From a virus: 64,000 nt of DNA. Shown here in pieces: positions 1-64,000 of this stretch. The stretch is taken from positions 1-64,000 of the IMG/VR virus record IMGVR_UViG_3300010938_000006; one strand, written 5' to 3'. Below the pieces are notes generated by a model. It was not told where the DNA came from, made no database searches, and worked only from the letters and a program-made list of their open reading frames with translations. The translations under genes were made by a program, and so were the position numbers. How positions within the stretch are numbered: position 1 is the stretch's first letter; every line of letters begins with the position of its first letter.

Positions 1-102
1 CCCATTAGCAACTAAAACAGCCAAGAAAGCAACAACAACCATAGTTAAGCTGACGCTTTTATCATTCGTTTCTTTATTAATCCATAGTTTATTTAAATCC
101 AT
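1..102 (-). CDS. membrane protein, N-terminal part only (gene runs off the window start)
   Basis: ATG at 102..100 preceded by an AAGGAG SD. Translation MDLNKLWINKETNDKSVSLTMVVVAFLAVLVANG contains a TM helix. No stop before position 1. Confidence 0.5.
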   Translation of the reverse strand, partial: MDLNKLWINKETNDKSVSLTMVVVAFLAVLVANG

Positions 103-111
103 GTTATCTCC

Positions 112-768
112 TTATTTTTTGATATATTCTTCTAACACTCCAACGTGCGGTTGAATTTCTAATCCGCTAAAATTGTAGTGTTTAATTCCTATTCGTTTAA
201 GAAACCCAATAGCTAAACCTAAAGCATCAAACAAATCACTAGGAGTGTTTCTTTGTCCCTTAGTGATATTACTAGTAACTTTATCAGGAATCTTTACGAA
301 TTCTAAAACTTTATCTTTAGTAGGCTTTTTATAATCGTCGTTTTTCTTTTTTATGCCTAATTCACTTCTCCAAGATTGTACTGGAAAGGTAACAACCTTA
401 GTTCCAATTTCAGAGCCAGCCGCTTTAAGAGCCCCATGAATCTCAGGAGAAACCAAGGAGCCCATTAGTTTCTTAGGATTAATCATGTAAGCTTCAGTGA
501 CAATATAATCAACTTTGTGAATAATGTTAAAATAGTTAACAATCATATCATAAAAGTAGCCGCACTTATCTTGTTGGTTCATCTTATCGTCAAACCAAAT
601 AGCTCCAGCATTAACTATTCGAGCCTTTTTAGTAGCAAAGTTAACCATTACACAGGAGAATCCAGTACAAGTACTACTAATATCTAGAAATAGTATTGTA
701 ACTTCTTCTATTCTTTGAGCTTTTTCATCAAGCTCATTCATTAAACTCTTTAAGTCTTTTTGTGACAT
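112..768 (-). CDS. RuvC-like Holliday junction resolvase
   Basis: ILFLDISSTCTGFS (N-terminal catalytic Asp), YIVTEAY (Glu) and C-terminal SDLFDALGLAIGF match the RuvC fold pattern. Confidence 0.7.
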   Translation of the reverse strand: MSQKDLKSLMNELDEKAQRIEEVTILFLDISSTCTGFSCVMVNFATKKARIVNAGAIWFDDKMNQQDKCGYFYDMIVNYFNIIHKVDYIVTEAYMINPKKLMGSLVSPEIHGALKAAGSEIGTKVVTFPVQSWRSELGIKKKNDDYKKPTKDKVLEFVKIPDKVTSNITKGQRNTPSDLFDALGLAIGFLKRIGIKHYNFSGLEIQPHVGVLEEYIKK

Positions 769-1034
769 TAATTAACCTTCTTATAAACTTGTTCTATAAA
801 AAACCTAGGATACCAGGCTTGTACTTTTCTTTCTGTACACTCAACTAAATAATATACTGATAATCCTTCAGCTTCCAATTGTTTAACTTCAATTTTAGTG
901 GCAAAAATATCAGAACCTAAAGCACTATCACTGTCAAACTCTAATACATCTCCAATACTAAACTTTGGGGAGTTTTGAGTTTCTTCGTTCTGCTCTAGCT
1001 TTTTCTCGTTTTTCTCTGTGCTTTCTGAGTTCAT
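768..1034 (-). CDS. hypothetical small protein (FSIGDVLEF SH3-like strand)
   Basis: 88-aa ORF whose stop/start overlaps its neighbours. Has the GD-hydrophobic motif shared with the LLY-tail family. Confidence 0.5.
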   Translation of the reverse strand: MNSESTEKNEKKLEQNEETQNSPKFSIGDVLEFDSDSALGSDIFATKIEVKQLEAEGLSVYYLVECTERKVQAWYPRFFIEQVYKKVN

Positions 1035-1419
1035 TATAATGACCTATTCTTTGTTCAATCATTTTAGCCATATCAGTATCATTTTTGATATCGGCATCTT
1101 TATATACATAGGCTTTTTTTAAAGCTTCTATGTAGTCTCTTTGTTCGTCATTTTCAGCAAATTGTATAAGATCTTCAGTTTCCTTTAGAACTTTATCATA
1201 TTCTTCTTTTGAAGTAAAGACTATTTTTTCATTTATAACTTTTTTTAGCTTTTTGATACCTTGTAGATACAACTCTTGTTGTCTATTAATTACTATTCTA
1301 GGCACATTTAATTGTTGTACAGTAATTTTACGCTCTATCTTTCTATCTCTCCATAGAAGATATTCAAAATATAAATTACCTAACCAACTTGTATAGAATA
1401 GCTTCTTTAGTTTATTCAT
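958..1419 (-). CDS. hypothetical protein
   Basis: ORF track. Likely start is ATG 1419, in an ATGA overlap with the phoH stop. Confidence 0.5.
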   Translation of the reverse strand: MNKLKKLFYTSWLGNLYFEYLLWRDRKIERKITVQQLNVPRIVINRQQELYLQGIKKLKKVINEKIVFTSKEEYDKVLKETEDLIQFAENDEQRDYIEALKKAYVYKDADIKNDTDMAKMIEQRIGHYNELRKHREKREKARAERRNSKLPKV

Positions 1420-2234
1420 AGGTTTTCTACCGCCCAATGAGCTAAGTCACTACGCAAGCTTTTACGCATAGTTATGTGACCAATTAAAGGAGAATCTTTA
1501 CCTTTTTCTACTATAGCTTCTAAGCCAGTAGTATTAATCTTTTCAAATACTTGACTAGGATCTCCTAAAATAATAACTTTCGTTCCTTCTCCAGCACGAG
1601 AAATAATCTGTTTTAAGATATTAGCTTCTAGATTCTGGGCTTCATCAATAATAATCACAGAATTACTAATAGAACGACCTTGAATAAAGGTAATAGGAGT
1701 TATTTCCAATTCATCATCTTGAATCATTTTTTCCATTTGATAGTATGGAATATCGCAATGAATGAAATTATCTTTAAATGGTCCTAACCAAGGCATCATC
1801 TTATCATTCATTGTGCCTTTAAGATATCCGATGTCTCTTCCTACAGGAGTTAAACTCTTAGCTATAACTATTTTAGCTATGTTATTCTTCTTATGCTGAT
1901 GAATAGCATACGCACAAGCTAGTAATGTTTTACCACTGCCAGCGGCTCCTAGAATAGTTACTAGTTTTATTGAATCGTCTCTAAGCAATTCTAAAGCTAT
2001 GGTTTGCTCAGTATTTTTAGGATAAATGTTGCACGGGCTATTAGAAGTGATTCTAACTATATAATCCCCCTTAACGATTCCATGTTCTTTGCAATCGTCT
2101 CCCTTTAACACTACTCCCATATTAGAATAGAACTTACACTTCTTATTTAAAGATTTTATCTCAATCTTTCCATCAGCATACCAAGCATTCCAATCGTGGA
2201 ACTCTATAACTTTAATTCCGCTATATTTTTCCAT
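1416..2234 (-). CDS. phoH: PhoH-like ATPase
   Basis: Walker A GAAGSGKT, Walker B IIIDEAQN, PhoH-like length and order. Confidence 0.85.
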   Translation of the reverse strand: MEKYSGIKVIEFHDWNAWYADGKIEIKSLNKKCKFYSNMGVVLKGDDCKEHGIVKGDYIVRITSNSPCNIYPKNTEQTIALELLRDDSIKLVTILGAAGSGKTLLACAYAIHQHKKNNIAKIVIAKSLTPVGRDIGYLKGTMNDKMMPWLGPFKDNFIHCDIPYYQMEKMIQDDELEITPITFIQGRSISNSVIIIDEAQNLEANILKQIISRAGEGTKVIILGDPSQVFEKINTTGLEAIVEKGKDSPLIGHITMRKSLRSDLAHWAVENL

Positions 2235-2520
2235 TTTTATCTTTATTTAGGTACTTGTGAAGAGTTTTAGCTGACATTACAAATACTTCTAGAAGATCAG
2301 AATAATACATTCTTTCTTCTTCTTTTTTCATGAAGTCAACCATTTGCTGCTTTCCAAATTTAATCATACGAGCAGCCATGCGCTTCTTTTCTTTACAAAT
2401 ATGGCAATCACACTTACCAGTTTCCATTTTCCTATCATAACAGGCTTGGAAACGTTCTTGATAAGATTTATGATCTTTTTTTAAAGGAAGGCCAGTATAA
2501 AAATCTATGATTTTTGACAT
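2221..2520 (-). CDS. hypothetical protein (CDCHIC motif)
   Basis: 99-aa ORF overlapping its neighbours in operon fashion. Confidence 0.5.
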   Translation of the reverse strand: MSKIIDFYTGLPLKKDHKSYQERFQACYDRKMETGKCDCHICKEKKRMAARMIKFGKQQMVDFMKKEEERMYYSDLLEVFVMSAKTLHKYLNKDKNGKI

Positions 2521-2741
2521 AATTGTGATTCCTCATTGTCCAACTTTTTTTTTAATCTGATAGCAATTTTAAAGGATTTTCCACAACCAGTATTCACTAT
2601 TTTGCCAAATTTTCTAACTAAATGCGGCTTAATTCTACGTTTGACACAGTAAGCCCCACTTGAAGTTCGATTTTTGAAATCTAACTCTATGACTATATTA
2701 GCGAAACTGTTGCAGTGCGGACAACTAATCTTGTTAAGCAT
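2505..2741 (-). CDS. hypothetical zinc-ribbon protein
   Basis: CPHC ... CGKS cysteine pairs in a 78-aa ORF. Confidence 0.45.
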   Translation of the reverse strand: MLNKISCPHCNSFANIVIELDFKNRTSSGAYCVKRRIKPHLVRKFGKIVNTGCGKSFKIAIRLKKKLDNEESQLCQKS

Positions 2742-3188
2742 TTAAGCTCCAGTTGAACCGTATCCATTCGTACCACGTTCTGATTCGGCCAACTCTGACG
2801 TTTCTTCTATTTCCACAGTTGGAAAAGGCATTACGATAAGTTGGCCCACCCTATCACCAACATTATATTCCATATCTTCATTATTATCATCATAACGAAA
2901 ACGAAAGCTAACTTCTCCACGATATCCAGAATCTATCACTCCAACGGAATTAGCTAAAGTGTGTGATGTCTTGCTTATACTAGAACGAGGAAAAATCAGT
3001 CCAACATAACCTTCAGGAATCTCAAAGGATAGCCCTGTCCCAAATTCAATATACTTATAGTCTCTATTTCTATATACATCAATAGCGGTTAGATCCATTC
3101 CAGCGTCCCCAGGCTTAGAATAAGAAGGGAGAACGGCATTAACTGCTAGTTTCTTTACTTTAACTTTAATCGGATTTTTTGGGTGCAT
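2742..3188 (-). CDS. dut: dUTP diphosphatase
   Basis: dUTPase motifs GDAGMDL, GVIDSGYRGE, ERGTNGYGSTG. Confidence 0.9.
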   Translation of the reverse strand: MHPKNPIKVKVKKLAVNAVLPSYSKPGDAGMDLTAIDVYRNRDYKYIEFGTGLSFEIPEGYVGLIFPRSSISKTSHTLANSVGVIDSGYRGEVSFRFRYDDNNEDMEYNVGDRVGQLIVMPFPTVEIEETSELAESERGTNGYGSTGA

Positions 3189-3432
3189 AGATCATACCTA
3201 GATTTTCTTTCAGTTTATTTTGGGTATTCTGCTTCAATTCTTTTGGAGCAGAGGTCTGCATAGTCATCATATGAGCTATAGCCTTAAGTTTACTAAACTT
3301 TCGACCAGCCTCAGTATCAAACTTAATATGGAGGTCAACTCCAAAAAGGACAATTTTATCACCCATTTTGACCAACAGATGACCGCCAACTAAAAAGATA
3401 TTTCCTATAAAATTCTTTATTTTCATAATCAT
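3166..3432 (-). CDS. hypothetical protein
   Basis: 88-aa ORF in operon context. Confidence 0.45.
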   Translation of the reverse strand: MIMKIKNFIGNIFLVGGHLLVKMGDKIVLFGVDLHIKFDTEAGRKFSKLKAIAHMMTMQTSAPKELKQNTQNKLKENLGMIYAPKKSD

Positions 3433-3464
3433 ATTATACCACTCTTTAAAAAGAATAACCAGAT

Positions 3465-4400
3465 TTATTCTTGTTCTTCATCGCCTTCTAATAAATCGAA
3501 ATCCTCTCCCCATTGATCTTTATGCGTATTTTTGTATTCTTGTATAGCATCTTTATCATTGGGAATGATAGCGTCCGCAGTAATAACAAATTCTCCAGAA
3601 TTAGTAGTATTTGAAATATGATTCTTATCTACTTGAATTTTTGAGATAATTCCGAATCCCATTTTCTGACCATTTACCGTAGCATACAACTTCTGTCTGC
3701 GAGAAGTTTTTATTACTAAGCTACTTCGGAACCAAATAGCATTACCGCCATAAGGAACCGTAGTGAAAGGTCCACCAGGAAACTGAGGAGGTTGAACATA
3801 AGCTTGGTTTAAAATAACTAATCCTACAGATTTAGGATACGAAATTTTCCGAGTATCGTTTATCTTTTTAGAGATAACCCGCATACGTTCTGAAATAACT
3901 TTAGCAGCTTTCATCATAGTGGACTTCTTTTCCCAAGTCCCGTCTTTTTGAACTTCTATTTCATCTTTACTTAGCGTATTGCCAACACTATCCCACATAA
4001 TAAGAACGTCAGTAGGTAAATCTCCCATACTAACGTCAGAGGTAATCTTATCAATAAAAGCAAAGGCATCTTCAAGAAAATCTAAACCTTCTTGGACAAT
4101 GGCACTATCTTTATCAAAATTCATTTGCTTAGCTCTATCCCAATCTACTTTTCCTTCTGTTATAATCATAACAGGCATAATACCCATCTTTTGGGCCTGA
4201 GCGGCGGCATGAAACATTAAACTGGTTTTTCCAGTATCACTTAGCCCATAGATTTGAGTAATATGACCTAGAGGTAATCCATGTATCCCAATAACTTGTT
4301 TTAAGCAATCATCTAATTCTACAAATACGTCTTGTTTTAGCGGAGTATCTGCTACTTTAATACTTTTTTTGTACGCATCTAAATCAAATTTCTTAGCCAT
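3465..4400 (-). CDS. RecA-fold recombination ATPase (UvsX/Sak4-like)
   Basis: Walker A GLSDTGKTS, Walker B LIMWDSVG, RecA-like core length. Confidence 0.6.
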   Translation of the reverse strand: MAKKFDLDAYKKSIKVADTPLKQDVFVELDDCLKQVIGIHGLPLGHITQIYGLSDTGKTSLMFHAAAQAQKMGIMPVMIITEGKVDWDRAKQMNFDKDSAIVQEGLDFLEDAFAFIDKITSDVSMGDLPTDVLIMWDSVGNTLSKDEIEVQKDGTWEKKSTMMKAAKVISERMRVISKKINDTRKISYPKSVGLVILNQAYVQPPQFPGGPFTTVPYGGNAIWFRSSLVIKTSRRQKLYATVNGQKMGFGIISKIQVDKNHISNTTNSGEFVITADAIIPNDKDAIQEYKNTHKDQWGEDFDLLEGDEEQE

Positions 4401-4409
4401 ACTAACCTC

Positions 4410-4700
4410 TTACCAAAAATGAACTATATTTTTTAATTCTTTGGGTTTATCAATTTTTACAATTTTAGGAAAATTGTCTAATTTTTCATCTAAATATATA
4501 GCTTTGTACCATGATTGAGTACCACTAAGAGAACAAACTTCCTTATATGCTTCTTCTACAACAGCATATTTATAATATCCGTGTTCAAACAAATCTGTCC
4601 AATTTTCTAATACGCATTTTTCTGCTGTTTCAAAATCAGAATACCATCCCCAAGTTCTACAACCTTTTGGACGAGTTATAGATTTCATACATACGACCAT
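4410..4700 (-). CDS. hypothetical protein
   Basis: 96-aa ORF. Confidence 0.5.
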   Translation of the reverse strand: MVVCMKSITRPKGCRTWGWYSDFETAEKCVLENWTDLFEHGYYKYAVVEEAYKEVCSLSGTQSWYKAIYLDEKLDNFPKIVKIDKPKELKNIVHFW

Positions 4701-4720
4701 GCATACTTTTTTTACGTTCT

Positions 4721-5143
4721 TTATCGCTCATAAGAATCTATTAGAAAATTATTATAGATGTATAAGTATCCAGGAACAAAGTTTTTTGGTTTTTCCGTTA
4801 TGGTTAAAGATGACGGAGCCAACTCAAAGCTAAAATATATTTCTTGTCTTTTAGCCATTTTTTTAGATATCCCATTAAATATATTTAGCCATTCTATCGT
4901 ATACAATCTTAACTTATTTAAGTCTTCTTCGCAAATACAAAATGCAGTAACATTTAAAGTTTTGCCTTTTGGAAGATTAAAAGATTTCTTATTTGAAGAC
5001 TTGTATAGAAGTTTTCCTATTGGAAGTAATTCATCTGTTGCCCAACTGTAAAACTTTTCATAAGGAGAATTCATTTTACTAGTGCCTCTAAATTTAGACA
5101 TTCTAGGAAGTTTAATAATCTTATGTATTTTCTGTCTAGCCAA
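4721..5143 (-). CDS. hypothetical protein
   Basis: 140-aa ORF. The track start is TTG, so the true start may be an internal ATG. Confidence 0.45.
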   Translation of the reverse strand: MARQKIHKIIKLPRMSKFRGTSKMNSPYEKFYSWATDELLPIGKLLYKSSNKKSFNLPKGKTLNVTAFCICEEDLNKLRLYTIEWLNIFNGISKKMAKRQEIYFSFELAPSSLTITEKPKNFVPGYLYIYNNFLIDSYER

Positions 5144-5483
5144 GCTTTTGTCCTATAGATTTACGTGCAGACTTTCCACCAGTAGCCAAAACAAGTAAGT
5201 ATCCTATACGAAATTCGTTAATATCATAGGCATCGGTTCTAGAAGAACGAAATTTCTTCATATATGCTCGAATAGAGTAAATTCCATAAGCTCGTTCTAG
5301 TCTACATCCTAAAGACCGATGACCTCGTTTATCGCTACTTTTTAGATAAGTAATTACTTAGTTAACGGTTAACACTCAATTGTTTTTAACTGAGTTTTTT
5401 ACTCGTCTCTTAACTAAATTAGTATTCGTTGTATTAATAAACGTTACCAAATCTCGGTAGAGTTGTTCGCTTTTAGTAATCAT
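5136..5483 (-). pseudogene. 115-codon reading frame with two internal stops (TGA 5376-5378, TAA 5358-5360)
   Basis: ATG 5483 sits in an ATGA overlap with the upstream stop. The frame stays open to TAG 5136 apart from the two stops, which flank the palindrome GTTAACGGTTAAC. It could also be two mini-ORFs. Confidence 0.35.
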
Positions 5484-5791
5484 ACTTCCTCTTTATTATA
5501 TAGTAAATCTGCTGATCGGCCATCATAAGGTATATTATGGATGTTCTTAAATGCATAAGTGCCAGTAATTTCTTCTTCAGAATCCTCTTTGTAAGCATTA
5601 ACTGATCCATTTATATCAGACACTAACTTATAACAAATAGCAGTGGGAGTATCTAAAAATGTTACATCTATAATAGATCCCTTTTTCTGATTAAAATAAA
5701 AATGGGTCACTTTAACTTTAACATTGGTTCCACGTATGTAAGCTTGTTTATTTAGAATTTCGTGAGGGTGTTTCATTTTTATATAGCTCAA
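5480..5791 (-). CDS. hypothetical protein
   Basis: 103-aa ORF. Confidence 0.5.
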   Translation of the reverse strand: MSYIKMKHPHEILNKQAYIRGTNVKVKVTHFYFNQKKGSIIDVTFLDTPTAICYKLVSDINGSVNAYKEDSEEEITGTYAFKNIHNIPYDGRSADLLYNKEEV

Positions 5792-6326
5792 ATAAGCTCT
5801 TCTTCATTCTACCTTGAGGAGTAATTCCTAAAGAAGAAAGTTTTTGTTCGTACTCTTTTAATATACCAAAAACTTGTTCAGTTGTAAAGTTGTTTACTTT
5901 ATCTTCTAAAAATTCAATTTCTAAATATCGAGCTTGTTCTTTTAATTCTGGATCATATACAATATAGTACACAATATCTACATTTTGATAGTAATAAATA
6001 AAACAATACTTAAAGATTTTAAAGTTTTGTTTGTATCCTTCTAAAGCTACAAAAGATTCGACTAAGCTTTCATCACTAGGTCTTAGTGGTAAATTTATTT
6101 CAATGCGATCTTGATTATTAGATTCAGTTGTTTTTCTTTTTATTGTAAGTTCTGGCTTTTCTTTACTATTTCTATACCTTATAAAATTACTTTCTTTATT
6201 AATATAGTATGTATCCCAACTAGATACTTCTAAATGTCGTAGTGGATTCAAAGTCTTAGCGACTTTATGAAAGTCACTCAACTTAATATCATTAGCATTG
6301 AATTTAAATTCGTATTCTTTATTCAT
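5748..6326 (-). CDS. CYTH-like (triphosphate tunnel metalloenzyme) domain protein
   Basis: N-terminal EYEFKF (ExExK signature) followed by alternating charged strands ELTIKRK and RIEINL. Confidence 0.45.
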   Translation of the reverse strand: MNKEYEFKFNANDIKLSDFHKVAKTLNPLRHLEVSSWDTYYINKESNFIRYRNSKEKPELTIKRKTTESNNQDRIEINLPLRPSDESLVESFVALEGYKQNFKIFKYCFIYYYQNVDIVYYIVYDPELKEQARYLEIEFLEDKVNNFTTEQVFGILKEYEQKLSSLGITPQGRMKKSLFELYKNETPSRNSK

Positions 6327-6543
6327 ACAGCATTTTAATTATAGCAGCATTGCCTTTTGTGATCAATATATATTTATCTAAATTACAAAAATCAGTTTTA
6401 TGGTAGAATCATTTATCGTAATTGAAGTCTTTGCAACGATAATAATAAGATTCATCAATTATATCTAAAATTTGTATTACAATAGATCCAGAAATTAAGC
6501 AATCATTTTTGTTAAACTTAGGGGCGTAAGCCTCTTTTTTCAT
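6319..6543 (-). pseudogene. LLY-tail family small ORF interrupted by in-frame TGA (6409-6411)
   Basis: ATG 6543. Reads MKKEAYAPKFNKNDCLISGS...NYDK*FYHK...AAIIKMLYE. The final TATGAATAA overlaps the start of the next gene. Confidence 0.55.
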
Positions 6544-7045
6544 ATAACACTCTCAAATAGTAGTCAATATTTTGTTCGGTGGGAGGTCTAGAACGAAGTA
6601 GAGGGTCCATTAAATCTCCTTGGTCCTCAATTTCTTTATCTACATGCGAAACATTATAACAGTGTAATAGTTCATGTAAAAGAACTATACGAATTTCATA
6701 GTCCTTAAGACTATCTGATAATTCTATATAACAGTACAAAGGATTGACATAGGAAGATCCTAATCGTACATAATCGTCAACATCTTGTGAAGAATCTACA
6801 ATATTTACAACAATAGGTCTTAATCCAAAGGTAAAACTAAATAATTTGCCATCTAACCTTTTATTGAATTCTGCAGCGTATTCTAAGGTTTTCATTCCTT
6901 CATAGTTATTGTCTAATACAGTAAATACTGGAGCGGGCATAAATATATCTCGCTCTCTAAGAATAGTTGATATTCTTATCCCAACGTACAGGTTTATAGC
7001 TATGGTCATTAAAATCATGCTTAAATTTTTAATGAATTTTATCAT
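6518..7045 (-). CDS. membrane-anchored zinc metalloprotease (HExxH)
   Basis: N-terminal TM helix and HELLHCYNVSH zinc-binding motif. Confidence 0.5.
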   Translation of the reverse strand: MIKFIKNLSMILMTIAINLYVGIRISTILRERDIFMPAPVFTVLDNNYEGMKTLEYAAEFNKRLDGKLFSFTFGLRPIVVNIVDSSQDVDDYVRLGSSYVNPLYCYIELSDSLKDYEIRIVLLHELLHCYNVSHVDKEIEDQGDLMDPLLRSRPPTEQNIDYYLRVLYEKRGLRP

Positions 7046-7046
7046 A

Positions 7047-9338
7047 CTATTTTGCTTCTGCCCAATTTCCTGCGGCTTTAGGTTCGGCTACTAGCGGAAC
7101 ACTTAGTTTAACTACATTTTCAGCACGCCTTCGCATAATTTCTTTAACTGTTTCAACAATATCAATAGCGCATTCTACAATGATTTCATCGTGAACTTGT
7201 AAAATAATGTGTGCATCTAAGTTCTTTTCTATAAACTCTTTTTGAATGTTAATCATTGCTCGGTTCACTATATGGGCTGCCAACCCTTGAATTTTAAAAT
7301 TTTTAGAATTATTAAGTAGATTTTTATACTCTCTTCGTTGCTTTAACATTCCTCTTTTTGCGGCCCATTTATAATTTAATAGTTCATCGCCATATAAATT
7401 ATACATCAACTTACATTCTTTAAGATGGCGAATCCTTCCAAATACGGTTCTTACCATTCCGTTATGTTTAGCTTCAAAATCACACGTTTTCATGTATCTG
7501 TGCAAATTAGGATAAGCTAAAAGATACTCACTAACTAGTTTAGCGCCCTCATCTTTATTTATTCCTAGTAGTTCTCCAATTCTATGACCTTCGGCACCAT
7601 ATGCTACTGCCAAAGCCATAGCTTTAAAGATATTTCTAATCTCTGGAAACAGATTTCCCAAAAAGGTTTCTTTATCTTTTTTAAAGGTAGAAACTTCTGG
7701 TCCATATTTTTTAACTTTTTTGGCAATTGAACTATAAAAGTCTTCGTTTTTTTCAAAAATTTCTTGTAAACCTTTATCTCCACTCATATGAGCAAAGCAC
7801 CTAGGCTCCAAACTACTATAATCCATATCTACTAATCGATACCCATCCCTACAAATAAATCCTTTACGAATAGCATTAGTATACTTACGTACTAAGGGTG
7901 AAATGTCAGCATCATCACCTTTAACTCTAGGCAAGTTTTGTAAGTTTGGATTACGACTACTAAATCTTCCTGAGGTTGTTCCAAATTGCAACATACTAGC
8001 GTAAATAATTCCATCTACTTGTCTTTCTAAAATACCTTCAATATAGGTACTGTGAAGTTTATTAAGTTTTTTGAATTCGATAATTTTTACTATCTCTGGA
8101 TATAAATTTTTAATGCTTTCTAAGAATTCATCATCAATCTTAGGTTTTCCAGTTTCAGTTTTTTCTAGTGAGCTTAAATTCCACTCAACACATAGTAATT
8201 GAGCCAAATGATCGTTACTTCTTAAATTGAATACGTTTCTTTGCTCTGGATTTCCTATAAAGAACAATTTTTCTTGTATTTGTCTTGTTACTTTACTATT
8301 AAATGGCGCTTTAGTTCCTGGTTCTGTTATCCAATCATAGAAGGCTTTAAATTGCGGAGTGACCTGTGCTTGCTGCAGTATTGCTTTTTTAGATAAAGTT
8401 ATCTTATTAGTTTTCTTATTAATAGGTAAAGGGATTCCTAAAACATCTGCCGCAGCTTTAGGAAAATTGCCAGTATTTTTTACTGGATAATCTTTATCCA
8501 ATAAACTTTGTTCAAAATCTTGTATATAATTCTTTATTGAAGTAATTACAGAATCTTCTAGTTTATCTATTTCTTTTTGAATAGTAGTACGCAATCTAGA
8601 GAAATACTCTACGTCTACTTTAAAACCCCTTCGCTTCATAGCTATAGTGACCGTTTTATATAATGGCATCACTTCTTCATCGTAAAAGAATTGTCTAAGT
8701 TCTTCTTCGTTTATTTTCTCTTCAAAGATCGTAAATAACATATAAGTAAGCATAACATCCCAACAACAGTACTCTCCTAGTATGTTTGTGTCAGCTTTAT
8801 GCATATCCATATGTTCTTTAGTTGCTCTACCACCATTAGCTTTGATATTTTCAACTAATTTTTCTTTAGCTTTGTCCGCCCACGGTCCTAGATAAGCAAC
8901 AGCTACCTCTTTTAATCCAAAAGGATTTTCTTCATCTAGGCAATGTTTTCCTAAAATAGTATCATGATATAGATAGTCTGCTATTTTAATTCCCCAATGA
9001 TGCTCAAGAACTAAAACGTCATAAATAATATTATGGCCAATAATTTTCTTAGTAGGAATGAAAGATTTTAACCAAGCCAAAATTTCTTGTTGTTGTTGGA
9101 CATCCCAAATTAAATTACCTTCTTTATCTCTCCAAACTAGATAAAAAGCTTTATGATTACTTAAACATAAACCAAGACCGTAAATATTGGCTGATTTTTC
9201 GATTAAAGAATCTGATTCAATATCAAGTACCAAATGTTCGGATTTTATAGCAGAGCAATAAGTCTTAAGTCTCTCAAAAAGAGCCCAATCATTAACTAGA
9301 TAGGTATCAAATTTAGGTTGAATATCAAATTTGTGCAT
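7047..9338 (-). CDS. polA: family A DNA polymerase with 3'-5' exonuclease domain
   Basis: Exo motifs LDIESDS and HNIIYDVLVL. Pol motif A DMDYSSLEPR, motif B FKAMALAVAYG, motif C QVHDEIIVE. Confidence 0.9.
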   Translation of the reverse strand: MHKFDIQPKFDTYLVNDWALFERLKTYCSAIKSEHLVLDIESDSLIEKSANIYGLGLCLSNHKAFYLVWRDKEGNLIWDVQQQQEILAWLKSFIPTKKIIGHNIIYDVLVLEHHWGIKIADYLYHDTILGKHCLDEENPFGLKEVAVAYLGPWADKAKEKLVENIKANGGRATKEHMDMHKADTNILGEYCCWDVMLTYMLFTIFEEKINEEELRQFFYDEEVMPLYKTVTIAMKRRGFKVDVEYFSRLRTTIQKEIDKLEDSVITSIKNYIQDFEQSLLDKDYPVKNTGNFPKAAADVLGIPLPINKKTNKITLSKKAILQQAQVTPQFKAFYDWITEPGTKAPFNSKVTRQIQEKLFFIGNPEQRNVFNLRSNDHLAQLLCVEWNLSSLEKTETGKPKIDDEFLESIKNLYPEIVKIIEFKKLNKLHSTYIEGILERQVDGIIYASMLQFGTTSGRFSSRNPNLQNLPRVKGDDADISPLVRKYTNAIRKGFICRDGYRLVDMDYSSLEPRCFAHMSGDKGLQEIFEKNEDFYSSIAKKVKKYGPEVSTFKKDKETFLGNLFPEIRNIFKAMALAVAYGAEGHRIGELLGINKDEGAKLVSEYLLAYPNLHRYMKTCDFEAKHNGMVRTVFGRIRHLKECKLMYNLYGDELLNYKWAAKRGMLKQRREYKNLLNNSKNFKIQGLAAHIVNRAMINIQKEFIEKNLDAHIILQVHDEIIVECAIDIVETVKEIMRRRAENVVKLSVPLVAEPKAAGNWAEAK

Positions 9339-10365
9339 TTACCCTATCCACTGCTTCTTTAAATTCTTGTGGTTCTAGACCTAGAGATATTCTAACATAT
9401 TCCGGCTTACCAAACAAGTCTCCATTAAGAACTTTTACTTTAGCAGCTTCAAAAGCTTTATCACATTTTGAACCTTTAGGAAGAAAAGCAAACATGCCAT
9501 TAGGAGACATAAACTTTACGTCTGCGATATCTTTATGCAGTGTTTTAAGTACTGTCCTATTCATAGCAAAATCTTTTTGACATAAAGTAACAAAATCATT
9601 GTATATTTCTGGTTTAGAATCAAACAGTTGTTCTAATTTTAATACTATTTGTTGGGAAGCAGAAGACACTCCAGTTGTTGTAATTTCCATATATTCAGAT
9701 GCTAATTCAGCATAAGTAGCATTATTAGTAGCTAAATATCCTATTCTAAGTCCTGATAATCCTAAGGATTTTGAATATGAGTGTATATACATTGAACAAC
9801 TATTCTCTAATCCAAATAAGGTTGGTAAATATATTTTAGAATTATAAGCTCCATCATGAATGAGAGGTAAGTTATCTGCTTGACAATCCATGTTAAAAGC
9901 ATCAAAATCTTGTTGATTCATCATATACCCATCTGGATTATTGGGTAGCGTTAATAAAATAGCTGTTTGATCATCTATCAGCGTATTACTATGAATTACA
10001 TTTAAATCCTCTTTTAAGGCTAGGGTGGGGAAACTTACCCAATAAGGTATTGGTATATATACAGAATCGTAACCTTGGGCCTTTACGGCAGCAAAGGAGG
10101 ATGATATAGCTTGCTTTGCACCATTTGTTATCACGATATATTTATAGCCCGTTTTGTTCTTTAAAAACTCTACTAATTCTGGTATTCCAGTAGAAGGTTT
10201 ATATTCGTGCGTAAGTATGTCATTATTACAGACAATATGGTTGTTTACCCCATGCTTATCTAATACAGATTTAAGGTTAATAGATACTAACTTAGGCTCG
10301 CCTACAGCTAAGTTAATCCAACCTGGAGCCAATTCTTTTCTTAACTGTAAATCAGGTTTACTCAT
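9325..10365 (-). CDS. PLP-dependent aminotransferase (class I/II fold)
   Basis: PLP-lysine motif YSKSLGLSGLRIGY and LPNNPDG, in a 346-aa fold-type I length protein. Its 3' end overlaps the polA ATG. Confidence 0.75.
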   Translation of the reverse strand: MSKPDLQLRKELAPGWINLAVGEPKLVSINLKSVLDKHGVNNHIVCNNDILTHEYKPSTGIPELVEFLKNKTGYKYIVITNGAKQAISSSFAAVKAQGYDSVYIPIPYWVSFPTLALKEDLNVIHSNTLIDDQTAILLTLPNNPDGYMMNQQDFDAFNMDCQADNLPLIHDGAYNSKIYLPTLFGLENSCSMYIHSYSKSLGLSGLRIGYLATNNATYAELASEYMEITTTGVSSASQQIVLKLEQLFDSKPEIYNDFVTLCQKDFAMNRTVLKTLHKDIADVKFMSPNGMFAFLPKGSKCDKAFEAAKVKVLNGDLFGKPEYVRISLGLEPQEFKEAVDRVNAQI

Positions 10366-10441
10366 ATAAGTGCTTGGTTACCTTTTTTGCTCGTTTTGCC
10401 CCTCTTTGTAACAAATATTCGTAAGTCCGTTCACCAGTCAT
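10358..10441 (-). CDS. 27-aa mini-ORF ending HLYE
   Basis: MTGERTYEYLLQRGAKRAKKVTKHLYE. Its TATGAGTAA end embeds the aminotransferase ATG. Confidence 0.3.
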   Translation of the reverse strand: MTGERTYEYLLQRGAKRAKKVTKHLYE

Positions 10442-10450
10442 AGGAACTGT

Positions 10451-10690
10451 TTATATATATTTAGCAAAGTCATTTAACATATTATGGTGTAACAATACGT
10501 CATATTTTATGTGTTTTGGGCTGTTCTTATTTTTAAGAACTTTGGCCTTTATTTTAAGAGCAAATTTTTTATTATTTTCTACTTGTAATATCATTCCATC
10601 TGATAGGATAAGAATATCTTCTATTTCACAATCTTGGATATCCTTATAAGTACCAGTTTTATACCAAATATTCAATACATCAGTTCCCAT
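10451..10690 (-). CDS. hypothetical protein
   Basis: 79-aa ORF. Confidence 0.5.
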   Translation of the reverse strand: MGTDVLNIWYKTGTYKDIQDCEIEDILILSDGMILQVENNKKFALKIKAKVLKNKNSPKHIKYDVLLHHNMLNDFAKYI

Positions 10691-10919
10691 ATAGAATTTT
10701 TATGGCTTTACCAGTCATTTTAGTTATTTGACCTTTATTGAACATTAATTGATTAAACATATAATGTTTACTATTAGAATTCTTTCTCTTTCCAAAAATT
10801 ATTTTGCCGTAGCCAAAAGCTTTATTTCTACCCCAAACTTTAATTATGATTGTGCCATTGATAGGGCTTTTAATTTGAATGATAGAGCCTTTCCTTATAC
10901 TCTTCCATTCTTGTTTCAT
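10680..10919 (-). CDS. LLY-tail family small protein
   Basis: Ends KAIKILYGN. Has an SH3-like GSIIQIKSP strand. Confidence 0.55.
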   Translation of the reverse strand: MKQEWKSIRKGSIIQIKSPINGTIIIKVWGRNKAFGYGKIIFGKRKNSNSKHYMFNQLMFNKGQITKMTGKAIKILYGN

Positions 10920-11479
10920 TTTATATAACCTTCTAAAAGCATAGCTAAAATGAAAGCATGACCCATTCGTCTTTCTTCATTATGAATTACATCATTAAAA
11001 GACATTCCTAAAGATTCATAATCATAACCATCTATGTCAAAAAGAGCTATATTTTTATGTTTGGAATAGAAATCTTTAAGAGTTTTAAAAGCTTCAGTTT
11101 TAACTACAGCTTCGGCATACAACGGAATATAAATTTTTTTTCTAGCCTCAATATATCCTAATTTCTGTTCATCCCAATAACTATATAATGGAATAGCATT
11201 TTTTCCTGATGGGTATCTATCTGCCCATTGTTTAGCCCAACCCTTTTCTGCCCATTTAAAATAATCAGGGGTTGGATTACCTTTTGAATCAGCATGACTA
11301 GGATATACTTTGGCGTATTGCCAAGCATTTTCAACATTTTGAGCACTAGTTCCATTATACAAAGGAACAGGGCCAACTAACATAGGGCTAAGATTTCTTC
11401 CCCAAGTGCTAGAAGTAGTGGTAGTATTTATAACAAAAAAGCCAGTAGCTCTTTTATCCCTTGGTCCTAGTATTTTCAA
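10916..11479 (-). CDS. hypothetical protein, possibly NADAR-related
   Basis: LSPMLVGPVPLY...NVENAWQYAKVY loosely resembles the NADAR SNF...EHYFQAxK pattern. The resemblance is weak. Confidence 0.25.
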   Translation of the reverse strand: MKILGPRDKRATGFFVINTTTTSSTWGRNLSPMLVGPVPLYNGTSAQNVENAWQYAKVYPSHADSKGNPTPDYFKWAEKGWAKQWADRYPSGKNAIPLYSYWDEQKLGYIEARKKIYIPLYAEAVVKTEAFKTLKDFYSKHKNIALFDIDGYDYESLGMSFNDVIHNEERRMGHAFILAMLLEGYIK

Positions 11480-11849
11480 GATTCACCTGCTTAGTAGAAA
11501 GGTCTGTATAAGCTGAGTTATTTTTACCTTCTTTTATTTCACGAAGTGCTCGTTTAATCTTTTGTTCTGAATTATGAAGTCGGGTAACATCTCTTTTATG
11601 ATTTTTCAAAAATTCGATTAGATCGTCAATCTTTTTTCCGCTTAAAAGACTACAATCATAATCTCCATATTGACTAGTGGGCTTACGAAATACATATTTA
11701 GCTGCGGTTATTAGTCTTTTTAACATACTATCATGGTTTACTAATCGAACTTCTGTGTACACTTCACGATTTTCTACATCTGACATAAATCGAATAGTGT
11801 GTGCCATACTATAGCAATCACATTCTATATATTTTGTCTTAATATTCAT
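11454..11849 (-). CDS. hypothetical protein
   Basis: 131-aa ORF. Confidence 0.5.
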   Translation of the reverse strand: MNIKTKYIECDCYSMAHTIRFMSDVENREVYTEVRLVNHDSMLKRLITAAKYVFRKPTSQYGDYDCSLLSGKKIDDLIEFLKNHKRDVTRLHNSEQKIKRALREIKEGKNNSAYTDLSTKQVNLENTRTKG

Positions 11850-12199
11850 TACTTTAGCTCCTTATAAATACGTTTACCTAAGATATCTTCGGCTTTTAAA
11901 TCATCACAGTAAAACAAAGGTTTACTCATAACTAAATCTACGTATTCTTCTAAACCGCAGATTTTAGCAGCTTTGGCCGCCCACGCACTTCCAGTAAGGC
12001 TCCAAATAACAACGCCATAACCTAACCACTTAAACTTCTTAATTAATTCGATATGATTAGTATTTAATACTACAGGTTGTTGCCAACCATTGTTATTTAT
12101 GTATATAACTTTATCATTCATTGATTCTGGCCAGTCATACATAAATAAAGTAGAATCAACATCTACCATTAAAAGTTTATCATTATCCAACTTTACCAC
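11849..12199 (-). CDS. small HAD-like phosphatase/nucleotidase
   Basis: HAD motif I MVDVDSTLF (DxDxT). Confidence 0.35.
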   Translation of the reverse strand: MVKLDNDKLLMVDVDSTLFMYDWPESMNDKVIYINNNGWQQPVVLNTNHIELIKKFKWLGYGVVIWSLTGSAWAAKAAKICGLEEYVDLVMSKPLFYCDDLKAEDILGKRIYKELK

Positions 12200-12220
12200 A
12201 CAACAATTCCTTTGTATCGC

Positions 12221-12415
12221 TCAAGGTTCACCATTTTCGTATAAATAATCTATATCAAAACACCATTCTATTTGTTATTCATCTTTTGGATGAAAAACTA
12301 AACAATCTACTTCATTATAATTATTACCTAATACTCTATAATAAGAGTCTTTAAGTTTAAATACAGTATCTTTAGAAAATTTGAATCCGTAAAAATGTAT
12401 TTCATGCAAACGCAT
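12221..12415 (-). pseudogene. small ORF interrupted by in-frame TAA (12275-12277)
   Basis: ATG 12415. Reads MRLHEIHFYGFKF...HPKDE*QIEWCFDIDYLYENGEP. The frame is otherwise open to TGA 12221. Confidence 0.4.
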
Positions 12416-12428
12416 TACGAATCTTTTC

Positions 12429-12842
12429 CTATAATTCTACTGTCCATTGATATTCTTCAGGACTATGAGCATATCCATTTTTAAACACATAATAATGCGT
12501 TAAGGGTAAAGTGCTTTTTAATAATAAATCTCTGACTTTGCCGTTTTGTTCTAACTTTGCTATATAAGCCATTTTAAGAAACTCTTGAGGAACTTGGTCT
12601 TCTATTCCATCTTGAAGAGATTCTTTACCTAAATTTTTAGCTTGAATTCCGCTGAGTGAACGTAAATTCTCATTACCTGTTAAGATATAATACCAAAAAG
12701 CTTCTACGCTGGCAAATTGTCCAAAATCTTCTAGTTCAAATGGTGTTCGAGGAAAATTAGATAATAAACGACCTAATTCAGTCTTTCCATTAGAATAGAC
12801 ATTAATGTGGTCTATTCCATCATTTTCAGGATTCCATTTCAT
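12429..12842 (-). CDS. NADAR (YbiA/DUF1768)-like protein
   Basis: INVYSNGKTELGRLLSNFPRTPF...GQFASVEAFWYY resembles the NADAR FYS..SNF..P...G..SxEHYFQ pattern. ATG 12842 is in an ATGA overlap with the macro-domain stop. Confidence 0.45.
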   Translation of the reverse strand: MKWNPENDGIDHINVYSNGKTELGRLLSNFPRTPFELEDFGQFASVEAFWYYILTGNENLRSLSGIQAKNLGKESLQDGIEDQVPQEFLKMAYIAKLEQNGKVRDLLLKSTLPLTHYYVFKNGYAHSPEEYQWTVEL

Positions 12843-13297
12843 AATTCCCAAACTGTCCAAGAATATCCAATCTCTTTAATTTTTTTACAGATAATTTCTT
12901 CAGTTTTACTCCAAAGAACTTTAAATAATCCAGCATTAATTTTTGGAGAATGTACTTCTATAGTATTATCTAAATTTCTAAGTAATTCTGATATTGCTTA
13001 CTCTATTGATTGTAGAATTACTCGTTCGGAACTTTTATTTTTACTGTAACTTATACTAGTAAACAAAAACCCTATATTTTGAGAAATGGCTTTGGGATAA
13101 TAATATATTCCTAAACCTAATAAAGCCTCTTTATGTGTATTACACAATCTTTTGTATTCTTTATAATGATTTGGATACTTAATCTTAAATTGAGCGGCTA
13201 TACCTGCTCCCCAAAACCCCGTACAATTGCCCGCATGTATCAATATCGTATTTGGTCCAGCCGCATTAAATAAATTTCCTTTACAATACTTTATCAC
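12839..13297 (-). pseudogene. macro domain (ADP-ribose-binding/hydrolase) gene with in-frame TAA at 12998-13000
   Basis: N-part is KGNLFNA...ILIHAGNCTGFWGAGIAAQF. After the TAA the same frame continues AISELL...VHSPKINAGLFKVLWSKTEEII, which is the conserved C-terminal macro motif. Confidence 0.7.
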
Positions 13298-13908
13298 TTC
13301 TTAGTTCCAAGAATTTCATCTGCTAATCCCATATCAACGGCTTCTTTAGCAGAAAAATAAGTATCAAACATTTGCATACTACGAACTTCTTTTCGTTTAA
13401 GCTTAGGATTTTTCTTGATCATTTGAGAATAAAAAATCTCATCAATCATATTAATAATACGTTTAATTTCTTTAGCTCGGCGTAGCACATTTTGAGTATG
13501 ATCTATTCCACCATCAACACCATCATGAACCATTAATGATGCATTAGGAGCTAAAACTCTTTTGTCTGCAGCTTGCAATATGATAGAACCCATAGACATA
13601 GCATAACCATATACTATAATAATGACTTGATTTTTACAGGATTTGATAGCATCATAGATAGCCATTCCATGATAAACATCTCCACCAGGATTATTCATAA
13701 TAATCGTAATGGGTTTATCTCCTTCTGGAGCTTGCATATCTAATATTGATAATGATTTAATGACTTTTTCTGCCATTAAATGATCGACCCCAGTTTCAGA
13801 ATCATCAAAAGTATAACTTACACTACCCATATAGATTATTCTATTAGTAACATCAATACCATAATCAAAATAATCAGATAATTCGCTAGTTATTCTTTTT
13901 TTAGCCAT
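13294..13908 (-). CDS. ClpP-family serine protease
   Basis: NNPGGDVYHGMAIYD, the GYAMSMGSIIL Ser motif and MVHDG His motif. Confidence 0.8.
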   Translation of the reverse strand: MAKKRITSELSDYFDYGIDVTNRIIYMGSVSYTFDDSETGVDHLMAEKVIKSLSILDMQAPEGDKPITIIMNNPGGDVYHGMAIYDAIKSCKNQVIIIVYGYAMSMGSIILQAADKRVLAPNASLMVHDGVDGGIDHTQNVLRRAKEIKRIINMIDEIFYSQMIKKNPKLKRKEVRSMQMFDTYFSAKEAVDMGLADEILGTKK

Positions 13909-13912
13909 AGTA

Positions 13913-14551
13913 TTACCCTATGCTAATGGTTGAAAACTGTGGGCGCATATCCATATCATTATTGATATTTTTGATTCGTTCGATCATTCGGACATAACAT
14001 AATGCTGTTAGATGAACATCATATAGTGCTTCATGAATATTTGACTTATCTACAGTTATTCCTAAAGTTTCTGCTAGGTTGGCTAGTCCTGATTTAAAAT
14101 TAGTGAATACTCCTGCGTCTGCTAAAAATTGTGCGATTACCGCCGTATCCTTAACTCGATGGCCGAATAAATCTTCAAAACCTTGAATACCGTAAGTATT
14201 AAACAACTCTTTTAGGAAGTTAATATCAAAGGTAACGTTATGTCCTAAAATAATCAAAGGTTTTCCAATAGAAAGGCAAAAATCCACAAATTCTACTAAA
14301 GCGTCATATTCTGATACTCGGCCTTTGGTTTCTTCTTTAATAACGGATAGAGGCGTTTTATTTACCTTTAAAGCACCTATACTAATTTTATTACCACTGG
14401 TATATATCTTCTTGTCAAAAGTTTTGACAGGAATTCCTTTTTCATAATATACAGCACCAATTTGAATAATAGAATGCTGTTTTGGATCTGTTCCAGTAGT
14501 TTCTAAGTCAATACATATAAAATCTAGGGATTTATCTTCAGTGGATTTCAT
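13913..14551 (-). CDS. DEDDh 3'-5' exonuclease (DnaQ-like)
   Basis: ICIDLETTG, GHNVTFDINFL, HEALYDVHLT. Confidence 0.75.
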   Translation of the reverse strand: MKSTEDKSLDFICIDLETTGTDPKQHSIIQIGAVYYEKGIPVKTFDKKIYTSGNKISIGALKVNKTPLSVIKEETKGRVSEYDALVEFVDFCLSIGKPLIILGHNVTFDINFLKELFNTYGIQGFEDLFGHRVKDTAVIAQFLADAGVFTNFKSGLANLAETLGITVDKSNIHEALYDVHLTALCYVRMIERIKNINNDMDMRPQFSTISIG

Positions 14552-14910
14552 TTTAACTCCTGTTTTTGATAGCTATCAAAGCCAGTATAGCATACTTCTA
14601 TTATACCAGCAACTCTTAATGCGTTTGTGCATACTGGGCACGGTTTACTCATACCCATAGTACCATCATTTTTTAAACGATATATATAAGCGGTGGCACC
14701 TTTCGTTTCGTTTATAGAAAGACCTAAAAGACTATGCAATTCTGCATGTAGATAATTACCATAAGTATTACACTTAGGGTGAGTCTTTTTCATATCATTA
14801 AAACCAAAACCTATTATTTTGTTCTTTTTAACGATACAACAACCTAGTTTAAATTTAGAACTAGATTTTTGTGCTAATCTTTTTGCTATGTCGAAATATT
14901 TAGTCTTCAC
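14548..14910 (-). CDS. CDA-fold zinc deaminase (dCMP-deaminase-like)
   Basis: HAE ... PCPVC zinc-binding signature in 120 aa. GTG start. Confidence 0.65.
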   Translation of the reverse strand: MKTKYFDIAKRLAQKSSSKFKLGCCIVKKNKIIGFGFNDMKKTHPKCNTYGNYLHAELHSLLGLSINETKGATAYIYRLKNDGTMGMSKPCPVCTNALRVAGIIEVCYTGFDSYQKQELK

Positions 14911-15130
14911 TTATCTTTCTAAGATTATTCAAGTACTCCTCATTCATTCCATCATAAATACTTCATTCAGAACTTCTATAATCTTTACTATCTTTAAAAG
15001 ATGTAATATTATTAGCTAGTTCTCTTAGAAAATAAGCACAGTCTTGAGGCGTACTAAAATAAAATTCTCCAGATTCCATTCTATCTTCGTTACCAAAAGA
15101 TAAATATAAGGCATTATGCTTTATCTTCAT
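14900..15130 (-). pseudogene. small ORF interrupted by in-frame TGA (14963-14965)
   Basis: ATG 15130 overlaps the upstream stop. Reads MKIKHNALYLSF...DYRSSE*SIYDGMNEEYLNNLRKISED, and the end overlaps the deaminase start. Confidence 0.45.
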
Positions 15131-15668
15131 AAATATCCTTTATATAATCGAATTTGAAAATTTCATGGGTTTTTAATTCAGTATAATTACCGCCCCATAA
15201 CTTCAAAAGTCTTTCAAATTCTTTGTCTACTTCCGCTCTAATTTCTATATTAGTATCTCGAAAGTTATCATTAGCAATGTACGCTCCTGGACTATCTGGG
15301 CGAACAAAGTATATTTTATGAAAAGTATTTAAATGATTAATAGCTAAAGAAAAATATTCTGATGGGAGTTTTAAATTGTAAACTAATCCATAAATAAGAG
15401 TATCCACAGCACTACGATCACAAATAACCACGTCATATAATTGCTCCGCTGAAAATTCCTGGGTTAAATGCTGTACCATACACAGCTTTTGGAATTCAGG
15501 AGTATTAATTTTTCCTCCAACCAATCGTGATACTTCTCGTACATTTTCTTCAATAATTTTAATAGACTTCGCAGGATTATTCTGTTTAAGAACTGCTCCT
15601 AGATGAGAAGCGGCACTGGACTTGCCGGTGCCGTGGCTGCCTATGAAAGCTATCTTAATTTTGCTCAT
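15114..15668 (-). CDS. P-loop NTPase/kinase (NadR-like AAA)
   Basis: Walker A GSHGTGKSS. Start moved to ATG 15668 because the track start overlaps the upstream gene. Confidence 0.55.
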   Translation of the reverse strand: MSKIKIAFIGSHGTGKSSAASHLGAVLKQNNPAKSIKIIEENVREVSRLVGGKINTPEFQKLCMVQHLTQEFSAEQLYDVVICDRSAVDTLIYGLVYNLKLPSEYFSLAINHLNTFHKIYFVRPDSPGAYIANDNFRDTNIEIRAEVDKEFERLLKLWGGNYTELKTHEIFKFDYIKDIYEDKA

Positions 15669-15969
15669 TATTAAGTCCAATCTCTTCGTAAAGACGGAAA
15701 GCAGGACGACGATTAATTCCATTTTGAAACTTATTAGTAAATCCAACCAAATTGATTTTAACTTTTCCGTCAACAACTTTACTAAGAAGTTCTTTTAGCT
15801 TATCTTCGCTAAGAGTAACTTCTACAGAAAGAAATTCATTGTTGTTTTTACGAGAAAGCTTTTTCCAAATAGCGCCAATTTCAGGTCGTTGATTACGACG
15901 TTCAATAACTTCATTTAGACGGTCTTGATTGATTGCAACTCCGAACGTAGGTTTTTGATTTTTACTCAT
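15655..15969 (-). CDS. DUF736-like protein
   Basis: EIGAIWKKLSRKNNNEFLSVEV and RRPAFRLYEE resemble the DUF736 pattern. Confidence 0.35.
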   Translation of the reverse strand: MSKNQKPTFGVAINQDRLNEVIERRNQRPEIGAIWKKLSRKNNNEFLSVEVTLSEDKLKELLSKVVDGKVKINLVGFTNKFQNGINRRPAFRLYEEIGLNNEQN

Positions 15970-16412
15970 TTTATATCTCCTTTTACTAATTTGACTAAAT
16001 CATTAGTAGTTTTCTTTAGTGGAACTTGAAAAAAACTTTCACCTTGATAAACATACTTATTTGGTATTTCTTTTAGAGGAGAAGAAAGTAAATCTTCTCC
16101 TTTTAAAGCCATGTGTTTAGTGCCATCATTATTAAACACGATATAATAAGTAGTTTTGTCAAGTTGGGCGTACTTGTATTTTCTTTGAGGAATTTGTAAA
16201 GTATCATACTCAAAATCTCCTGTCCAAACTCGCTTAAATTCGCACTCTACATAACCAACATGCTCTTCTCCCTTATAGAGAAGTAAGTCTACTGCTGTTT
16301 TCTTAGTGTTCTCTTTTACGGAGAATTTTGAGCCTTCAAAAAGTTTTGCTACAGCTTCTTTAGCTTTACGATCATTTTCTTCATACAATTTTCTATCAAA
16401 ACGCTTATTCAT
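15966..16412 (-). CDS. hypothetical protein, possible PD-(D/E)XK fold
   Basis: VDLLLY...GYVECEFK (D...ExK-like). Confidence 0.3.
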   Translation of the reverse strand: MNKRFDRKLYEENDRKAKEAVAKLFEGSKFSVKENTKKTAVDLLLYKGEEHVGYVECEFKRVWTGDFEYDTLQIPQRKYKYAQLDKTTYYIVFNNDGTKHMALKGEDLLSSPLKEIPNKYVYQGESFFQVPLKKTTNDLVKLVKGDIK

Positions 16413-17683
16413 TTTTTATCTTTCCTAAATCTGATAAATACTGGATGCCGCATAGAATTATCTTCTGTGACTTCCATATATTTTATCTCAATATAAGTAC
16501 CTAAATACTTATCTCTATTATTCCATACTTCTTTCCGTTCGTCAATTGTAAAGCCAGTACCTACATCCACTTTTACGCCATTAAAATCCACAGTAACTCC
16601 TCCTAAAGTACCCACAAAACTTTCTTCTCCTTCATAAAAACCAATGATTTTACCATCATAAGTTTCTATAGGTTTAACTTTCATAATAATATTAGCTTTA
16701 AGAGTAGGTCTTTTCCATTGATACTCTGCATCAGGATTTCTTAACATAAGACCTTCATAATTATTATTTAAATATTTTTTATATAGGTCTTTTACTTCTT
16801 TCGCATTATTGCATTTATCGGTTGCAACATCAATTATACGTTTATAATCTGCAACCTGGTCATTAAGAACTTCTCTTAGAATTTTAAGACGTTCTTCATA
16901 AGGAATAGTACATTTTTGCTTATCCCAGTCTTTAATAGGGATGCAGTCAAAAACTACATATTTTAGCCCTTTCGGGATTTCTGCGTCCTCTGTAGTAAGA
17001 GTAGAGGCTATGTTGTTAAAATTCTCATTATGAATGTATAGCTCACCATCTAATACATACTTATACATGCCTTCTAATGCTTTAAAATGCTCTAGGAGCT
17101 TAGGGTTCTCATAAACCTTACCCGCCCTAGTCAAAAACTTAGAAGCTCCTCGCTGAGGCCAATATATGGCCCTAAAACCATCCATTTTAGGACTAGCTAA
17201 GACAGGGTATTTAATGGCGCTCAAATTAGGCACATCATTAGGTGCTAAAAGTACTTTAAAATCTGTCACCTTAAAAAACTTTTCAGCAGATGTTCCTTTC
17301 AGTCCCTTATTAAAAGTAGTTACTCCTACACCTACTGCTGCTTTTCTTAATATAATCGAGTAGATACCTTCATCTTCAGGAGCCATATTACTAAAAACTC
17401 GTACAACCTCCTGTTTAGCCGCATTTCCTGTTATTTTTCTACTGCTTAGGTCTTGCGCCAGTTGATTAAAGCTTATATAGGATCGTCTAAAATCCCAAAA
17501 TTTTTCTATAGCTATTTCATAGTCTGGAATCTTTTTAATGTAAAATTGGGTATAAGGATCAAGATTGTAAAATAACAATTGAAGAAAATAATCGTTATCG
17601 CTATGCTTTTTAATAAAAGCTTCCTTTTCCGTATTGGAAGACATTTCCATTAATTCACTTATTAGTTTTGTTGGATTCGTCAT
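16409..17683 (-). CDS. ATP-dependent DNA ligase
   Basis: Adenylation motif SPKMDGFR (KxDG), EGLMLR, C-terminal OB-like region. Confidence 0.85.
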   Translation of the reverse strand: MTNPTKLISELMEMSSNTEKEAFIKKHSDNDYFLQLLFYNLDPYTQFYIKKIPDYEIAIEKFWDFRRSYISFNQLAQDLSSRKITGNAAKQEVVRVFSNMAPEDEGIYSIILRKAAVGVGVTTFNKGLKGTSAEKFFKVTDFKVLLAPNDVPNLSAIKYPVLASPKMDGFRAIYWPQRGASKFLTRAGKVYENPKLLEHFKALEGMYKYVLDGELYIHNENFNNIASTLTTEDAEIPKGLKYVVFDCIPIKDWDKQKCTIPYEERLKILREVLNDQVADYKRIIDVATDKCNNAKEVKDLYKKYLNNNYEGLMLRNPDAEYQWKRPTLKANIIMKVKPIETYDGKIIGFYEGEESFVGTLGGVTVDFNGVKVDVGTGFTIDERKEVWNNRDKYLGTYIEIKYMEVTEDNSMRHPVFIRFRKDKK

Positions 17684-17837
17684 ACAAAATTTCTTTCATT
17701 TTAGTGTTTTCTAAAGAAGCGATTTTAATTTTAGTCATTAAATCTATCCCATAGATTGCAAAAATTTTCTGTAAATCATCAATGTCAGTGATTTTAACAA
17801 TTTTGGCAGGCTTATAATACTTGCTAACCAAGTACAT
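17655..17837 (-). CDS. hypothetical protein
   Basis: 60-aa ORF. Confidence 0.4.
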   Translation of the reverse strand: MYLVSKYYKPAKIVKITDIDDLQKIFAIYGIDLMTKIKIASLENTKMKEILYDESNKTNK

Positions 17838-17885
17838 GCCTTTTTTATACGGAAAATTTTTTTTTCAATCTGCTCATATTCAAAT

Positions 17886-17922
17886 CAGGGACCAGCCGTA
17901 GGAGGCTTACGACTGATCCCTG
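17886..17922 (-). terminator. 13-bp stem-loop after the primase-helicase gene
   Basis: On the minus-sense RNA, CAGGGAUCAGUCG/CGGCUGGUCCCUG pairs perfectly with two G-U wobbles. The plus sense would have A-C mismatches. Followed by AUUUG. Confidence 0.5.
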
Positions 17923-17970
17923 CCTTATTAGCTTTAGCGCAGATATTAATCCGACGCTAAGTCTAACAAA

Positions 17971-20046
17971 CTATCTACTATATTTGCTCTTAAGAATCTC
18001 TTTTTCTTGTTCTTCTCGTTCAATCTTATATATTTGGAGTTCTTCAAAAGTCATGTCAGAAACATCACTTTTAGCTCCATTCCATTTAAGAATGCCCTCA
18101 ACCTCAGGGCCAAGACGATTCTTAGCAATGTATAATCGTGCAACATCATCTAAATCTGGATATCCCATAAAAGGACGCCACATAGTGATTACTGCATCAG
18201 CCATCTCTTCCCAATCACCGGCTTCTTTAGCTGCTCGCTTAGTTCTAAGCGGTACAGAACCATCACCAGTATTGCGAGAAATTTGACACAAGTAAATCCA
18301 AGCAGCTTCGGTATCTGCAGCTACTTCGGGTGCTTTTAAAGCATTATACTTAGCATTAGCGTGGGCGTCTGTTTTATCACTAGTAATACGACCAGCATAG
18401 TCAACAACCACTAGCTTAACCTTTTCACCAGTTTTTTGTTCTACTGCTTGCACTCGCTCTTTCATTTGGTCCATAGACAAAGTAGAACTAAAATCAAACG
18501 TAGTTTTATTAAAGGTTTTAGCTACAATTTGACGAATTTCTGCTATCTTTGCTGCATCTTTATTTTTATAGAAAGACATAATCTCATGCTTGCTATAATT
18601 AGTGCATTTTTGAGCAATTTTTTGAAATACAAGATTCTTATACATATCCATTGAAAAGAATACTGTACGTTGATTAAGTTCATTAGCTCTTTCCATGATA
18701 TTAAGAGCTAGAGAAGTCTTTCCTACTCCTGTTGCAGCAATTAGTAGGGTTTTTGTACCGATAGTAAGGTCTACGTTGGCATCAATAAAATCAATTCCAG
18801 TAAACACTCTATTACTATCATAGTTTTCAGCAAAATTACTAAAACTATCAGATACTTCTTCAATTTGAACTAAAGAAGAATCAGAAGAAATCTTATTGTG
18901 CAAAATACACGGAGGACCATTTTTTACTGCTGCACAATATTTATGCAACAATTCATTATCTTCCGTAGTTCCTGGTCCACCTGCTTTAGGTTTGGCATGT
19001 GGACTATAAGCACTAGCGATATGCTGTGTCCAAATCTCATCTTTATCAATAATCTTATCTTCTGGATAAAGTCTACTGTTAAGTTCTGCGATGCCCTTTA
19101 GAACTCTATGGGCTAGCTCTTTTTCCATCCCTTGATTGCGGTAATAGGCCGCCAATCGAAAGAATACCCTAGAACGCTCCCCAGGTATCATTATACCCTT
19201 AGAAAGGGCATATATGCATCGTGGCATATGTCTAGGCATTTTCTTAAAATCAATAGTATTCAATCCACGAATGCCTTCAGTTTCTTCAACATTAACAATA
19301 ACTGAGCGTGGCTTAATGTTTCCACGATACTTATCTAAAAACTTAATATCGCTTAAAGGTTTGACAGTAATAGTAGCCTGAGGTTTGGTAGCTAAAGATT
19401 TAATTTGTTCTATAGAGAGCTTAACTAAATCATTAGGAGTTAAGGCTATCTTATATAGCCCACTTACTTTATGTTTAGTATTAACTATGCGAAATATACG
19501 GTTTACGTTATAAATAGTAGTATCAAAAGTCTTGATGCCGTGTGCAAAGTTGGAGCAAATAATCTTCAATTCCTCAGGCGTATACTCTCCAGTAGTATCT
19601 ACTTCAACATGAAACCCTTTATTTCCAGAGAAGTAAACTATTGTATGCATAGATACGTTAATTCCTTGATCCTTCAATTTTCTTAAAAGGGAACGCACAT
19701 CTGACTTGATATCATCTAAAGATGCAGAAGTATTCTTTTTAATATCAAAATCAAATATTAGTTTATTGGTAGTAACTTTGCCAGCATAACCCGCTACAGA
19801 ACCATAGCCTACAACGGTATCATTGGCATCGTATCGTGGAGTTTTATTGTAATAATCTATTACATCTTGATTATAAGTATATAAAGAAATATACCAATCA
19901 GATTTAGTATCACTATCTAAAATTTTTTGTAGTTCTAAAGGATTGCTAGCAATTTCTGCTGGAATTAACGTACCCCAGTCATTAACGTGCTTGCAAATTC
20001 TGTAATACTTAGATGAAGACTTAGGTTGTAATGCAGTATGGGACAT
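17971..20046 (-). CDS. bifunctional AEP primase (prim-pol) / DnaB-like helicase
   Basis: N-half has FDFDIK and SGNKGFHVEV. C-half has Walker A ATGVGKTS and Walker B LVVVDY. Confidence 0.8.
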   Translation of the reverse strand: MSHTALQPKSSSKYYRICKHVNDWGTLIPAEIASNPLELQKILDSDTKSDWYISLYTYNQDVIDYYNKTPRYDANDTVVGYGSVAGYAGKVTTNKLIFDFDIKKNTSASLDDIKSDVRSLLRKLKDQGINVSMHTIVYFSGNKGFHVEVDTTGEYTPEELKIICSNFAHGIKTFDTTIYNVNRIFRIVNTKHKVSGLYKIALTPNDLVKLSIEQIKSLATKPQATITVKPLSDIKFLDKYRGNIKPRSVIVNVEETEGIRGLNTIDFKKMPRHMPRCIYALSKGIMIPGERSRVFFRLAAYYRNQGMEKELAHRVLKGIAELNSRLYPEDKIIDKDEIWTQHIASAYSPHAKPKAGGPGTTEDNELLHKYCAAVKNGPPCILHNKISSDSSLVQIEEVSDSFSNFAENYDSNRVFTGIDFIDANVDLTIGTKTLLIAATGVGKTSLALNIMERANELNQRTVFFSMDMYKNLVFQKIAQKCTNYSKHEIMSFYKNKDAAKIAEIRQIVAKTFNKTTFDFSSTLSMDQMKERVQAVEQKTGEKVKLVVVDYAGRITSDKTDAHANAKYNALKAPEVAADTEAAWIYLCQISRNTGDGSVPLRTKRAAKEAGDWEEMADAVITMWRPFMGYPDLDDVARLYIAKNRLGPEVEGILKWNGAKSDVSDMTFEELQIYKIEREEQEKEILKSKYSR

Positions 20047-20075
20047 TAGAGTGCCTCCCTAATTTTAGACTCTAA

Positions 20076-20330
20076 TTAATTCGTGGGTTCGTCAAAAAAC
20101 GAAAGACGAACATCGGGCGAATTTTCCGAACGCTTCTCAGCATTCCAATACAATTGGAAATTAGTGAGAGCGACGGTGCGACCATCAGGAAGTTCTGCAA
20201 AAAGCTTAATGCCTTGCGGATAGCTCTTTTCAGGGTTACTAGAAATACTAATGTATTCCGTTCCTTGTTTGGACGTTTTAACCCAACCGTTCGCAAACGT
20301 CAAAGACTTATTTTGATTACCTTGATTCAT
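20076..20330 (-). CDS. hypothetical protein (DUF736-like tail NSPDVRLSF)
   Basis: 84-aa ORF with an AAGGAG-type SD. The overlapping 20072..20296 ORF is judged spurious. Confidence 0.45.
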   Translation of the reverse strand: MNQGNQNKSLTFANGWVKTSKQGTEYISISSNPEKSYPQGIKLFAELPDGRTVALTNFQLYWNAEKRSENSPDVRLSFFDEPTN

Positions 20331-20358
20331 TGTTTCTCCTTACAATTAAATATATCAG

Positions 20359-20787
20359 TTATTTGGTTTCTTGTCCAGCGGGAACTTCAGTTTTACCTTC
20401 TTGTTCTTTAGCCGCTAATTCTGCTGCGATTCGTTTACGCTCTTCATTAATATAGTGTTGAGTCAAAATGAATCGGTCAGAAATCACTCGTTGTCCTAAA
20501 GCGAAGCAAAGCTTCTCTTCATCTTCTTTAAGATTAACAGGAATGCCATCAGTCGGCAAATCTAAAATAGCTAGCAGCACTCTATTTTTAGCTCTTGAAG
20601 ACAATTTAGGGAAAAGCTCGGCCAAATACTTTTTATTGGTGATAAAAGATCCGCCAGCACGAGAAACTAGTTCTTCTGCAGAGGGCACATTAATCTTTTG
20701 ACCAGTTTTTTCTTCTTCTTTTTGAATAGAAGTTACTTCTGTTTGAGTTACTTCATTAGTTTTGTTTTCTTGCATTTTATTCTCCAT
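20359..20787 (-). CDS. hypothetical acidic protein
   Basis: 142-aa ORF. Confidence 0.5.
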   Translation of the reverse strand: MENKMQENKTNEVTQTEVTSIQKEEEKTGQKINVPSAEELVSRAGGSFITNKKYLAELFPKLSSRAKNRVLLAILDLPTDGIPVNLKEDEEKLCFALGQRVISDRFILTQHYINEERKRIAAELAAKEQEGKTEVPAGQETK

Positions 20788-21404
20788 TAAAATTCAACAT
20801 CTTCCACGTTATTAGATGCTACTGGTGCCTCTTCCGTAGTAAGAGGTTGGGCCGGTTTAGCCACAACTTGTGCCCTTTGAAAGGTAGAAGGACGAATAAC
20901 CTGAGACGGTTGTCGTGACTGATAAGTAGGTGTCGGCCTATTGCTAGCTACGGGAGCAGTGGTAGCAGTAGTCACTGGAGGCTTATGACTTGCAACTGGA
21001 GCCACCGTAGTAGAACGTGACACTGGAGCACTCTTTTGATGATGTACAGCATTCTCATCTGGAGCATCCAATTCTTCGATAGCAGTCATATCAATATTGC
21101 AAGCAAAACGAAGAGCACGAGCTATTGCACGAGTCTCAGCCATACGAAGAAGGGCTCCAGCCACTTTCTTAGCCACATTGTTAGTATTGGCGTCTCCGTA
21201 TCCTGTAAAAGTCTTTTCTTGTCCATTATCAGAGATAGTCACGGTGGCTTTAATAACAGGAGAAGTCAAATCTTCATTAACCAATTCAGTATTAACTGAT
21301 TTTAGTCCTTTAGCATGGGCTTCCTGCAACAATCCAGGAAAAGTAATAAAGTCTTTTCCTTGAACGTTGACTATATATTTACTGATATCAGTTTTGGTTT
21401 GCAT
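20787..21404 (-). CDS. putative single-strand annealing/ssDNA-binding protein with Pro/Thr-rich tail
   Basis: GYGDANTNNV...AETRAIARALRFACNI resembles the Rad52/Sak-type helix. Low certainty. Confidence 0.3.
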   Translation of the reverse strand: MQTKTDISKYIVNVQGKDFITFPGLLQEAHAKGLKSVNTELVNEDLTSPVIKATVTISDNGQEKTFTGYGDANTNNVAKKVAGALLRMAETRAIARALRFACNIDMTAIEELDAPDENAVHHQKSAPVSRSTTVAPVASHKPPVTTATTAPVASNRPTPTYQSRQPSQVIRPSTFQRAQVVAKPAQPLTTEEAPVASNNVEDVEF

Positions 21405-21702
21405 CTTTATTCTCCTCTTCAGAAGAATCTGTTTTATTTTTTTCTAACTCTACGCCAAAATATTTTTCGATGGTTTCCACTGGAATGCCCATTTCGTCCT
21501 TAATAGTAAAGGCGATTAGGTTTTTAGTCAATAAGAAAAAGAATTGGTCTATAATTAAGCACATTGGTATAAATGCTTTTAGACTCATTTTAGTATCAAA
21601 ACCGAGGTATGAAAATACGTGATATATAGCAAAAGCATAGAAACTTCGCACAATAAAATTTCCTATTGTAGCGAAAATTGATGCTAAAATGATACTAAAC
21701 AT
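21388..21702 (-). CDS. small multi-pass membrane protein
   Basis: Start moved to ATG 21702 because the track start runs through the tRNA. Has hydrophobic segments. Confidence 0.45.
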   Translation of the reverse strand: MFSIILASIFATIGNFIVRSFYAFAIYHVFSYLGFDTKMSLKAFIPMCLIIDQFFFLLTKNLIAFTIKDEMGIPVETIEKYFGVELEKNKTDSSEEENKDANQN

Positions 21703-21716
21703 ATATCTCCTAAAAA

Positions 21717-21792
21717 TGGTTGCAGGCCAAGGACTCGAACCTTGTATCTCCACGTTATGAGCGTGGCGAGATAACCCATTCTCCAGCCTGCT
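21717..21792 (-). tRNA. tRNA with CAT anticodon (Met, initiator-like, or Ile2)
   Basis: 76-nt cloverleaf folded by hand. D stem GAGA/TCTC, anticodon stem CCACG/CGTGG, loop CTCATAA, T arm CAAGG-TTCGAGT-CCTTG, encoded CCA. Has an A1-A72 mismatch and an A11:U24 pair. Confidence 0.85.
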
Positions 21793-21808
21793 AAAACTAA
21801 TTATAGCA

Positions 21809-22912
21809 CTATCGTTTTATAAGTCCAGTCAAATCATTTTTGTGACAAGCATTATAATACGGACAACGACCACCATACCAATTTTCACATTTATCCGTAT
21901 TCTTGTACACAATTCCTTCCTTCATCGCATGAATAATATTGCTATAATCTTTAAATAGGTCTTGAATTTGTTCTTGTGTTTTACGTTGAGTTAACAGTTG
22001 TACTTCTGGCTTAAGTTTTTTGGTAACTTTCCAGGTACCTCCACACCGGCCATTATTTATCTCAGCATTACAAGTGTGATGTCGGCTATCTTTAATATTG
22101 CCACAATTATTACAAGTGGCTATTTCTTCTTTTTGAATGTTTTTACACAACACCACATACCCTACTAGGTCTGTTTGATGTACAGCACCCTCAAGAGCTA
22201 AATATAGGGTTAGTTGTTCTGTTAAATCAATGTGCTCTTGAGTGTATGGTTGTGAAGAGGTTTTTAAGTCTAAAATTAAAGGCTTATCATATCCTTCTAA
22301 TTCTACAATCATATCTACCATTGCTACTATGCTATCTCCAGTTTGTGAATCTAGGATGCTGCTTTGCTTTTGAGTAGATAATACTTTAGTAATTTTTGGA
22401 TAGAATTGGTCTACAAAGGCTTCAATTAAAATTCTACCCTTGTTATCTAAAGAGAGCCAACTCGCTCTATTAAAGAATATTAACTGATTTGCGGTAGTTT
22501 TGATATAGGGATTCTTCTTAATCTTAGTGACTTCTTTTTGAATCTCTACGCCAGTTTTACCTAAACCAGTTAAACCTAGCTGGATTGCCCAATCCATCAA
22601 CACTTGATGGTCTTGTGGTTGTAAAACATATTCATCAAAATCAGCATTAGAAAATGCTATGTTGGGATTATCAAAAATTTGATGGGTTTTATTGTTTACG
22701 TTGGATTGCTTCCAATTATCATGAAACAACTTCATGTAGTTAGAGGTTAATCCGTTCTCCAACAAATGCATTACAGCCATGTCTACAGCCGAACCAAAAT
22801 ATGTTGAAGCTCCTTCTACGGGAGATTTTAGTCTTTGATTATAACTCCAGTCCCAAAATTTAGGGCACTGAATATAAGTACTATTTTGACTATATGATGT
22901 TTTGTGCGACAC
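21809..22912 (-). CDS. Cas4-like PD-(D/E)XK exonuclease with Fe-S cysteines
   Basis: N-terminal YIQCP Cys plus C-terminal CENWYGGRCPYYNAC. Inserted CNNCG...CNAEINNGRCGG ribbon. GTG start. Confidence 0.7.
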   Translation of the reverse strand: MSHKTSYSQNSTYIQCPKFWDWSYNQRLKSPVEGASTYFGSAVDMAVMHLLENGLTSNYMKLFHDNWKQSNVNNKTHQIFDNPNIAFSNADFDEYVLQPQDHQVLMDWAIQLGLTGLGKTGVEIQKEVTKIKKNPYIKTTANQLIFFNRASWLSLDNKGRILIEAFVDQFYPKITKVLSTQKQSSILDSQTGDSIVAMVDMIVELEGYDKPLILDLKTSSQPYTQEHIDLTEQLTLYLALEGAVHQTDLVGYVVLCKNIQKEEIATCNNCGNIKDSRHHTCNAEINNGRCGGTWKVTKKLKPEVQLLTQRKTQEQIQDLFKDYSNIIHAMKEGIVYKNTDKCENWYGGRCPYYNACHKNDLTGLIKR

Positions 22913-22996
22913 TAAATCCTTTTCCGTCTCATTATCAAATCCGTTAGCAATGACTAGTATAATTTTTATTAGTATATCAGGTATAGTATCAAAAGT

Positions 22997-23434
22997 CTAT
23001 TTTATTTCTGTAGTGTCTGTAAGTAGGTCTAATGTAAGCATTACTACTTTGTTCATATCTTTAGCGCCGTATTTTGTATAGTCTTTTCCGCCATCAATAA
23101 AAGTGTCGTTGGGACATCCACAATAAATAAAATGATGTCTATTTATACTGTATAAGACAGTATCACATTCATGACAATACAAAGCATCTTGAAATCTCCA
23201 TTTATCCATTTCTTCTTGAGTCATTCCTCTAACACAATTGAGTGGTGGGCCATTTAACAATAAATAATCTTTGTGGCCTTTTTTTCTATTGGGTTTGGCT
23301 ACTTTATAAACAGCTACAGGATGATATTCATTATTAACGCAGAATTCATTAAGAAACGTAAGTCCACCTTCAAACATTTTGTTTACTTTTTTGTGATCAA
23401 ATCCGTAATATTCAGCTTTTTTAATTTTACTCAT
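22997..23434 (-). CDS. hypothetical zinc-finger protein
   Basis: CHECD...HHFIYCGCPN. Start set to ATG 23434, in an ATGA overlap with the upstream LYG stop. Confidence 0.5.
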   Translation of the reverse strand: MSKIKKAEYYGFDHKKVNKMFEGGLTFLNEFCVNNEYHPVAVYKVAKPNRKKGHKDYLLLNGPPLNCVRGMTQEEMDKWRFQDALYCHECDTVLYSINRHHFIYCGCPNDTFIDGGKDYTKYGAKDMNKVVMLTLDLLTDTTEIK

Positions 23435-23676
23435 CCGTATAAATCCTGAGATATAGGAGTACAACCAGTGTGCATTATTTTAGAGAATTGTTCTCCAGTA
23501 TAATTGAGTACTTTATACTTTTGCGTGTCAAACATAAATACTACGTAGGGTTCTCTGTTATAATTCATAAGTCCCCAAGCGGCGACAGCCATTGGATTTA
23601 CATTAATATACAGGTCATTAGTTTGCTGCCCGTATTCTGTATCTATCTTTCTAAGTTGTAGCTCTATAAATTTCAC
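23431..23676 (-). CDS. LLY-tail family small protein
   Basis: Ends ISQDLYG. Confidence 0.55.
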   Translation of the reverse strand: MKFIELQLRKIDTEYGQQTNDLYINVNPMAVAAWGLMNYNREPYVVFMFDTQKYKVLNYTGEQFSKIMHTGCTPISQDLYG

Positions 23677-23903
23677 AATTGTCTCAATTCTTCTAATAGA
23701 TCGTGTAACGCTAGCATTGCTGCCTTGTGAAAAATCACCTTATCTTTAAGAATAACTTTTTTAGAGGCGTTTATCAATTGAGCAGACCTTCTTTGTCCTT
23801 CTGGACCAGAAAGCTTAGATATATCTTTAGTGGCACCATTAACTTCAGCTTGGTGTTCTTGAATTTTAGTTTCTATAAGACTAATAACTTTATGTTTATC
23901 CAT
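23673..23903 (-). CDS. hypothetical coiled-coil protein
   Basis: Start set to ATG 23903 (MDKHKVISLIE...), embedded in the upstream TATGGATAA. Confidence 0.45.
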   Translation of the reverse strand: MDKHKVISLIETKIQEHQAEVNGATKDISKLSGPEGQRRSAQLINASKKVILKDKVIFHKAAMLALHDLLEELRQL

Positions 23904-24075
23904 ATATAAGTCCAGCAATATTTCCTTTAAATGGTAAAATAGCCTCTTGTGATCGGGAATTATTACTTCTAATCGTATGCGTTTCCCCAACAGTAGGTCT
24001 AGCCAATACCAATAAGGTAATAGAATCAAAATTGTGCCAAGTAACCTTACAAGGAATATTTTGTGGTATCATCAT
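23896..24075 (-). CDS. LLY-tail family small protein (59 aa, below the track cutoff)
   Basis: MMIPQNIPCKVTWHNFDS...KGNIAGLIYG. The stop overlaps the next ATG. Confidence 0.5.
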   Translation of the reverse strand: MMIPQNIPCKVTWHNFDSITLLVLARPTVGETHTIRSNNSRSQEAILPFKGNIAGLIYG

Positions 24076-24155
24076 TTTTTTTGCCGATATGAGTTTTAAC
24101 GTCTTTTATTAAGTAGACTATATCGTCAATTTTTGGACTATATCTTATATCTTTA

Positions 24156-24386
24156 TTACTTCGCATATAAACCTTCTGCCACTGAAGATCGTCCCACAAT
24201 AAATTTCATAATAGGTTCTCCAGATTCATAAAATTCATAATATGTGCTTCCATTTGGAGAATATTTCGTATGGCTAGAATATTGCTTTTTAGCGTACACG
24301 TATAATACATTATACCCTTCTTTTAACGCTCCTAGTAAATTATACTCGTCTACACTTTTAACATCTGTCCAATATTGTTGTATCAT
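24156..24386 (-). CDS. LLY-tail family small protein
   Basis: Ends VAEGLYAK. Confidence 0.5.
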   Translation of the reverse strand: MIQQYWTDVKSVDEYNLLGALKEGYNVLYVYAKKQYSSHTKYSPNGSTYYEFYESGEPIMKFIVGRSSVAEGLYAK

Positions 24387-24703
24387 ACGCTAAATGAAGT
24401 CCCACACCCACAGCTTTTTGTAGTATTTGGGTTAAAAAAACTAAAGCTTGTACCATTAAGGCCGCCATTATAGTCTAACACAAGTCCTTTAAGAAATAAA
24501 GCACTCTTAGCATCTATCAAAAACTTGATTCCTTCTTGCTCTACTATTTTGTCTGCAGGGGTGGCTTCTTCTGTAAAATCTAATTTATAACTTAAGCCAC
24601 TGCATCCACCGCCAATAACAAATACTCTCAAAAATGCTTCGTTTGAATATTCTACAGATAGTAACTTTATTTGTTTTAAAGCAGATTGTGTAGCAGACAT
24701 CAT
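24383..24703 (-). CDS. IscA/HesB-type iron-sulfur cluster assembly protein
   Basis: GGGCSGLSY ... SCGCGTSF signature. Confidence 0.85.
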   Translation of the reverse strand: MMSATQSALKQIKLLSVEYSNEAFLRVFVIGGGCSGLSYKLDFTEEATPADKIVEQEGIKFLIDAKSALFLKGLVLDYNGGLNGTSFSFFNPNTTKSCGCGTSFSV

Positions 24704-25324
24704 CTAACACCACCACGAACGCATATTCTTATTTAAATGTTTCCAAAGATCATTCCAATCTTTTTGATGCAATCTGTGAGATTTATTCATTGAAGCACGA
24801 GCTTCTTTATGAATTTGGTCACTATTTTTATTAGTTTCTTTCTCGTACTTGCTAATAGAGCTACGATATGGACGATTTAGCACTTCTTTGGAATTTAAAA
24901 CGTCACATTCAGTGTATCTAATATGCTTGCCATATTTTTCTTCTAAAGGCTTCATACAAGCGTCCCAATGATACATATCATCTTTAGCTCTATTAATCAA
25001 TTCCAAGGCTTTATCCATATTTTTTACATCTTTTTTCCAATGTAAATGGTGATGGTGTTTTTCAACGTGGTCACGAAGACGTTTGATTTTAAATTCCATA
25101 AAATTCAAAATATCGTTATAATCAAAGTCATTCTCCCACCATAGCAAAGAGCGAAATTTCCATATCGTAACAATAAACCTTTTCAAGTCCTTAGCAAAAT
25201 CTAAAGGAATAACTAATACTTCTTTAATATCGTGAGTTAAATCACCAAAAAATTCTTTGCCATTTTCTTTAGCTCTTGAACCTAAACGCTCAAATCGCCA
25301 TTTTAAATCATGTAAGTGAGCCAT
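24704..25324 (-). CDS. hypothetical protein (His-rich HHHLHW)
   Basis: 206-aa ORF. Confidence 0.5.
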   Translation of the reverse strand: MAHLHDLKWRFERLGSRAKENGKEFFGDLTHDIKEVLVIPLDFAKDLKRFIVTIWKFRSLLWWENDFDYNDILNFMEFKIKRLRDHVEKHHHHLHWKKDVKNMDKALELINRAKDDMYHWDACMKPLEEKYGKHIRYTECDVLNSKEVLNRPYRSSISKYEKETNKNSDQIHKEARASMNKSHRLHQKDWNDLWKHLNKNMRSWWC

Positions 25325-25589
25325 AAAGCATCTCCGATATGTTGGTTAAAGGGAAAAATATTCCTGTTTTATCATTAATTCTTTGATATTGTTTTCCGTA
25401 TGGTATATGTCTTACAGATGTATACCCTTCTACGTCTTCAAAAGTTATAGGTTCTCCAGCTAAAACATCCATAGTTTCATTAACAACAATACCTCTTAAC
25501 CAATGTCCATAACTAAAGTCTGGGCCATCTTTTTTAGGACATCCTAATTGATGCCAGAATATTACTTTTGTCCCTAAAGGATATTTCAT
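25308..25589 (-). CDS. LLY-tail family small protein
   Basis: Ends ISEMLYGSLT. Confidence 0.5.
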   Translation of the reverse strand: MKYPLGTKVIFWHQLGCPKKDGPDFSYGHWLRGIVVNETMDVLAGEPITFEDVEGYTSVRHIPYGKQYQRINDKTGIFFPLTNISEMLYGSLT

Positions 25590-26458
25590 CGTATTCTATC
25601 TAAATTAGTATAAATCGGCTTACCCTTTACTTTTTTTACGAAAGTAGGCCAAACTATACCATATTTCTTAATAACTCTATTTATAACGGCCCACACTGCA
25701 TCTTCACTCATTTTAAGGCTTTTTGCTGCATCAGTCAATTGCATATTTTGTATAAAAACTTTGTTCAATATTTTCAATTGCTTCTTATTTAAATTATTTT
25801 CATTCTCTTCAATAAACTTACGCATGATAGCGAATTTACTTAGTTTTGTTAAAGCATAGTATATAGTGTACTTGGCTTTGTCTTCATTAAGGAGTCCGAA
25901 TTTGTCTGCTACATATTTAAAATCATTACCTTTAAAGAAATACTGTTGTACCATATCTTGCTTTCGCTTACTCAAACAATCCCAAGGTAATTCTAAATTA
26001 GAATTTGGAAATAGGCTTATAATTTCAGCCCCTTCAGTGTACTCTTCTGAGGAATATTCCAGGTTCTCTTTATACATAAGATAAGGCTCTTCTATCTTAT
26101 TCCTGTGCATAAAATCGTTTATTTGTCCACAGGGGGAATCGCAAGTGGCTTTTATGGGACAAGTGTCACACCTACTAATAAAAAGTTCGCCTTGGGCAAT
26201 ATTTTGAGTTTTAGCTAATTCGTCAAGATAAGGTTTAGCCGTAGGGCTTTTCCAAGGTAAAGGCCGACCAATACACTCTTTACCTATACATACGGCTCTT
26301 TTAGGGCATTCATCATAACTTTGACCATAAATATCTATACATTCTTGCTTAATTTGTCTAAGAATTTCAAAGCGTTTATCAAATGGAATAAGAGAATACC
26401 AAGGAGGTAAACTACAAGCAGGAGGCTTATTTTGTTCTTTCCATTTTTTTTCATCCAT
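25586..26458 (-). CDS. Cys-rich protein with C-terminal HTH (sigma region-4-like)
   Basis: LTDAAKSLKMSEDAVWAVINRVIKKYG helix-turn-helix plus several N-terminal Cys pairs. Confidence 0.3.
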   Translation of the reverse strand: MDEKKWKEQNKPPACSLPPWYSLIPFDKRFEILRQIKQECIDIYGQSYDECPKRAVCIGKECIGRPLPWKSPTAKPYLDELAKTQNIAQGELFISRCDTCPIKATCDSPCGQINDFMHRNKIEEPYLMYKENLEYSSEEYTEGAEIISLFPNSNLELPWDCLSKRKQDMVQQYFFKGNDFKYVADKFGLLNEDKAKYTIYYALTKLSKFAIMRKFIEENENNLNKKQLKILNKVFIQNMQLTDAAKSLKMSEDAVWAVINRVIKKYGIVWPTFVKKVKGKPIYTNLDRIR

Positions 26459-26753
26459 AAAGTAACTTCAAAAACTTTATTTTTTTATTGGTTTTTTGTT
26501 TACTTATACTAGTGAAGATTCTAGTATCATTATCAATTTCATAACAAAATACTGTAGTGTAATGATTACTAATATCTAACTTACTTGTATAGATATTAGT
26601 ATATACTAAATTTACAGAATATCTAGTAATTTTATGTGGCCTAGTTTCCCAAGTAGAATCAGAAATGTCATCTTCTAAAATAGAAGTGACTATGTAATAG
26701 TTTAAATCTCGTATATTCTTTAAAATATCACCTATCTTTAGATTCTTGTTCAT
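26451..26753 (-). CDS. LLY-tail family small protein
   Basis: LKIGDILKNI near the N-terminus. Ends KFLKLLYG. Confidence 0.55.
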   Translation of the reverse strand: MNKNLKIGDILKNIRDLNYYIVTSILEDDISDSTWETRPHKITRYSVNLVYTNIYTSKLDISNHYTTVFCYEIDNDTRIFTSISKQKTNKKIKFLKLLYG

Positions 26754-27483
26754 ATTGTTTAATCAGTCGATTAGTGAATATCGCCGTGCTTTGACTAGTT
26801 CCTGACATCTTAATACCAAATCCTTCAACATTTAGTCCATTTTCACATTGTCTAACTGGGCCACCGTAATTAGAACTAGCAACATATTTACCATCTTTGC
26901 AATTACCTACTGCATAAAGATTACCAGTTGTGTCTGGTACACATGCAGGATAGTATTGGCATTTAGCAGTCAAATTATTACCATCATTGCCAGCAGCTAC
27001 AGCAATTTTAATGCCTTTCTTAAGAGCTACAGTAACTATTTCTGTTTCTTTTTTAGAAGGGTCTAAGCCACCGCCACTAAAATTAATAAATTTGACATCT
27101 TGTTTAACTGCTTCTTCAAAAGAAGCGATTTCGTTATTGAGATTACTAAATGCTTGACTACCGTTACTGTAATATCTATATATAACTAAACAGAATTTTG
27201 TTGTATCTAGATTTCTAGATACTATACCTGCGATATTGGTGCCATGCCCATGTTTATCTTCTATCCCACCGCCCACAAAATCTTTATGCCCAGTTTTACA
27301 TAGAAATTTGGTTGTAGTATCATTTAGAGTTATGCCTGTATCAATAATAGCCACTTTAACTCTAGTTTCAAGAATAGCAGGCTCACGATTGATAATCGTT
27401 TCTTTATAGGCATCTTCTTTTCTACAAGAAGTAAAGCAAAGTAATAAACTTATTTTGAATATTAGTAACTTTTTCATAGGCAT
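26728..27483 (-). CDS. subtilisin-like (S8) serine protease, lipoprotein
   Basis: Triad contexts AIIDTGI, HGHGTNIAG, SGTSQSTA. Signal peptide with lipobox LLLCFTSC. Confidence 0.8.
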   Translation of the reverse strand: MPMKKLLIFKISLLLCFTSCRKEDAYKETIINREPAILETRVKVAIIDTGITLNDTTTKFLCKTGHKDFVGGGIEDKHGHGTNIAGIVSRNLDTTKFCLVIYRYYSNGSQAFSNLNNEIASFEEAVKQDVKFINFSGGGLDPSKKETEIVTVALKKGIKIAVAAGNDGNNLTAKCQYYPACVPDTTGNLYAVGNCKDGKYVASSNYGGPVRQCENGLNVEGFGIKMSGTSQSTAIFTNRLIKQYEQESKDR

Positions 27484-27658
27484 TCTCCAAATGTTTTATT
27501 GGTACGCTTATAATACCATTTTGAATTGTTTTTGCTCTAGTAAAAACGTGTACATAATAAGGATCTTCTATCTTATCTATTATCATTAAATAATCTATTG
27601 GACTTTTAAAATCTTTATATTGTATTATATCTCCGTATTTAAACTTGCTATTTTCCAT
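27422..27658 (-). CDS. LLY-tail family small protein
   Basis: FKYGDIIQYK near the N-terminus. Ends ITLLYFL. Confidence 0.5.
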   Translation of the reverse strand: MENSKFKYGDIIQYKDFKSPIDYLMIIDKIEDPYYVHVFTRAKTIQNGIISVPIKHLENAYEKVTNIQNKFITLLYFL

Positions 27659-27878
27659 AAAGTTGTTTAGCTATTTCAGAATTTGCTGGTAGTTTGTCCC
27701 AATTGGCTCGCATTTCATTTTGATTGCACCAACCATTTTTTCTACCAGTTGTGGGATTTTGCAATATGAATCTACCCCAATTTCTATTGCCTTCTCTATG
27801 AATAATTCTAAACTATTTAGTTCTTTTGTTTTGGACTAAATCTCCAACATTTAAGCTAATTAGCTCTTCGTGTGTCAT
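27648..27878 (-). pseudogene. LLY-tail family ORF interrupted by in-frame TAG (27813-27815)
   Basis: ATG 27878 in an ATGA overlap. Reads MTHEELISLNVGDLVQNKRTK*FRIIHREGN...EIAKQLYGK. The stop overlaps the next ATG. Confidence 0.6.
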
Positions 27879-28366
27879 TTCATAGCCTTTCTGACCTTAC
27901 GAATATAGCTCCTATTCCAAATCTCACCTTTAGCATTAAATTTAAGATGCCCTAAATTATAAGCAGCAAGGGCATGGTCTTCATTTTTGTATTTCTTTAA
28001 AAGCTTGGCTAAGTGTGCCGCAGCACAGATGGCATTAATAGAGGGGTTAAATAGCTCTTTGTAGTTTCCTTTAAAGAGGCATGGAAACCCTACAGAACGA
28101 GCTGTAGAGGGCTCAATTTGACATAACCCTACCGAAGGTCTACCCGCTTTGCTCCAATTAATTGCAGACGGTTTTAGACCACTTTCTACAGTATATAAGG
28201 CTATCATTAGCTTTTCTGGTACACCTTGAACGTAGGCAGCAGTTTTAATCATACCAGTGTGATAAGCATCTTTGTATGCTTTAGACTGCAAAGTACACAC
28301 CTTATCAGCACAATCAGCATAGCTTATGCAAGTAAAGATAGTAAATATGTATATGATATACTTCAT
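27875..28366 (-). CDS. lytic transglycosylase (SLT domain), secreted
   Basis: Signal peptide, VESGLKPSAIN, GLCQI, AYNLG. Confidence 0.8.
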   Translation of the reverse strand: MKYIIYIFTIFTCISYADCADKVCTLQSKAYKDAYHTGMIKTAAYVQGVPEKLMIALYTVESGLKPSAINWSKAGRPSVGLCQIEPSTARSVGFPCLFKGNYKELFNPSINAICAAAHLAKLLKKYKNEDHALAAYNLGHLKFNAKGEIWNRSYIRKVRKAMK

Positions 28367-28618
28367 TAATTAGTAGGCCATAGCACTACAGCATTAGCTT
28401 TAAATTTATTAGCTCCTAAGTTAGCTTCCGTTGACCAATCCTCAAATGATTCTTTAGAATAAAGCTTGACCACTTCAAGTGGTATCAGCAATATACATCA
28501 TATCAGGATTATAGTCAGCTAATAGAGAAAAATCATTTCCTTCACCATCTTTAGCTATAACTACTTCATGCTTAGGATTAAGCTTAAATAAAATTTCAAT
28601 AAGTTCTTTTACTTTCAT
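28366..28618 (-). pseudogene. small gene split by a frameshift near 28475
   Basis: N-part MKVKELIEILFKLNPKHEVVIAKDGEGNDFSLLADYNPDMMYIADTT then TGA. The +1 frame continues LEVVKLYSKESFEDWSTEANLGANKFKANAVVLWPTN and ends at a TAATG junction with the next gene. Confidence 0.5.
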
Positions 28619-29160
28619 GAACGATCTCCATATTGATATTCATAAATCTTTTTTATTTGCGCTAAAAATTCTTTTCTGCTTTGCTTATATTTAGCTAAAT
28701 TACAAAATTTACAACAGGTTACTACATTTTTTACAGAATATCCAAATTCATTCTTTACTTTATCAATACCATTATACACGCAATCTCCATTACGTTCAGA
28801 AACTTTTGTTAAAGGTGAGTTTTCACAATAATGACAATTATTTATTGTAAGTTCCTTAAAAACCTTTTTGGAAAGTCTAAAACTTATGTTTCTGTATTTT
28901 GCTTCTTTTTTATACCTTCCATATAAGGTATTAAAAGCAGATTGTCCAAAAGCTAAAGAATTTCTTTTTATGGACGATTCTATAGAATAGCAGCCACAAC
29001 TCTTACTTAATCCATTCACTAAGCAAGTGCCTCTAACTATTTTAGTTTTACCACAAATATACTTACAATGTCAAAAACTAATATTAGCTGTAATATTCGC
29101 TTTTGATAAAACTGTCCATCTACCAAATGTTTTGTTTAGTAAATTAAGAGGTTTGCACAT
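28615..29160 (-). pseudogene. HNH homing endonuclease with in-frame TGA (29071-29073) at a conserved Trp position
   Basis: ATG 29160. Reads MCKPLNLLNKTFGRWTVLSKANITANISF*HCKYICGKTKIV...SCGC...CHYCE...CCKFCNLAK. The track ORF (GTG 29019) covers only the C-terminal part. Confidence 0.75.
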
Positions 29161-29716
29161 TTTTCATCTTTTCTATAAAATAATTAAAAAAGTGGGCTGT
29201 AGCTAAGGCATCGGCCAAAGCATTATGTTTTTGTAATGTAGTAGGCCATTTTAAACCACATTTAGCCATAGATTTACTCAAACCGCTTTGGGTTTTAAGT
29301 CCATTAGCCAGTTGATAAGTCTGATATAAGGTTTTTACATCAAAGAATCTACGGCCAAAGATACTTCTATCTCCTGGATTTCCATCAGCTTTTACCTTAT
29401 CCCACAAATAAGAACTATCTCCACCACCCCAAGTAACTGGATAACTTTCAGCATTATGTTTAATCTTTAGTTCACATAATTTACCATAAGCTGATTGCAA
29501 ATCAATACCAAGGTCAGCTTGTGCTTGCGTAATCCCTGTTAATTTAGTAATAAATGGATCTATTGGCTCATTCGGGTTAACGATTACAGATAACTCCTCA
29601 ACAATGGTGAAGGGTTCTATATGAAAGGCTACGGCTCCAATTTGGATTACTTTATCTACTTCACCTTTAGCATTTTTATTCATTTCTAAATCTAGACTGA
29701 TAAATACTTTACCCAT
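29144..29716 (-). CDS. DEDDh 3'-5' exonuclease
   Basis: ISLDLEMN ... HNALADALATAHFF. Confidence 0.7.
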   Translation of the reverse strand: MGKVFISLDLEMNKNAKGEVDKVIQIGAVAFHIEPFTIVEELSVIVNPNEPIDPFITKLTGITQAQADLGIDLQSAYGKLCELKIKHNAESYPVTWGGGDSSYLWDKVKADGNPGDRSIFGRRFFDVKTLYQTYQLANGLKTQSGLSKSMAKCGLKWPTTLQKHNALADALATAHFFNYFIEKMKNVQTS

Positions 29717-29969
29717 ACAACTCTTTTTCTATAGCTCCAAATTGAACTATAATAAATTTAATATTTTCGTCTTCTGCATATAAGCCATCGTGTATACCTA
29801 AATCATTAATACACCAAAAATATACTCCACCATCATCTTTTGCTATCTTATATATTTTATAAGGCTTTCCTTTTTTAAAGGCATCATAATAACAGTCAGT
29901 GATTGGCAGTATAAACTAACCTACATAGTGTCTATAGTTTTTTATTAATTTGAACTTTCTCGGTAGCAT
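29709..29969 (-). pseudogene. LLY-tail family ORF interrupted by in-frame TAG (29916-29918)
   Basis: ATG 29969 is embedded in the upstream ILYA codons. Reads MLPRKFKLIKNYRHYVG*FILPITDCYYDAF...GAIEKELYG. The stop overlaps the exonuclease ATG. Confidence 0.55.
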
Positions 29970-30159
29970 AAAGTATTTCTACTATTTTAGTTCTTTTAAG
30001 ATACCACTCATTTAATTGTTCGTAGGTTAGATTCATACTCCAACCTTTATCATTATCTTCGTTATCTACTTTATAATAGCAATCATCTGTTAAACTAACT
30101 CTGCCGTTTACTATTAATGAGCCATCATTAAATGCTGGTTTTAACCTATAACGTACCAT
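29932..30159 (-). CDS. LLY-tail family small protein (extended tail)
   Basis: ...KIVEILYATEKVQINKKL. Confidence 0.5.
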   Translation of the reverse strand: MVRYRLKPAFNDGSLIVNGRVSLTDDCYYKVDNEDNDKGWSMNLTYEQLNEWYLKRTKIVEILYATEKVQINKKL

Positions 30160-30167
30160 AACGTGAA

Positions 30168-30452
30168 CTATTCATACTTAATGATAATCTCTTCCATAGG
30201 AAGAAACACGTCAAAACTATTATCATCTTCGGGATGATTTATACTTTCTTCAAATATGGCTCCAAATTTACTACGTAGGTAATAGAATACATTTTTCTTA
30301 GCATCCCATATAGCTATATTAGCATTTCGACAAGTGCCTAAATAATAAGCTCCGTGTTTTAGGTCAGACTTACGAATAAGTCCTTGTTTATAAGCTTCTT
30401 CTAGTTCTTCTGGTTTAACAGGATTACTTAGGTTAAAATTAAGAATTTTCAT
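30168..30452 (-). CDS. hypothetical protein
   Basis: 94-aa ORF. Confidence 0.5.
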   Translation of the reverse strand: MKILNFNLSNPVKPEELEEAYKQGLIRKSDLKHGAYYLGTCRNANIAIWDAKKNVFYYLRSKFGAIFEESINHPEDDNSFDVFLPMEEIIIKYE

Positions 30453-30658
30453 TCTACCGCTATTCCTTCGCTACCCGAATATTTTTTATCTATTTTGCCT
30501 TTAATCAAGAAATCTACCCAATTATCGTCTGTATTATCTTCATAAGTATAAAGAAATTCTTTAGCAAATGTAATAGCTGCTTTCTTTGATTTAAATTGTT
30601 TTACGTGCGGAATACAACTCTTACTATAGAATAGTAGATACATTACTTTCTCTTCCAT
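30449..30658 (-). CDS. hypothetical protein
   Basis: 69-aa ORF. Confidence 0.45.
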   Translation of the reverse strand: MEEKVMYLLFYSKSCIPHVKQFKSKKAAITFAKEFLYTYEDNTDDNWVDFLIKGKIDKKYSGSEGIAVE

Positions 30659-31287
30659 ATCATCATATCATAACCATCATTAAATTCAATGATAGTCGGC
30701 TTCATATCTTTTTTAAAGATATCATACCAATCAGATGGTTTCAATAGTCTTTCATCTCCAAAAGATGAGGTAGTGTACTTATAAGTAGGTACATAGTTAA
30801 TTGCTATCTCTGCTTGGCTTAATTGACAAGTTACTAATGCTTTAATAGCTGCGTCGTCAAAATGCTCTAAAAATCCATGAGAATACGCTATTACATGCCC
30901 TGCGGGTACTAATTGTGGACGTTTTCCTTGCCTCACAGTTTGCATATTTACATTCATACAATGATTATGAAACTGTAAAGACAATAAATTAACTGATTCT
31001 AATCTTACTTCCCTACATAATTCTCCAAGATTTTCCACTGCCAAATCAGTAATTTCTTTACTTCTTTCAAAGAGAGTAAGTTTTGCATCAGGTATTTGAT
31101 TTAGAAGAATTTTAGCACACGTACCAATATCAGAACCGTATTCCACTAATTTTGGAGTATTGATAGTTTCTAGTAAAATTGCTTGACTAATAAGATTAAA
31201 AAATGGAGCGTATTTGTTTGCAAACTTAGTTTCATAAACAATGTTGTTTACTCTAGGTCTACGAAATAAATACCATTTGTTTAGCAA
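30643..31287 (-). CDS. class I SAM-dependent methyltransferase-like protein
   Basis: Motif I-like VEYGSDIGT and acidic loop LTLFERS. Confidence 0.45.
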   Translation of the reverse strand: MLNKWYLFRRPRVNNIVYETKFANKYAPFFNLISQAILLETINTPKLVEYGSDIGTCAKILLNQIPDAKLTLFERSKEITDLAVENLGELCREVRLESVNLLSLQFHNHCMNVNMQTVRQGKRPQLVPAGHVIAYSHGFLEHFDDAAIKALVTCQLSQAEIAINYVPTYKYTTSSFGDERLLKPSDWYDIFKKDMKPTIIEFNDGYDMMIWKRK

Positions 31288-31297
31288 TTATCTATCA

Positions 31298-31615
31298 TTA
31301 CTGTCCATACAATGTAGTTCCTAATTCTGCAATAGTAAATTTATTGAGTTTGTTTATATCATACAAAGTATCGAATCCTTTAGGATTATCAATAAACTGT
31401 AGCGGAACTAATTTTAAATTGATGTGATTTTTATAGCCTAAAGAAGGAATATCAATAAGAACGTCAGAAACATAAAATATTTTTGTCCAGAAAGTTTCAT
31501 CTTTATTAGGGTAGTTAAATTTAGTAACGTATCTTTCTTCTTCAAAGATAATTACTTTATATAAGTACGTATTTGCTAATTTCAAAGTATTTAAACTTAA
31601 TACAACACTATTCAT
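31298..31615 (-). CDS. LLY-tail family small protein
   Basis: Ends ELGTTLYGQ. Confidence 0.5.
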   Translation of the reverse strand: MNSVVLSLNTLKLANTYLYKVIIFEEERYVTKFNYPNKDETFWTKIFYVSDVLIDIPSLGYKNHINLKLVPLQFIDNPKGFDTLYDINKLNKFTIAELGTTLYGQ

Positions 31616-31625
31616 TCATAAGAGT

Positions 31626-32522
31626 TTACACGAAACCTTCGGGGAATACAACCTGGGGAATTCTCACTTTATTCGCACCTTTTTTGTACCTGTCTGAATA
31701 CCTGCCTTGGTATTGCCACAATTCTTTCTCGTTAAACTTCTCTTCTTCGGTTAATTCTCTACCTAATGAGCGTTCTATTGCCTTTATAAGCAAGGGATCT
31801 GGAATACTAAGGCGATACCGGCTAATAGGATTAAAGATGCGGTTAGAATAGCCACAAGTAAAGTTTGGGCGCTGTCCTTTTTTATCAATAATACTCCACT
31901 TTTCATATAAATCTATGAACATATCTCTATTACTAATACCAATGAGATATTTATTTCGTTGTTCTTGATTTAACTTATTGAATTTTAAAAACTCTACTTC
32001 CCATATCCTTAACTTATCACCAGTACATTCTAACACTTTAACTTCGTTAGATTTTAAAAAACTTAGACAATAAGGACAAGTCGTGGGCTCTTTCTTAACT
32101 AGCTTAAATTCTTTCTTTTTCTTATACTTTAGCTTTTTCACTTTAACGTTTGAAGTATAAATTGCATCTCCAACTTTACCTTCTGCAAAGTTTTTAATGC
32201 TTTCATCTAAAGTATCTAAAGTTTGAGTACTTATATTAAGGTACTCAAAATCTTCACGAATTTGATCTTGAATAGAGTAGTTTATGGAACTAACCCCATG
32301 AGCTTTTTCTAGTCTTTTAGACTCAGCGTCAGCTACACTTTGACCAACAGAGCCATTTATCCAATTAGGCTTAGCATAAGCATATACAGTACTTACGTAA
32401 TTGTCGTAAGTTTTATACTGTTCTATAAGATTTGGATTTTGTAAGAAAAATTCCTTAGCAGTAGGACGTTTTAACCATCCTAGATTCTCAAGTTCTTCTG
32501 TACTTCTATACCTTTTTTCCAT
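31626..32522 (-). CDS. hypothetical protein
   Basis: 298-aa ORF. Confidence 0.55.
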   Translation of the reverse strand: MEKRYRSTEELENLGWLKRPTAKEFFLQNPNLIEQYKTYDNYVSTVYAYAKPNWINGSVGQSVADAESKRLEKAHGVSSINYSIQDQIREDFEYLNISTQTLDTLDESIKNFAEGKVGDAIYTSNVKVKKLKYKKKKEFKLVKKEPTTCPYCLSFLKSNEVKVLECTGDKLRIWEVEFLKFNKLNQEQRNKYLIGISNRDMFIDLYEKWSIIDKKGQRPNFTCGYSNRIFNPISRYRLSIPDPLLIKAIERSLGRELTEEEKFNEKELWQYQGRYSDRYKKGANKVRIPQVVFPEGFV

Positions 32523-32709
32523 TGTAGTTCTTATAAATTTGTCCGTTTTCTACATTATATCCGTTTTTAGCTGTAAATTCAAGAAAAGATTCAAGAATAC
32601 ACTCTACTAGGAAATTCCTGTCTCTATTCATGCTGTTATGGCTAAACTTCTTCGCAGCTTCGCTGTGAATATCATTAAGCTCTTTAATTGTAAGCTTAAT
32701 CTCACTCAT
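32506..32709 (-). CDS. hypothetical protein
   Basis: 67-aa ORF. Confidence 0.5.
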   Translation of the reverse strand: MSEIKLTIKELNDIHSEAAKKFSHNSMNRDRNFLVECILESFLEFTAKNGYNVENGQIYKNYNGKKV

Positions 32710-32763
32710 TAATAGTCCGATCTACTGCCGCCTCCGCCAAAATCGCCACCATCTCTACTATAA

Positions 32764-33228
32764 TCACTTCCAAGAATCGTAACTGCTACTATCACTTGAA
32801 TCATAATTACTAGATTCATGAGAATTATGAGAAGGGGTAGAATAATCCATTAGATGACTGGCAACGCCTACAGCTATAGCCGTATTCAATAAGCTGTCAT
32901 CAGTACTTTGGTTATCATATCTACGGCTATTAGAATAGTGGCGTCTAGTAGTAAAGGGTTTGCTCGATTTTCGAGCCTTTCTAGTTGTTTTCTTCTTTGA
33001 AGTCTTTCGTTTAGTGGTTTTCTTTTTCTTTATAGAAGTTTTTATGGGAGCGTTTAATCTTTCTACATAAGAATCTGCATCTTCTTTACTGAAAGAATTA
33101 TAAATAATATCAGCATGATACCATCCATAATCCTCTACAGCATAATAACTCTTAAACCAAGTCCATTCTTCAGTCGAATGAATGAATGTAGGCAGAATTG
33201 CATACTTTTTAATTACTTGTTGAGACAT
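32764..33228 (-). CDS. hypothetical protein with basic K/T-rich linker and S/D/Y-rich tail, possibly with a 3' frameshift
   Basis: 154-aa ORF. The +1 frame from 32771 reads GSDYSRDGGDFGGGGSRSDY and ends at a TAATG junction (32709-32711) with the next gene. Confidence 0.5.
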   Translation of the reverse strand: MSQQVIKKYAILPTFIHSTEEWTWFKSYYAVEDYGWYHADIIYNSFSKEDADSYVERLNAPIKTSIKKKKTTKRKTSKKKTTRKARKSSKPFTTRRHYSNSRRYDNQSTDDSLLNTAIAVGVASHLMDYSTPSHNSHESSNYDSSDSSSYDSWK

Positions 33229-33230
33229 AA

Positions 33231-34619
33231 CTACCTTTTTTTATTAATCTTAATTCTAGTAACCCATCCCCACTTAGCGGGAGGATTTTGATTGCCGTAA
33301 ATTGCCCATAGAACGGGATATTTGGGTTTCTTAGGATGATCGGCCATATCCATATCACCGAAGTAAATTAGACCGTCTACGTCCAATTCTGCGGCCTTAT
33401 CCAAGGCAGGTTGATATGCTGTTCCACCACGACCATTAACTTTAATAGGCTTTTTTGGGTCAAATTTGTACACTTTATGCACAACACAGTCAGCTTCGAT
33501 AACAGTTATTTCTACTCCCATATTGTGAATTTTTGCACACTCTGCCCAAATTTGTTCTAAAGATTCGTCTGGCATACTACCAGAAGTATCCCATGCCGTA
33601 GCCAAATGCATTTTAGGATAAACTTTTATACCAGGAAATAATACCCCAAATCGACGATTACGAATTTTTCTCGAAGATTCAAGAATAATTTCAGAGGTTT
33701 TAGCAACAAAACGTTGCAAGTCCGCTCGCCAATCCTTAGGCTTATAGTACAAAGCGTTAATCATTTGAGCTAAATCCCCAGGTAACGTTCCAATACCCAT
33801 ATTGGATTGCTCCATAGCCTTGCCTACAGTTTGCTTAATCTTTTCTGCTACGTATTCTGCATCTGGATTGCCTTCATACCAAATGCTATGGTCATCTACT
33901 GTACTGTTTCCTTGACCATCTTTGCCTTGACTTTGGCTCTTTCCTTTTTGAGTTTGGCCTTCATCACCATCACCGCCACCTTTACGTTTCTTTTGTAAAA
34001 TATCATAATAATATTCCATATTTTGGCGACGTTCTAATCCTGGATGTTGTTTAGCAAGATTATCCACTAGCAAAGGTTGTGCCTCAAGAGGTTTTCCAGC
34101 GTCAGGATTGTCAATAACGTTTCCTTGATTGTCCATCATTTGGTCAGGTTGAACAATCATATCACCTTGTTCGTTAAACAAGTGAAACTTCTTAGGCAAA
34201 TTAGGCAGATACTCGTTAATGGCGTAGTCTGCCGCTTGGTTTAACGTACTGGCCTTCATCATGTCTTGAACAACTTCTTTAAGTTGTCGCTTTTCACCGT
34301 AAAACATATTAGGTTCTAAGTCTTTATATCGACCGATGTGATTGTTAAGAACGTGATAAACTTCATGTTTAAGTAATTCGATTCGTTCTGGTTGTTTCAA
34401 ATCATTCCAGAAGAATGGATTAACGTAAAGATTAACCGTATCAGTCACATTTACCCCCAAAGTTGGGAGTCTGGTAACAAAATTTCTAGTCATATTTAAT
34501 AACATTGCCGCAAAAAACGGCTCATTTTGAATAAGCTTCATAATTGCAGCTTGCAGATTCTCTGCAGCTTCCGATTCTGCTCGCTTAAGTCTATCGTTAA
34601 TTTGATTATTTTGTTCCAT
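33231..34619 (-). CDS. VWA-domain protein with N-terminal HExxH metallopeptidase-like domain (DUF2201/CobT-like)
   Basis: HEVYHVLNNH in the N-half. MIDAS-type AWDTSGSMPDE in the C-half. Confidence 0.7.
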   Translation of the reverse strand: MEQNNQINDRLKRAESEAAENLQAAIMKLIQNEPFFAAMLLNMTRNFVTRLPTLGVNVTDTVNLYVNPFFWNDLKQPERIELLKHEVYHVLNNHIGRYKDLEPNMFYGEKRQLKEVVQDMMKASTLNQAADYAINEYLPNLPKKFHLFNEQGDMIVQPDQMMDNQGNVIDNPDAGKPLEAQPLLVDNLAKQHPGLERRQNMEYYYDILQKKRKGGGDGDEGQTQKGKSQSQGKDGQGNSTVDDHSIWYEGNPDAEYVAEKIKQTVGKAMEQSNMGIGTLPGDLAQMINALYYKPKDWRADLQRFVAKTSEIILESSRKIRNRRFGVLFPGIKVYPKMHLATAWDTSGSMPDESLEQIWAECAKIHNMGVEITVIEADCVVHKVYKFDPKKPIKVNGRGGTAYQPALDKAAELDVDGLIYFGDMDMADHPKKPKYPVLWAIYGNQNPPAKWGWVTRIKINKKR

Positions 34620-34642
34620 ACACTTATTTTATTCAAAACAAA

Positions 34643-34687
34643 GGCGGATAGCTAGTACTATTTTAAATTTTGTACTAACTACCCGCC
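34643..34687 (-). terminator. 16-bp stem-loop plus U-tract between the MoxR and VWA genes
   Basis: On the minus-sense RNA, GGCGGGUAGUUAGUAC/GUACUAGCUAUCCGCC pairs with two G-U wobbles and is followed by UUUGUUUUG. Confidence 0.6.
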
Positions 34688-34719
34688 GTTGACGACGTTA
34701 TAATGGGGGCGTCTAAGTC

Positions 34720-35820
34720 TTACTTTGCATTCATTTTAGCTTTGGCTTTAGTAAGCAAAGCTTCAAATTCCTTATCATTCTCAAAGAATGTTCGGAGGTT
34801 ATCTTGTAGATATAGCTCTCGTGCAGAACTATAACATAAGTCTGCAGGGATTGCCTTAAGAAACTTCATAAGGTTATCACCTTCGACTGCAGTAAACTTA
34901 GTCTTATCCTTAGCCTTTACATACTTAAGGATATTATCTGACGTAGCTTTTAGAAGGTCCATACGACCACCAGTAGCATGGTCAGAATATTGCTCAATAC
35001 GCTTCTTATGCTTATTGAAGTGCTTGAGAATATCCTCTGCACTCAACGGTTTATCGGTATTCTTAATAGATTCGATAAACGCCGTAGTGGCAGCCATTCC
35101 AATAAGGCCGTAGCTTAGCTCTTGGAGCAAGCTAAGAGGCATTTTTTGCTTTTTCAAGCGGTCCAGAGACTTATAGCTACGACGAGAGGGCTTTACTTCT
35201 TCATAGTTAAAGTCTTCGGTTTTATTCTCCAGTAATTCAGGTTGAGTGCGAATAAACTCAATGATATCTGGATCGGTGTCTGATTTTTCAGCATAATCTA
35301 ACCATTCCGAAACAGTGGGATCAAGTTTAATGTGACAAAAGCGATCCATGAAAGCTTTATCAGCGATATCAGTAACGATATAATCTTCAGTATTAGGATT
35401 ACTCATTGCCATGATGTAGCAATTGTTGGGCAAATATGTCGTATGCATACGTCCTTCGAGAACCAACGGGAATACCGCTTGAAGTACGTCACGACGAGCA
35501 CGATTCATTTCGTCAAGAGCTAGAATAGCTCCAGACTTAGGATTATTCGTGCAGTAATCAATAATCTCTTTGAGCCAGTTCGGAGTAAAGTGTTTAGTAG
35601 CAATCTTACGGCCTTTATCATCCGTATCAAAATCTGGAAGACCTAGCAAGTCTCCTATATCTTGAGTACCGAGATTGAGATACATAAACTTATATCCCAA
35701 TTCATCAGCGAATTGTTTCGCCGTTTCAGATTTGCCAATTCCGTGTCGGCCCCATACCAAGCTAGCTACCTTAGCCTTCATGAGGTAAGGTAGAGCCTTT
35801 TTAAATGTCTTGATATCCAT
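34720..35820 (-). CDS. MoxR/CobS-like AAA+ ATPase
   Basis: Walker A GRHGIGKSE, Walker B ILALDEMNRA, 366 aa. Paired with the VWA gene. Confidence 0.8.
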   Translation of the reverse strand: MDIKTFKKALPYLMKAKVASLVWGRHGIGKSETAKQFADELGYKFMYLNLGTQDIGDLLGLPDFDTDDKGRKIATKHFTPNWLKEIIDYCTNNPKSGAILALDEMNRARRDVLQAVFPLVLEGRMHTTYLPNNCYIMAMSNPNTEDYIVTDIADKAFMDRFCHIKLDPTVSEWLDYAEKSDTDPDIIEFIRTQPELLENKTEDFNYEEVKPSRRSYKSLDRLKKQKMPLSLLQELSYGLIGMAATTAFIESIKNTDKPLSAEDILKHFNKHKKRIEQYSDHATGGRMDLLKATSDNILKYVKAKDKTKFTAVEGDNLMKFLKAIPADLCYSSARELYLQDNLRTFFENDKEFEALLTKAKAKMNAK

Positions 35821-35957
35821 TATCTTACTATTCTCCTTTATTAATTAGAAGTTTGTTCCTGAATCTTATTTTGCATATTTTGATTATAAACATCAATAAC
35901 TTTTTTCTGCCACCGTTTAAGTGGATATTTACTTTTAATATTAGCCTTTTGAAGCTT

Positions 35958-36815
35958 TCAATACAATTCAAGTAGTGAATCATAGGAATTTTCTAAAGCT
36001 TTAACTAGCTTAACCATCTCTTGCGCATCTTTAATGCCAAAATCATTAGCATCAAGTCCAGCTAAGGCAATATGTATTTTATATACAGAGTTGCTCTTAG
36101 AGAGTTTTTTGCCGTACAAGTATTCTATTAAAAATAAAACAGAATTTTTGCGTTTTTTGGCAATATGCTTATTTATTATACCATTAAATTCTAACCTGTT
36201 TTTTCTCCAACGATGTTGAGTAGCTCCAGAGGCAATAATAGAAGAAAACCACTTCTCTAAATCTTTGTGCTCAGGTTTAACAGTAGTATTACTAGTACTA
36301 TATCCTACTGCTTGTACTCTACGATTAGTATAGACTAGTCGTCGATATTCTTCATTATTATATCTAGTAACTACTACATCAATTACAGGATTAATGAGAA
36401 ATTTATCAAAATTTATACAAAGATTTACATACTCAACAAATAAATGGTCTAAAGTAGTAGCATTGGTTTTTTTGCTTGTTACGACTTTAGTGTCTATTTT
36501 AAAACATAGGTCAAAATCATATTTTTCAGGACTGTGATTACTGTATCTATCCGTTGTTACGTAAAAATCTTCTACGAAGTTATTTAGGAAGGGCAGTAAT
36601 TCGTTTGAGCTATAGGTGTTGCGCTGAAATTTGTGCTCTTTAGCATTATGGATTGCTAACCAATCATACGTTAGATTCCCATTTTGAGCACCAAGCAACT
36701 TACCTTTTAATTGAAAACTAATAGTAGTAGGAATAGTTTCAATTTTTTTGTCAGTAGAATCGTAATAGATTTCCAATAAATTTCTTAAAGCCTCAGACAT
36801 AAACGCCCCCAACAT
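35958..36815 (-). CDS. hypothetical protein
   Basis: 285-aa ORF ending in TGA. The frame stays open for 39 more codons, to TAA 35841-35843. Confidence 0.55.
   Translation of the reverse strand: MLGAFMSEALRNLLEIYYDSTDKKIETIPTTISFQLKGKLLGAQNGNLTYDWLAIHNAKEHKFQRNTYSSNELLPFLNNFVEDFYVTTDRYSNHSPEKYDFDLCFKIDTKVVTSKKTNATTLDHLFVEYVNLCINFDKFLINPVIDVVVTRYNNEEYRRLVYTNRRVQAVGYSTSNTTVKPEHKDLEKWFSSIIASGATQHRWRKNRLEFNGIINKHIAKKRKNSVLFLIEYLYGKKLSKSNSVYKIHIALAGLDANDFGIKDAQEMVKLVKALENSYDSLLELY
36023..36038 (-). promoter_or_regulatory. candidate sigma-54-type promoter motif
   Basis: Minus strand reads TGGCATTAAAGATGCG (GG-N10-GC), about 190 nt upstream of the MoxR ATG and inside the 3' end of the upstream ORF. 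Confidence 0.35.
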
Positions 36816-36828
36816 TTATATCTTAATG

Positions 36829-37014
36829 CTATTTTAAAAGCTTTGCAATTTTTTTTAGTGTGCTTTCTTTTAATAGCATTTCTTCTTTACAATTTGTATG
36901 GATAAAACCATAAATCTTTTCAGGTAAATCTACACCTTCATTAAATATATCGTATATATGGATAGTCAATTTCTTGTCGATTTTCTCAATGATTTGTGGT
37001 TTTTCTAGTTCCAT
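36829..37014 (-). CDS. hypothetical protein
   Basis: Start set to ATG 37014 (MELEKPQIIEK...). Confidence 0.45.
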   Translation of the reverse strand: MELEKPQIIEKIDKKLTIHIYDIFNEGVDLPEKIYGFIHTNCKEEMLLKESTLKKIAKLLK

Positions 37015-37015
37015 A

Positions 37016-37237
37016 TTACATCCTATACTTATCAGCATTAAACTTACCCATAGGTATGAGCATCCAGCCTTTACGACCATCCTCTAGTTCAATAAATCCG
37101 CAATTATAGTATCCATTGCTTTCTGCTTCTGCGGGGATTTCCTTATCATGCATATACTTTTTATTATCAAGTATATTGACAACTTTAGGAAAAGGCATTT
37201 CTTTCTTACCGAATAACTTATTAAAAATATTAAGCAC
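37016..37237 (-). CDS. hypothetical protein
   Basis: 73-aa ORF. Confidence 0.45.
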   Translation of the reverse strand: MLNIFNKLFGKKEMPFPKVVNILDNKKYMHDKEIPAEAESNGYYNCGFIELEDGRKGWMLIPMGKFNADKYRM

Positions 37238-37466
37238 TTTGTTTGTCCTTCTTTTCTTTAGCTATGCTCCAAATATACTTTTTACCTTGCGCTGCAGCGG
37301 CGGCATCTTGAGCGTATTTAAATTTAAGAATACTGATAGCTCTAGTTTCTTTTTTATTAGCATACTTATTGTCAAGTATAACTGCGCAGATAGCTCCATC
37401 TGCTTTAATAAAGCGCCAACGAGTACCATTACCATCTTTACGTTTTTCAACGGTAAATTTAGGCAT
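37230..37466 (-). CDS. DUF1508 (YegP-like) domain protein
   Basis: MPKFTVEKRKDGNGTRWRFIKADGAI... and a second half ISILKFKYAQDAA. Confidence 0.45.
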   Translation of the reverse strand: MPKFTVEKRKDGNGTRWRFIKADGAICAVILDNKYANKKETRAISILKFKYAQDAAAAAQGKKYIWSIAKEKKDKQSA

Positions 37467-37470
37467 TATT

Positions 37471-37767
37471 TTATCCTTTAAAATCAAAATTGATATTCAA
37501 ATCTCCATCAACTTGAACATTGTTGTCTTCAACAACAGATTGGGTACTTGATTCTTCTTCATTAGAACCATCGACGCTAAAGAACGTCAATTCTTTAAGC
37601 ATGGTCACAACACTAATGATTTGTACTCCATACGTTAGACCGTACACTCCATTAGCTTGTTCAAGAAACTCGGCAGACTTAGAATAAGCACGAGCTTCAC
37701 GAAGAGTATTAAACTCTGCAAAGACATCATCATTAACACGGACTTGATAATTAACAGTGCGATTCAT
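37471..37767 (-). CDS. hypothetical acidic protein
   Basis: Start set to ATG 37767, after a TTGGAGG SD. Confidence 0.5.
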   Translation of the reverse strand: MNRTVNYQVRVNDDVFAEFNTLREARAYSKSAEFLEQANGVYGLTYGVQIISVVTMLKELTFFSVDGSNEEESSTQSVVEDNNVQVDGDLNINFDFKG

Positions 37768-37799
37768 AGGAACCTCCAATATGTTTATTATAGCAATTC

Positions 37800-38015
37800 T
37801 TACTCATTATACAAGAGTTTTATCATTTTTTTATTTGTCACTGGTAAACACAATGTTTCCAGCTTTTCAGTGTAGTAAGCTTTGTATTCTTCTGTATTTT
37901 TATTATACAGACTATAAAGATTGCCTTTAGTGGTTTTTCTAACTGACCGTATTTCCCACGTAGTTTTATCTCTTAAATGAAAGTAAACTTACCCTATTTT
38001 ATGCGTCTTAGCCAT
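37800..38015 (-). pseudogene. LLY-tail family ORF interrupted by in-frame TAA (37989-37991)
   Basis: ATG 38015 is embedded in the upstream TATGGCTAA. Reads MAKTHKIG*VYFHLRDKTTWEIRS...NKKMIKLLYNE. Confidence 0.55.
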
Positions 38016-38286
38016 ATAACTTTTGTACCGTATCTTTACTAACACTTCTATCAAAAACTTTCCAGCTATTGATAGTGTCTCTTAATGTGATAAAATCTAT
38101 AGTAATAATCAACCAGTTATATTGTTCGTTATTAACTAGTTTTCGTTTTACTACTATTGCTCCCATTTGTATAGCAGATATAGTATATATCCCACTTGCG
38201 GGTAACTTAAATCCTAAAACACTACCTTTATCGTTTGATATTACTAGATAGTGTCCTATTTTAAATTGTGATATAAATTCACTCAT
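38008..38286 (-). CDS. LLY-tail family small protein
   Basis: FKIGHYLVISN near the N-terminus. Ends TVQKLYG. Confidence 0.55.
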   Translation of the reverse strand: MSEFISQFKIGHYLVISNDKGSVLGFKLPASGIYTISAIQMGAIVVKRKLVNNEQYNWLIITIDFITLRDTINSWKVFDRSVSKDTVQKLYG

Positions 38287-38494
38287 TATTAAGCATTGAC
38301 CAATCTTCTATTAGCTCTTGGTCTTCTTGCTCTCCCATTTCATACTCAAGTTGCTCAATCTTTTCTTCAACACTAGCTAATTCTATCTCAAGGTCAAGAA
38401 TTTCATAACTATCAGCTTCAATGAGCCTATAGCTAATATCCTCTGCCTTTTTGTATAGTTTCTTTAGCTCTATCGCAATCTCTACAGAAGTCAT
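38279..38494 (-). CDS. hypothetical acidic coiled-coil protein
   Basis: 71-aa ORF. Confidence 0.5.
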   Translation of the reverse strand: MTSVEIAIELKKLYKKAEDISYRLIEADSYEILDLEIELASVEEKIEQLEYEMGEQEDQELIEDWSMLNNE

Positions 38495-38677
38495 TTTAGT
38501 GTCTCTTTAAATCTAATGTAACTTAAACAAGTAAAGCTGTCAACACTCCACTAGACAATAATATTAATTCTAGTTCTGATTGTGTTAACTTTCTATTTAG
38601 AAAAGCGTGAACAGCTTTTAGCTGCTTGCTCTCGAAGAATAGCCAATCTATAAACTTGAGGGTTAAGTATATACAAT

Positions 38678-38693
38678 CGCATATATCATGCCA
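38678..38693 (-). promoter_or_regulatory. candidate sigma-54-type promoter motif
   Basis: Minus strand reads TGGCATGATATATGCG (GG-N10-GC), in the gap after the receiver-like gene. Confidence 0.35.
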
Positions 38694-38709
38694 AAGAATG
38701 CTAATAGCT

Positions 38710-39036
38710 TTATTTGTGGTTTGTGTACAGCTTGTCAATAACCTGATTAATACGTGACCTACCAACAGGATTAGAGCTAACGCAGTATATCCCATGGATA
38801 GGCAGGTATTCAGTATTTTCTTCAAGCCAACAAATGACATCATATCCAGTCTTTTCTTTGTCGCCCTCAAAAGACGCCAAATCGTGGTCCAGATACAAAA
38901 TGTCCCAAGGACCTTCTTCTTTTAAAAGTCTAATGCCTTCAAAATAATCTCTAGCTATCGTATGAGATTCATTCTCTTGTTGTTTGTGTACTTGTTCAAA
39001 GTTGCGAGCATCATCAATTAGTAGTATACGCTTTAT
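38710..39036 (-). pseudogene. receiver-like domain protein lacking a canonical start (ATA at 39034-39036)
   Basis: The frame reads (ATA)KRILLIDDARNF...WDILYLDHDLA...VSSNPVGRSRINQVI. There is no ATG/GTG/TTG before the TTG at 38898, which lies inside the domain. Confidence 0.55.
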
Positions 39037-39051
39037 ACTGCTAGTATAGCA

Positions 39052-39399
39052 TTATTTATATTCGCAAACAATAGGACCAGGCAAATATATGCAAGATTCT
39101 AAGTGTCCTTTATGTTTACAAACCTTAATCTTAGTCTCCTTGCACACTTTCTTAGGTGTCGGCTTAGACGTAGGAGTAGGCGGACAAGGTGTTGGAGTTG
39201 GAGGCACAGGCGTTGGGGTAGGAGCTACGCAACACAAAGGAGGCGTAGGTTTGGGCGTAGCAACAGGAGGAGTAGGACACGGTGTAGAAGACGGTGTAGG
39301 ATTAGAGTATACACTATTGTCTGAGCTACAATCTTCACAACGACCACAACCAAACAATCCCATCAAAATAATTACAAAAAATACATAAAACAGTTTCAT
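39052..39399 (-). CDS. Pro/Thr-rich lipoprotein
   Basis: Signal peptide with lipobox GLFGC, followed by PTPxP repeats and Cys pairs. Confidence 0.65.
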   Translation of the reverse strand: MKLFYVFFVIILMGLFGCGRCEDCSSDNSVYSNPTPSSTPCPTPPVATPKPTPPLCCVAPTPTPVPPTPTPCPPTPTSKPTPKKVCKETKIKVCKHKGHLESCIYLPGPIVCEYK

Positions 39400-39413
39400 T
39401 ACAGTCTCCTTAA

Positions 39414-39941
39414 TTAAAATTCTACCTCAACGCCACCAGTAGTCAAGCCATTTGTAAACATTTGTCCAGTAATCCAAACTGGACTTAGCACACGAACAGA
39501 CAAAGAACCACCAATAACAAGACCATCTCTAAGATTATAATTGGTAAGTGATGGGTTGATCTGTAACTGTTTAACTCTAATAGGGCCACAACCTGCGTGT
39601 GCGCCCACTCGAAAACGAGCACGAGTTGGTACATGAATAACTTTAGCACGAGCCTGTGCATCAGCATTATTATTGATATATACATTAACGTTTTGTTTTT
39701 GTTGTTGGTCCTGTTCTTAGTCTTGCTTTTGTTGAGGTTCTCGTTGAACTATTGTTTTAATAACAACCTGTTTTTTAACAGCAGATTTAGACTTTGGCTT
39801 TGGGGTAGCAGGACATAGTTTAACACACTTAGGTTCTTCTGATTATGGTACAGAATCTCCCTTAGCTAGTTTGCTAAACAATACCGAACTGACTACAATC
39901 ATTGCTAAAAACAAGAAAAAATAACCAATAAACGTTTTCAT
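39414..39941 (-). pseudogene. secreted beta-rich (outer-membrane-protein-like) gene with two in-frame TAA (39843-39845, 39717-39719)
   Basis: Strong SD TAAGGAGATAT then ATG 39941. One frame runs to 39414: signal peptide MKTFIGYFFLFLAMIVV..., ...GDSVP*SEEPK..., REPQQKQD*EQDQQQKQ..., C-terminal ...GGVEVEF. Confidence 0.65.
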
Positions 39942-39956
39942 ATATCTCCTTAAAAA

Positions 39957-40103
39957 TTAAGTGTAGCACACTTTCTTTACCAAGTAATCAATAAAAGTTT
40001 TTGCTTCATCAAGATTACAACAAAACATTTTACCTTGTTCGCCTAAGCTTACAAAATAAGCACCAGCGCCATAAGTTTCTATTGTGTATCCTTTATAATT
40101 CAT
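39957..40103 (-). CDS. 48-aa hypothetical protein
   Basis: MNYKGYTIETYGAGAYFVSLGEQGKMFCCNLDEAKTFIDYLVKKVCYT. ATGA overlap with the HNH stop. Confidence 0.45.
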   Translation of the reverse strand: MNYKGYTIETYGAGAYFVSLGEQGKMFCCNLDEAKTFIDYLVKKVCYT

Positions 40104-40291
40104 AATTTTAATAAACCTTTATCATATTCCCAGTGATGATTCGGACATAAATATACCATATTTTGTTTAGTATTTACAACTTTTATCTTAGTATTTTTAG
40201 GAAATTCACTTATACCTTTAAGATGACATACTTCTACATGTTTAGAGTAAGAACATACTTTACATTATTTAGGGATATTCAATCTGTTCAT
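40100..40291 (-). pseudogene. minimal HNH endonuclease with in-frame TAA (40265-40267)
   Basis: MNRLNIPK*CKVCSYSKHVEVCHLKGISEF...NMVYLCPNHHWEYDKGLLKL. ATGA overlaps at both ends. Confidence 0.65.
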
Positions 40292-40593
40292 ATAGGTACG
40301 TAAGCATTAGGACTACCTTTATGTTTATTCCAATAGTATCTTATTGTTCTATTTAAAGTTTTATCTATAATTATTTTTTTAGTACATTTCATGCAAGTTT
40401 TTGAATATTTATGTTTAAATACTCCACACTCACATTTAAATAGTTCAATAGGACTAGAACTATCTTTAATATAACATTTACGACAAGTAATCGAAACTAC
40501 TTGTTTTTTGCTACTGCATCGGCATTTATCGTATTCTATTAATCTTGACATAAAATTGGTACGGGCTGGAAAAGTTGAATTTCTTAGCACCAC
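40288..40593 (-). CDS. Cys-rich (multi zinc-ribbon) hypothetical protein
   Basis: CRC...CRKC...CEC...CMKC pairs in 101 aa. Confidence 0.5.
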   Translation of the reverse strand: MVLRNSTFPARTNFMSRLIEYDKCRCSSKKQVVSITCRKCYIKDSSSPIELFKCECGVFKHKYSKTCMKCTKKIIIDKTLNRTIRYYWNKHKGSPNAYVPI

Positions 40594-40641
40594 CTTATAA
40601 GAGTGGAATACGCCCGGCGATATTAAGCTTCAGCCCGTTAT

Positions 40642-40878
40642 TTAATTATACAGAATAAAGTCCATCTTGGATGCTTTTTTTATTAGCTTACATCTCATAT
40701 CTATACTCTCACAACTAATCCTAGCTTTTTTCCCAGTACTGTAACAATATAGTTCGTATTGAGCGTATTTGATAGCTAATTCATTAATTACTTTACATAT
40801 CAAAAAGATTTGAGATTGCGCTAGTGGGCGGGGTGCGACTGTAACTTGAATTATATCTCCAGCTTTAAACTTAGTCAT
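40642..40878 (-). CDS. LLY-tail family small protein
   Basis: FKAGDIIQV near the N-terminus. Ends MDFILYN. Confidence 0.55.
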   Translation of the reverse strand: MTKFKAGDIIQVTVAPRPLAQSQIFLICKVINELAIKYAQYELYCYSTGKKARISCESIDMRCKLIKKASKMDFILYN

Positions 40879-41155
40879 AAAGTAATTGTAGTAGTTTTTG
40901 TGAAACTAAAATACTATTTTTATTTAAAGATAAAACAGGGTAATCACAATTAAACCCATTAAGGCTATTAATTCCTGTATGCCGTACTAGTAACCCATTG
41001 TCACTTTTAGGATATCTGTTCTCATATATCAAAGTGATGTTATAAAAAGACTTTTCTTTATAGAGAATAGCTTCAATTCTGTAGACTTCTATGTTGCCTT
41101 CTTCATCATATAGTAACACATGGTCGCCACAATAAAAATTTCCTTTACTCTCCAT
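40871..41155 (-). CDS. LLY-tail family small protein
   Basis: FYCGDHVLLY near the N-terminus. Ends LLQLLYD. Confidence 0.55.
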   Translation of the reverse strand: MESKGNFYCGDHVLLYDEEGNIEVYRIEAILYKEKSFYNITLIYENRYPKSDNGLLVRHTGINSLNGFNCDYPVLSLNKNSILVSQKLLQLLYD

Positions 41156-41386
41156 ATAGCAATGGTCCTAGTTTACCTGCAGGCATAACTAGTTCTGATT
41201 TTGGATCAAATCTTTCTGCGCTCCACTCATAAACCTTTGGTTTCTTTGCATTAACAAACTTAACTTTATACTTAGCATATCCACTAGCAGTAAACAAGAC
41301 ACATTCAATAATAGCTTTAGACTTACCAAATTGCCCTTTGGTAAGAACAATATCGCCCGCATTAAATTTATAAGTTTTATTCTCCA
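41145..41386 (-). CDS. LLY-tail family small protein
   Basis: Start set to ATG 41386 (MENKTYKFNAGDIVL...). Ends LGPLLYGE. Confidence 0.55.
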
Positions 41387-41571
41387 TATAAATCTTCAAC
41401 CATTATACTCTCTCGTATTTTAAATGCAATACCATCTACCCAATTAACAAAAGCTGTTGCCTGATTATCTTGTTTATACAGCTTATGTATTTTAAATCAG
41501 TTTTTAAAAAATAGATTGTCAATTCAATAAACATTAGATACAATCCTCTCCGTCTTTGTGCCCCACATCAT
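41377..41571 (-). pseudogene. LLY-tail family ORF with two in-frame TGA (41524-41526, 41497-41499)
   Basis: MMWGTKTERIVSNVY*IDNLFFKN*FKIHKLYKQDNQATAFVNWVDGIAFKIRESIMVEDLYGE. The end embeds the next ATG. Confidence 0.5.
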
Positions 41572-41758
41572 ACCCATCACTATAGCCTTCATCGTATCCT
41601 AAAGTATATCCTTCTGAATGTATCTCGTCAAACAATTCACTTATCTGTGAATCATTTACATTGTAAAGTAATATAAGCTATGGATGTTTTTTTATTAGTT
41701 GTTCTAATTTAATATGTAAATTATCTGTTTGATTTACTTTAGAGTTTCTATCTCTTAT
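41534..41758 (-). pseudogene. small acidic ORF with ATA in place of ATG (41756-41758) and in-frame TAG (41678-41680)
   Basis: (ATA)RDRNSKVNQTDNLHIKLEQLIKKHP*LILLYNVNDSQISELFDEIHSEGYTLGYDEGYSDGYDVGHKDGEDCI. The junction CTATAAGAG would be a canonical CTATGAGAG (ATGA) overlap after a single A-to-G change. Confidence 0.45.
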
Positions 41759-42096
41759 AGGTATTCCCCTCTATCAGACTTCTTACAGTCCGTATTCATA
41801 ACGAAATACTTAGGTATAGTGAACATCAATACACCATCACCATCCCAATAATAACACATAAGAGTAACTGTTTCAAAATTCAAGTAGGTATTATCTTTAA
41901 TATCATCGTAGCTACAATCCATTAGCACGGCAGCACTGTGAATTAAATCATATCCATCAAGCGTGCTATCATCAATGCGCTTGTAGTCTCTATGAACAAG
42001 AAAGGTACTATAACAACCGTAATCGTCTTCTCTTAGCTTAACAAAAGCCTCATCTCTTAACTGTTCACCTAAAAAATTTGGACTAGTCTTACTCAT
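41755..42096 (-). CDS. hypothetical protein
   Basis: Start set to ATG 42096 (MSKTSPNFLGE...), embedded in the upstream TATGAGTAA. Confidence 0.5.
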   Translation of the reverse strand: MSKTSPNFLGEQLRDEAFVKLREDDYGCYSTFLVHRDYKRIDDSTLDGYDLIHSAAVLMDCSYDDIKDNTYLNFETVTLMCYYWDGDGVLMFTIPKYFVMNTDCKKSDRGEYL

Positions 42097-42295
42097 ACAG
42101 TTGTTTAGCCATAGCAGTATTAGGTATTGCTTCAAATATGTAACCGTAGTTGCGAGCCTGAGCTAAAGTGTCCAAATCTTTCTGTGTAGCGTGTTTAGTT
42201 ACTATATAACCATATATTTCAGTTGCGTCTTTAGCTTCTTTAAGACCAAAATTAAAGACAGTACGTAATTCTTTAATGTAATTAAAATCAATCAT
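42089..42295 (-). CDS. LLY-tail family small protein
   Basis: Ends TAMAKQLYE. Confidence 0.5.
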   Translation of the reverse strand: MIDFNYIKELRTVFNFGLKEAKDATEIYGYIVTKHATQKDLDTLAQARNYGYIFEAIPNTAMAKQLYE

Positions 42296-42584
42296 TGTCA
42301 GTTAAATATAGCATAGAGCCTAGTTTGGTATCAATAGGCATTATTGTATCTAGTGGTGTCCACATTCCCATTTTATATTCTTCAATGAAGTGGTCCATCT
42401 CTCTCCAAAATTCATACTTCTTATGCTTACGGCTACGTATTACTGTATAGCTATCGGCTCCCACTAATTTCTTTAAACTTATAGATACAATAGGCCCACT
42501 TCCATTTTTACGGCGCACTTTAGTAACTAGAACATTAAACCTATCTCCAAACGCATTAAATTGCATCATGCGTCCTTTTACCAT
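42288..42584 (-). CDS. LLY-tail family small protein
   Basis: Ends LGSMLYLTDND. Confidence 0.5.
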   Translation of the reverse strand: MVKGRMMQFNAFGDRFNVLVTKVRRKNGSGPIVSISLKKLVGADSYTVIRSRKHKKYEFWREMDHFIEEYKMGMWTPLDTIMPIDTKLGSMLYLTDND

Positions 42585-42591
42585 AAAAATA

Positions 42592-42846
42592 TCAATGAAT
42601 TACTTGAGGCTTAAATGTGCTAGTTGAACTATCATCCCACTCATCCTTTAATGAACAACCGTCCCAATCTATTGGGTAGAATACGTGAGCATTATTTAAA
42701 TCCCACATGGGATCAGTTTTAACAATACCAACGTGTCGTTTCCATACTTGGTATGCTACCACTGTACGTGTACCAATATCAATAACTTTCCACGCTCCAC
42801 TATCAGTGTAAAAGTATTTGCCTATTTTAAATTCTACAAGCTTCAT
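42592..42846 (-). CDS. hypothetical small protein (FKIGKYFYTDSG strand)
   Basis: 84-aa ORF. Confidence 0.5.
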   Translation of the reverse strand: MKLVEFKIGKYFYTDSGAWKVIDIGTRTVVAYQVWKRHVGIVKTDPMWDLNNAHVFYPIDWDGCSLKDEWDDSSTSTFKPQVIH

Positions 42847-43078
42847 CTGTATATATCTCCAAATCCCATTTCTTTGGTTTCTTATTTACAAACCTGTGGC
42901 TGGTTAAATAATCATCAAAATCACAATCGTGAGAACGCTCCATTCTTTCGAATAGGTATATGGTATCCTCACTAAGAGGAGCGGCACGATAACTAAGCAT
43001 TCTAATAGGGTATTCTGTAACCGTATCATTTAAACCCATCGCTTTAACACGGCCTAATTCTTTAACTTTAAAGGGCAC
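42827..43078 (-). CDS. hypothetical protein
   Basis: 83-aa ORF with a GTG start. Confidence 0.45.
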   Translation of the reverse strand: MPFKVKELGRVKAMGLNDTVTEYPIRMLSYRAAPLSEDTIYLFERMERSHDCDFDDYLTSHRFVNKKPKKWDLEIYTDEACRI

Positions 43079-43187
43079 TTATAAGTCCGTTAGTTGTTTT
43101 TATAGCATCATCAATAGTAGAGGTAATGATTGTATTTTTATTCCAACTCATAATATATTTTCTTCTATAAATTTTTTTGAATTCATA

Positions 43188-43469
43188 TTACTCTCCGTAT
43201 AATTATAGCAATATCTTATCATTTCGCAATATCTTTTTAGTATATTTTACTAAAGTCTTTTGTCTAAATGTTGTGGTTTGTCCACTAAATGATTTATTTA
43301 AAGCCATTACTTGCCACTCTTGTCTATTCTTATCTCTTGATTTCTTCAATTGTTTCAATATTAATAGTTCTGGTAGACTTGCAAAATTGCCTTCTAGAAT
43401 ATCGCCAACTTTTATATGATTAATTGACTCCATATAATAATCGTCCAAATTTTGAACCGATAATTTCAT
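43188..43469 (-). pseudogene. LLY-tail family ORF whose conserved tail lies beyond an in-frame TAA (43203-43205)
   Basis: ...IKVGDILEGN...KKILRNDKILL*LYGE, then TAA at 43188-43190. The family C-terminus LYGE is only reached by reading through the first TAA. Confidence 0.6.
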
Positions 43470-43626
43470 AATTCTCTAGTAAAATAGACCTTTCTACACG
43501 ATGTGCAAAACCTTGCCTATCCAAAATAATATATTGATCTCCATCCTTTAAGATGATTACAAATACGTTTTTAGTGCGTTTATTTATTGCAAAGTTGCCG
43601 ATTGTAATTGACATGATACTACCCAT
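43420..43626 (-). CDS. LLY-tail family small protein
   Basis: Ends KFGRLLYGVN. Confidence 0.55.
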   Translation of the reverse strand: MGSIMSITIGNFAINKRTKNVFVIILKDGDQYIILDRQGFAHRVERSILLENYEIIGSKFGRLLYGVN

Positions 43627-43864
43627 GTGCTCGAAATGATTCTATTTCATCAATACGTGAACGTCCATCAGCTATTAGCCCACCAAACTTAATAGGTTTT
43701 TTCATATATACTTTATCCGCATCTCGTAAATTCTTTAAACGCATATCAATACCAGTCAATAATTCAGAATAGGGCATGTCCAATTTACGTCTTTTTATAG
43801 AGAGGGCATGGTCGATTTTCGCTCTTTTAGAGGAAGGGGCATGTCCGATTTTTCTTCCTTTCAT
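43619..43864 (-). CDS. basic repeat protein (first gene of the leftward arm)
   Basis: Start set to ATG 43864, after a TTGGAG SD. Has RKIGHAPS/AKIDHALS/RKLDMPYS repeats. Confidence 0.5.
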   Translation of the reverse strand: MKGRKIGHAPSSKRAKIDHALSIKRRKLDMPYSELLTGIDMRLKNLRDADKVYMKKPIKFGGLIADGRSRIDEIESFRAHG

Positions 43865-43934
43865 TTTCAAAACTCCAATTTTTCTGATTTTTCTAATTGT
43901 GTTGATTATGTGATTTTCTTCACAATTCAAAAGT

Positions 43935-43950
43935 TGGCATAGTTTATGCT
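43935..43950 (+). promoter_or_regulatory. sigma-54-type promoter motif P1
   Basis: TGGCATAGTTTATGCT (GG-N10-GC). Confidence 0.45.
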
Positions 43951-43952
43951 AA

Positions 43953-43968
43953 TGCAATCTTCATGCCA
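43953..43968 (-). promoter_or_regulatory. sigma-54-type promoter motif facing the leftward arm
   Basis: Minus strand reads TGGCATGAAGATTGCA, about 75 nt upstream of ATG 43864. Forms an inverted pair with P1. Confidence 0.5.
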
Positions 43969-44116
43969 ATACACTAGCACGCTTATTGCAATTGCAATAC
44001 TGATACCACGGTAACAGTACGGTTCTTGCTATAGAATACTCCAAGCCTAATCTAGGCTAAATATATATCTAAACCTAGACTAGGCTCGATTGGAGTAAAT
44101 TAATAATTATAGCACT

Positions 44117-44132
44117 TGGCATTTATATTGCA
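44117..44132 (+). promoter_or_regulatory. sigma-54-type promoter motif P2
   Basis: TGGCATTTATATTGCA. Full match to TGGCAY-N5-TTGCW. Confidence 0.55.
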
Positions 44133-44250
44133 ATTACTATTAATCGTATAAGAACTTTACATGTTGATATAGTATACATTAGCCTCACTTGCAGCCTAAT
44201 ACTGTATACAATTAATACTAAATTCATAATTGCATTGTGCCTAAATCACT

Positions 44251-44266
44251 TGGCATCGACGTTGCA
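44251..44266 (+). promoter_or_regulatory. sigma-54-type promoter motif P3
   Basis: TGGCATCGACGTTGCA, 57 nt upstream of ATG 44323. Confidence 0.6.
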
Positions 44267-44322
44267 TCTAATACTAATCGAACGTTGCACTAAATGCAAC
44301 TTAACTAATGGAATAAATCACA

Positions 44323-44595
44323 ATGCAAGCTAATCAAGTTAACCGTAAAGAGTCTAAAGAATCGGCGTATAGTCAAGTTAAACGGCTATATAAGTCTGTT
44401 ATCAATACCGCTAATATTAAAGACAACGGTTATAGTGCGTCTCATACCGCTCTATTTGTGTGTTCTAATAAGAGTATTGAGGCTAAGAATATTGATACTA
44501 ATGCATTCTGTACTTGGGTACATGCATTGACGGGTATTAAGAATACCACAACGGAACGGTATCTTAGACTGTTTAAATCTATTGACGTTAAGTAA
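44323..44595 (+). CDS. hypothetical protein (island)
   Basis: 90-aa ORF after a TGGAATAAA SD-like motif. Confidence 0.55.
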   Translation: MQANQVNRKESKESAYSQVKRLYKSVINTANIKDNGYSASHTALFVCSNKSIEAKNIDTNAFCTWVHALTGIKNTTTERYLRLFKSIDVK

Positions 44596-44650
44596 CGTTC
44601 GGCTTGGGTTAAGTTGAACGTATGCTGATAACCCTAAACTTGAGGTATAT

Positions 44651-44803
44651 ATGTAGACCGTGTTAAGGAATGTACAGGAATTCAATATTAACAATGTATT
44701 GAATACGCATGCTGAGACACACGACGTTGTAACTATTATACCGTCGCATAAAGACACTGAGACAGAGTGTATTATATATCTAATTGTGTTAAAGATTAAA
44801 TAG
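44651..44803 (+). pseudogene. small ORF with TAG as codon 2 (44654-44656)
   Basis: SD TTGAGGTATAT, then ATG TAG, then 48 open codons TVLRNVQEFNINNVLNTHAETHDVVTIIPSHKDTETECIIYLIVLKIK. Confidence 0.35.
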
Positions 44804-44811
44804 AGGTGCTT

Positions 44812-45201
44812 ATGCAAGAATTCTGTATTGGAGACATCGTACAACTTAGAGATGGTAACGTTTATAAAATTGAGAACATTCGATATATTCCTCGTGGCCA
44901 TGCTAAAGACGGTATAGGTGGTAATCTGTATACGTTGCATTGCATTACATTTCCCGAAGAATATAAAAGTTATTATGAGACTAGGATGCGTAATGAGGCA
45001 TTAGTTGTGCAATTCTCAAATCAAGTTGACGATAAGTTTATTGAGACTATTAGCGATCCAATGCCTGCAATCGGCGTACCCGCATTAGATAAAAGTGTTA
45101 AGAGTACCTCTAAACTTAAACCTATTGACACTAGGCCGCTTGCTAAAGTTTATATCCTAGCAGAATATAGACAACGTAAACAACTTAGACGCCGTGCCTA
45201 A
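44812..45201 (+). CDS. hypothetical protein with SH3-like FCIGDIVQLRDG strand
   Basis: SD TAGAGGTGCTT then ATG 44812. Confidence 0.55.
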   Translation: MQEFCIGDIVQLRDGNVYKIENIRYIPRGHAKDGIGGNLYTLHCITFPEEYKSYYETRMRNEALVVQFSNQVDDKFIETISDPMPAIGVPALDKSVKSTSKLKPIDTRPLAKVYILAEYRQRKQLRRRA

Positions 45202-45271
45202 TTAGGCTTAAAGTATTGCTTAGCTGTATATAAGTTACACAATATGCTTATTAATAGCAAGCCTAGTATTG

Positions 45272-45287
45272 TGGCATTGACGTTGCA
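45272..45287 (+). promoter_or_regulatory. sigma-54-type promoter motif P4
   Basis: TGGCATTGACGTTGCA, 15/16 identical to P3, 38 nt upstream of ATG 45325. Confidence 0.6.
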
Positions 45288-45324
45288 TTTAATAACAGTG
45301 TAACTCAATATGGAGTAAAGTACA

Positions 45325-45567
45325 ATGAGTGTATACGTAACAATTAGCTGTAACGAATGTAAATCAGACTTAGGATATGGTAACGCCGTTGCATCGGTAA
45401 CTATTCGAGACGGAATAGAGTACCACATACACCACACGTTTAATTGTGGCTGTAAAGATAACATGCAAGCGTGTACTAAAGTGTATAACCCTAAAGAGTA
45501 TGATATAACCGTATGTAAATACTGTAATAGTAAAGATTTATATAGTTCATACGAATGCGACGAATAG
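45325..45567 (+). CDS. Cys-rich zinc-finger protein
   Basis: CNEC...CGC...C...CKYC in 80 aa. SD ATGGAGTAAAG. Confidence 0.55.
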   Translation: MSVYVTISCNECKSDLGYGNAVASVTIRDGIEYHIHHTFNCGCKDNMQACTKVYNPKEYDITVCKYCNSKDLYSSYECDE

Positions 45568-45785
45568 GAATGCATATGGTAACATGGTGTTATAAATGCC
45601 GTAAATTTATATGGGAATGCAAGTGTGCTAAACACAATTGCAATTATTGTAAAGATACTGGAATACAATGGTATTCTATTAGAATTAAAGACGGTATCGA
45701 CGCTGACAGAGACATATGCGACTATTGCAACGCATTCGATAAGAGTATTGAGGCTAATAAACATAAGATTGGAGTGTGCAAATAA
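45555..45785 (+). CDS. Cys-rich zinc-finger protein
   Basis: CYKC..CKC..CNYC...CDYC in 76 aa. Confidence 0.5.
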   Translation: MRRIGMHMVTWCYKCRKFIWECKCAKHNCNYCKDTGIQWYSIRIKDGIDADRDICDYCNAFDKSIEANKHKIGVCK

Positions 45786-45786
45786 C

Positions 45787-46440
45787 ATGCCTAAACCTAA
45801 GATTTACAATTGGCTTAGTATCAATTCTAAACTTGCTAAGATTAGCGGTGTTAAGACGTTTAACTTCGGTATTCCAGCGTATAAGTCTAAGACGGGGTTT
45901 AGTATGTGCCCTAATGCTGCAGCGTGTGCAATTGGCTGTTATGCAACTATGAGGGCATATACATTCTCGAACGTTGCTAAAGTATTCGAAGCAAGGCTAA
46001 AGTTTACCCAATTTGCAGAATTTATACCAACTATGAATGCTGAATTGCAACGCCGTAAAGTACAACGTTTACGGATACATGACAGCGGTGATTTTTATAG
46101 TCGAGAATATTTAGACGCTTGGCTAAGTATTATTAGACTTAATCTCGCCATACAATTCTATGTATATACTAAGATGGTATCAATGTTCAAGTCAATTGTA
46201 GATATCATGCCAAGTAACTTTAATGTGGTGTACTCATACGGCGGTATAGAGGATAAGTTGATTAACCGTGAGACTGACAGGCATTCTTATGTATTCCCAA
46301 GCCTTGACGCATTGCAAGCCAAGGGTTATGCCGATGCATCTAAAGACGATGCCGTGGTATTGGGTACTAATCCTAAGATTAGCTTAGTATATCATGGTAC
46401 TAAGAATTATACTAATACGTATTGGAATAGAGTTAAATAG
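45787..46440 (+). CDS. GP88-like protein (Cys-cluster SMCPNAAACAIGCYA)
   Basis: Start set to ATG 45787 (MPKPKIYNW...). Motifs CPNAAACAIGCYA and RIHDSGDFYS recall the GP88 family. The assignment is from memory only. Confidence 0.45.
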   Translation: MPKPKIYNWLSINSKLAKISGVKTFNFGIPAYKSKTGFSMCPNAAACAIGCYATMRAYTFSNVAKVFEARLKFTQFAEFIPTMNAELQRRKVQRLRIHDSGDFYSREYLDAWLSIIRLNLAIQFYVYTKMVSMFKSIVDIMPSNFNVVYSYGGIEDKLINRETDRHSYVFPSLDALQAKGYADASKDDAVVLGTNPKISLVYHGTKNYTNTYWNRVK

Positions 46441-46448
46441 AGGTAAAT

Positions 46449-46586
46449 ATGCAATTCCATTGTTATAAAGATAAGTATCAAGGGCACGCATTCAAGTATC
46501 CTAATGGTATTGAGGTAAATTGTTACAACGGCAACGTATCATATAGCAACGTGTGTGTGCCAAGCCTTGGAGTAACTAATGTCTAA
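46449..46586 (+). CDS. 45-aa hypothetical protein
   Basis: SD AGAGGTAAAT then ATG. MQFHCYKDKYQGHAFKYPNGIEVNCYNGNVSYSNVCVPSLGVTNV. Confidence 0.4.
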   Translation: MQFHCYKDKYQGHAFKYPNGIEVNCYNGNVSYSNVCVPSLGVTNV

Positions 46587-46686
46587 GATTAAATCATTGA
46601 TTAATAGTTCTACAACTACAACTATTAAATCTAGAATACAATTAGTTGCGGTATATGCTACGGCACTATTGTTAAGACTTATATAG
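46579..46686 (+). CDS. 35-aa hypothetical membrane peptide
   Basis: SD TTGGAGTAACTA then ATG. MSKIKSLINSSTTTTIKSRIQLVAVYATALLLRLI. Confidence 0.35.
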   Translation: MSKIKSLINSSTTTTIKSRIQLVAVYATALLLRLI

Positions 46687-46727
46687 TAGTTATACATAAT
46701 TCTAATTCTATTCAAGGCTAATGCCCT

Positions 46728-46743
46728 TGGCATAGCCAATGCA
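46728..46743 (+). promoter_or_regulatory. sigma-54-type promoter motif P5
   Basis: TGGCATAGCCAATGCA, immediately upstream of ORF 46756. Confidence 0.5.
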
Positions 46744-46755
46744 TTAGGATACAGT

Positions 46756-47373
46756 ATGATACATGATTTAAAGTGTGAATATAGAGGTAACAGAATTAGC
46801 GTGCAACTACTAAGCCAATATAGCGTTGTTAAAGTCAATGATACTTGGGTTAAGTCTGTTATCAATAGTAAATTAAAGTCTTTAATCAATGATATTAAGA
46901 ATGTTATAGATACTGAACATAGAGGTAAACATATGAAGTTAAATAACCGTAGTGTAACGTTACTAGAAGTCTTAGTTACGGGTATCATTATGGGAATGCT
47001 ATGCATGTTTACTATTCCCACTATTAAACTAATGGTAAAGTTGACCAAGCGTGCCGAAAATGCAAGCGTGCAATTAGCACACTAATCTGTAAATACCACG
47101 GTAACGGCAACGGCATTAGACCAAGTTAAGACTAGATGGGTATACGTATATGTACCTAATACTACAGACTGTAAACCCGTTGACATACAATATTGGATTA
47201 AACGCACGGCTAATAGAGTTATCACGTTGTATAAAGACGCACAATGTACCCAATCGTTTGGTACACTAAATGCATTGGATAACTTACGGTATGCTAATGA
47301 TACTACTAAGACGCTATGGGAGGTATCAGGGGATATCGCAACGTTACGTGTTCTATTAATCATATTCCCTTAA
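46756..47373 (+). pseudogene. type IV pilin-like protein interrupted by in-frame TAA (47083-47085)
   Basis: Internal SD AGAGGTAAACAT then ATG 46933. MKLNNRSVTLLEVLVTGIIMGMLCMF resembles a prepilin N-terminus. After the TAA, 95 further open codons contain a Cys pair (TDCKP...AQCTQ) but no start codon. Confidence 0.45.
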
Positions 47374-47416
47374 CAATTGAGTATTAAACTATAAACTATA
47401 GATTGGAGTAAATACA

Positions 47417-47728
47417 ATGAGTATCTCTAAAGTGTATAATATTAGACTTGATTTATATGAATTAGTTGACAACGGATACGGTGAACCGGCAACTTTAGAT
47501 ACACACGGTGAATCTATTGGTGAACTAATTGAGAATGTATTCTTCGAATATATCGGTAACAATGGAGACGATGCCATGTATGGTAACGGCGTGGATAACC
47601 TTGCAGAATTAGACGCTGCAACTAGGATTAAGGTTATTAATCTATTAGTTAAGACGTATAATGATTTAGTTGAACACGGTATCACTGACAGCGTATTCCT
47701 AAAGTATAAACAGACGGTTAAGGTGTAA
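47417..47728 (+). CDS. hypothetical acidic protein
   Basis: SD GATTGGAGTAAATACA then ATG. 103 aa. Confidence 0.6.
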   Translation: MSISKVYNIRLDLYELVDNGYGEPATLDTHGESIGELIENVFFEYIGNNGDDAMYGNGVDNLAELDAATRIKVINLLVKTYNDLVEHGITDSVFLKYKQTVKV

Positions 47729-47729
47729 C

Positions 47730-47939
47730 GTGTTACGTTCGGAATGCATATACTGTAACGGTATGGGTATATATTCTATTCAACTTGACACTGAGACTTG
47801 GCATACTGAATTGTGTAAACATTGCATTCCTAATTGCAATACGTGTGCCGATACTCGACGTGTAGAGTATGAGACTAGTAAACCGTGGCGGCCTAATGAA
47901 CGGTTTATAGAGCATAAACAGTGTCCAAATTGTAAATGA
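47730..47939 (+). CDS. DnaJ-type zinc-finger-like small protein
   Basis: CIYCNGMG ... CKHC ... CNTC ... CPNC. GTG start after AAGGTG. Confidence 0.5.
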   Translation: MLRSECIYCNGMGIYSIQLDTETWHTELCKHCIPNCNTCADTRRVEYETSKPWRPNERFIEHKQCPNCK

Positions 47940-47945
47940 GGATAT

Positions 47946-48086
47946 ATGCTTAATATTATTAATACAATTGTTATTGGAATGCTATTCAGCATATGGAGTA
48001 ACGAAGGATTAGTTAATGTTATCCTAAAGTTATCGTTCTTAGTTCTATTAGTTGTGAATATTTTAAACATTGCAGGTAAACTTTAA
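47946..48086 (+). CDS. 46-aa membrane peptide
   Basis: SD TGAGGATAT then ATG. MLNIINTIVIGMLFSIWSNEGLVNVILKLSFLVLLVVNILNIAGKL. Confidence 0.45.
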   Translation: MLNIINTIVIGMLFSIWSNEGLVNVILKLSFLVLLVVNILNIAGKL

Positions 48087-48099
48087 TTGAGATAAATAT

Positions 48100-48336
48100 A
48101 TGATTTTAAAGATCAATGCTAAATGCTCCGATTTATTTAGTGCGACTATTGAGCATAACAACGGCGACGTGCTATTGGAATATGATGGGTACGTACTTGA
48201 TTTTATGCCTAATGAGCATTATGGAGACTATATAGAATTGAGTATTGACACTGAGACAGGCAAAATTGTAGACTGGCCTAAGAATGCTGATAAGTTGATT
48301 AAACAGTTTATTGCTAAGCATAATGCTAAAGAATAG
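48100..48336 (+). CDS. hypothetical protein
   Basis: 78-aa ORF. Confidence 0.55.
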   Translation: MILKINAKCSDLFSATIEHNNGDVLLEYDGYVLDFMPNEHYGDYIELSIDTETGKIVDWPKNADKLIKQFIAKHNAKE

Positions 48337-48513
48337 ATGTAATCGACGTGCCAAGAATTGTTTAATTAACTTCATAATTCAATACTTTATCTAGATAATA
48401 CTCATTGCTATTATTAGTCTATGAGTATTAAACATAGAGACGGTACGGCTAATCTTAATAAAGTACAGCCTAATAATATTATATATAAGATTGCAGTATA
48501 ATTGAGGTAAATT

Positions 48514-48642
48514 ATGTATTCTGTAAATCAAGACGCTAATAATGCTTAATTGTGGCATGTTATTAACCTTGACACGTTTACAATTGTAAAGACTTTTAAT
48601 AGTAAAGACGATGCAACTAAGTATATGAAGTCTCTTAACTAA
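48514..48642 (+). pseudogene. small ORF interrupted by in-frame TAA (48547-48549)
   Basis: SD ATTGAGGTAAATT then ATG. MYSVNQDANNA*LWHVINLDTFTIVKTFNSKDDATKYMKSLN. Confidence 0.45.
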
Positions 48643-48654
48643 TGGAGTAAACAT

Positions 48655-49044
48655 ATGGATAACCTAATGGATAAGATTGCCCTTGAACGTTTACAGGCTG
48701 AATTAATCCAGCGTCGTGATAAGTTACAGGCTGAGACTAATACTATCGGTCTATTCCCGCCTAGTGAATTAAAAGTGTTAAAATCAGACTTGCAAGTTAC
48801 GTGCTATTTTATTGACCAAATTGACGCTGAATTAGAATACGTCGAACGTCAATTAGGTACCTATGCTAATCCTTTTATTGGCAATTATAGTGCCAAGTCT
48901 GGCATTGACGCCGCTAATAAAGATAGCATTCGAGACGCCCTGCAGAATGCGGGCATAGATAAGAATACTTTAACAACGGATAATGCTGATAATGATAATA
49001 TTGGCTTAGTTGATATTATTGACTTCGAGACTGGCCAAGGATAA
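48655..49044 (+). CDS. hypothetical protein
   Basis: SD ATGGAGTAAACAT then ATG. 129 aa. Confidence 0.6.
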   Translation: MDNLMDKIALERLQAELIQRRDKLQAETNTIGLFPPSELKVLKSDLQVTCYFIDQIDAELEYVERQLGTYANPFIGNYSAKSGIDAANKDSIRDALQNAGIDKNTLTTDNADNDNIGLVDIIDFETGQG

Positions 49045-49599
49045 CTTATATAGTTAACATTTACAGTAAAGGCACAATTAGTTAAGGGTTTAGGTATAGG
49101 CATATACATAGATAAGGGTTTATACTTGTAATTCCTATGCCTAGTTATCAATATAACCTAGTATAGTCTTAGTTGAATACTAGTTACTAGATATATTTAT
49201 ATAGTAACTGTTAAGTATTAATACACTAGTGGCAATTAATCACACTAGATATATAGATAAGTATTTAATAAGATTAGATAATAAGACTGTTATTGTATAG
49301 TATTTATATGGTATATAGCAACTATATTCACCATATCATACCCTCTGTATATTTATAATTAATCATTATCACTATTAAATCTGTCTCATACGCACTCATT
49401 ATATCACACTATTTACAATAAGTCAATACATTATTTAGATAATGTACCTAGTATACTACTACTATACTAGTTAATTATGTACTAATTATGGGGTGAGTGT
49501 GCTAACAATAGCATATTATACTTATTTACTATTATCATTATATGATATAAGTATATTATTATTTAATTATTATATTGCGCTTCTTATGCCGACAGATTT

Positions 49600-49610
49600 C
49601 CCCCCCCCCC
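49600..49610. repeat. C11 homopolymer
   Basis: Run of 11 C followed by TATATACCCC. Confidence 0.9.
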
Positions 49611-49971
49611 TATATACCCCTTAAGAATTAGCATTATATTATATAAGTATAATAGTATTATACGATATTAGTATTTAATCATTATATCATAATAGTATAT
49701 TATTACAATTCTTGTGCCGAGTGAGTGTGGCCCGATTTTTGCAATATAATCATTATAGTATAATATCATAATTTAATACTTTACTATTATTAGAATATAG
49801 TAGTATATACACTTTAGCTAATAAGTTAATATATTTGTATATGTTATGAAGTATGCAATAGGTGTGTAAGGATTATATATAGATAAGTAGTTGATATAAT
49901 TGAGAAAGGGGTATACGGTGGGAAATTTACCTCCTCCCCACACCCCTAGAGGTACAAAGACCTTGCAAACA

Positions 49972-50027
49972 GTTTTGAAATTTTTAAAAAAATTGAAAAA
50001 CGGGCATAGATATGGTACTATCTAGAC
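49972..50027 (+). promoter_or_regulatory. repeat element R1 (A-tract / CGGGC / GGTA / CTAGAC)
   Basis: TTTTGAAATTTTTAAAAAAATTGAAAAACGGGCATAGATATGGTACTATCTAGAC, similar to R2. Confidence 0.4.
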
Positions 50028-50306
50028 ATGCACGAGCTCTATATAGTAACTAAGTGCCTACAAGCTTTGAACCTAGACTTAATAGGATTCCCTCAAATGA
50101 TTATGATTATTAAGGTAGGAAGTATAGTCAAGGTTAATAGAGAACATACTATCATAGATACAGTAAATAAAGAAAACAAAATACATAATATATACATAGA
50201 CTTAATCCATCCTAGCTTAGCTAATAATCTATTAGTAAATAGAAAATCCTTCTACGAGTATACAGAGAAGTTCAAAGGACCAATGGTAGACCTCCTATAC
50301 AAATAA
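50028..50306 (+). CDS. LLY-tail family small protein
   Basis: IKVGSIVKVNREH strand. Ends MVDLLYK. The true start may be the internal MIMII. Confidence 0.5.
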   Translation: MHELYIVTKCLQALNLDLIGFPQMIMIIKVGSIVKVNREHTIIDTVNKENKIHNIYIDLIHPSLANNLLVNRKSFYEYTEKFKGPMVDLLYK

Positions 50307-50316
50307 GGGGGGGGGG
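50307..50316. repeat. G10 homopolymer
   Basis: Run of 10 G directly after the stop of the 50028 ORF, followed by AGTATACCC. Confidence 0.9.
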
Positions 50317-50352
50317 AGTATACCCTAATAAAATCGCAGGTTTGAGATAGGC

Positions 50353-50406
50353 CCTTTCAAAATTTAAAAAAAAATAAAAATCGAGCCTACGGTATATTCC
50401 CTAGAC
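50353..50406 (+). promoter_or_regulatory. repeat element R2
   Basis: CCTTTCAAAATTTAAAAAAAAATAAAAATCGAGCCTACGGTATATTCCCTAGAC, 32 nt upstream of ATG 50439. Confidence 0.4.
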
Positions 50407-50438
50407 TTAAGCAAAGAACATAGATATAATATTAACAA

Positions 50439-50798
50439 ATGGATTACCATATGCAACAAATAGCAGAATATATCTATATAGCCTTAAGCAGTAAATACTG
50501 CCATACTCCTTTACTTACTAGTGATCAACCTAAGCCTATATACTTATCTAAGCATAGATTCAAAGTAGCTATGAATAAATTAGTAGATAAGCCTGGATAT
50601 GAAATTATATTACAAATTGAAGTTCCTGATATACGAAAGTTCTATAATATCAAGTATATATTATCTAATATCTATGATATAGTATGCGTAGATTATACTA
50701 TTATTAAGACAGCTATATATTACTTTGAGAATGAACTAAAGAAGGTATTTGTAAGAGTACAAGATACTGAAATGACTAGAGTATTATATGAATTGTAA
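50439..50798 (+). CDS. LLY-tail family protein
   Basis: Ends MTRVLYEL. Confidence 0.5.
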   Translation: MDYHMQQIAEYIYIALSSKYCHTPLLTSDQPKPIYLSKHRFKVAMNKLVDKPGYEIILQIEVPDIRKFYNIKYILSNIYDIVCVDYTIIKTAIYYFENELKKVFVRVQDTEMTRVLYEL

Positions 50799-50818
50799 AG
50801 TAATGTAAAGAGTTGTAA

Positions 50819-50884
50819 ACCGTTCGAATCGAACGTGAGTTCGATGACGGGAACCTGGCGGCCTGCGGCGGGCTTCGCCTTTTC
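50819..50884 (+). terminator. GC-rich stem-loops after the 50439 gene
   Basis: CGTTCG-AAT-CGAACG hairpin, then GGCG-GGCTT-CGCC followed by TTTT. Confidence 0.4.
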
Positions 50885-50995
50885 GACTACCCTATTGACA
50901 CCATTTCGCTTTTCTGTTAAACTATAATAGTGAGCATAAAAATCTTTAATTACTCCGGCCTTATAGTTTCTAGCCCGTAATGGAACACATGGAGT

Positions 50996-51199
50996 ATAGA
51001 TAATTGTAGTTTTAAATTTGACCAACGAGTTGTAGTTACAGGTCAATATTTAAACGACCAAATAGTTCACGTTACTATTCATTGCCCTGAAACTGCTGCC
51101 CTTTCAGCTATGCAGATAGTCATGACTGAAGAACAACTTTATAAGATGGTATTACCTATAAATACTAATATTTCCAAGACTTTATATGCTTCCGAGTAA
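50996..51199 (+). pseudogene. LLY-tail family ORF without a canonical start (ATA at 50996)
   Basis: Frame is open from 50981: (ATA)DNCSFKFDQRVVVTGQYLNDQIVHVTIH...ISKTLYASE. No ATG/GTG/TTG until late in the frame. The end embeds the next ATG. Confidence 0.45.
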
Positions 51200-51467
51200 T
51201 GATTGGATAGATACGGCTGGTGTTAGTTGTTATCAATATAAAGCTGTGGTTGTTAATCAGTCTATAGAACAGTTTATGCATTTTGAGGTTGGGACTAAGG
51301 TTATAATCCATTATATACTTAAGGATAATAAAGTAATTAGTATATTAGTACTCAATCCTAAAACTGGTGTACAAATGATATTTGATTCTGTTTTTTCCAG
51401 CATTGAAGAAATTAATAAGACTTTCCTTAATATAAACATTAGGTTAGCGAAGAAACTATATGAGTGA
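51186..51467 (+). CDS. LLY-tail family small protein
   Basis: Ends RLAKKLYE. Confidence 0.55.
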   Translation: MLPSNDWIDTAGVSCYQYKAVVVNQSIEQFMHFEVGTKVIIHYILKDNKVISILVLNPKTGVQMIFDSVFSSIEEINKTFLNINIRLAKKLYE

Positions 51468-51954
51468 TAAATATAAGATTTTTCCTGAAGACTCTAAGGC
51501 TTGGCCCTTTGAGGCTAAAAGTGGTTTAGTAGAAGAATTACAAAAACAACAATACGAAACTAAATTACGGAAAATGGAACACATTATTCGTGCCTATCCA
51601 GGCTCTATAGATAGCACTATTAAGCCTAATCTAAATTCTAAAGAACGTATTAAAGAACGATTAGAGCAACAATTAACTAATATTGAAAAAGATTTAGAGA
51701 ATATAAAACAAAATTTAGATAGAATTCCTAATATTAAATACGACGTTGGTATGGCAGTATTTCATAAAAGTATGGGTAATGCCATTATTACTAATATTTA
51801 TTTGAATGAAATGGACGGTATTAATTTGCCAGTCCAGGCCGACTTTACTGATGGTTATGTATACGAGATCGTTGGCGTACAAGGCAAATTTAAGGCTAGA
51901 GAGCATGAGCTAATACCAATAACCGAACTTACTACTAATCTTTACTGCAAATGA
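51460..51954 (+). CDS. LLY-tail family protein (longer, coiled-coil N-half)
   Basis: Ends LTTNLYCK. Confidence 0.5.
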   Translation: MSDKYKIFPEDSKAWPFEAKSGLVEELQKQQYETKLRKMEHIIRAYPGSIDSTIKPNLNSKERIKERLEQQLTNIEKDLENIKQNLDRIPNIKYDVGMAVFHKSMGNAIITNIYLNEMDGINLPVQADFTDGYVYEIVGVQGKFKAREHELIPITELTTNLYCK

Positions 51955-52244
51955 GCGTAAATTGCTTATATGAACCAGGCGAATTAGTAAAGCTAATTAC
52001 GCACGAAATTCATGAAGAAGGTAGAGCTATTTCTGAATATTGGGAATATTGGATAGTTACTGGAGTTTATTTAGTTACGGAAATTGATACTTATGAATAC
52101 TCTTCTAGAACTCCTTGTTTTACTTATACTTTAGTAAGCATAGCTGACAGACAAAGAAAAACGATAAATATACCGGAACATAAGCTAATCCCCTTAACCG
52201 ATTCAGAGGAGTCTTATATAAGGCTATTATATGGCCAGAAATAG
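51951..52244 (+). CDS. LLY-tail family small protein
   Basis: YEPGELVKLI strand. Ends YIRLLYGQK. Confidence 0.55.
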   Translation: MSVNCLYEPGELVKLITHEIHEEGRAISEYWEYWIVTGVYLVTEIDTYEYSSRTPCFTYTLVSIADRQRKTINIPEHKLIPLTDSEESYIRLLYGQK

Positions 52245-52482
52245 GTCTAGGTTCGCTTTGGGTGACTTTGTTGGGTTCAGAGATCCAAATGCACTCAATT
52301 ATCAAATACAGGGCGAAATATTCAAAATTACAGGCATATGGGAATACAATCCTGCATCTAAACTTTATACATATAGAATAGAGCACGTAGCTTTGCGCCA
52401 CCTCTCTTTCATAACAAGTGAGAATAACTTATTAAAAGTAAAGAAGAATCAAGCTAAAATCATACATCTAATATATGGGTAA
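52231..52482 (+). CDS. LLY-tail family small protein
   Basis: FALGDFVGFRD strand. Ends KIIHLIYG. Confidence 0.55.
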   Translation: MARNRSRFALGDFVGFRDPNALNYQIQGEIFKITGIWEYNPASKLYTYRIEHVALRHLSFITSENNLLKVKKNQAKIIHLIYG

Positions 52483-52759
52483 ACGTAGATTTAAAGAAAA
52501 TGATATTGTTTTATTTAAGGCTCCTCCTACAGCTAAACAGGCTGGAATGACCTTAAAACATTCACTTTTATATAAACGTTATGGTCTATTCCAAATTATA
52601 ACCCTTCGAGATAGTGATTGTTTAGTAGTTCCGTATACTTCTGAAATGACTAAAGATTCAAAAGAAAAGATTTTAGGTATATGGATATCTTATAATAAAA
52701 TTAAATACTTAGGCAATCCCCAATCCAACCATCTAGTAGAAATCCTCTACAAAAAGTAA
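52475..52759 (+). CDS. LLY-tail family small protein
   Basis: FKENDIVLFK strand. Ends LVEILYKK. Confidence 0.55.
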   Translation: MGKRRFKENDIVLFKAPPTAKQAGMTLKHSLLYKRYGLFQIITLRDSDCLVVPYTSEMTKDSKEKILGIWISYNKIKYLGNPQSNHLVEILYKK

Positions 52760-52838
52760 AGAAAAACGTAGGTTTAGGGGGTATATTATATATAGAGGCA
52801 CGGCCCTCCTCTAAAAGTTCTCAACAAAAAGGATTTTT

Positions 52839-53153
52839 ATGCACGATGATTACGACGAGGATAGCTTTATAGAAGTCGATAAAGAGGATGTGCATGAGGA
52901 ACATGAATACGAGAGTCTTTTTTATAGAGTTCTAACAGGCTCTGACAATTTTGAAATTGTACCATTACCTAACATCTATGGCGAAAACCTAACTCAGAAA
53001 GAATTGCGACAAATTGAAAGTCAATGCAAAGCTGAAGGTATAGCGTTAGTTTATAGAGTGTCTCATGGTACCAAGGTAGCTACGATATTTAACTCAAAGA
53101 CGATGGTTACAGGGGTAGTTCCCGAAGATAATAATGAAGGGTTTTTTTGTTAG
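52839..53153 (+). CDS. hypothetical acidic protein
   Basis: 104-aa ORF. Confidence 0.5.
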   Translation: MHDDYDEDSFIEVDKEDVHEEHEYESLFYRVLTGSDNFEIVPLPNIYGENLTQKELRQIESQCKAEGIALVYRVSHGTKVATIFNSKTMVTGVVPEDNNEGFFC

Positions 53154-53376
53154 TTGCAGAAATTAAGAAACTAAACACACTAATTAAATTTATAAATATT
53201 TAGATAAAATGGTTTAAGCTTTCTAAATTTGCACGAGTTTCCTGCAGAAACTATATAGCCCATTTTTGAAGGTCGGGACTTCAATGGGATTGTTTCTGTA
53301 CGGTGTCCCGGTAAAACTCTCAACACTTAATGTCCAATTGGCTACACCGCCTCGTGGCCTATTATATGAGAGTATG

Positions 53377-53407
53377 GGGGAGGGTAGACTTTGAATCTAC
53401 TCTCCCC
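53377..53407 (+). terminator. 12-bp stem-loop plus T-rich tail
   Basis: GGGGAGGGTAGA-CTTTGAA-TCTACTCTCCCC (one G-U pair) followed by TTCTAAATTTTT. Confidence 0.55.
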
Positions 53408-53431
53408 TTCTAAATTTTTACGAGGAAAAAT

Positions 53432-53686
53432 ATGTTAGAAAAAGTTACATACACTTGTGGCAAATGTGGTTGGAGTAAATCTCTTACCGCTATGTGGCAA
53501 GATATAAAGCCTAAAAAATGTCCCAGAAGTAAATGTAAAACGAGTTTTGTAAAAGATCCTCAAATACTTCAAATTTCTCTTTCTAAACAAGAAACTCCGG
53601 TTATTGTAGAAGAAACTGAAATGAAAGAGGAAGAAGTTCTTGAAGAAAAAGTTGTCTTCAAAGAATATAAAAAGAAGAATAAATAA
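53432..53686 (+). CDS. zinc-ribbon protein with acidic tail
   Basis: CGKCGW ... CPRSKC. 84 aa. Confidence 0.5.
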   Translation: MLEKVTYTCGKCGWSKSLTAMWQDIKPKKCPRSKCKTSFVKDPQILQISLSKQETPVIVEETEMKEEEVLEEKVVFKEYKKKNK

Positions 53687-53688
53687 AT

Positions 53689-54282
53689 ATGGGTGACGAG
53701 CAAAATAAAAATAATGATGAAAAATTTGCTCACCTTTCTGATGAACAGAAAGAAAAGGCTGAAAAGTCTATTGCTAAGTTAAATAGTGTCAGGGCTCTCA
53801 AAAAAATTAGTAATGAGGGTTCTAAGTGGACATTGCTACAAGAAATCTTTCAAGAAATTGTAGCAACTCACACAATAAGTAATCCTGATAAATTACCTCC
53901 AGTTAAGCAGATGGTACAGGAATTACGTAATGAAATTAGTATTCGATACCAAGATGAGGAAGAATTAAAAACCCTTCTTTTAGAAGGTATTCCTACTGAC
54001 GCTTCTGTAAGAAAATGGTTACAAAAAGATGGTTGGAATGATGCTGTTTGGACTAAGGTTCGATTAAATGGTCTTTTCACAAAAGAGAAGAGGGCCCAAA
54101 TGATTGATTCTTTATGGAAACGGGGCATGGAAAAATCAGACACAGCCGCCAAGATTTGGCTCACTATTTCTGGAGACTATGCTGAAAGTGCTCCTGAGGC
54201 CAACAATAAAACCGCAGACATGTACAGAGAGATTAATAAGATACTCCATGGACAAAATGGCGGTTCAGAAAACAAAGGCTAA
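53689..54282 (+). CDS. putative terminase small subunit
   Basis: 197-aa helical protein directly upstream of, and coupled to, terL. Assigned by position only. Confidence 0.4.
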   Translation: MGDEQNKNNDEKFAHLSDEQKEKAEKSIAKLNSVRALKKISNEGSKWTLLQEIFQEIVATHTISNPDKLPPVKQMVQELRNEISIRYQDEEELKTLLLEGIPTDASVRKWLQKDGWNDAVWTKVRLNGLFTKEKRAQMIDSLWKRGMEKSDTAAKIWLTISGDYAESAPEANNKTADMYREINKILHGQNGGSENKG

Positions 54283-54286
54283 GTAG

Positions 54287-55906
54287 ATGATTCCTGATAC
54301 AATAAAGGAACATAATACTGAAGGTAGGCCACTACGAATACATGAACTTGATATTGAAGCGCTTGCTAAGTGGTTACACGATAATAAAATACGTACCACG
54401 CAAGGTAAGCTAATACAACCTTTGCATGAAGGACATATTGAAGTAATTACAGATCCAGCAAGATTTAAAGTTTTAGCGTGTGGAAGACGTTGGGGTAAAA
54501 CACTTTTAACATCTTTAATGGCATTAGCAGTACTAATGCAAATGAATAGACGTGTTTGGATTGTTGCTCCAGATTATAGTCTATGCGAAAAAGTATTTAG
54601 AGAATTATATAATATTCTGGTAAACCAGTTGAAAATTATTCAACCTGGAAAACCAGGAGGCGGTAGAGCCCGCAATCAAAAAGGCGATTATTATTTGGAA
54701 ACGCCGTGGGGCTCTGTTCTAGAAGCTAAATCAATGGAAAGTCCAGATTCACTTGCGGGTGAAGCGAACGACTTAGTTATTGTTGATGAAGCTGCACTAG
54801 ACTCAAAACTAGAAGATATTTGGGTACAGATGTTGCAGCCTACCTTGATGGATAAGCAGGGCAGTGCAATTTTTATTTCTACCCCTCGTGGAAAAAATTC
54901 TTTTTACAAATTATTTCTTTTCGGAAACTACGGTCGTCGTCAAAGAGATGGTAAATTATCTATTACTATAGACGAAGAGACTGGAGTTTCTAATGACATG
55001 CAAGAGTGGAGTTCTTTTCAAAGAACTAGTTATGATAATCCCCTACTTGCAACAACTCCTGAAAAATCTAAGGAAGAAATTGACTCAGCGTACCGAAGGG
55101 CAATCCTTTCAGGTAAGCTTCAAAAATTCAAACAAGAATACCTAGCTGATTTTGAATCAATCCCCGATACTTGTTTTCCTGGATTTAGAGTAGAAGAAAC
55201 AGAAAAGAAGAAATTTCCTCATGTTATTGATTATAACTGGCATCCATTATCTGGACCAGTGTTTGCTGCTTGCGATCATAACTATGCAAAACCAGCTTCA
55301 ACTATTTTTGCACAGATGAATATAAATGGAGATATTGTAATCTTTGATGAAAAGTTTACTAAAAATACCACCTCATATATGCAAGCGCAACAGATTCTTG
55401 ATAAAGAAAAAGAATTAAATAAAACTGCTATGCAGATTTATCAAGCAGAATGTGTTGAAAGCAAATTTAGAAATCACATTAAGTTTAAAAGTATTGTTGC
55501 AGATATTAGCGGCGATCAACTTCAACTTAATGGTAGAACAGCGTGGGATGATTTTGAATCAGTTTTGGGAAGAAGACCAGTTGGACTAAGACAAGATAGA
55601 GAAACTGGATGTAATATAATTAGATTGTGGTTAGAATATCCACAATTTGATCAAAAAGGTAGTCCAGTATTTGATTCTAATAAAGATCAAGTCACTTTCC
55701 CTAAAATATTCATCACAAGAAATTGTGTAAATCTTATTTATGCTTTAAGTACCGCTACGTTTAAGAAAACAAAAGGCGGAGCATTAAAAGAAGATTATGA
55801 TGAAACTCCAGAAGGTTATGAAGGGCTAATTGATGCTCTCAGATACTTAATGGTTTATTTGTTTCATGATAAAGGAACTCATTTTACGGTTATGAAGGGA
55901 TTCTAA
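54287..55906 (+). CDS. terL: terminase large subunit
   Basis: Walker A ACGRRWGKT, Walker B LVIVDEAA, C-terminal nuclease-size domain. Confidence 0.85.
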   Translation: MIPDTIKEHNTEGRPLRIHELDIEALAKWLHDNKIRTTQGKLIQPLHEGHIEVITDPARFKVLACGRRWGKTLLTSLMALAVLMQMNRRVWIVAPDYSLCEKVFRELYNILVNQLKIIQPGKPGGGRARNQKGDYYLETPWGSVLEAKSMESPDSLAGEANDLVIVDEAALDSKLEDIWVQMLQPTLMDKQGSAIFISTPRGKNSFYKLFLFGNYGRRQRDGKLSITIDEETGVSNDMQEWSSFQRTSYDNPLLATTPEKSKEEIDSAYRRAILSGKLQKFKQEYLADFESIPDTCFPGFRVEETEKKKFPHVIDYNWHPLSGPVFAACDHNYAKPASTIFAQMNINGDIVIFDEKFTKNTTSYMQAQQILDKEKELNKTAMQIYQAECVESKFRNHIKFKSIVADISGDQLQLNGRTAWDDFESVLGRRPVGLRQDRETGCNIIRLWLEYPQFDQKGSPVFDSNKDQVTFPKIFITRNCVNLIYALSTATFKKTKGGALKEDYDETPEGYEGLIDALRYLMVYLFHDKGTHFTVMKGF

Positions 55907-56218
55907 ATGGCATACGATAAAACGCAATCTAGAGTACCTAGAAGGGCTATGTTAGCCGGTGATAAACATATGACCACAGAGCTAAGTGCCAGCGTCACTG
56001 TACAAGTCATTCAACTAACTATGGTAGCGCAAAAAGTAACTTGGCAATCTACAGGAACTTTAGCGGGCAATGTTGAATTTTCTTCTAACGGCACAGATTT
56101 TTACACTTCTACGGCATTTACAGCGAATGTTGCAGGTTCATATAATACCCATAATGTTGTTGCAGTTCGAGTCACTAGAACGGGTGGAATTGGAAAGCTC
56201 GCTGTATTGGCGGTCTAA
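55907..56218 (+). CDS. hypothetical protein
   Basis: 103-aa ORF abutting the terL stop. Confidence 0.5.
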   Translation: MAYDKTQSRVPRRAMLAGDKHMTTELSASVTVQVIQLTMVAQKVTWQSTGTLAGNVEFSSNGTDFYTSTAFTANVAGSYNTHNVVAVRVTRTGGIGKLAVLAV

Positions 56219-56445
56219 TGAAACAATATTTTAACAGATATAATCATAAATTTGTATTAGATGCTGAGCAATTAAAACCTACTGCTAGAACTATAGAAGT
56301 AATGAATGGACTTTATACAGCCATTTATGAAGAGTTTTCTGGAGCAGTATATAATCGCAAATATAAAGATATGTCTGTACAGCAAAGAATAGATAAAGTA
56401 AATGAATTTGCTGAAAATTGGTTAAAGCTTAGAGGTTTAGAATAA
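56218..56445 (+). CDS. hypothetical protein
   Basis: 75-aa ORF with an ATGA-type overlap. Confidence 0.5.
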   Translation: MKQYFNRYNHKFVLDAEQLKPTARTIEVMNGLYTAIYEEFSGAVYNRKYKDMSVQQRIDKVNEFAENWLKLRGLE

Positions 56446-56714
56446 TGAAAACTACAATTAAAACTGGGAAAGCCAGTGATAAGCAATCCAAAAAAGTTCA
56501 AGGTGACTCTGCTAGATTTGCTGCACTTTCAGATATGAATATGCAACAGGCGCCTGCAATCGCTCCTCGTGGACTTGGTTCTTCTTATGCTCACGCTGTT
56601 GGAAACATCATGCATCAAGCTAAAGAAGTTAAGGGTAGTAAAAACGGATTTTTAGGGCAAGAGAAAAAAACTCTAGACCCTAAAGAACATGCGCATAGTT
56701 TACTTAAAAAGTAA
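56445..56714 (+). CDS. hypothetical protein
   Basis: 89-aa ORF. Confidence 0.5.
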   Translation: MKTTIKTGKASDKQSKKVQGDSARFAALSDMNMQQAPAIAPRGLGSSYAHAVGNIMHQAKEVKGSKNGFLGQEKKTLDPKEHAHSLLKK

Positions 56715-56784
56715 ATTTATTGCTAAAGGCAAGAAATAGTCAACCAAAAGTTGAACGTTTCAACCTTAATATTAAGGAGTAACA

Positions 56785-56985
56785 ATGGCTAAATTAGGAA
56801 AAACGAACGCTGGTGCGGTGCCTGAATCAGTCCCGCATCTTAAGTCTCGTGGTATGAAGAATCCTATGCCTGCCTCTCTTCCCCTAAACTCTTCAGGTAA
56901 ACCTGAGTGGAGCATGGGAAATGATGGTCCTGGTAAGAAGGCTTCACCTCCGGCTTCTGGTAAGAAAGCTCCGGGCGAGATGTAA
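56785..56985 (+). CDS. hypothetical small basic protein
   Basis: SD TAAGGAGTAACA then ATG. 66 aa. Followed by a terminator. Confidence 0.55.
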   Translation: MAKLGKTNAGAVPESVPHLKSRGMKNPMPASLPLNSSGKPEWSMGNDGPGKKASPPASGKKAPGEM

Positions 56986-56991
56986 AATTTA

Positions 56992-57025
56992 GGGAGAGGG
57001 AGTAATATCTCTCTCCTTATTTTTC
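56992..57025 (+). terminator. GA/CT inverted repeat plus T-run
   Basis: GGGAGAGGGAGTAATATCTCTCTCC followed by TTATTTTT. Confidence 0.5.
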
Positions 57026-57079
57026 AACTTAAAATTCACTGACAGAGGTTAGTGACTTTTTCCTTTGAGAGGAAAATGC

Positions 57080-58921
57080 ATGTCATTTAATTTAGGAATT
57101 AGTAGTCATCCTACAAATCGTCTAGGCGGAATGAGTTCTGTCGGTGTATATTTGTATGAAGATGTTTACTATAGACAATGGATTACTGAAATAGCTCTTG
57201 CATTTTATGAAGGGCGACAAGATGAATTCGTTTGGTTAGATCTAGTCAAGCAATTCAGAAATCCTGAAAAGCAACAGATTCTCCCTATTAACTTAACTAA
57301 AGAAATAGTTGATGAAACCTCTATTTTATATAGAGAAGATCCGATTTATCAAGTCGTTGATGAAAACGGGAAACATTTACCTGAAGACCAGAAACTCTGG
57401 GAACAAATTCAGGAAGATTGCCGTTATAAAATGACTATGGATAAACTGGATAGATGGGTAAAGCTTTTAGGTACTGTGCTAGTTAAGGTTAGTTTCGTTG
57501 ATCCAAAAACTGGACAATTAGTAAAGAAAACTGAGGGCGGCCAAGTTCAATTAGATATACTTCATGGTGGAGTATATGATATTCGATATGGCGCATCGCC
57601 CTATTATATCACCGAACTAATGATAGGTTTCGGTACAAAGTTTGGAGGATTCAGCAGAAACCCTATTGGTGGTGGTTTAGCTGGAACACTCCCAAGCGCT
57701 GGAGATTTAGGCGCTGCATCCGTTAGTGCAAAACAAAAAATTAGCAATCCAGAACATTTAGCTTCAGTAGATCGTATTTATTGGAGCGCAAATGACCATA
57801 AGATAATTGACAAAAACGACAATGAATATATCGTTAAAAATCCTTATGGTATTATTCCTGCGGTTCCTTTTTTCAATCAAGATCCAGCTCATTACTTTTT
57901 TCTACCGATTAATGAGCCCCTTATTTATGCAAACCATGCGATAAATATGAGAATCACGGATCTTAACCATATCGCTAAGTTCCAATCATTTGGAGTGCCG
58001 GTAGTAAGTGGCGTTGAAAGACCTACTTCTACTCGTCAAGGTCGTCCTGTTGATGATTTTAATATCCTTAAAAGCGGAATGGCTCAATCTAAATTTGGTG
58101 GTTTAGTCGGATTTGGTGGACTAGGTGCTGGCGGAGTTTATAGAAATTTCGATGTAGGATTTGGTACTTTTCGTGATGGAAATGCTGATGCTAATGCTCT
58201 TGGAGTGTCTATTGGCCCTGATACTGCAATAGCGGTTGGTGAAAAGGGAGACTTTAAGTTTGCCCATCCATCAGCGGATATTAAGGGACTAATTGCTGTG
58301 ATTGAATCTGTCACTGACATGATTCGTATTAATCATGGTTTACGTCCTAAGTACAAAGATACTTTACCAAGTTCAGGCTTCGCTCTTTTAATGGAAAAGA
58401 TTGGTGTGATTGAAGAAAATCGTCGCCGAGCTAAACTATTTAAAGAAAGAGAACAACAATTATTCCAGGTTATTAAAACACTTTGGAATACTCACAATTC
58501 AAAAAGTGGGCAAAAAAAGTTCTCAGAAAAAGCTACTTTACGAGTAAGTTACGTCCAACCTGAGTTTCCTGTTGATCCTAAGACCAACATTGAAACTATT
58601 ATGATGGAAAATAAATTACTTGAACAAGGTTATAAAGATGCTTATCGCAAGCTTTATCCTCACTTAGATGATTCAGAAATCAATAAGCGAATTAAAACTC
58701 GTAGAAAAGAAAAACTCGATCAAACTGTTGAAGACGCCAAAATTATAGCCGCTGGCGCTAAAGAGTTTGAAAGTGCTGGTTTAGATGCCGCTTTATATTT
58801 CGGTGGAAAACCACAGAAAGAAAAAGAAGACGGAGTGACTAAACCTAAAATAGACAATAAAACTAAACACTCCGAGGATAGTTCTAAGCAGGGGGATAAG
58901 AACTCTGATCCTCGTAAATAA
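57080..58921 (+). CDS. putative portal protein
   Basis: 613 aa, start ATG 57080 after an AGAGGAAAA SD. Lies between the terminase block and the scaffold/capsid genes. Confidence 0.6.
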   Translation: MSFNLGISSHPTNRLGGMSSVGVYLYEDVYYRQWITEIALAFYEGRQDEFVWLDLVKQFRNPEKQQILPINLTKEIVDETSILYREDPIYQVVDENGKHLPEDQKLWEQIQEDCRYKMTMDKLDRWVKLLGTVLVKVSFVDPKTGQLVKKTEGGQVQLDILHGGVYDIRYGASPYYITELMIGFGTKFGGFSRNPIGGGLAGTLPSAGDLGAASVSAKQKISNPEHLASVDRIYWSANDHKIIDKNDNEYIVKNPYGIIPAVPFFNQDPAHYFFLPINEPLIYANHAINMRITDLNHIAKFQSFGVPVVSGVERPTSTRQGRPVDDFNILKSGMAQSKFGGLVGFGGLGAGGVYRNFDVGFGTFRDGNADANALGVSIGPDTAIAVGEKGDFKFAHPSADIKGLIAVIESVTDMIRINHGLRPKYKDTLPSSGFALLMEKIGVIEENRRRAKLFKEREQQLFQVIKTLWNTHNSKSGQKKFSEKATLRVSYVQPEFPVDPKTNIETIMMENKLLEQGYKDAYRKLYPHLDDSEINKRIKTRRKEKLDQTVEDAKIIAAGAKEFESAGLDAALYFGGKPQKEKEDGVTKPKIDNKTKHSEDSSKQGDKNSDPRK

Positions 58922-58932
58922 AAGAGGAATAC

Positions 58933-59301
58933 ATGAATAATGTACAAAAACCTCAAGCCCCTAAGTTGTCATATATGGTCTTAATTCAAAAAAAGAATCA
59001 AGATCACTTAGTGGCAATTGAGACTGAAAACTATGACGAAGCCTTCGAGCGCTGGATGCAGTTAACTGACAGTTGGAAAGTTTCTATTAAGGAACAAGTA
59101 CCTTTCACATTAGCTACACCAATAGTCACAGCTTTCGATCCAGGTTTAATACTAGAAATTAACATAGTACCAGTACCTGTACAAACCAAAGAAGTTAATA
59201 ATAATCCCTATCGACGTGATATGCTAGATAGAGGTTTAACAGAAACATTAAATAATTACACTAGAGGAACCGAAATGCTTGATTCAGGGCTTAAACGTTA
59301 A
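58933..59301 (+). CDS. hypothetical protein (head module)
   Basis: 122-aa ORF. Confidence 0.5.
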   Translation: MNNVQKPQAPKLSYMVLIQKKNQDHLVAIETENYDEAFERWMQLTDSWKVSIKEQVPFTLATPIVTAFDPGLILEINIVPVPVQTKEVNNNPYRRDMLDRGLTETLNNYTRGTEMLDSGLKR

Positions 59302-59348
59302 GTCCTGTTATTGATCCATAATCTAGAAGAGCTAGTTAAGGAGAACAA

Positions 59349-60308
59349 ATGTCCGATCTATTAAATAAATTAGGAAATAAAGAATCTTCAGCAAAAGGAA
59401 CTGGAAGTCCAGGGCCAAACCAAAGTACTGAAGGTAAGTCGACTACTCAATCTGCTCCAGTGCAAACTGGCGGCGGATTAGAACTAGGAACTGACCTTAT
59501 AAAGAACGTTGGTAATAGTAAGCCAGAAGCTGCTGCCACGGCTAAGGCCGAAAGTGCTGGAGAAAAAGAAACACCCGTCGCTACGAAGAGTGAGTCTGAG
59601 GGCGAGAATGTAGTTAAAGATCCTGATAGCTGGACAAAAGACAGCGCATTGAAAGAAATCAAGCGCCTTAGGGAAGAAAATAAAATCTACAGACTCAAAC
59701 ACGAAGAAAAAATTGGTATTTTAAGGACAGAGATGGAAGCTCGCCTCCGACAAAAAGAGGAAGAAGTGAAATCTGCTGAAGCTTATAAACAAGAACTCGA
59801 AGAATTGAAAGCTAAAGAAGCTGACAAAAAGCGAGATCTTAATGAGAAATTAGCTCATAGGGAAGCATTACTTGCTGAACTAAAAGCTAAGGAAGAAGCT
59901 ACAGCAAAAATTCACAGAGAAGAAATTGAAAGTCTTAAAAAGAAGATCAATGCTTACGAAGCTGATTACGAAGCTCAACAAGCTGTTTATAAGCAGCGCC
60001 TTAATTCTGAATTGGAAGTAATTCCAGAGAAGTTTAAAGAAATTGCTGAGTATATCGTAAAAGGTGCGGGAGATCCTCGTGAAGCTGTGGTTGCTTTAAA
60101 TGAAGCAAAATTAAAGGGAGTTTTTGAGGATAAGACTGTTGTAGTAAACCATAGTGTTCCTGGTGCCAAAGACGGTGCTCGTAGCACAAATGAACGACTA
60201 CAAGAAGTTGCCAAAGAGGAACGCTCAAAACTTACCCCGCAACAAAAAATTGCAATGGGCCTCAAGAGCATTCGCTCTGGAGAACCCAATACAATGTTTA
60301 GAAAATAA
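59349..60308 (+). CDS. putative scaffolding protein
   Basis: K/E/A-rich coiled coil directly upstream of the capsid gene. SD TAAGGAGAAC. Confidence 0.55.
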   Translation: MSDLLNKLGNKESSAKGTGSPGPNQSTEGKSTTQSAPVQTGGGLELGTDLIKNVGNSKPEAAATAKAESAGEKETPVATKSESEGENVVKDPDSWTKDSALKEIKRLREENKIYRLKHEEKIGILRTEMEARLRQKEEEVKSAEAYKQELEELKAKEADKKRDLNEKLAHREALLAELKAKEEATAKIHREEIESLKKKINAYEADYEAQQAVYKQRLNSELEVIPEKFKEIAEYIVKGAGDPREAVVALNEAKLKGVFEDKTVVVNHSVPGAKDGARSTNERLQEVAKEERSKLTPQQKIAMGLKSIRSGEPNTMFRK

Positions 60309-60326
60309 TTAAGGAGAGTTACATAA

Positions 60327-61649
60327 ATGGCTCAGGTAATTTCATTAGCTGATGCGGCAGTACTTTCTAATAATATCCTTGTTGAAGGTATTATTGCTGA
60401 CATCATTAGCGTTGACGAATGGTTTCGTTATCTACCGTTCGTCGTATTTGAAGGTCTTTCATATACCTTCAGTCGTGAAAACGCAATTGGTTCTGCGGAC
60501 TTCGCTTCTCCTGGAACGAACTTAAACCAGTCTAAATATCAGGCTGGTGCGACGTTTGTTCCGGTGAATGTGAATCTCGCTGCGATCATCGCTGACATCA
60601 TCCTAGATGGTCAAATCGAAGATCAATTTAGCGAATCCAATGACCAACTTCAGGTTCAAATTTCATCAAAAGCGAAGAACATTGCTCGTATTTATATGAA
60701 TGCGATTGTCAATGCTCGCCGCCTTTCTGCTCTATCAACGAGCAACAACGGCCCCGTCGGAATTGCTGACCGTTTTAACGGTATGGCGTCTATTCTTGAT
60801 GCGGAACAAGGCAATGCGGCTGATGTGAACCACCCGTTCTATAACAACGGCGCTTCTACTCAGAGCCTTGCTCTAGTTGAAGATGATCCTTCTAGCGCCC
60901 GTGTCGGTCGTCCTGGCCGTGTTTACACGCTTGAAGATCTTGACGATCTAATAGACCGTGTTACTGGTGCGAAGCCGGATTTCCTCATGATGCACTCACG
61001 AGATATCCGAACGCTACGAGTTCTACTCCGCAATACTGGCGGTGGAACGGATGCGCAAGCGATCCAACAGCAAGGTCTTGGCAATGCTAAGCCCATGCTT
61101 TATTATCAAGATATTCCTGTGTTCCGTAATGACTTTATCAGTCGTTATGAGCCGGTGAACGTCTCTTCAGGTCTAACTATTTCCTCAGTTACCGATGCGG
61201 ATACTGTAGTTCTTTCAGGTTCTACGTCTGCCCTCGCTACTCAGCTTCTACTTCGTGGAAGTGATGGCGTGATGTATCGTTATCCGATTGTTTCTGGTGC
61301 GGGAACTGCTACGATTGATGTTATGAACTCTGGTTCGTTCTTCGATCCTGAGCAAAATAAGCTCGTTGCTCGTCAACCCCTAAATACGTCAGGTCTATTC
61401 CCGGTGTCTTCAGTGGCTGTTGCGGCTGAGCGTTTAGATGGCTCTGCGATTTATTGCGGATGCTGGGGCGAATATAAAGGCGTGGTCGGCTTCACGTCAG
61501 CGAATAACGCTGGTCTAAAGCTTGAATACGTCGGTCCTCGTGAAGATGAGAATGCGTATCAATATCGCCTTAAATGGTATTGCGGATTCGATCTTTATAA
61601 TCGTCTAAATCTTGCTCGCATGAAAGACGTATTACCGCTAGGTGCATAA
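60327..61649 (+). CDS. putative major capsid protein
   Basis: 440 aa, SD TAAGGAGAG. Markedly GC-richer, CGT/GGT/GCT-biased codons. Followed by a perfect 10-bp terminator. Position after the scaffold gene. Confidence 0.65.
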   Translation: MAQVISLADAAVLSNNILVEGIIADIISVDEWFRYLPFVVFEGLSYTFSRENAIGSADFASPGTNLNQSKYQAGATFVPVNVNLAAIIADIILDGQIEDQFSESNDQLQVQISSKAKNIARIYMNAIVNARRLSALSTSNNGPVGIADRFNGMASILDAEQGNAADVNHPFYNNGASTQSLALVEDDPSSARVGRPGRVYTLEDLDDLIDRVTGAKPDFLMMHSRDIRTLRVLLRNTGGGTDAQAIQQQGLGNAKPMLYYQDIPVFRNDFISRYEPVNVSSGLTISSVTDADTVVLSGSTSALATQLLLRGSDGVMYRYPIVSGAGTATIDVMNSGSFFDPEQNKLVARQPLNTSGLFPVSSVAVAAERLDGSAIYCGCWGEYKGVVGFTSANNAGLKLEYVGPREDENAYQYRLKWYCGFDLYNRLNLARMKDVLPLGA

Positions 61650-61670
61650 TCTAGTAAGGTAAAAGATATG

Positions 61671-61698
61671 GTAGGGAGAGAATTACTCTCTCCCTACT
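61671..61698 (+). terminator. rho-independent terminator after the capsid gene
   Basis: GTAGGGAGAG-AATTA-CTCTCCCTAC followed by TTT. Confidence 0.7.
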
Positions 61699-61732
61699 TT
61701 CCTTCCAATTAGGTGAGCCGAAAGGATACACA

Positions 61733-62314
61733 ATGTCTGTGTGGACTACTAAAGCATTAGTTAATAATAGTAAAGAGTACGTATTATTAAAACATACCTT
61801 GCCTGGTATCAATTATATTGTAAAAGGCGTTAGATTTCGTAATGGCTATGCGGTTGTTGAAAAGGGTAGTAAAATCTACTCGGAATTAAAAAAAATTCCC
61901 GTATTAAGAAAAGCCAAAGAATATCCCTTGACCGATCTACGTAAATTATCATTTATTACTCGTAGTATTGACGTTAAAACGATTTATGGTCAAGATGTAT
62001 ATACAAAATTTTTAAGTGATGAACAAGCTCTCAATACTGTTCTAGAGGCAGAACATAAGGCTAAAGAAGAAGCTGAGCATCTATCAGATGTAACAAATTG
62101 TACGTATAGAAATATAGCCAATGACGAACTTTGTTCACATGTTGCTTTAGAAGAAAGTCCAAGTCACTATTGTAAAGTTCATATTCTAAAAGAACCTTTA
62201 CTCCAAAAACTAGGCATTGAAGTGCCCAAGTTTATTCCTAAAAACGAGAAAAAGGAATGGCGAGAAATCGTCATTAACGAACTTGCTAAACTAAAAAAAG
62301 AAGGCAAATTCTAA
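61733..62314 (+). CDS. hypothetical protein (head module)
   Basis: 193-aa ORF. Confidence 0.5.
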   Translation: MSVWTTKALVNNSKEYVLLKHTLPGINYIVKGVRFRNGYAVVEKGSKIYSELKKIPVLRKAKEYPLTDLRKLSFITRSIDVKTIYGQDVYTKFLSDEQALNTVLEAEHKAKEEAEHLSDVTNCTYRNIANDELCSHVALEESPSHYCKVHILKEPLLQKLGIEVPKFIPKNEKKEWREIVINELAKLKKEGKF

Positions 62315-62474
62315 TATGGCTAAATTTGGATCAAGAGAAAATAAACCAGGATTAAACTTGGTTAAATTTCCTTCAGGTAATAAATTTGATGTAGTTAAGA
62401 TTCTATACTATATAAATATAATTGTATCAATACTTATTTTATTGAAATTGTATAACGTACTATAAGAGTTCTTA

Positions 62475-63152
62475 ATGAGTACTAAAGGTGATCGTTCCTC
62501 AGGAACGCAGCATAATCCGAGGGGAGCCACGCAAGGTAATACGCTGGTTGACCCAAATACAGGGTATCCTATTAGCGTAATTACGGACGATCAAGGCGTT
62601 CGTAGATTGGCTGTAGATGCGAACCTTACTGTGAAAAATGCTAATCTAGAAGTTAATTTAGATTCAGCCGATGACCAGGTAGCAGTAGAAGATCCAGATA
62701 CTGGGGCACATATAAGAGTCGAGACAAACGGCTCTATAAATGTCAATGTAGAAATGGATGCCGCAGATGGCGATAATGCCTTTGCAGTAGGCTCTGAAGA
62801 TGGCACGGTAACTGGTACCCGCCACGTAGTACAAGTAAATCCAGATTTAGAATTAGTTACTAGAGAAGCTAGTACAGCATCGATACCTACAATATATAAC
62901 GTATCTGCTCCCTTAGCTAACACAGAAGTATCTCAGGCATTACCGAGTAATACTAAAAAATTCTCGATAAAAGTTCGTAATCATAGTGCTATTCTGAAAC
63001 TAGCATTTGTTTCAGGTCAATCTGGCACTAATTATATCACGGTAGACCGAGGAAATACACATGAGGTAGAAGGTATAAAGGCTAATGCATTAACTTTATA
63101 TTTTCAAGTGAATAATCCAAGCCAAACTATAGAAATTTTAGCTTGGAGTTAA
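62475..63152 (+). CDS. putative virion structural protein (paralogue of the next gene)
   Basis: 225 aa. Segments DANLTVKNANLEVNLDSADD, NGSINVNVEMDAADGD and the C-terminal beta-rich region recur in ORF 63175. Confidence 0.45.
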   Translation: MSTKGDRSSGTQHNPRGATQGNTLVDPNTGYPISVITDDQGVRRLAVDANLTVKNANLEVNLDSADDQVAVEDPDTGAHIRVETNGSINVNVEMDAADGDNAFAVGSEDGTVTGTRHVVQVNPDLELVTREASTASIPTIYNVSAPLANTEVSQALPSNTKKFSIKVRNHSAILKLAFVSGQSGTNYITVDRGNTHEVEGIKANALTLYFQVNNPSQTIEILAWS

Positions 63153-63174
63153 TTGATTAATCAAAGGAAAAATA

Positions 63175-64000
63175 ATGAAACAACAGTTAATATTCGATGT
63201 TACAGATGCTACTACGATTCTCGCAAGCGATAGCGTTGGTGCATTTGTAAGAGCGGGTGATGGTACGTTGATCGGTCACGTATCTGATGCATTGAAAGTA
63301 AGTCTTACTAATGCTTCAATCGCAGTGACTGCTACGGACTTAGACATCCGAGATTTAAATTCAGCTACTGATAGCGTAACTGCAATTCAAGGAACTAGTC
63401 CTTGGGTAGTTGGTGATGGGGGTGGTTCCCTAACTGTGGATGCCGTTGATCTAGATATTCGTAATTTAAGTCATGCTCAAGATAACGTCGCTATTGCTCA
63501 AGGTGGCAATACGATGGTTGTTAATGCTGATGGATCTATTAATGTAAATGCTGATATTAGCGTAGTTAATGGGCACGAAAAAGCTGAAGATGCCGCTCAT
63601 GCTTCTGGAGCGATTGGTTCTTATGTTCTAGCTGTTCGTCAAGATACGCTAGCTTCTAGTACTGATGCTGATGGAGACTATGCTTCATTAAAAGTGAACG
63701 CTACTGGTGCTTTATATACGTATATCACTGGTTCAAATCCACTAACAATGGATGACGCTGCACTAGCTAATACTGCTATTGCCAATGCGGCAAATGTACT
63801 AACAGCGGCAAATACTGCTGAAAATGTGGTAACTTCTCCGCTATCTAATCGTAAATATCTTTATATTTACAATAACGGAAATTTAAAGGCTTATATTGGT
63901 GCTTCTGGTGTTTCCGCTGCCAACGGTTTTCCGCTTCCTCCTGGTTCCATGATAGAATTACGTGCTGGTGCTGCGGTTGATATCGAATGGGTAGCCGCTA
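63175..64000 (+). CDS. putative virion structural protein, 3'-truncated by the window end
   Basis: ATG 63175 after an AAAGGAAAA SD. 275 codons open to position 64000. Not in the ORF track because there is no stop inside the window. Confidence 0.55.
   Translation, partial: MKQQLIFDVTDATTILASDSVGAFVRAGDGTLIGHVSDALKVSLTNASIAVTATDLDIRDLNSATDSVTAIQGTSPWVVGDGGGSLTVDAVDLDIRNLSHAQDNVAIAQGGNTMVVNADGSINVNADISVVNGHEKAEDAAHASGAIGSYVLAVRQDTLASSTDADGDYASLKVNATGALYTYITGSNPLTMDDAALANTAIANAANVLTAANTAENVVTSPLSNRKYLYIYNNGNLKAYIGASGVSAANGFPLPPGSMIELRAGAAVDIEWVAA

Follow-up and report, generated by a model that had tools for sequence, protein, structure and literature searches.

The window, i.e. the whole stretch of DNA analysed, covers 64 kb of the ~104 kb genome of an uncultured tailed phage (myovirus). 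Two arms diverge in it at about 43.9-44.3 kb, a leftward arm with replication genes and a rightward arm in which small genes are followed by capsid and tail genes. The rightward small-gene cluster (44323-47085, + strand) holds the ORFs 44323-44595, 44806-45201, 45325-45567, 45555-45785, 45790-46440 and 46756-47085. ORF 45790-46440 belongs to the GP88 family (PF17338, 2.3e-36) and the remaining cluster ORFs are without a family match. No strong rightward sigma-70 match was detected in 43.9-44.3 kb, and the only candidate promoters of the cluster are sites that resemble the -24/-12 promoters of sigma-54. There are 6-9 such sites in 3.5 kb, located where the arms diverge and ahead of three additional rightward units of small genes.

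Sigma-54-type sites and palindromes around the divergent region

The leftward site TGGCATGAAGATTGCA (43953-43968, - strand) is the top hit of the window with 21.8 bits and points into the left arm; its predicted start at about 43942 lies 78 nt ahead of the ATG at 43864. The rightward site TGGCATAGTTTATGCT (43935-43950, + strand, 18.3 bits) has a weaker -12 box. Both sites form an interdigitated inverted pair with 5' ends 33 bp apart; a preliminary description of this DNA had noted a divergent pair facing both arms in this region. Inverted pairs of 33-35 bp were also found in loci L002, L096, L071, L072, L109 and L121. Locus L096 has an additional pair, 36 bp apart, of which one member is a TGGTAC variant, and TGGTAY variants are also present upstream of genes in L097. 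A weak leftward variant site, TGGTATCAGTATTGCA (43993-44008, - strand, 10.9 bits), had been missed previously. Its -12 box is contained in the perfect 14-bp palindrome ATTGCAATTGCAAT, which had been recognised but placed at 43987-44000 instead of its true position, 43985-43998.

Towards the small-gene cluster, site TGGCATTTATATTGCA (44117-44132, + strand, 17.7 bits) stands upstream in the tandem pair and faces the right arm; its region shares a 39-nt repeat (D1) with positions 44242-44280. Site TGGCATCGACGTTGCA (44251-44266, + strand, 19.5 bits) has a predicted start at about 44277, 46 nt ahead of the ATG at 44323. Site TGGCATTGACGTTGCA (45272-45287, + strand, 17.6 bits) is located within the gap 45202-45324, and its predicted start at about 45298 is followed by GGAG and the ATG at 45325. 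At site TGGCATAGCCAATGCA (46728-46743, + strand, 19.6 bits) the ATG at 46756 is 14 nt past the GC, so that the mRNA would be nearly leaderless from the predicted start; the same geometry is seen at other family sites, e.g. at position 1087 of L071. Two further matches escaped the first inspection. The weak variant TGGTACACTAAATGCA (47259-47274, + strand, 11.0 bits) is not above chance and is a possible additional promoter 144 nt upstream of gene 47417. The match CGGCACACGTATTGCA (about 47835-47850, - strand) reaches a high score of 19.3 bits without a T at -26 and is antisense to right-arm genes. A look-alike at about 46552-46575 (- strand) was discarded as a sigma-54 site because of its N12 spacing.

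Two matches are located in the left arm. The borderline match TGGCATGATATATGCG (38678-38693, - strand, 14.8 bits) scores near the 14.1 bits that the best shuffle hit averages, lies inside an ORF and is probably either a chance occurrence or a weak internal promoter. The match TGGCATTAAAGATGCG (36024-36039, - strand, 9.3 bits) lies at the 3' end of ORF 35958-36815, 200 nt ahead of a MoxR-like AAA+ gene, and is probably due to chance. Both carry a G at -11, which is seen in about 2% of family sites. Their low scores, this G and their position inside ORFs make them indistinguishable from chance.

The CCTA-N-TAGG inverted repeats of the preliminary description were identified as two 15-bp palindromes, AGCCTAATCTAGGCT (44044-44058) and AACCTAGACTAGGCT (44072-44086), 28 bp apart. 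The window contains no other good copy, and no relative has a counterpart. The centres of the two palindromes lie at about -92 and -64 from the predicted start of the 44117 promoter and at about -69 and -97 from that of the 44008 (- strand) site. The palindromes are also situated just downstream of a leftward sigma-70-type promoter, TTGCAA-N16-TGCTATAAT (44106-44133, - strand). The paired palindromes are candidates for either an enhancer or an operator of this sigma-70 promoter. As the latter overlaps the sigma-54-type site 44117-44132, occupancy of both is predicted to be mutually exclusive. The exact TGCTATAAT occurs in 7 copies versus 2.2 expected. Sigma-70-like matches stay at chance level across 36-52 kb, and good matches to ordinary sigma-70 extended -10 promoters also exist in the phage.

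Statistics and conservation of the motif

All eight TGGCAT-N6-TGC sites listed in the preliminary description are present in the sequence; its left-arm coordinates were shifted by 1-2 nt. Its rough estimate of about 0.2 chance matches compares with 0.31 +/- 0.58 matches expected on both strands of the window from 100 dinucleotide-preserving shuffles, none of which reached 8. The scoring with a position weight matrix that had been proposed was carried out with a matrix trained on related phages alone, i.e. with the window sequence excluded. With this matrix, 11 hits in the window reached 14 bits or more, versus 0.62 in shuffles, and the seven best hits of the window all fall within 43.9-47.9 kb. 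The six sites of 43.93-46.75 kb score 17.6-21.8 bits. As had been noted for six of the eight sites, these intergenic sites precede ORFs of the same orientation, at a distance of 14-374 nt (14-192 nt for five of them).

The spacing GG-N10-GC is exact at all window sites and at 116 strict sites (C at -23) in 15 loci. The sigma-54 consensus is quoted as TGGCAC-N5-7-TTGCT (PMC12316311). When just GGCA-N7-TGC was fixed and the other positions were left free, 171 family sites displayed T at -26 in 81%, Y at -21 in 95%, R at -20 in 80%, T at -15 in 60% and W at -11 in 93% of cases, and thereby reproduced the sigma-54 consensus YTGGCAYR-N3-TTGCW.

Relatives of the phage share about 70% nucleotide identity in capsid and packaging genes only and have unalignable early regions, and most of them carry the motif. 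The early regions of L097, L109, L071 and L096 contain 17, 15, 13 and 9 copies, respectively, per 11-17 kb, with about 0.05 expected and a maximum of 17 copies per 16 kb. Motif-bearing phages span 58-176 kb and 33-45% GC. One relative of the L013/L053 type, with a 77% identical terminase, is without any such site. When the DNA preceding one orthologous small gene was compared among four relatives, conservation was confined to the motif and the beginning of a short ORF. The MAG labels of binned relatives disagree (Ignavibacteriaceae, Pseudobdellovibrionaceae, Saccharibacteria).

Strict sites were absent from ~330 kb of the relatives' capsid and tail loci. Other capsid and tail stretches do hold a few. 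Unrelated phage DNA contains 0.10 strict sites per 10 kb (1.59 Mb) and MAG DNA 0.06 (1.17 Mb), and the cluster at 43.9-46.8 kb is about 200-fold denser than control phage DNA (1.6 Mb). Three quarters (75%) of the 116 sites fall outside ATG-ORFs (minimum length 70 aa), compared to 27% of bases, and sense-like purine-rich DNA follows downstream at 92 of 114 sites (p = 2e-11). Distances from site to start codon cluster at 14 nt and at 27-61 nt. About 20% of the sites are oriented opposite to local genes, inverted pairs are frequent among family sites, and L094 displays head-to-tail arrays of 5-7 adjacent sites with a 28-bp period. These three features are less typical of simple promoters.

Transcription factors and the reading of the sites

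The absence of a GAFTGA-type protein from the window, as described before, was corroborated by six-frame and Pfam scans. Neither GAFTGA-like nor bEBP Walker A (GExGxGK) patterns were found within ORFs in six-frame translations of the window or of loci L001-L235 and L334-L335 other than L155. The latter, an unrelated locus, has one degenerate GSFSGS match. Pfam Sigma54_activat (PF00158) had no hit, either in the 29 scanned window ORFs of 150 aa or more or in the small early ORFs. For the relatives, the activator search covered ~54 kb of one genome, the ends of the left arm in two relatives and the early-region loci retrieved. The sole AAA+ candidate in the window is an AAA_5/MoxR-like protein (34720-35820) that is paired with a VWA protein. 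The suggested search for a bEBP or a sigma-54-like factor thus returned none in the window or the scanned loci of relatives: the RpoN box is absent from their six-frame translations, and Sigma54_DBD and Sigma54_CBD had no Pfam hit among the window ORFs scanned. A highly divergent phage-encoded sigma-54 homologue may nevertheless exist. No phage RNA polymerase was found in the window, which has no ORF above 763 aa, or in the tail module of one relative, whose large ORFs encode a baseplate protein, a tail sheath protein or proteins without family hit.

Taken together, the motifs are likely to be genuine -24/-12 promoters that are read by the host sigma-54 RNA polymerase, and this enhancer-dependent enzyme probably carries out part of the early programme. 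In the best reading, expression of the rightward small-gene cluster and of a portion of the leftward arm would depend on these sites. Spacing, consensus, conservation, concentration in early regions, position and orientation, all of them sequence tests, support the sigma-54-type assignment made in the preliminary description. The reliance on RpoN suggested there can only be partial, as the phage also possesses good sigma-70 extended -10 promoters. Activator-dependent early genes are awkward to explain when no canonical activator is found. Other explanations were weighed as well.

It is unlikely that a phage-encoded factor, either a DNA-binding regulator or a divergent sigma-like protein, binds the motif and that its likeness to sigma-54 promoters arose by convergence or mimicry. 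In that case a transcription system specific to the phage would use the sites as operators or promoters, which would suit the missing activator gene and the operator- or iteron-like appearance of the fixed 33-35 bp inverted pairs and 28-bp head-to-tail arrays. A close relative without the motif would be expected if the phage gene had been lost or exchanged, and the window encodes numerous small early proteins without known function as well as an unassigned protein of 290 aa that has two helix-turn-helix units resembling sigma-70 region 4. However, the motif-rich early regions share only the GP88 family (and DUF932 in some), and GP88 is found equally in 47 loci that lack the motif. Recognition of -35/-10 elements by sigma-70-family proteins is incompatible with the 5-6 bp between the boxes. 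Moreover, the five free positions and the exact spacing match sigma-54, and convergence on them is hard to envisage in phages with genomes of 58-176 kb and a GC content of 33-45%.

It is very unlikely that the host sigma-54 holoenzyme binds the sites mainly for purposes other than initiation, such as titration of the host's sigma-54 polymerase, a block to read-through (insulation) from one small operon to the next or competition with sigma-70 polymerase where promoters overlap. Sigma-54 closed complexes are stable and remain silent without an activator, and a gene for the latter was not found. The 5-7 adjacent sites of the L094 arrays, the 17 sites in L097, the overlap of site 44117 with a sigma-70 promoter and the location of some sites antisense to or within genes would all fit such a role, and some sigma-54 promoters are reported to have an insulating property (bioRxiv 10.1101/086108). 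On the other hand, the orientation towards downstream genes is strongly biased (92/114), the spacing to start codons is promoter-like, which a decoy or roadblock would not need, and no other promoter is recognisable for the cluster at 44.3-47.1 kb. Functionless matches due to chance or composition have a practically negligible probability, since shuffles, control DNA, conservation in diverged relatives and the relatives-only matrix refute such an origin for the cluster at 43.9-46.8 kb, even though the scores of both left-arm sites come close to the maximum seen in shuffles.

With host sigma-54 polymerase as the preferred reader of the sites, we infer the following course of events from the DNA alone. 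Upon entry, ordinary sigma-70 extended -10 promoters would fire, including the leftward promoter 44133-44106. The TGGCAT-N5-TTGCA sites would then be bound by sigma-54 holoenzyme as closed complexes, which would be opened by an ATP-dependent activator, be it an enhancer-binding protein of the host or a phage factor that has escaped recognition. This activator may operate at the two palindromes of 44044-44086, which precede the divergent promoters by ~65-95 bp. Transcription would start about 12 nt past the GC and produce leaders of 2-78 nt, and the inverted pair 43935/43968 would act as one bidirectional module whose two directions are mutually exclusive. RpoN dependence of the promoters would imply that the host possesses sigma-54.

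Comparison with known systems

Sigma-54 transcription is strictly activator-dependent and viewed as a cellular device for stress, nutrient and flagellar responses, and phage programmes normally employ sigma-70 promoters, phage sigma factors or phage polymerases. Dense clusters of probable sigma-54 promoters throughout a lineage of large lytic-type phages, without a recognisable activator, raise the question of what opens them. A host activator would gate infection by a specific physiological state of the host, and a phage factor would constitute a new class of sigma-54 activator. A more far-reaching proposal, which we consider doubtful, is that widespread uncultured myoviruses drive early genes via the host sigma-54 polymerase without a canonical enhancer-binding protein. 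Either the phages would employ an activator of a new kind, which could be the MoxR-like AAA+/VWA pair at 33.2-35.8 kb or one of the small early proteins, or infection would depend on how active a single host activator is. In both cases the sigma-54 channel would stay open during sigma-70 shutdown, and the promoter architectures would be new. The latter would apply to the inverted pairs and 28-bp arrays. Such phages would be a natural and compact source of strong sigma-54 promoters in unusual layouts (bidirectional pairs, tandem arrays, leaderless starts) with possible uses in mechanism studies and in host prediction for uncultured phages.

Promoters of T7-like and N4-like phage polymerases are likewise conserved, repeated and oriented motifs ahead of phage genes. 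They differ in being a continuous block of ~20 bp instead of a bipartite motif with sigma-54 spacing, and here no phage RNA polymerase gene was found in the window or a relative's structural module. Late transcription of T4 depends on gp55/gp33, with the gp45 sliding clamp as a mobile enhancer, and on a single TATAAATA element. It resembles the present case as an activator-dependent form of polymerase orthogonal to the host sigma-70 programme. T4 has its own sigma-like factor, whereas here the host sigma-54 consensus is found and no phage sigma was identified.

According to a later study (bioRxiv 10.1101/2023.10.13.562163 / PMC10914365) that cites Ceyssens et al. 2008, sigma-70- and sigma-54-like promoters are reported for Pseudomonas phage YuA. 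YuA provides a likeness in having both promoter types side by side, but it is described in that study as a siphovirus with a known host and a single sigma-54-like promoter region (P015). The phage analysed here has 6-9 sites in 3.5 kb, a trait common to relatives and larger phages, and shows no sequence relationship to YuA.

The closest likeness is to bacterial RpoN -24/-12 promoters (glnAp2, pspA, flagellar class), which have the same GG-N10-GC and YTGGCAYR-N3-TTGCW and are likewise located upstream of genes and co-oriented with them. The window palindromes at about -65 to -95, candidates for an enhancer or a sigma-70 operator, are placed similarly to a bacterial upstream activator sequence. 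Bacterial sigma-54 operons usually adjoin their cognate activator gene, whereas the phage sites have none nearby. Unlike their bacterial counterparts, the phage sites occur very densely in the early region of a virulent-type genome, many of them in interdigitated inverted pairs or tandem arrays, every window site has T and not C at -21, and several would yield nearly leaderless mRNAs.

Statistics and consensus of the TGGCAT sites

The sequence TGGCAT-N6-TGC occurs eight times in the window as against 0.31 +/- 0.58 times in shuffled versions, and none of 100 shuffles reached eight. All of the sites were found where the preliminary description, which had proposed a sigma-54-type promoter cluster at 43930-46745, had placed them, and their number is far above chance, as it had claimed. 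In a check like the genome-wide matrix scoring which that description had suggested, a position matrix derived solely from relatives (151 sites) was scored across the whole window and returned 11 matches of at least 14 bits versus 0.62 in shuffles, the top seven all lying within 43.9-47.9 kb. The cluster's six sites reach 17.6-21.8 bits with this matrix at a density of about 20 sites per 10 kb, and chance is excluded for the cluster at about 44-47 kb. The two sites in the left arm, by contrast, score 14.8 and 9.3 bits, lie inside ORFs and carry a G at -11, a base that about 2% of the family's sites have there. They were regarded as indistinguishable from chance matches.

The classical sigma-54 consensus in its longer form is YTGGCACGr-N3-TTGCW. 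With only GGCA-N7-TGC held fixed, the window and 19 related loci gave 171 distinct sites for comparison, and the free positions were found to prefer T at -27 (51%) and -26 (81%), a pyrimidine at -21 (95%), a purine at -20 (80%), T at -15 (60%) and A or T at -11 (93%). These unconstrained positions are those of the published sigma-54 promoter consensus TGGCAC-N5-7-TTGCT (PMC12316311). At -21, T is present in every site of the window phage and C predominates in several relatives. The gap of 5-6 bp between the two boxes rules out -35/-10 recognition by a protein of the sigma-70 family.

Distribution among relatives and the reader of the motif

Terminase-based searches of IMG/VR identified 13 relatives with 72-78% amino-acid identity. 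At the DNA level they align with the window in capsid and packaging genes only (approximately 70% identity); their early regions do not align with it, and a GP88-family gene is the sole small early gene common to the window phage and its relatives. The motif is nonetheless present in the early regions of the relatives' loci L002, L007/L083, L010-L011/L096 and L236. A GP88-profile search added 80 early-region loci belonging to many phages of 58-176 kb, and at least four strict sites (C at -23, GG-N10-GC geometry) were detected in 16 of them, with 17 in L097, 15 in L109 and 13 in L071; our own composition-based estimate of the chance expectation is about 0.05 per such locus. A large low-GC group among the GP88 loci holds zero strict sites. 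In four relatives with an orthologous small gene, the DNA preceding this gene is conserved only in the motif and in the first part of a short ORF.

One fetched set of capsid and tail loci of the relatives (approximately 330 kb) contained 0 strict sites, and a few were found in other capsid and tail stretches outside this set. Control densities were 0.10 strict sites per 10 kb in 1.59 Mb of unrelated phage loci and 0.06 per 10 kb in 1.17 Mb of bacterial MAG loci. The ClpP-like protein, searched against viral and metagenome collections, and PhoH, searched against the viral collection, retrieved distant phages only, and these were reused as negative controls for the motif. The early region of the L013/L053-type relative, whose terminase is 77% identical, has no site of at least 14 bits, so the trait was gained or lost within the family. 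This phage (L013/L053/L335) comes from the same sample, has a G+C content of 27-31% and a longer DNA polymerase gene (1059 aa), and carries ribonucleotide reductase, a cytochrome c, ThyX and an Acb5-like gene at its left-arm end. Another relative contains approximately 4 kb past the last tail gene (L140, 17600-21449) without an ORF of at least 80 aa, at 40% versus 36% G+C and with no tRNA or Rfam match.

The preliminary description had seen no GAFTGA-type activator in the window and had proposed a wider search for an enhancer-binding protein (bEBP) or sigma-54-like factor. Six-frame searches of the window, L001-L235 and L334-L335 for GAFTGA-like loops, ESELFGH, the bEBP Walker A motif and the RpoN box bore out its observation: none lay within an ORF of any family locus, and the sole stop-free pattern match was a degenerate GSFSGS in the unrelated locus L155. 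When the window ORFs were scanned against Pfam and PHROG, no Sigma54_activat and no sigma-54 domains were detected either. One relative genome (104.8 kb) was read over positions 1-53,973, a stretch running from the early region to the end of the structural arm, and the left-arm ends were read in two further relatives, where ribonucleotide reductase, cytochrome c, ThyX, a kinase and similar genes were found; the combined reads nearly cover the family genome, with about 36 kb of the window's own phage lying outside them. The only AAA+ candidate near the cluster is a MoxR-like AAA_5 ATPase (366 aa), which neither its motifs nor Pfam identify as a bEBP. Together with the DUF2201 metallopeptidase/VWA protein (462 aa) that follows, it is encoded on the minus strand at 33231-35820.

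A phage-specific reader that recognizes the motif instead of host sigma-54 appears unlikely. Besides GP88 and DUF932, the motif-rich early regions share no protein families, and a shared early protein was accordingly rejected as the activator. As the motif is kept across very different phages with no shared phage protein, the reader is argued to be a conserved host component.

Promoter-like position, sigma-70 promoters and the phage genome

Three quarters (75%) of 116 strict sites in 15 loci lie wholly outside ATG-initiated ORFs of at least 70 aa, where only 27% of the bases are found. A greedy ORF model, which is crude, gave site orientations of only 31:15, and an ORF-independent test based on purine skew was used instead. 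A purine-rich strand is the sense-strand signature in these genomes (68 of 75 long ORFs), and the 600 nt downstream are purine-rich for 92 of 114 sites (p = 2e-11). Measured from the GC, the next ATG in the same orientation tends to lie either 14 nt or 27-61 nt away. The predicted leaders measure 2 nt for site 46728 (ATG at 46756), 27 nt with a GGAG for site 45272, 46 nt for site 44251 and 78 nt for site 43968(-). A bound sigma-54 polymerase with a mainly non-initiating role would share the match to the consensus and is quite improbable next to this positioning and direction. Sequence statistics and comparative genomics thus support the sigma-54 promoter reading of the preliminary description, and the cluster probably consists of sigma-54 promoters.

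Ordinary sigma-70 promoters are also present in the phage: the exact extended -10 box TGCTATAAT occurs 7 times in the window versus 2.2 expected, and most copies are oriented with the left-arm genes. The minus-strand copies at 6338, 21800, 37787, 43202 and 44106 are located in gaps between ORFs; four of these five have a TTGnnn -35 element, and one precedes a tRNA-Met gene (21717-21792), tRNA being the only family matched in an Rfam search. Sigma-70 consensus matches in 36-52 kb are at chance level (91 versus 86), and in the rightward cluster of small genes (44.3-47.1 kb) the only sites are of sigma-54 type. The suggested reliance on RpoN-class promoters would therefore hold for this cluster and not for the phage as a whole. 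A 290-aa protein (25586-26458, minus strand) is Cys-rich in its N-terminal half and ends in two helix-turn-helix units resembling sigma-70 region 4; it matches PHROG 1740 'RNA polymerase sigma factor' (2.5e-6) and Pfam Sigma70_r4 (E = 0.007), and may be a late-gene regulator or sigma-like factor.

The 64-kb window has a G+C content of approximately 33%, and its G-C skew switches sign at 44 kb. Minus-strand genes at 1-43.9 kb encode a family A DNA polymerase, primase-helicase, ATP-dependent ligase, RecA-like protein, PhoH, two exonucleases, ClpP and the MoxR-like ATPase with its DUF2201/VWA partner; the plus-strand arm starts at 44323 with about 7 kb of small ORFs, followed by large terminase, portal and major capsid protein. 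As the relatives' contigs are 104-119 kb long and include tail sheath and baseplate genes, the window phage is taken to be a myovirus of about 104 kb. Nucleotide searches against deposited and cultured phages, near or distant, gave no match to the window, and the best protein matches to cultured phages are only 25-31% identical, which leaves the phage without an annotated relative or host. A JGI metagenome contig (51 kb, sample 3300003890) is identical to the left 47 kb and added 3.8 kb of sequence; contig searches beyond the window with its right-end proteins returned no record, and the rest of the genome was viewed as a composite from relatives. A class I/II aminotransferase gene (9325-10365, minus strand), whose 3' end overlaps the DNA polymerase gene start by 14 nt, is conserved in the relative L335 and may be a metabolic or DNA-modification gene. 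An ORF-free, AT-rich stretch of about 1 kb within 49045-50440, with a C11 run (49600-49610), a G10 run (50307-50316) and strong minus-strand sigma-70-like promoters at 49426-49398 (TTGACT-17-TGATATAAT) and 49708-49681, is a possible second control region or origin.

Whole-phage-sized contigs of relatives were binned in MAGs labelled Ignavibacteriaceae and Pseudobdellovibrionaceae and small ones in Saccharibacteria MAGs; the labels conflict, and binning was rejected as a guide to the host. The Bacteroidetes-type -7 motif TAnnTTTG is not enriched. Together with the presence of extended -10 promoters of canonical form (TTGnnn-N17-TGnTATAAT) and of GGAG ribosome-binding sites, this fits a host whose sigma-70 promoters are of the ordinary kind and which uses Shine-Dalgarno sites.

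Layout of the divergent region and known systems

The leftmost element of the divergent region (43.93-44.33 kb) is an interdigitated inverted pair of sites, 43935(+)/43968(-). Pairs with 5' ends 33-35 bp apart recur in L002, L096, L071, L072, L109 and L121, and an additional L096 pair is 36 bp apart with a TGGTAC variant as one member; such a pair looks like a module that would fire in either direction, never both at once. A variant leftward site, TGGTATCAGTATTGCA, follows on the minus strand (44008-43993). The 14-bp palindrome of the preliminary description exists, its position being corrected to 43985-43998, and it includes the -12 box of this variant site. Two 15-bp palindromes, AGCCTAATCTAGGCT and AACCTAGACTAGGCT, lie 28 bp apart between 44008(-) and a leftward sigma-70 promoter, TTGCAA-N16-TGCTATAAT (44133-44106). 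Their centres precede the predicted start of 44117(+) by about 64 and 92 bp and that of 44008(-) by about 69 and 97 bp, and they are candidate enhancer sites by this placement. An operator role is equally possible, as they are unique to the window phage among the relatives and also occupy +13 to +55 of the sigma-70 promoter. The half-site AGCCTAR is not enriched as a dispersed activator site. The tandem plus-strand sites 44117 and 44251 have in common a 39-nt repeat reaching into the initially transcribed region. Since site 44117 and the sigma-70 promoter use the same DNA, two holoenzymes would exclude each other there. Within the first leftward gene, positions 43771-43851 hold a tandem repeat (unit 32-33 bp, 2.5 copies), translated as an 11-aa peptide repeat (KIGHAPSSKRA / KIDHALSIKRR).

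Head-to-tail sites occur every 28-29 bp in L094 (3380-3600; five strict and two degenerate, then one inverted copy), L097 has identical sites 27 bp apart, and L061-L065 have three sites at 37-192 bp spacing (mostly 55-68 bp). TGAGAC and the palindrome TCTCA-N3-TGAGA were rejected as a shared enhancer, being absent from the window and without fixed placement relative to the sites. The palindrome is strongly enriched in the early regions of L074 (13 copies), L109 (6), L071, L096 and L002, frequently with direct ATGAGACGT repeats behind it at intervals of about 15 bp, and is probably the operator of a regulator that the window phage lacks.

The element itself corresponds to the known sigma-54 promoter. 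Full-text literature searches found no account of phage lineages with clustered sigma-54 promoters, Pseudomonas phage YuA being the sole phage example in the literature searched. YuA is described with one sigma-54-like promoter region beside sigma-70-like and phage-specific ones (PMC10914365), whereas the window phage holds a dense cluster. Against the literature searched, what appears to be new is the density of sites, their restriction to early regions and their spread over a large uncultured group, along with the recurrent interdigitated and tandem layouts and the apparent lack of a phage activator.

Follow-up and report, generated by a model that had tools for sequence, protein, structure and literature searches.

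A sharply bounded operon around a GP88-family gene in an uncultured phage is kept nearly free of certain short DNA words by selection

The stretch of DNA analysed here (the window, 64,000 nucleotides) belongs to an uncultured phage of ~115 kb and contains one rightward accessory operon followed by a non-coding tail. In this operon, ~14 small, lineage-specific genes surround a conserved gene of the GP88 family. Below, "island" refers to the gene-bearing part and "block" to the genes together with the tail. The features are:

43931..49903, no strand: sharply bordered domain of word exclusion and distinct composition; the relative L110/L111 has the same domain and borders
43935..43950, plus: sigma-54-type promoter P1 (TGGCATAGTTTATGCT), opening the rightward tandem array
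43953..43968, minus: sigma-54-type promoter facing left (TGGCATGAAGATTGCA)
43975..43990, plus: weaker sigma-54-type site (TAGCACGCTTATTGCA), one mismatch
44117..44132, plus: sigma-54-type promoter P2 (TGGCATTTATATTGCA)
44251..44266, plus: sigma-54-type promoter P3 (TGGCATCGACGTTGCA)
44323..44595, plus: orphan gene, 90 aa; dN/dS 0.21; no family match
44812..45201, plus: orphan gene, 129 aa, the island's most conserved; dN/dS 0.11
45272..45287, plus: sigma-54-type promoter P4 (TGGCATTGACGTTGCA)
45325..45567, plus: Cys-rich (CxxC) small protein, 80 aa; dN/dS 0.14
45576..45785, plus: Cys-rich small protein with CxxCxDxG motif, 69 aa; alternative starts 45555 or 45570
45787..46440, plus: GP88-family protein (PF17338), 217 aa; Pfam E = 1.3e-36; dN/dS 0.15
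46449..46586, plus: small orphan gene, 45 aa; dN/dS 0.27
46579..46686, plus: weakly supported 35-aa peptide with hydrophobic C-terminus; dN/dS 0.70
46728..46743, plus: sigma-54-type promoter P5 (TGGCATAGCCAATGCA)
46756..47373, plus: gene of a prepilin-like protein, with a prepilin-like N-terminus
47417..47728, plus: acidic orphan, 103 aa; dN/dS 0.06
47730..47939, plus: Cys-rich protein with CxxCxGxG and three more CxxC motifs, 69 aa
47946..48086, plus: hydrophobic (membrane) peptide, 46 aa
48100..48336, plus: 78-aa protein with homologues close to GP88 in five other viral loci
48655..49044, plus: orphan gene, 129 aa, the island's final gene; dN/dS 0.14
49050..49900, no strand: AT-rich, repeat-laden non-coding tail, in which the word exclusion is still obeyed
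49728..49743, plus: variant sigma-54-type site (TGGCCCGATTTTTGCA), conserved in the relative
49889..49965, plus: right border, an extended -10 (TGATATAAT) and then a conserved non-coding element

A family search of the island proteins gave no match apart from GP88, and the acidic 103-aa orphan has just two homologues among 5.8 billion proteins. The all-orphan content described in an earlier note on this DNA is thus correct except for GP88, but it is not confined to the island: two other sets, the early genes that run leftward at 36-43.9 kb and the genes found at 50-52.8 kb, are likewise without homologues in relatives, yet have arm-type composition. The GP88-like Cys-cluster protein recognized in that note is upheld by its Pfam match, and a C41-x5-C47-x3-C51 loop follows the first strand of its partial beta/alpha barrel. 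The three Cys-rich proteins are present with their CxxC motifs, as is the pilin-like protein. In the relative, the gene of the latter is a single 206-aa ORF; here, an in-frame TAA (47083-47085) splits it, and the pilin-type helix comes after an internal start at 46933 that has a strong Shine-Dalgarno (SD) site. The layout is that of an early or host-takeover module, as had been proposed.

Sense dN/dS against a close relative is 0.06-0.27 in 10 of the 13 ORFs tested. Together with the SD sites and the GP88 Pfam match, this bears out plus-strand coding: the plus-strand genes are real. GGAG or GAGG lies ahead of the start in 75% of island genes vs. 20% in the left arm and 33% in the right arm; the SD variants reported before are in use, GGAGTAAA three times and GAGGTAAA twice. 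Also present are the six long antisense ORFs (162, 196, 169, 93, 98, and 96 aa). Seven antisense stretches of at least 90 codons are open in the 5.1 kb of the island, compared to 1.4 on average and at most 5 in equal-sized left-arm windows, which could be taken to mean that the antisense frames are real genes. However, stops interrupt four of the six in the close relative, their apparent dN/dS is 0.24-1.09, and it is the sense ORFs that carry the coding signals. The frames are open because phase-2 antisense stops are fewer (28 per 1000 codons in the island vs. 43-44), and the periodicity is stronger for stops than for RNY. Antisense genes were rejected, a reading to which we give almost no credence; these ORFs are by-products.

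The sigma-54-type motif TGGCAT-N5-WTGC occurs eight times in the window vs. 0.22 expected (36-fold enriched), and six of these sites lie in 43935-46742. In 1.5 Mb of related loci we counted 187 sites vs. ~19 expected, and the free positions of the motif reproduce YTGGCAC(G)-N4-TTGCW, the consensus of bacterial sigma-54 (RpoN) promoters with its fixed GG/GC spacing. As in bacteria, the sites lie between genes, point the same way as the genes and are conserved apart from their variable spacers, as seen for P1, whose -24/-12 elements are conserved in the relative and whose spacer varies. The leftward promoter and P1 overlap face to face, with the first left-arm gene (ATG 43867) downstream of the former, and a conserved GTTGC..GCAAC hairpin is found between P3 and the first gene of the operon. 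In contrast to bacterial promoters, the sites of the block occur in a phage early region, in tandem arrays and with one face-to-face pair; those of the window read TGGCAT, and the window encodes no enhancer-binding protein or other sigma-54 activator. Sigma-54 promoters require an ATP-dependent activator, and a window without one is awkward for immediate-early genes. Transcription of the block would depend on host sigma-54. Our literature search found no report of phage early operons with sigma-54-type promoters. The island thus has the sigma-54-like promoters claimed for it, but not exclusively, as the leftward one faces the left arm and two further sites are located at 36025 and 38679.

The block from 43931 to ~49900, AT-rich gap included, has a vocabulary of its own compared to the rest of the window. 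The purged set comprises VAAA/TTTB, AGCT, GGAC, and further words, as well as long runs of purines or pyrimidines. Within 43931-49049, plus-strand occurrences of GAAA/TTTC, CAAA/TTTG, and AAAA/TTTT total 25, where ~260-300 are expected from the arms (GAAA 1, TTTC 1, CAAA 5, TTTG 3, AAAA 7, and TTTT 8; 17-114 expected for each). Of 104 AAA in the island, 91 stand in TAAA; T immediately precedes 50 of 54 Lys AAA codons, and A immediately follows 18 of 22 Phe TTT codons. Purine or pyrimidine runs of at least 8 are absent from the island, compared to 6-7.5 per kb in the arms. Per 2 kb, ACG, CGT, GTA, and TAC sum to 165-182 in 44001-48000 vs. 71-139 elsewhere, and A/T runs of at least 5 number 0-1 in the island vs. 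3-21 elsewhere, in agreement with the richness and scarcity described earlier. Observed/expected CpG is 1.13-1.20 (~0.75 elsewhere), TpA is 1.28-1.30 (~0.95 elsewhere), and GC3 is 0.32 vs. 0.25. Every 1-kb window of 44001-50000 has a dinucleotide distance to the left arm of 0.15-0.28, compared to 0.087 ± 0.024 (maximum 0.16) inside that arm. The island is real, and more distinct than the earlier note had said. The strong RNY periodicity which that note emphasized is only a modest rise (0.378 vs. 0.322 and 0.336) and a minor part of the effect.

Both borders are sharp, with the final CAAA before the domain at 43928 and GAAA back at 49904. The left edge of the earlier outline (43931-49049) therefore stands; the right edge does not, since the domain takes in the AT-rich gap and reaches ~49900. 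Promoters coincide with the domain borders at both ends. Between the tail core (49190-49577) and its counterpart in the relative, identity is 95-97%, and a 128-nt insertion with a C11 run follows at 49578-49705; the right-border non-coding element (GGGGTATACGG..CCTCCCC..ACCCC..) recurs in L002, L008, and L052 at the corresponding position.

A central question is whether this signature was inherited or is maintained. Synonymous shuffling that alters neither the encoded proteins nor the codon usage of the island yields 120.5 ± 8.7 forbidden words in island genes (minimum 90), compared to 24 observed; in left-arm genes, the same test gives a deficit of just 9%. Within genes, word exclusion is thus made by choosing synonymous codons to suit their neighbours. 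The relative L110/L111 differs from the island at 785 of 4686 aligned sites (17% divergence) and contains 17 forbidden words, whereas random placement of the 785 substitutions gives 96 ± 10. Since the exclusion was kept through 17% divergence, selection on the DNA is ongoing, rather than the signature being a passive leftover from a foreign donor. This nucleotide-level selection against short words acts on both strands and on coding and non-coding DNA of the block.

Recent horizontal acquisition, in which the donor's signature has not yet drifted to that of the recipient, would explain the distinct composition, the higher GC3 and CpG and the SD usage unlike that of the arms. Furthermore, the window's GP88 is closer to the GP88 of the higher-GC viral contigs L030 and L031 (65-66%) than to those of its own family (42-58%), and synonymous divergence from the close relative is 0.23-0.60 in the island vs. 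0.03-0.14 in the core, i.e., 3-4 times higher. Recombination with a shared pool of islands hence has a part in shaping the block, which also tells against the reading favoured below. However, neighbour-dependent codon choice, persistence through 785 substitutions and coverage of the non-coding tail argue against the separately evolved or acquired origin proposed before, and so does the fact that relatives have a GP88 island, itself shifted in composition, at this same place on the map. Moreover, the junctions are common to three independent assemblies, no integrase was found among the window proteins scanned, and neither tRNAs nor border repeats were found at the block's borders. Acquisition is hence improbable. 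Raised synonymous divergence and sharp borders would also fit a region-specific mutational bias (e.g., a different replication or repair regime) without selection on words. Such a bias would need to remove GAAA, CAAA, and AAAA but leave TAAA untouched, and to act identically on both strands, and the conserved tail core follows the rule without fast change. We consider it very improbable.

Selection might instead act on the duplex, disfavouring A-tracts and purine runs and favouring flexible YR steps. This might serve the mechanics of DNA packaging or ejection, the exclusion of host nucleoid protein or of RNA polymerase UP-element contacts, or coating by a phage protein at TGAGAC sites, which are over-represented in the GP88 islands of several relatives. 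Strand symmetry and inclusion of non-coding DNA are consistent with this, as are the depletion of all RR/YY and enrichment of all RY/YR dinucleotides, the 1.7- to 1.9-fold enrichment of RYRY and YRYR tetramers with RRRR at 0.41, and the tolerance of A-runs only after a TpA step. With the GP88 gene itself left out, a tetranucleotide shift is common to the GP88 flanks in 28 of 29 viral loci (p = 1.5e-14); this shift and the map position kept in relatives also speak for the reading favoured below. Depletion is, however, uneven within RY classes (GAAA 0.04 vs. TAAA 0.91; AGCT 0.16 vs. AATT 1.1), which looks less like a general rule of mechanics than like the avoidance of particular words, and VAAA/TTTB exclusion is not common to most of the GP88 loci (17 of 29, mean ratio 1.0). 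A duplex constraint is therefore unlikely, although it deserves some weight. Alternatively, a long promoter-proximal transcript might be kept free of U or A runs, at which polymerase could pause, terminate, or slip or RNase could cut. The promoters at both borders, the absence of T runs and of any terminator-like site on the plus strand would fit. Yet forbidden words and their reverse complements are depleted about equally strongly on the same strand, the tail gives no RNA-structure signal (z = -0.5), and the leftward early genes have ordinary composition despite the same promoter type. Such an RNA-level cause is improbable.

The reading we favour, at roughly even chances, is that the block is a leading-end, pre-early host-takeover operon purged of words recognized by host defence; first entry and a terminal repeat are what we infer for it. 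The block would lie open to the host cell, and be expressed there, at a time when the phage's protective functions are not yet in place. Host nucleases that read sequence (restriction enzymes, CRISPR PAM readers, or similar) would therefore have no other part of the genome to act on. Its genes may serve host takeover, superinfection exclusion, or anti-defence. Selection on the DNA itself, which keeps the block near-free of certain four-letter words, is much as expected for a segment that is the first to meet host defences. Phages are known to lose restriction sites and PAMs on both strands by selection at synonymous sites, but the depletion here is limited to one 6-kb domain with sharp borders and is far more extreme (GAAA/TTTC at ~0.04 of expectation); to our knowledge, VAAA/TTTB exclusion with TAAA/TTTA spared, an A/T-run family, matches no restriction site or PAM. 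With acquired genomic islands and morons the block shares anomalous composition and orphan genes; it differs in its position kept in relatives, its lack of mobility genes and border repeats and its actively maintained signature.

The first-step-transfer (FST) terminal repeat of T5-like phages (T5 and other Tequintavirus phages) behaves in just this way. In these phages, restriction, CRISPR, and Ssp systems act only with sites in the FST region (PMC10644984). The T5 repeat (1-10219) is set off in composition just as sharply and to a like degree: the distance is 0.18-0.26 within it and 0.03-0.13 outside it. Like the block, it comprises small and mostly orphan genes, in T5 the pre-early ones, and then ~1 kb of non-coding DNA rich in repeats, in T5 the injection stop signal, and lies between an early-gene arm and the terminase/head module. 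The large terminases are distantly related (29.8% identity over 252 aa); neither the portal nor the capsid proteins resemble those of T5. On the other hand, homologues of T5 A1, A2, and dmp were not found among the island proteins searched, T5 uses sigma-70 instead of sigma-54-type promoters, its repeat spans 10.2 kb vs. ~6 kb, and the layout is mirrored, with the block's non-coding tail facing the structural genes. The words differ too (GCGC enriched 8.7-fold and AGAG depleted in T5), and the shift vectors correlate weakly (r = 0.19). Terminal repeat and two-step entry are established for T5 and would be predicted traits of the block; a duplicate-end test in one relative was negative.

In phage T7, tandem host-polymerase promoters (A1-A3) mark the leading end, where they open the single early operon of the class I region, which is several kb long and carries anti-defence and takeover genes. 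The block likewise starts with a tandem promoter array at its left edge. T7 differs in its sigma-70 promoters, 160-bp repeat, and unrelated genome type, and we do not claim transcription-driven DNA entry for the block. In favour of the reading we prefer, 11 of 23 viral contigs of at least 50 kb have GP88 no further than 4.5 kb from one of their ends, compared to ~2.8 expected.

The plus-strand gene block between the two arms of this genome is set apart by its composition, and its signature is a vocabulary rule with sharp edges. The phage is uncultured and tailed, with a GC content of ~33%, and its main parts are:

1-43930, minus strand: left arm, with a family-A DNA polymerase, a primase-helicase, a ligase and many small genes
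43935, 44117, 44251, 45272 and 46728, plus strand: candidate sigma-54-type promoters P1-P5
44323-49044, plus strand: ~14 small genes of the island, followed by an 850-nt AT-rich tail
45787-46440, plus strand: GP88 gene (PF17338 family)
46756-47085 and 47086-47373, plus strand: the two halves of a prepilin-like gene
right arm, plus strand: with the large terminase (54287-55906) and the major capsid protein (60327-61649)

The earlier note had described the island as compositionally distinct, rich in ACG, CGT, GTA and TAC and poor in A/T homopolymers, and the measurements agree. These trinucleotides are enriched ~1.7-fold, A/T runs of at least 5 fall from 3-21 to 0-1 per 2 kb, and the distance from the left arm in dinucleotide usage amounts to 0.15-0.28 over the block vs. 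0.087 ± 0.024 within the arm. CpG and TpA are both raised, and GC3 is 0.32 vs. 0.25. The RNY codon periodicity, held to be strong, is raised only slightly (0.378 vs. 0.32-0.34). More telling are the plus-strand counts at 43931-49049, where GAAA and TTTC occur once each, CAAA 5, TTTG 3, AAAA 7 and TTTT 8 times, while 17 to 114 of each are expected from the arms. The last CAAA before the block lies at 43928 and GAAA is back at 49904; hence the domain extends from 43931 to ~49900 and includes the AT-rich non-coding gap.

Within the island, 91 of the 104 AAA trinucleotides are TAAA. The rule is realized through codon context: T precedes the lysine codon AAA in 50/54 cases, A follows the phenylalanine codon TTT in 18/22, and the glutamate codon GAA is followed by A only once. 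Every purine-purine step is depleted, every alternating step is enriched, and purine or pyrimidine runs of at least 8 are absent (6-7.5 per kb in the arms). The most depleted words are GAAA (ratio 0.04), GGAC (0.05), AAAA (0.10), CAAA (0.12), AGCT (0.16), GATC (0.21) and GAAG (0.22), and TGCA, ACGT and GCAT are enriched 2.3-3 times. The purge affects each word and its reverse complement equally, so the rule acts on the duplex; the non-coding tail follows it too. Avoidance of a Cas12a-type TTTV PAM does not fit this pattern, as TTTA is spared and TTTT purged. An exclusion of this kind, which admits no AAA but TAAA and no TTT but TTTA, is unusually clean and testable by recoding.

The words might have been lost in a foreign donor, or they might be kept out in the phage itself. 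In 1000 trials of synonymous-codon shuffling, with proteins and island codon usage held constant, the island genes contained 120.5 ± 8.7 forbidden words (GAAA, CAAA, AAAA and their reverse complements; minimum 90) vs. 24 observed, and the left-arm genes showed a deficit of only 9%. A close relative is represented by the Logan contigs L110 and L111 (SRR29476933 and SRR29476932), which are 96% identical to the window in the terminase region and 77-85% identical over most island coding DNA. Domain and borders are the same in this relative, and 785 of 4686 aligned island positions differ (17% divergence). Random placement of these substitutions would yield 96 ± 10 forbidden words, whereas the relative has 17; the reverse test, from relative to window, gives 99 ± 11 expected and 23 observed. 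As the shuffle, the relative and the non-coding tail agree, a signature passively left over from a foreign donor is excluded. Either selection keeps the words out, or a mutation process that is context-specific in a very odd way. The block is a true plus-strand operon with sharp borders, its DNA policed word by word by selection.

The proposal of a separately evolved or acquired module fares accordingly in part: the composition is anomalous, but the site is shared with relatives and the signature has been held over the 17% divergence. Synonymous divergence from L110/L111 is 0.23-0.60 in the island and 0.03-0.14 in core genes, i.e., 3-4 times higher, suggesting that the island alleles are older or were exchanged among lineages. 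Of the mobility marks of genomic islands, neither a border tRNA nor a border repeat was found, and no integrase is among the matches listed for the window proteins scanned; Rfam returned only a tRNA-Met for the whole window, its sole tRNA, at 21717. The AAA/TTT-poor viral contig L071 (IMGVR_UViG_3300049489_000494, 1-10645) was rejected as donor, with TAAA also absent there and its GP88 just 46% identical. This contig has 44% GC, holds 24 AAA and 7 TTT in 10.6 kb, and carries short ORFs of SV(W/R/Y)(G/D) tandem repeats (1704-1920, 2180-2310 and 3368-3420).

The long antisense ORFs of the island exist, at 3-5 times the density seen in the arms, which follows from antisense stops being mostly confined to one phase. 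They do not hold up as real genes: four of the six carry stops in the close relative. The sense ORFs show dN/dS values of 0.06-0.27 in 10 of 13 tested; a 35-aa peptide (0.70) and the Cys-rich gene at 47730-47939 (0.50) are exceptions, and an alternative frame at 47135-47269 was rejected (1.53). The distinct Shine-Dalgarno variants are borne out, as GGAGTAAA/GAGGTAAA-type sites precede 75% of island genes vs. 20-33% in the arms. The purine/G peak at -13 to -8 of arm genes makes a Bacteroidetes-type host unlikely.

The orphan-like content also stands: among ten island proteins compared with Pfam, PHROGs and NCBIfam, GP88 is the sole match, and for an acidic 103-aa protein a set of 5.8 billion sequences contains only two homologues. 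This is not special to the island, since family homologues are absent from the whole of ~36-52.8 kb save GP88 and one small protein. The Cys-cluster protein had rightly been likened to GP88, with a PF17338 match of 127 bits (gathering cut-off 24.4). An exact look-up of its sequence returned no record, a single-protein query retrieved no loci, and an alignment query was needed; 915 homologues were found. In the predicted model, which is confident (pLDDT 82), a loop with three Cys follows the first strand of a partial beta/alpha barrel. A sequence search of the PDB gave no match, and the fold search against solved structures gave nothing better than E = 0.02, with generic TIM-barrel-like matches only. 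Neither search supports a nuclease, and the literature on GP88 concerns an unrelated human protein.

The two halves of the prepilin-like gene form one 206-aa ORF in the relative, where CAA replaces the in-frame TAA at 47083-47085 that splits the gene in the window. The half downstream of this TAA is under strong purifying selection (dN/dS 0.06), which would fit a nonsense mutation of recent date, read-through or re-initiation. The relative has the canonical prepilin motif KG|ITLLEVLV and the window RS|VTLLEVLV; NCBIfam matches to this N-terminus (E = 0.002-0.05) are far below cut-offs.

The motif TGGCAT-N5-WTGC has 8 exact sites in the window vs. 0.22 expected. Five plus-strand copies (P1-P5) lie in intergenic DNA of the island, co-oriented with its genes, three of them within 330 bp upstream of the first gene, and one minus-strand copy overlaps the first site face to face and is directed into the left arm. 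The relative shares the -24 and -12 elements but differs in the spacers. The fetched loci (1.5 Mb) contain 187 copies of TGGCA-N7-TGC vs. ~19 expected, and the free positions of these sites give the sigma-54 consensus YTGGCAC(G)-N4-TTGCW. We infer sigma-54 dependence of the island promoters from these motifs. No sigma factor, RNA polymerase or enhancer-binding (Sigma54_activat) domain is among the matches listed for 61 window proteins (25 of 34 families); the activator search covered the window, and a further ~51 kb of the genome lies outside it. A literature search on sigma-54 promoters in phage genomes returned nothing relevant. Tandem sigma-54-type promoters heading a phage early operon would be unusual, and they prompt the question of what activator fires them as infection begins. 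The sigma-70 scan found 57 promoter-like sites vs. 46.5 ± 6.9 in shuffled sequence, which is not significant, and the sole terminator-like site is on the minus strand. The first leftward gene (ATG at 43867) contains three 33-nt direct repeats with a GGGCATGTCCAATTT core at 43772-43851, and the promoter palindrome is 85-165 bp away. Besides coding for an 11-aa repeat, these copies could also serve to bind a protein.

The window GP88 protein is encoded on a contig of 114,940 bp. IMG/VR relatives have terminases 72-78% identical, two of them on contigs of ~104 kb; terminase identity to the nearest cultured phages is at most 29%, and no GenBank phage matched the island in a DNA search at near identity. 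A syntenic GP88 island is present in relatives. Their GP88 neighbourhoods score island-like under a model trained on the window and have the best tetranucleotide correlations of all fetched DNA. With the GP88 gene removed on both sides and the shift of the flanking DNA taken relative to its own locus, this shift correlates with that of the window in 28 of 29 viral loci (mean r 0.24 vs. -0.12 ± 0.15 in controls, p = 1.5e-14). The extreme VAAA/TTTB purge is not general (17/29 loci, mean ratio 1.0); the window lineage shows it most strongly, and close family members show it in part.

Furthermore, TGAGAC/GTCTCA is over-represented in GP88 islands, with 11 of 18 window copies in the 6-kb domain, 20 of 20 copies in L110 and L111 inside the island, and 49 copies in 13 kb of the relative L049. 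The GAGAC enrichment of the window is partly a by-product of GAAA avoidance before A-starting codons. TGAGAC-rich GP88 islands also occur in L002 (1336-1387), L075 (4930-4990), L064 (170-240), L054 and L087. Several relatives have the word in 15-nt iteron-like arrays ahead of the sigma-54-type promoters and, inside genes, as GTCTCA-N-TGAGAC palindromes; the ATGAGAC iterons upstream of promoters are absent from the window.

Among 23 viral contigs of at least 50 kb (counted from loci L030-L109), 11 have GP88 no further than 4.5 kb from an end vs. ~2.8 expected, and near the ends the gene mostly reads inward. Assembly breaks at hypervariable DNA could also explain this proximity, and in a terminal-repeat test on L049 the contig start was present in single copy. 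A leading-end position has a precedent in phage T5 (NC_005859), whose terminal repeat (1-10219) enters the cell first and carries small pre-early genes, with a 1-kb non-coding injection stop signal at its end. By our computation, this repeat is a compositional island as sharp and strong as that of the window (distance 0.18-0.26 inside, 0.03-0.13 outside). Relative to the next 20 kb, GCGC is enriched 8.7-fold and AGAG/CTCT depleted 4-fold in the T5 repeat. In T5-like phages, restriction, CRISPR and Ssp act only with sites in the first-entering region (PMC10644984), which provides a known reason for word purging confined to the leading end.

Like the T5 repeat, the window block has small genes and then a repeat-rich non-coding tail, sits between the early arm and the terminase/head module, and has compositional borders that coincide with the region. 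Unlike T5, the block has no A1, A2 or dmp homologues among the ten island proteins scanned (Pfam, PHROGs, NCBIfam), its orientation is mirrored, the purged words are not the same and the vocabularies correlate weakly. The two phages share 29.8% identity in TerL (over 252 aa) and 26.7% in the DNA polymerase, and no match was obtained for portal and capsid. The block is most likely the leading-end, pre-early takeover module of the phage. If so, the defence-exposed segment of an uncultured phage genome could be marked from sequence alone, and the purged words would be a direct readout of recognition by host defences or by the phage's own host-DNA-destroying enzymes. As the T5 repeat, too, stands out sharply in composition, islands of this type may be usable as a leading-end signature in other phages.

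A broader reading, which we regard as rather unlikely at present, is that many uncultured phages, some of ~100 kb, carry a GP88 island as a leading-end, sigma-54-driven pre-early operon with a vocabulary policed by selection, taken to near-total exclusion of VAAA/TTTB and purine runs in this lineage. Were it true, one would expect some activity of host or phage, as yet undescribed, that reads A/T-run words on DNA entering the cell, and this would be the first early programme of a phage to rely on sigma-54.

The 850-nt tail contains direct and inverted repeats around a conserved core (49190-49577), which is 95-97% identical to the close relative vs. ~82% for the island genes. An RNA fold z of -0.5 argues against a structured RNA. 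Behind the core, 128 nt that include a C11 run are inserted in the window (49578-49705). At the right border of the island, four phages share a conserved non-coding element, GGGG(T)ATACGG..CACCTCCCC..ACCCC..GGGG:

window, 49889-49965
L002, 3860
L008, 793
L052, 6610

Directly upstream of this element is a sigma-54-type promoter in L002 and L052, and an extended -10 TGATATAAT instead in the window; an A/T palindrome and a sigma-70-like promoter follow it.

Left-arm early genes are mosaic relative to L111 (40288-40593 and 40871-41155 were compared), some being near-identical (pS ~0.15) with divergent neighbours (pS ~0.5, pN ~0.34). The minus-strand gene at 39052-39399 encodes a 115-aa protein, rich in Pro/Thr and in Cys behind a lipoprotein-like signal (..LFGCG), and its GC-rich stretch gives rise to long antisense ORFs. 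Many small proteins (~70-115 aa) in both arms and in relatives end in ..LLYG, ..ILYD or ..LFG (window 43420-43626, 42288-42584, 40871-41155, 41145-41399, 38008-38286 and 50028-50306; L002 and L011 6000-8600), and these look like a multigene family across arms and relatives.
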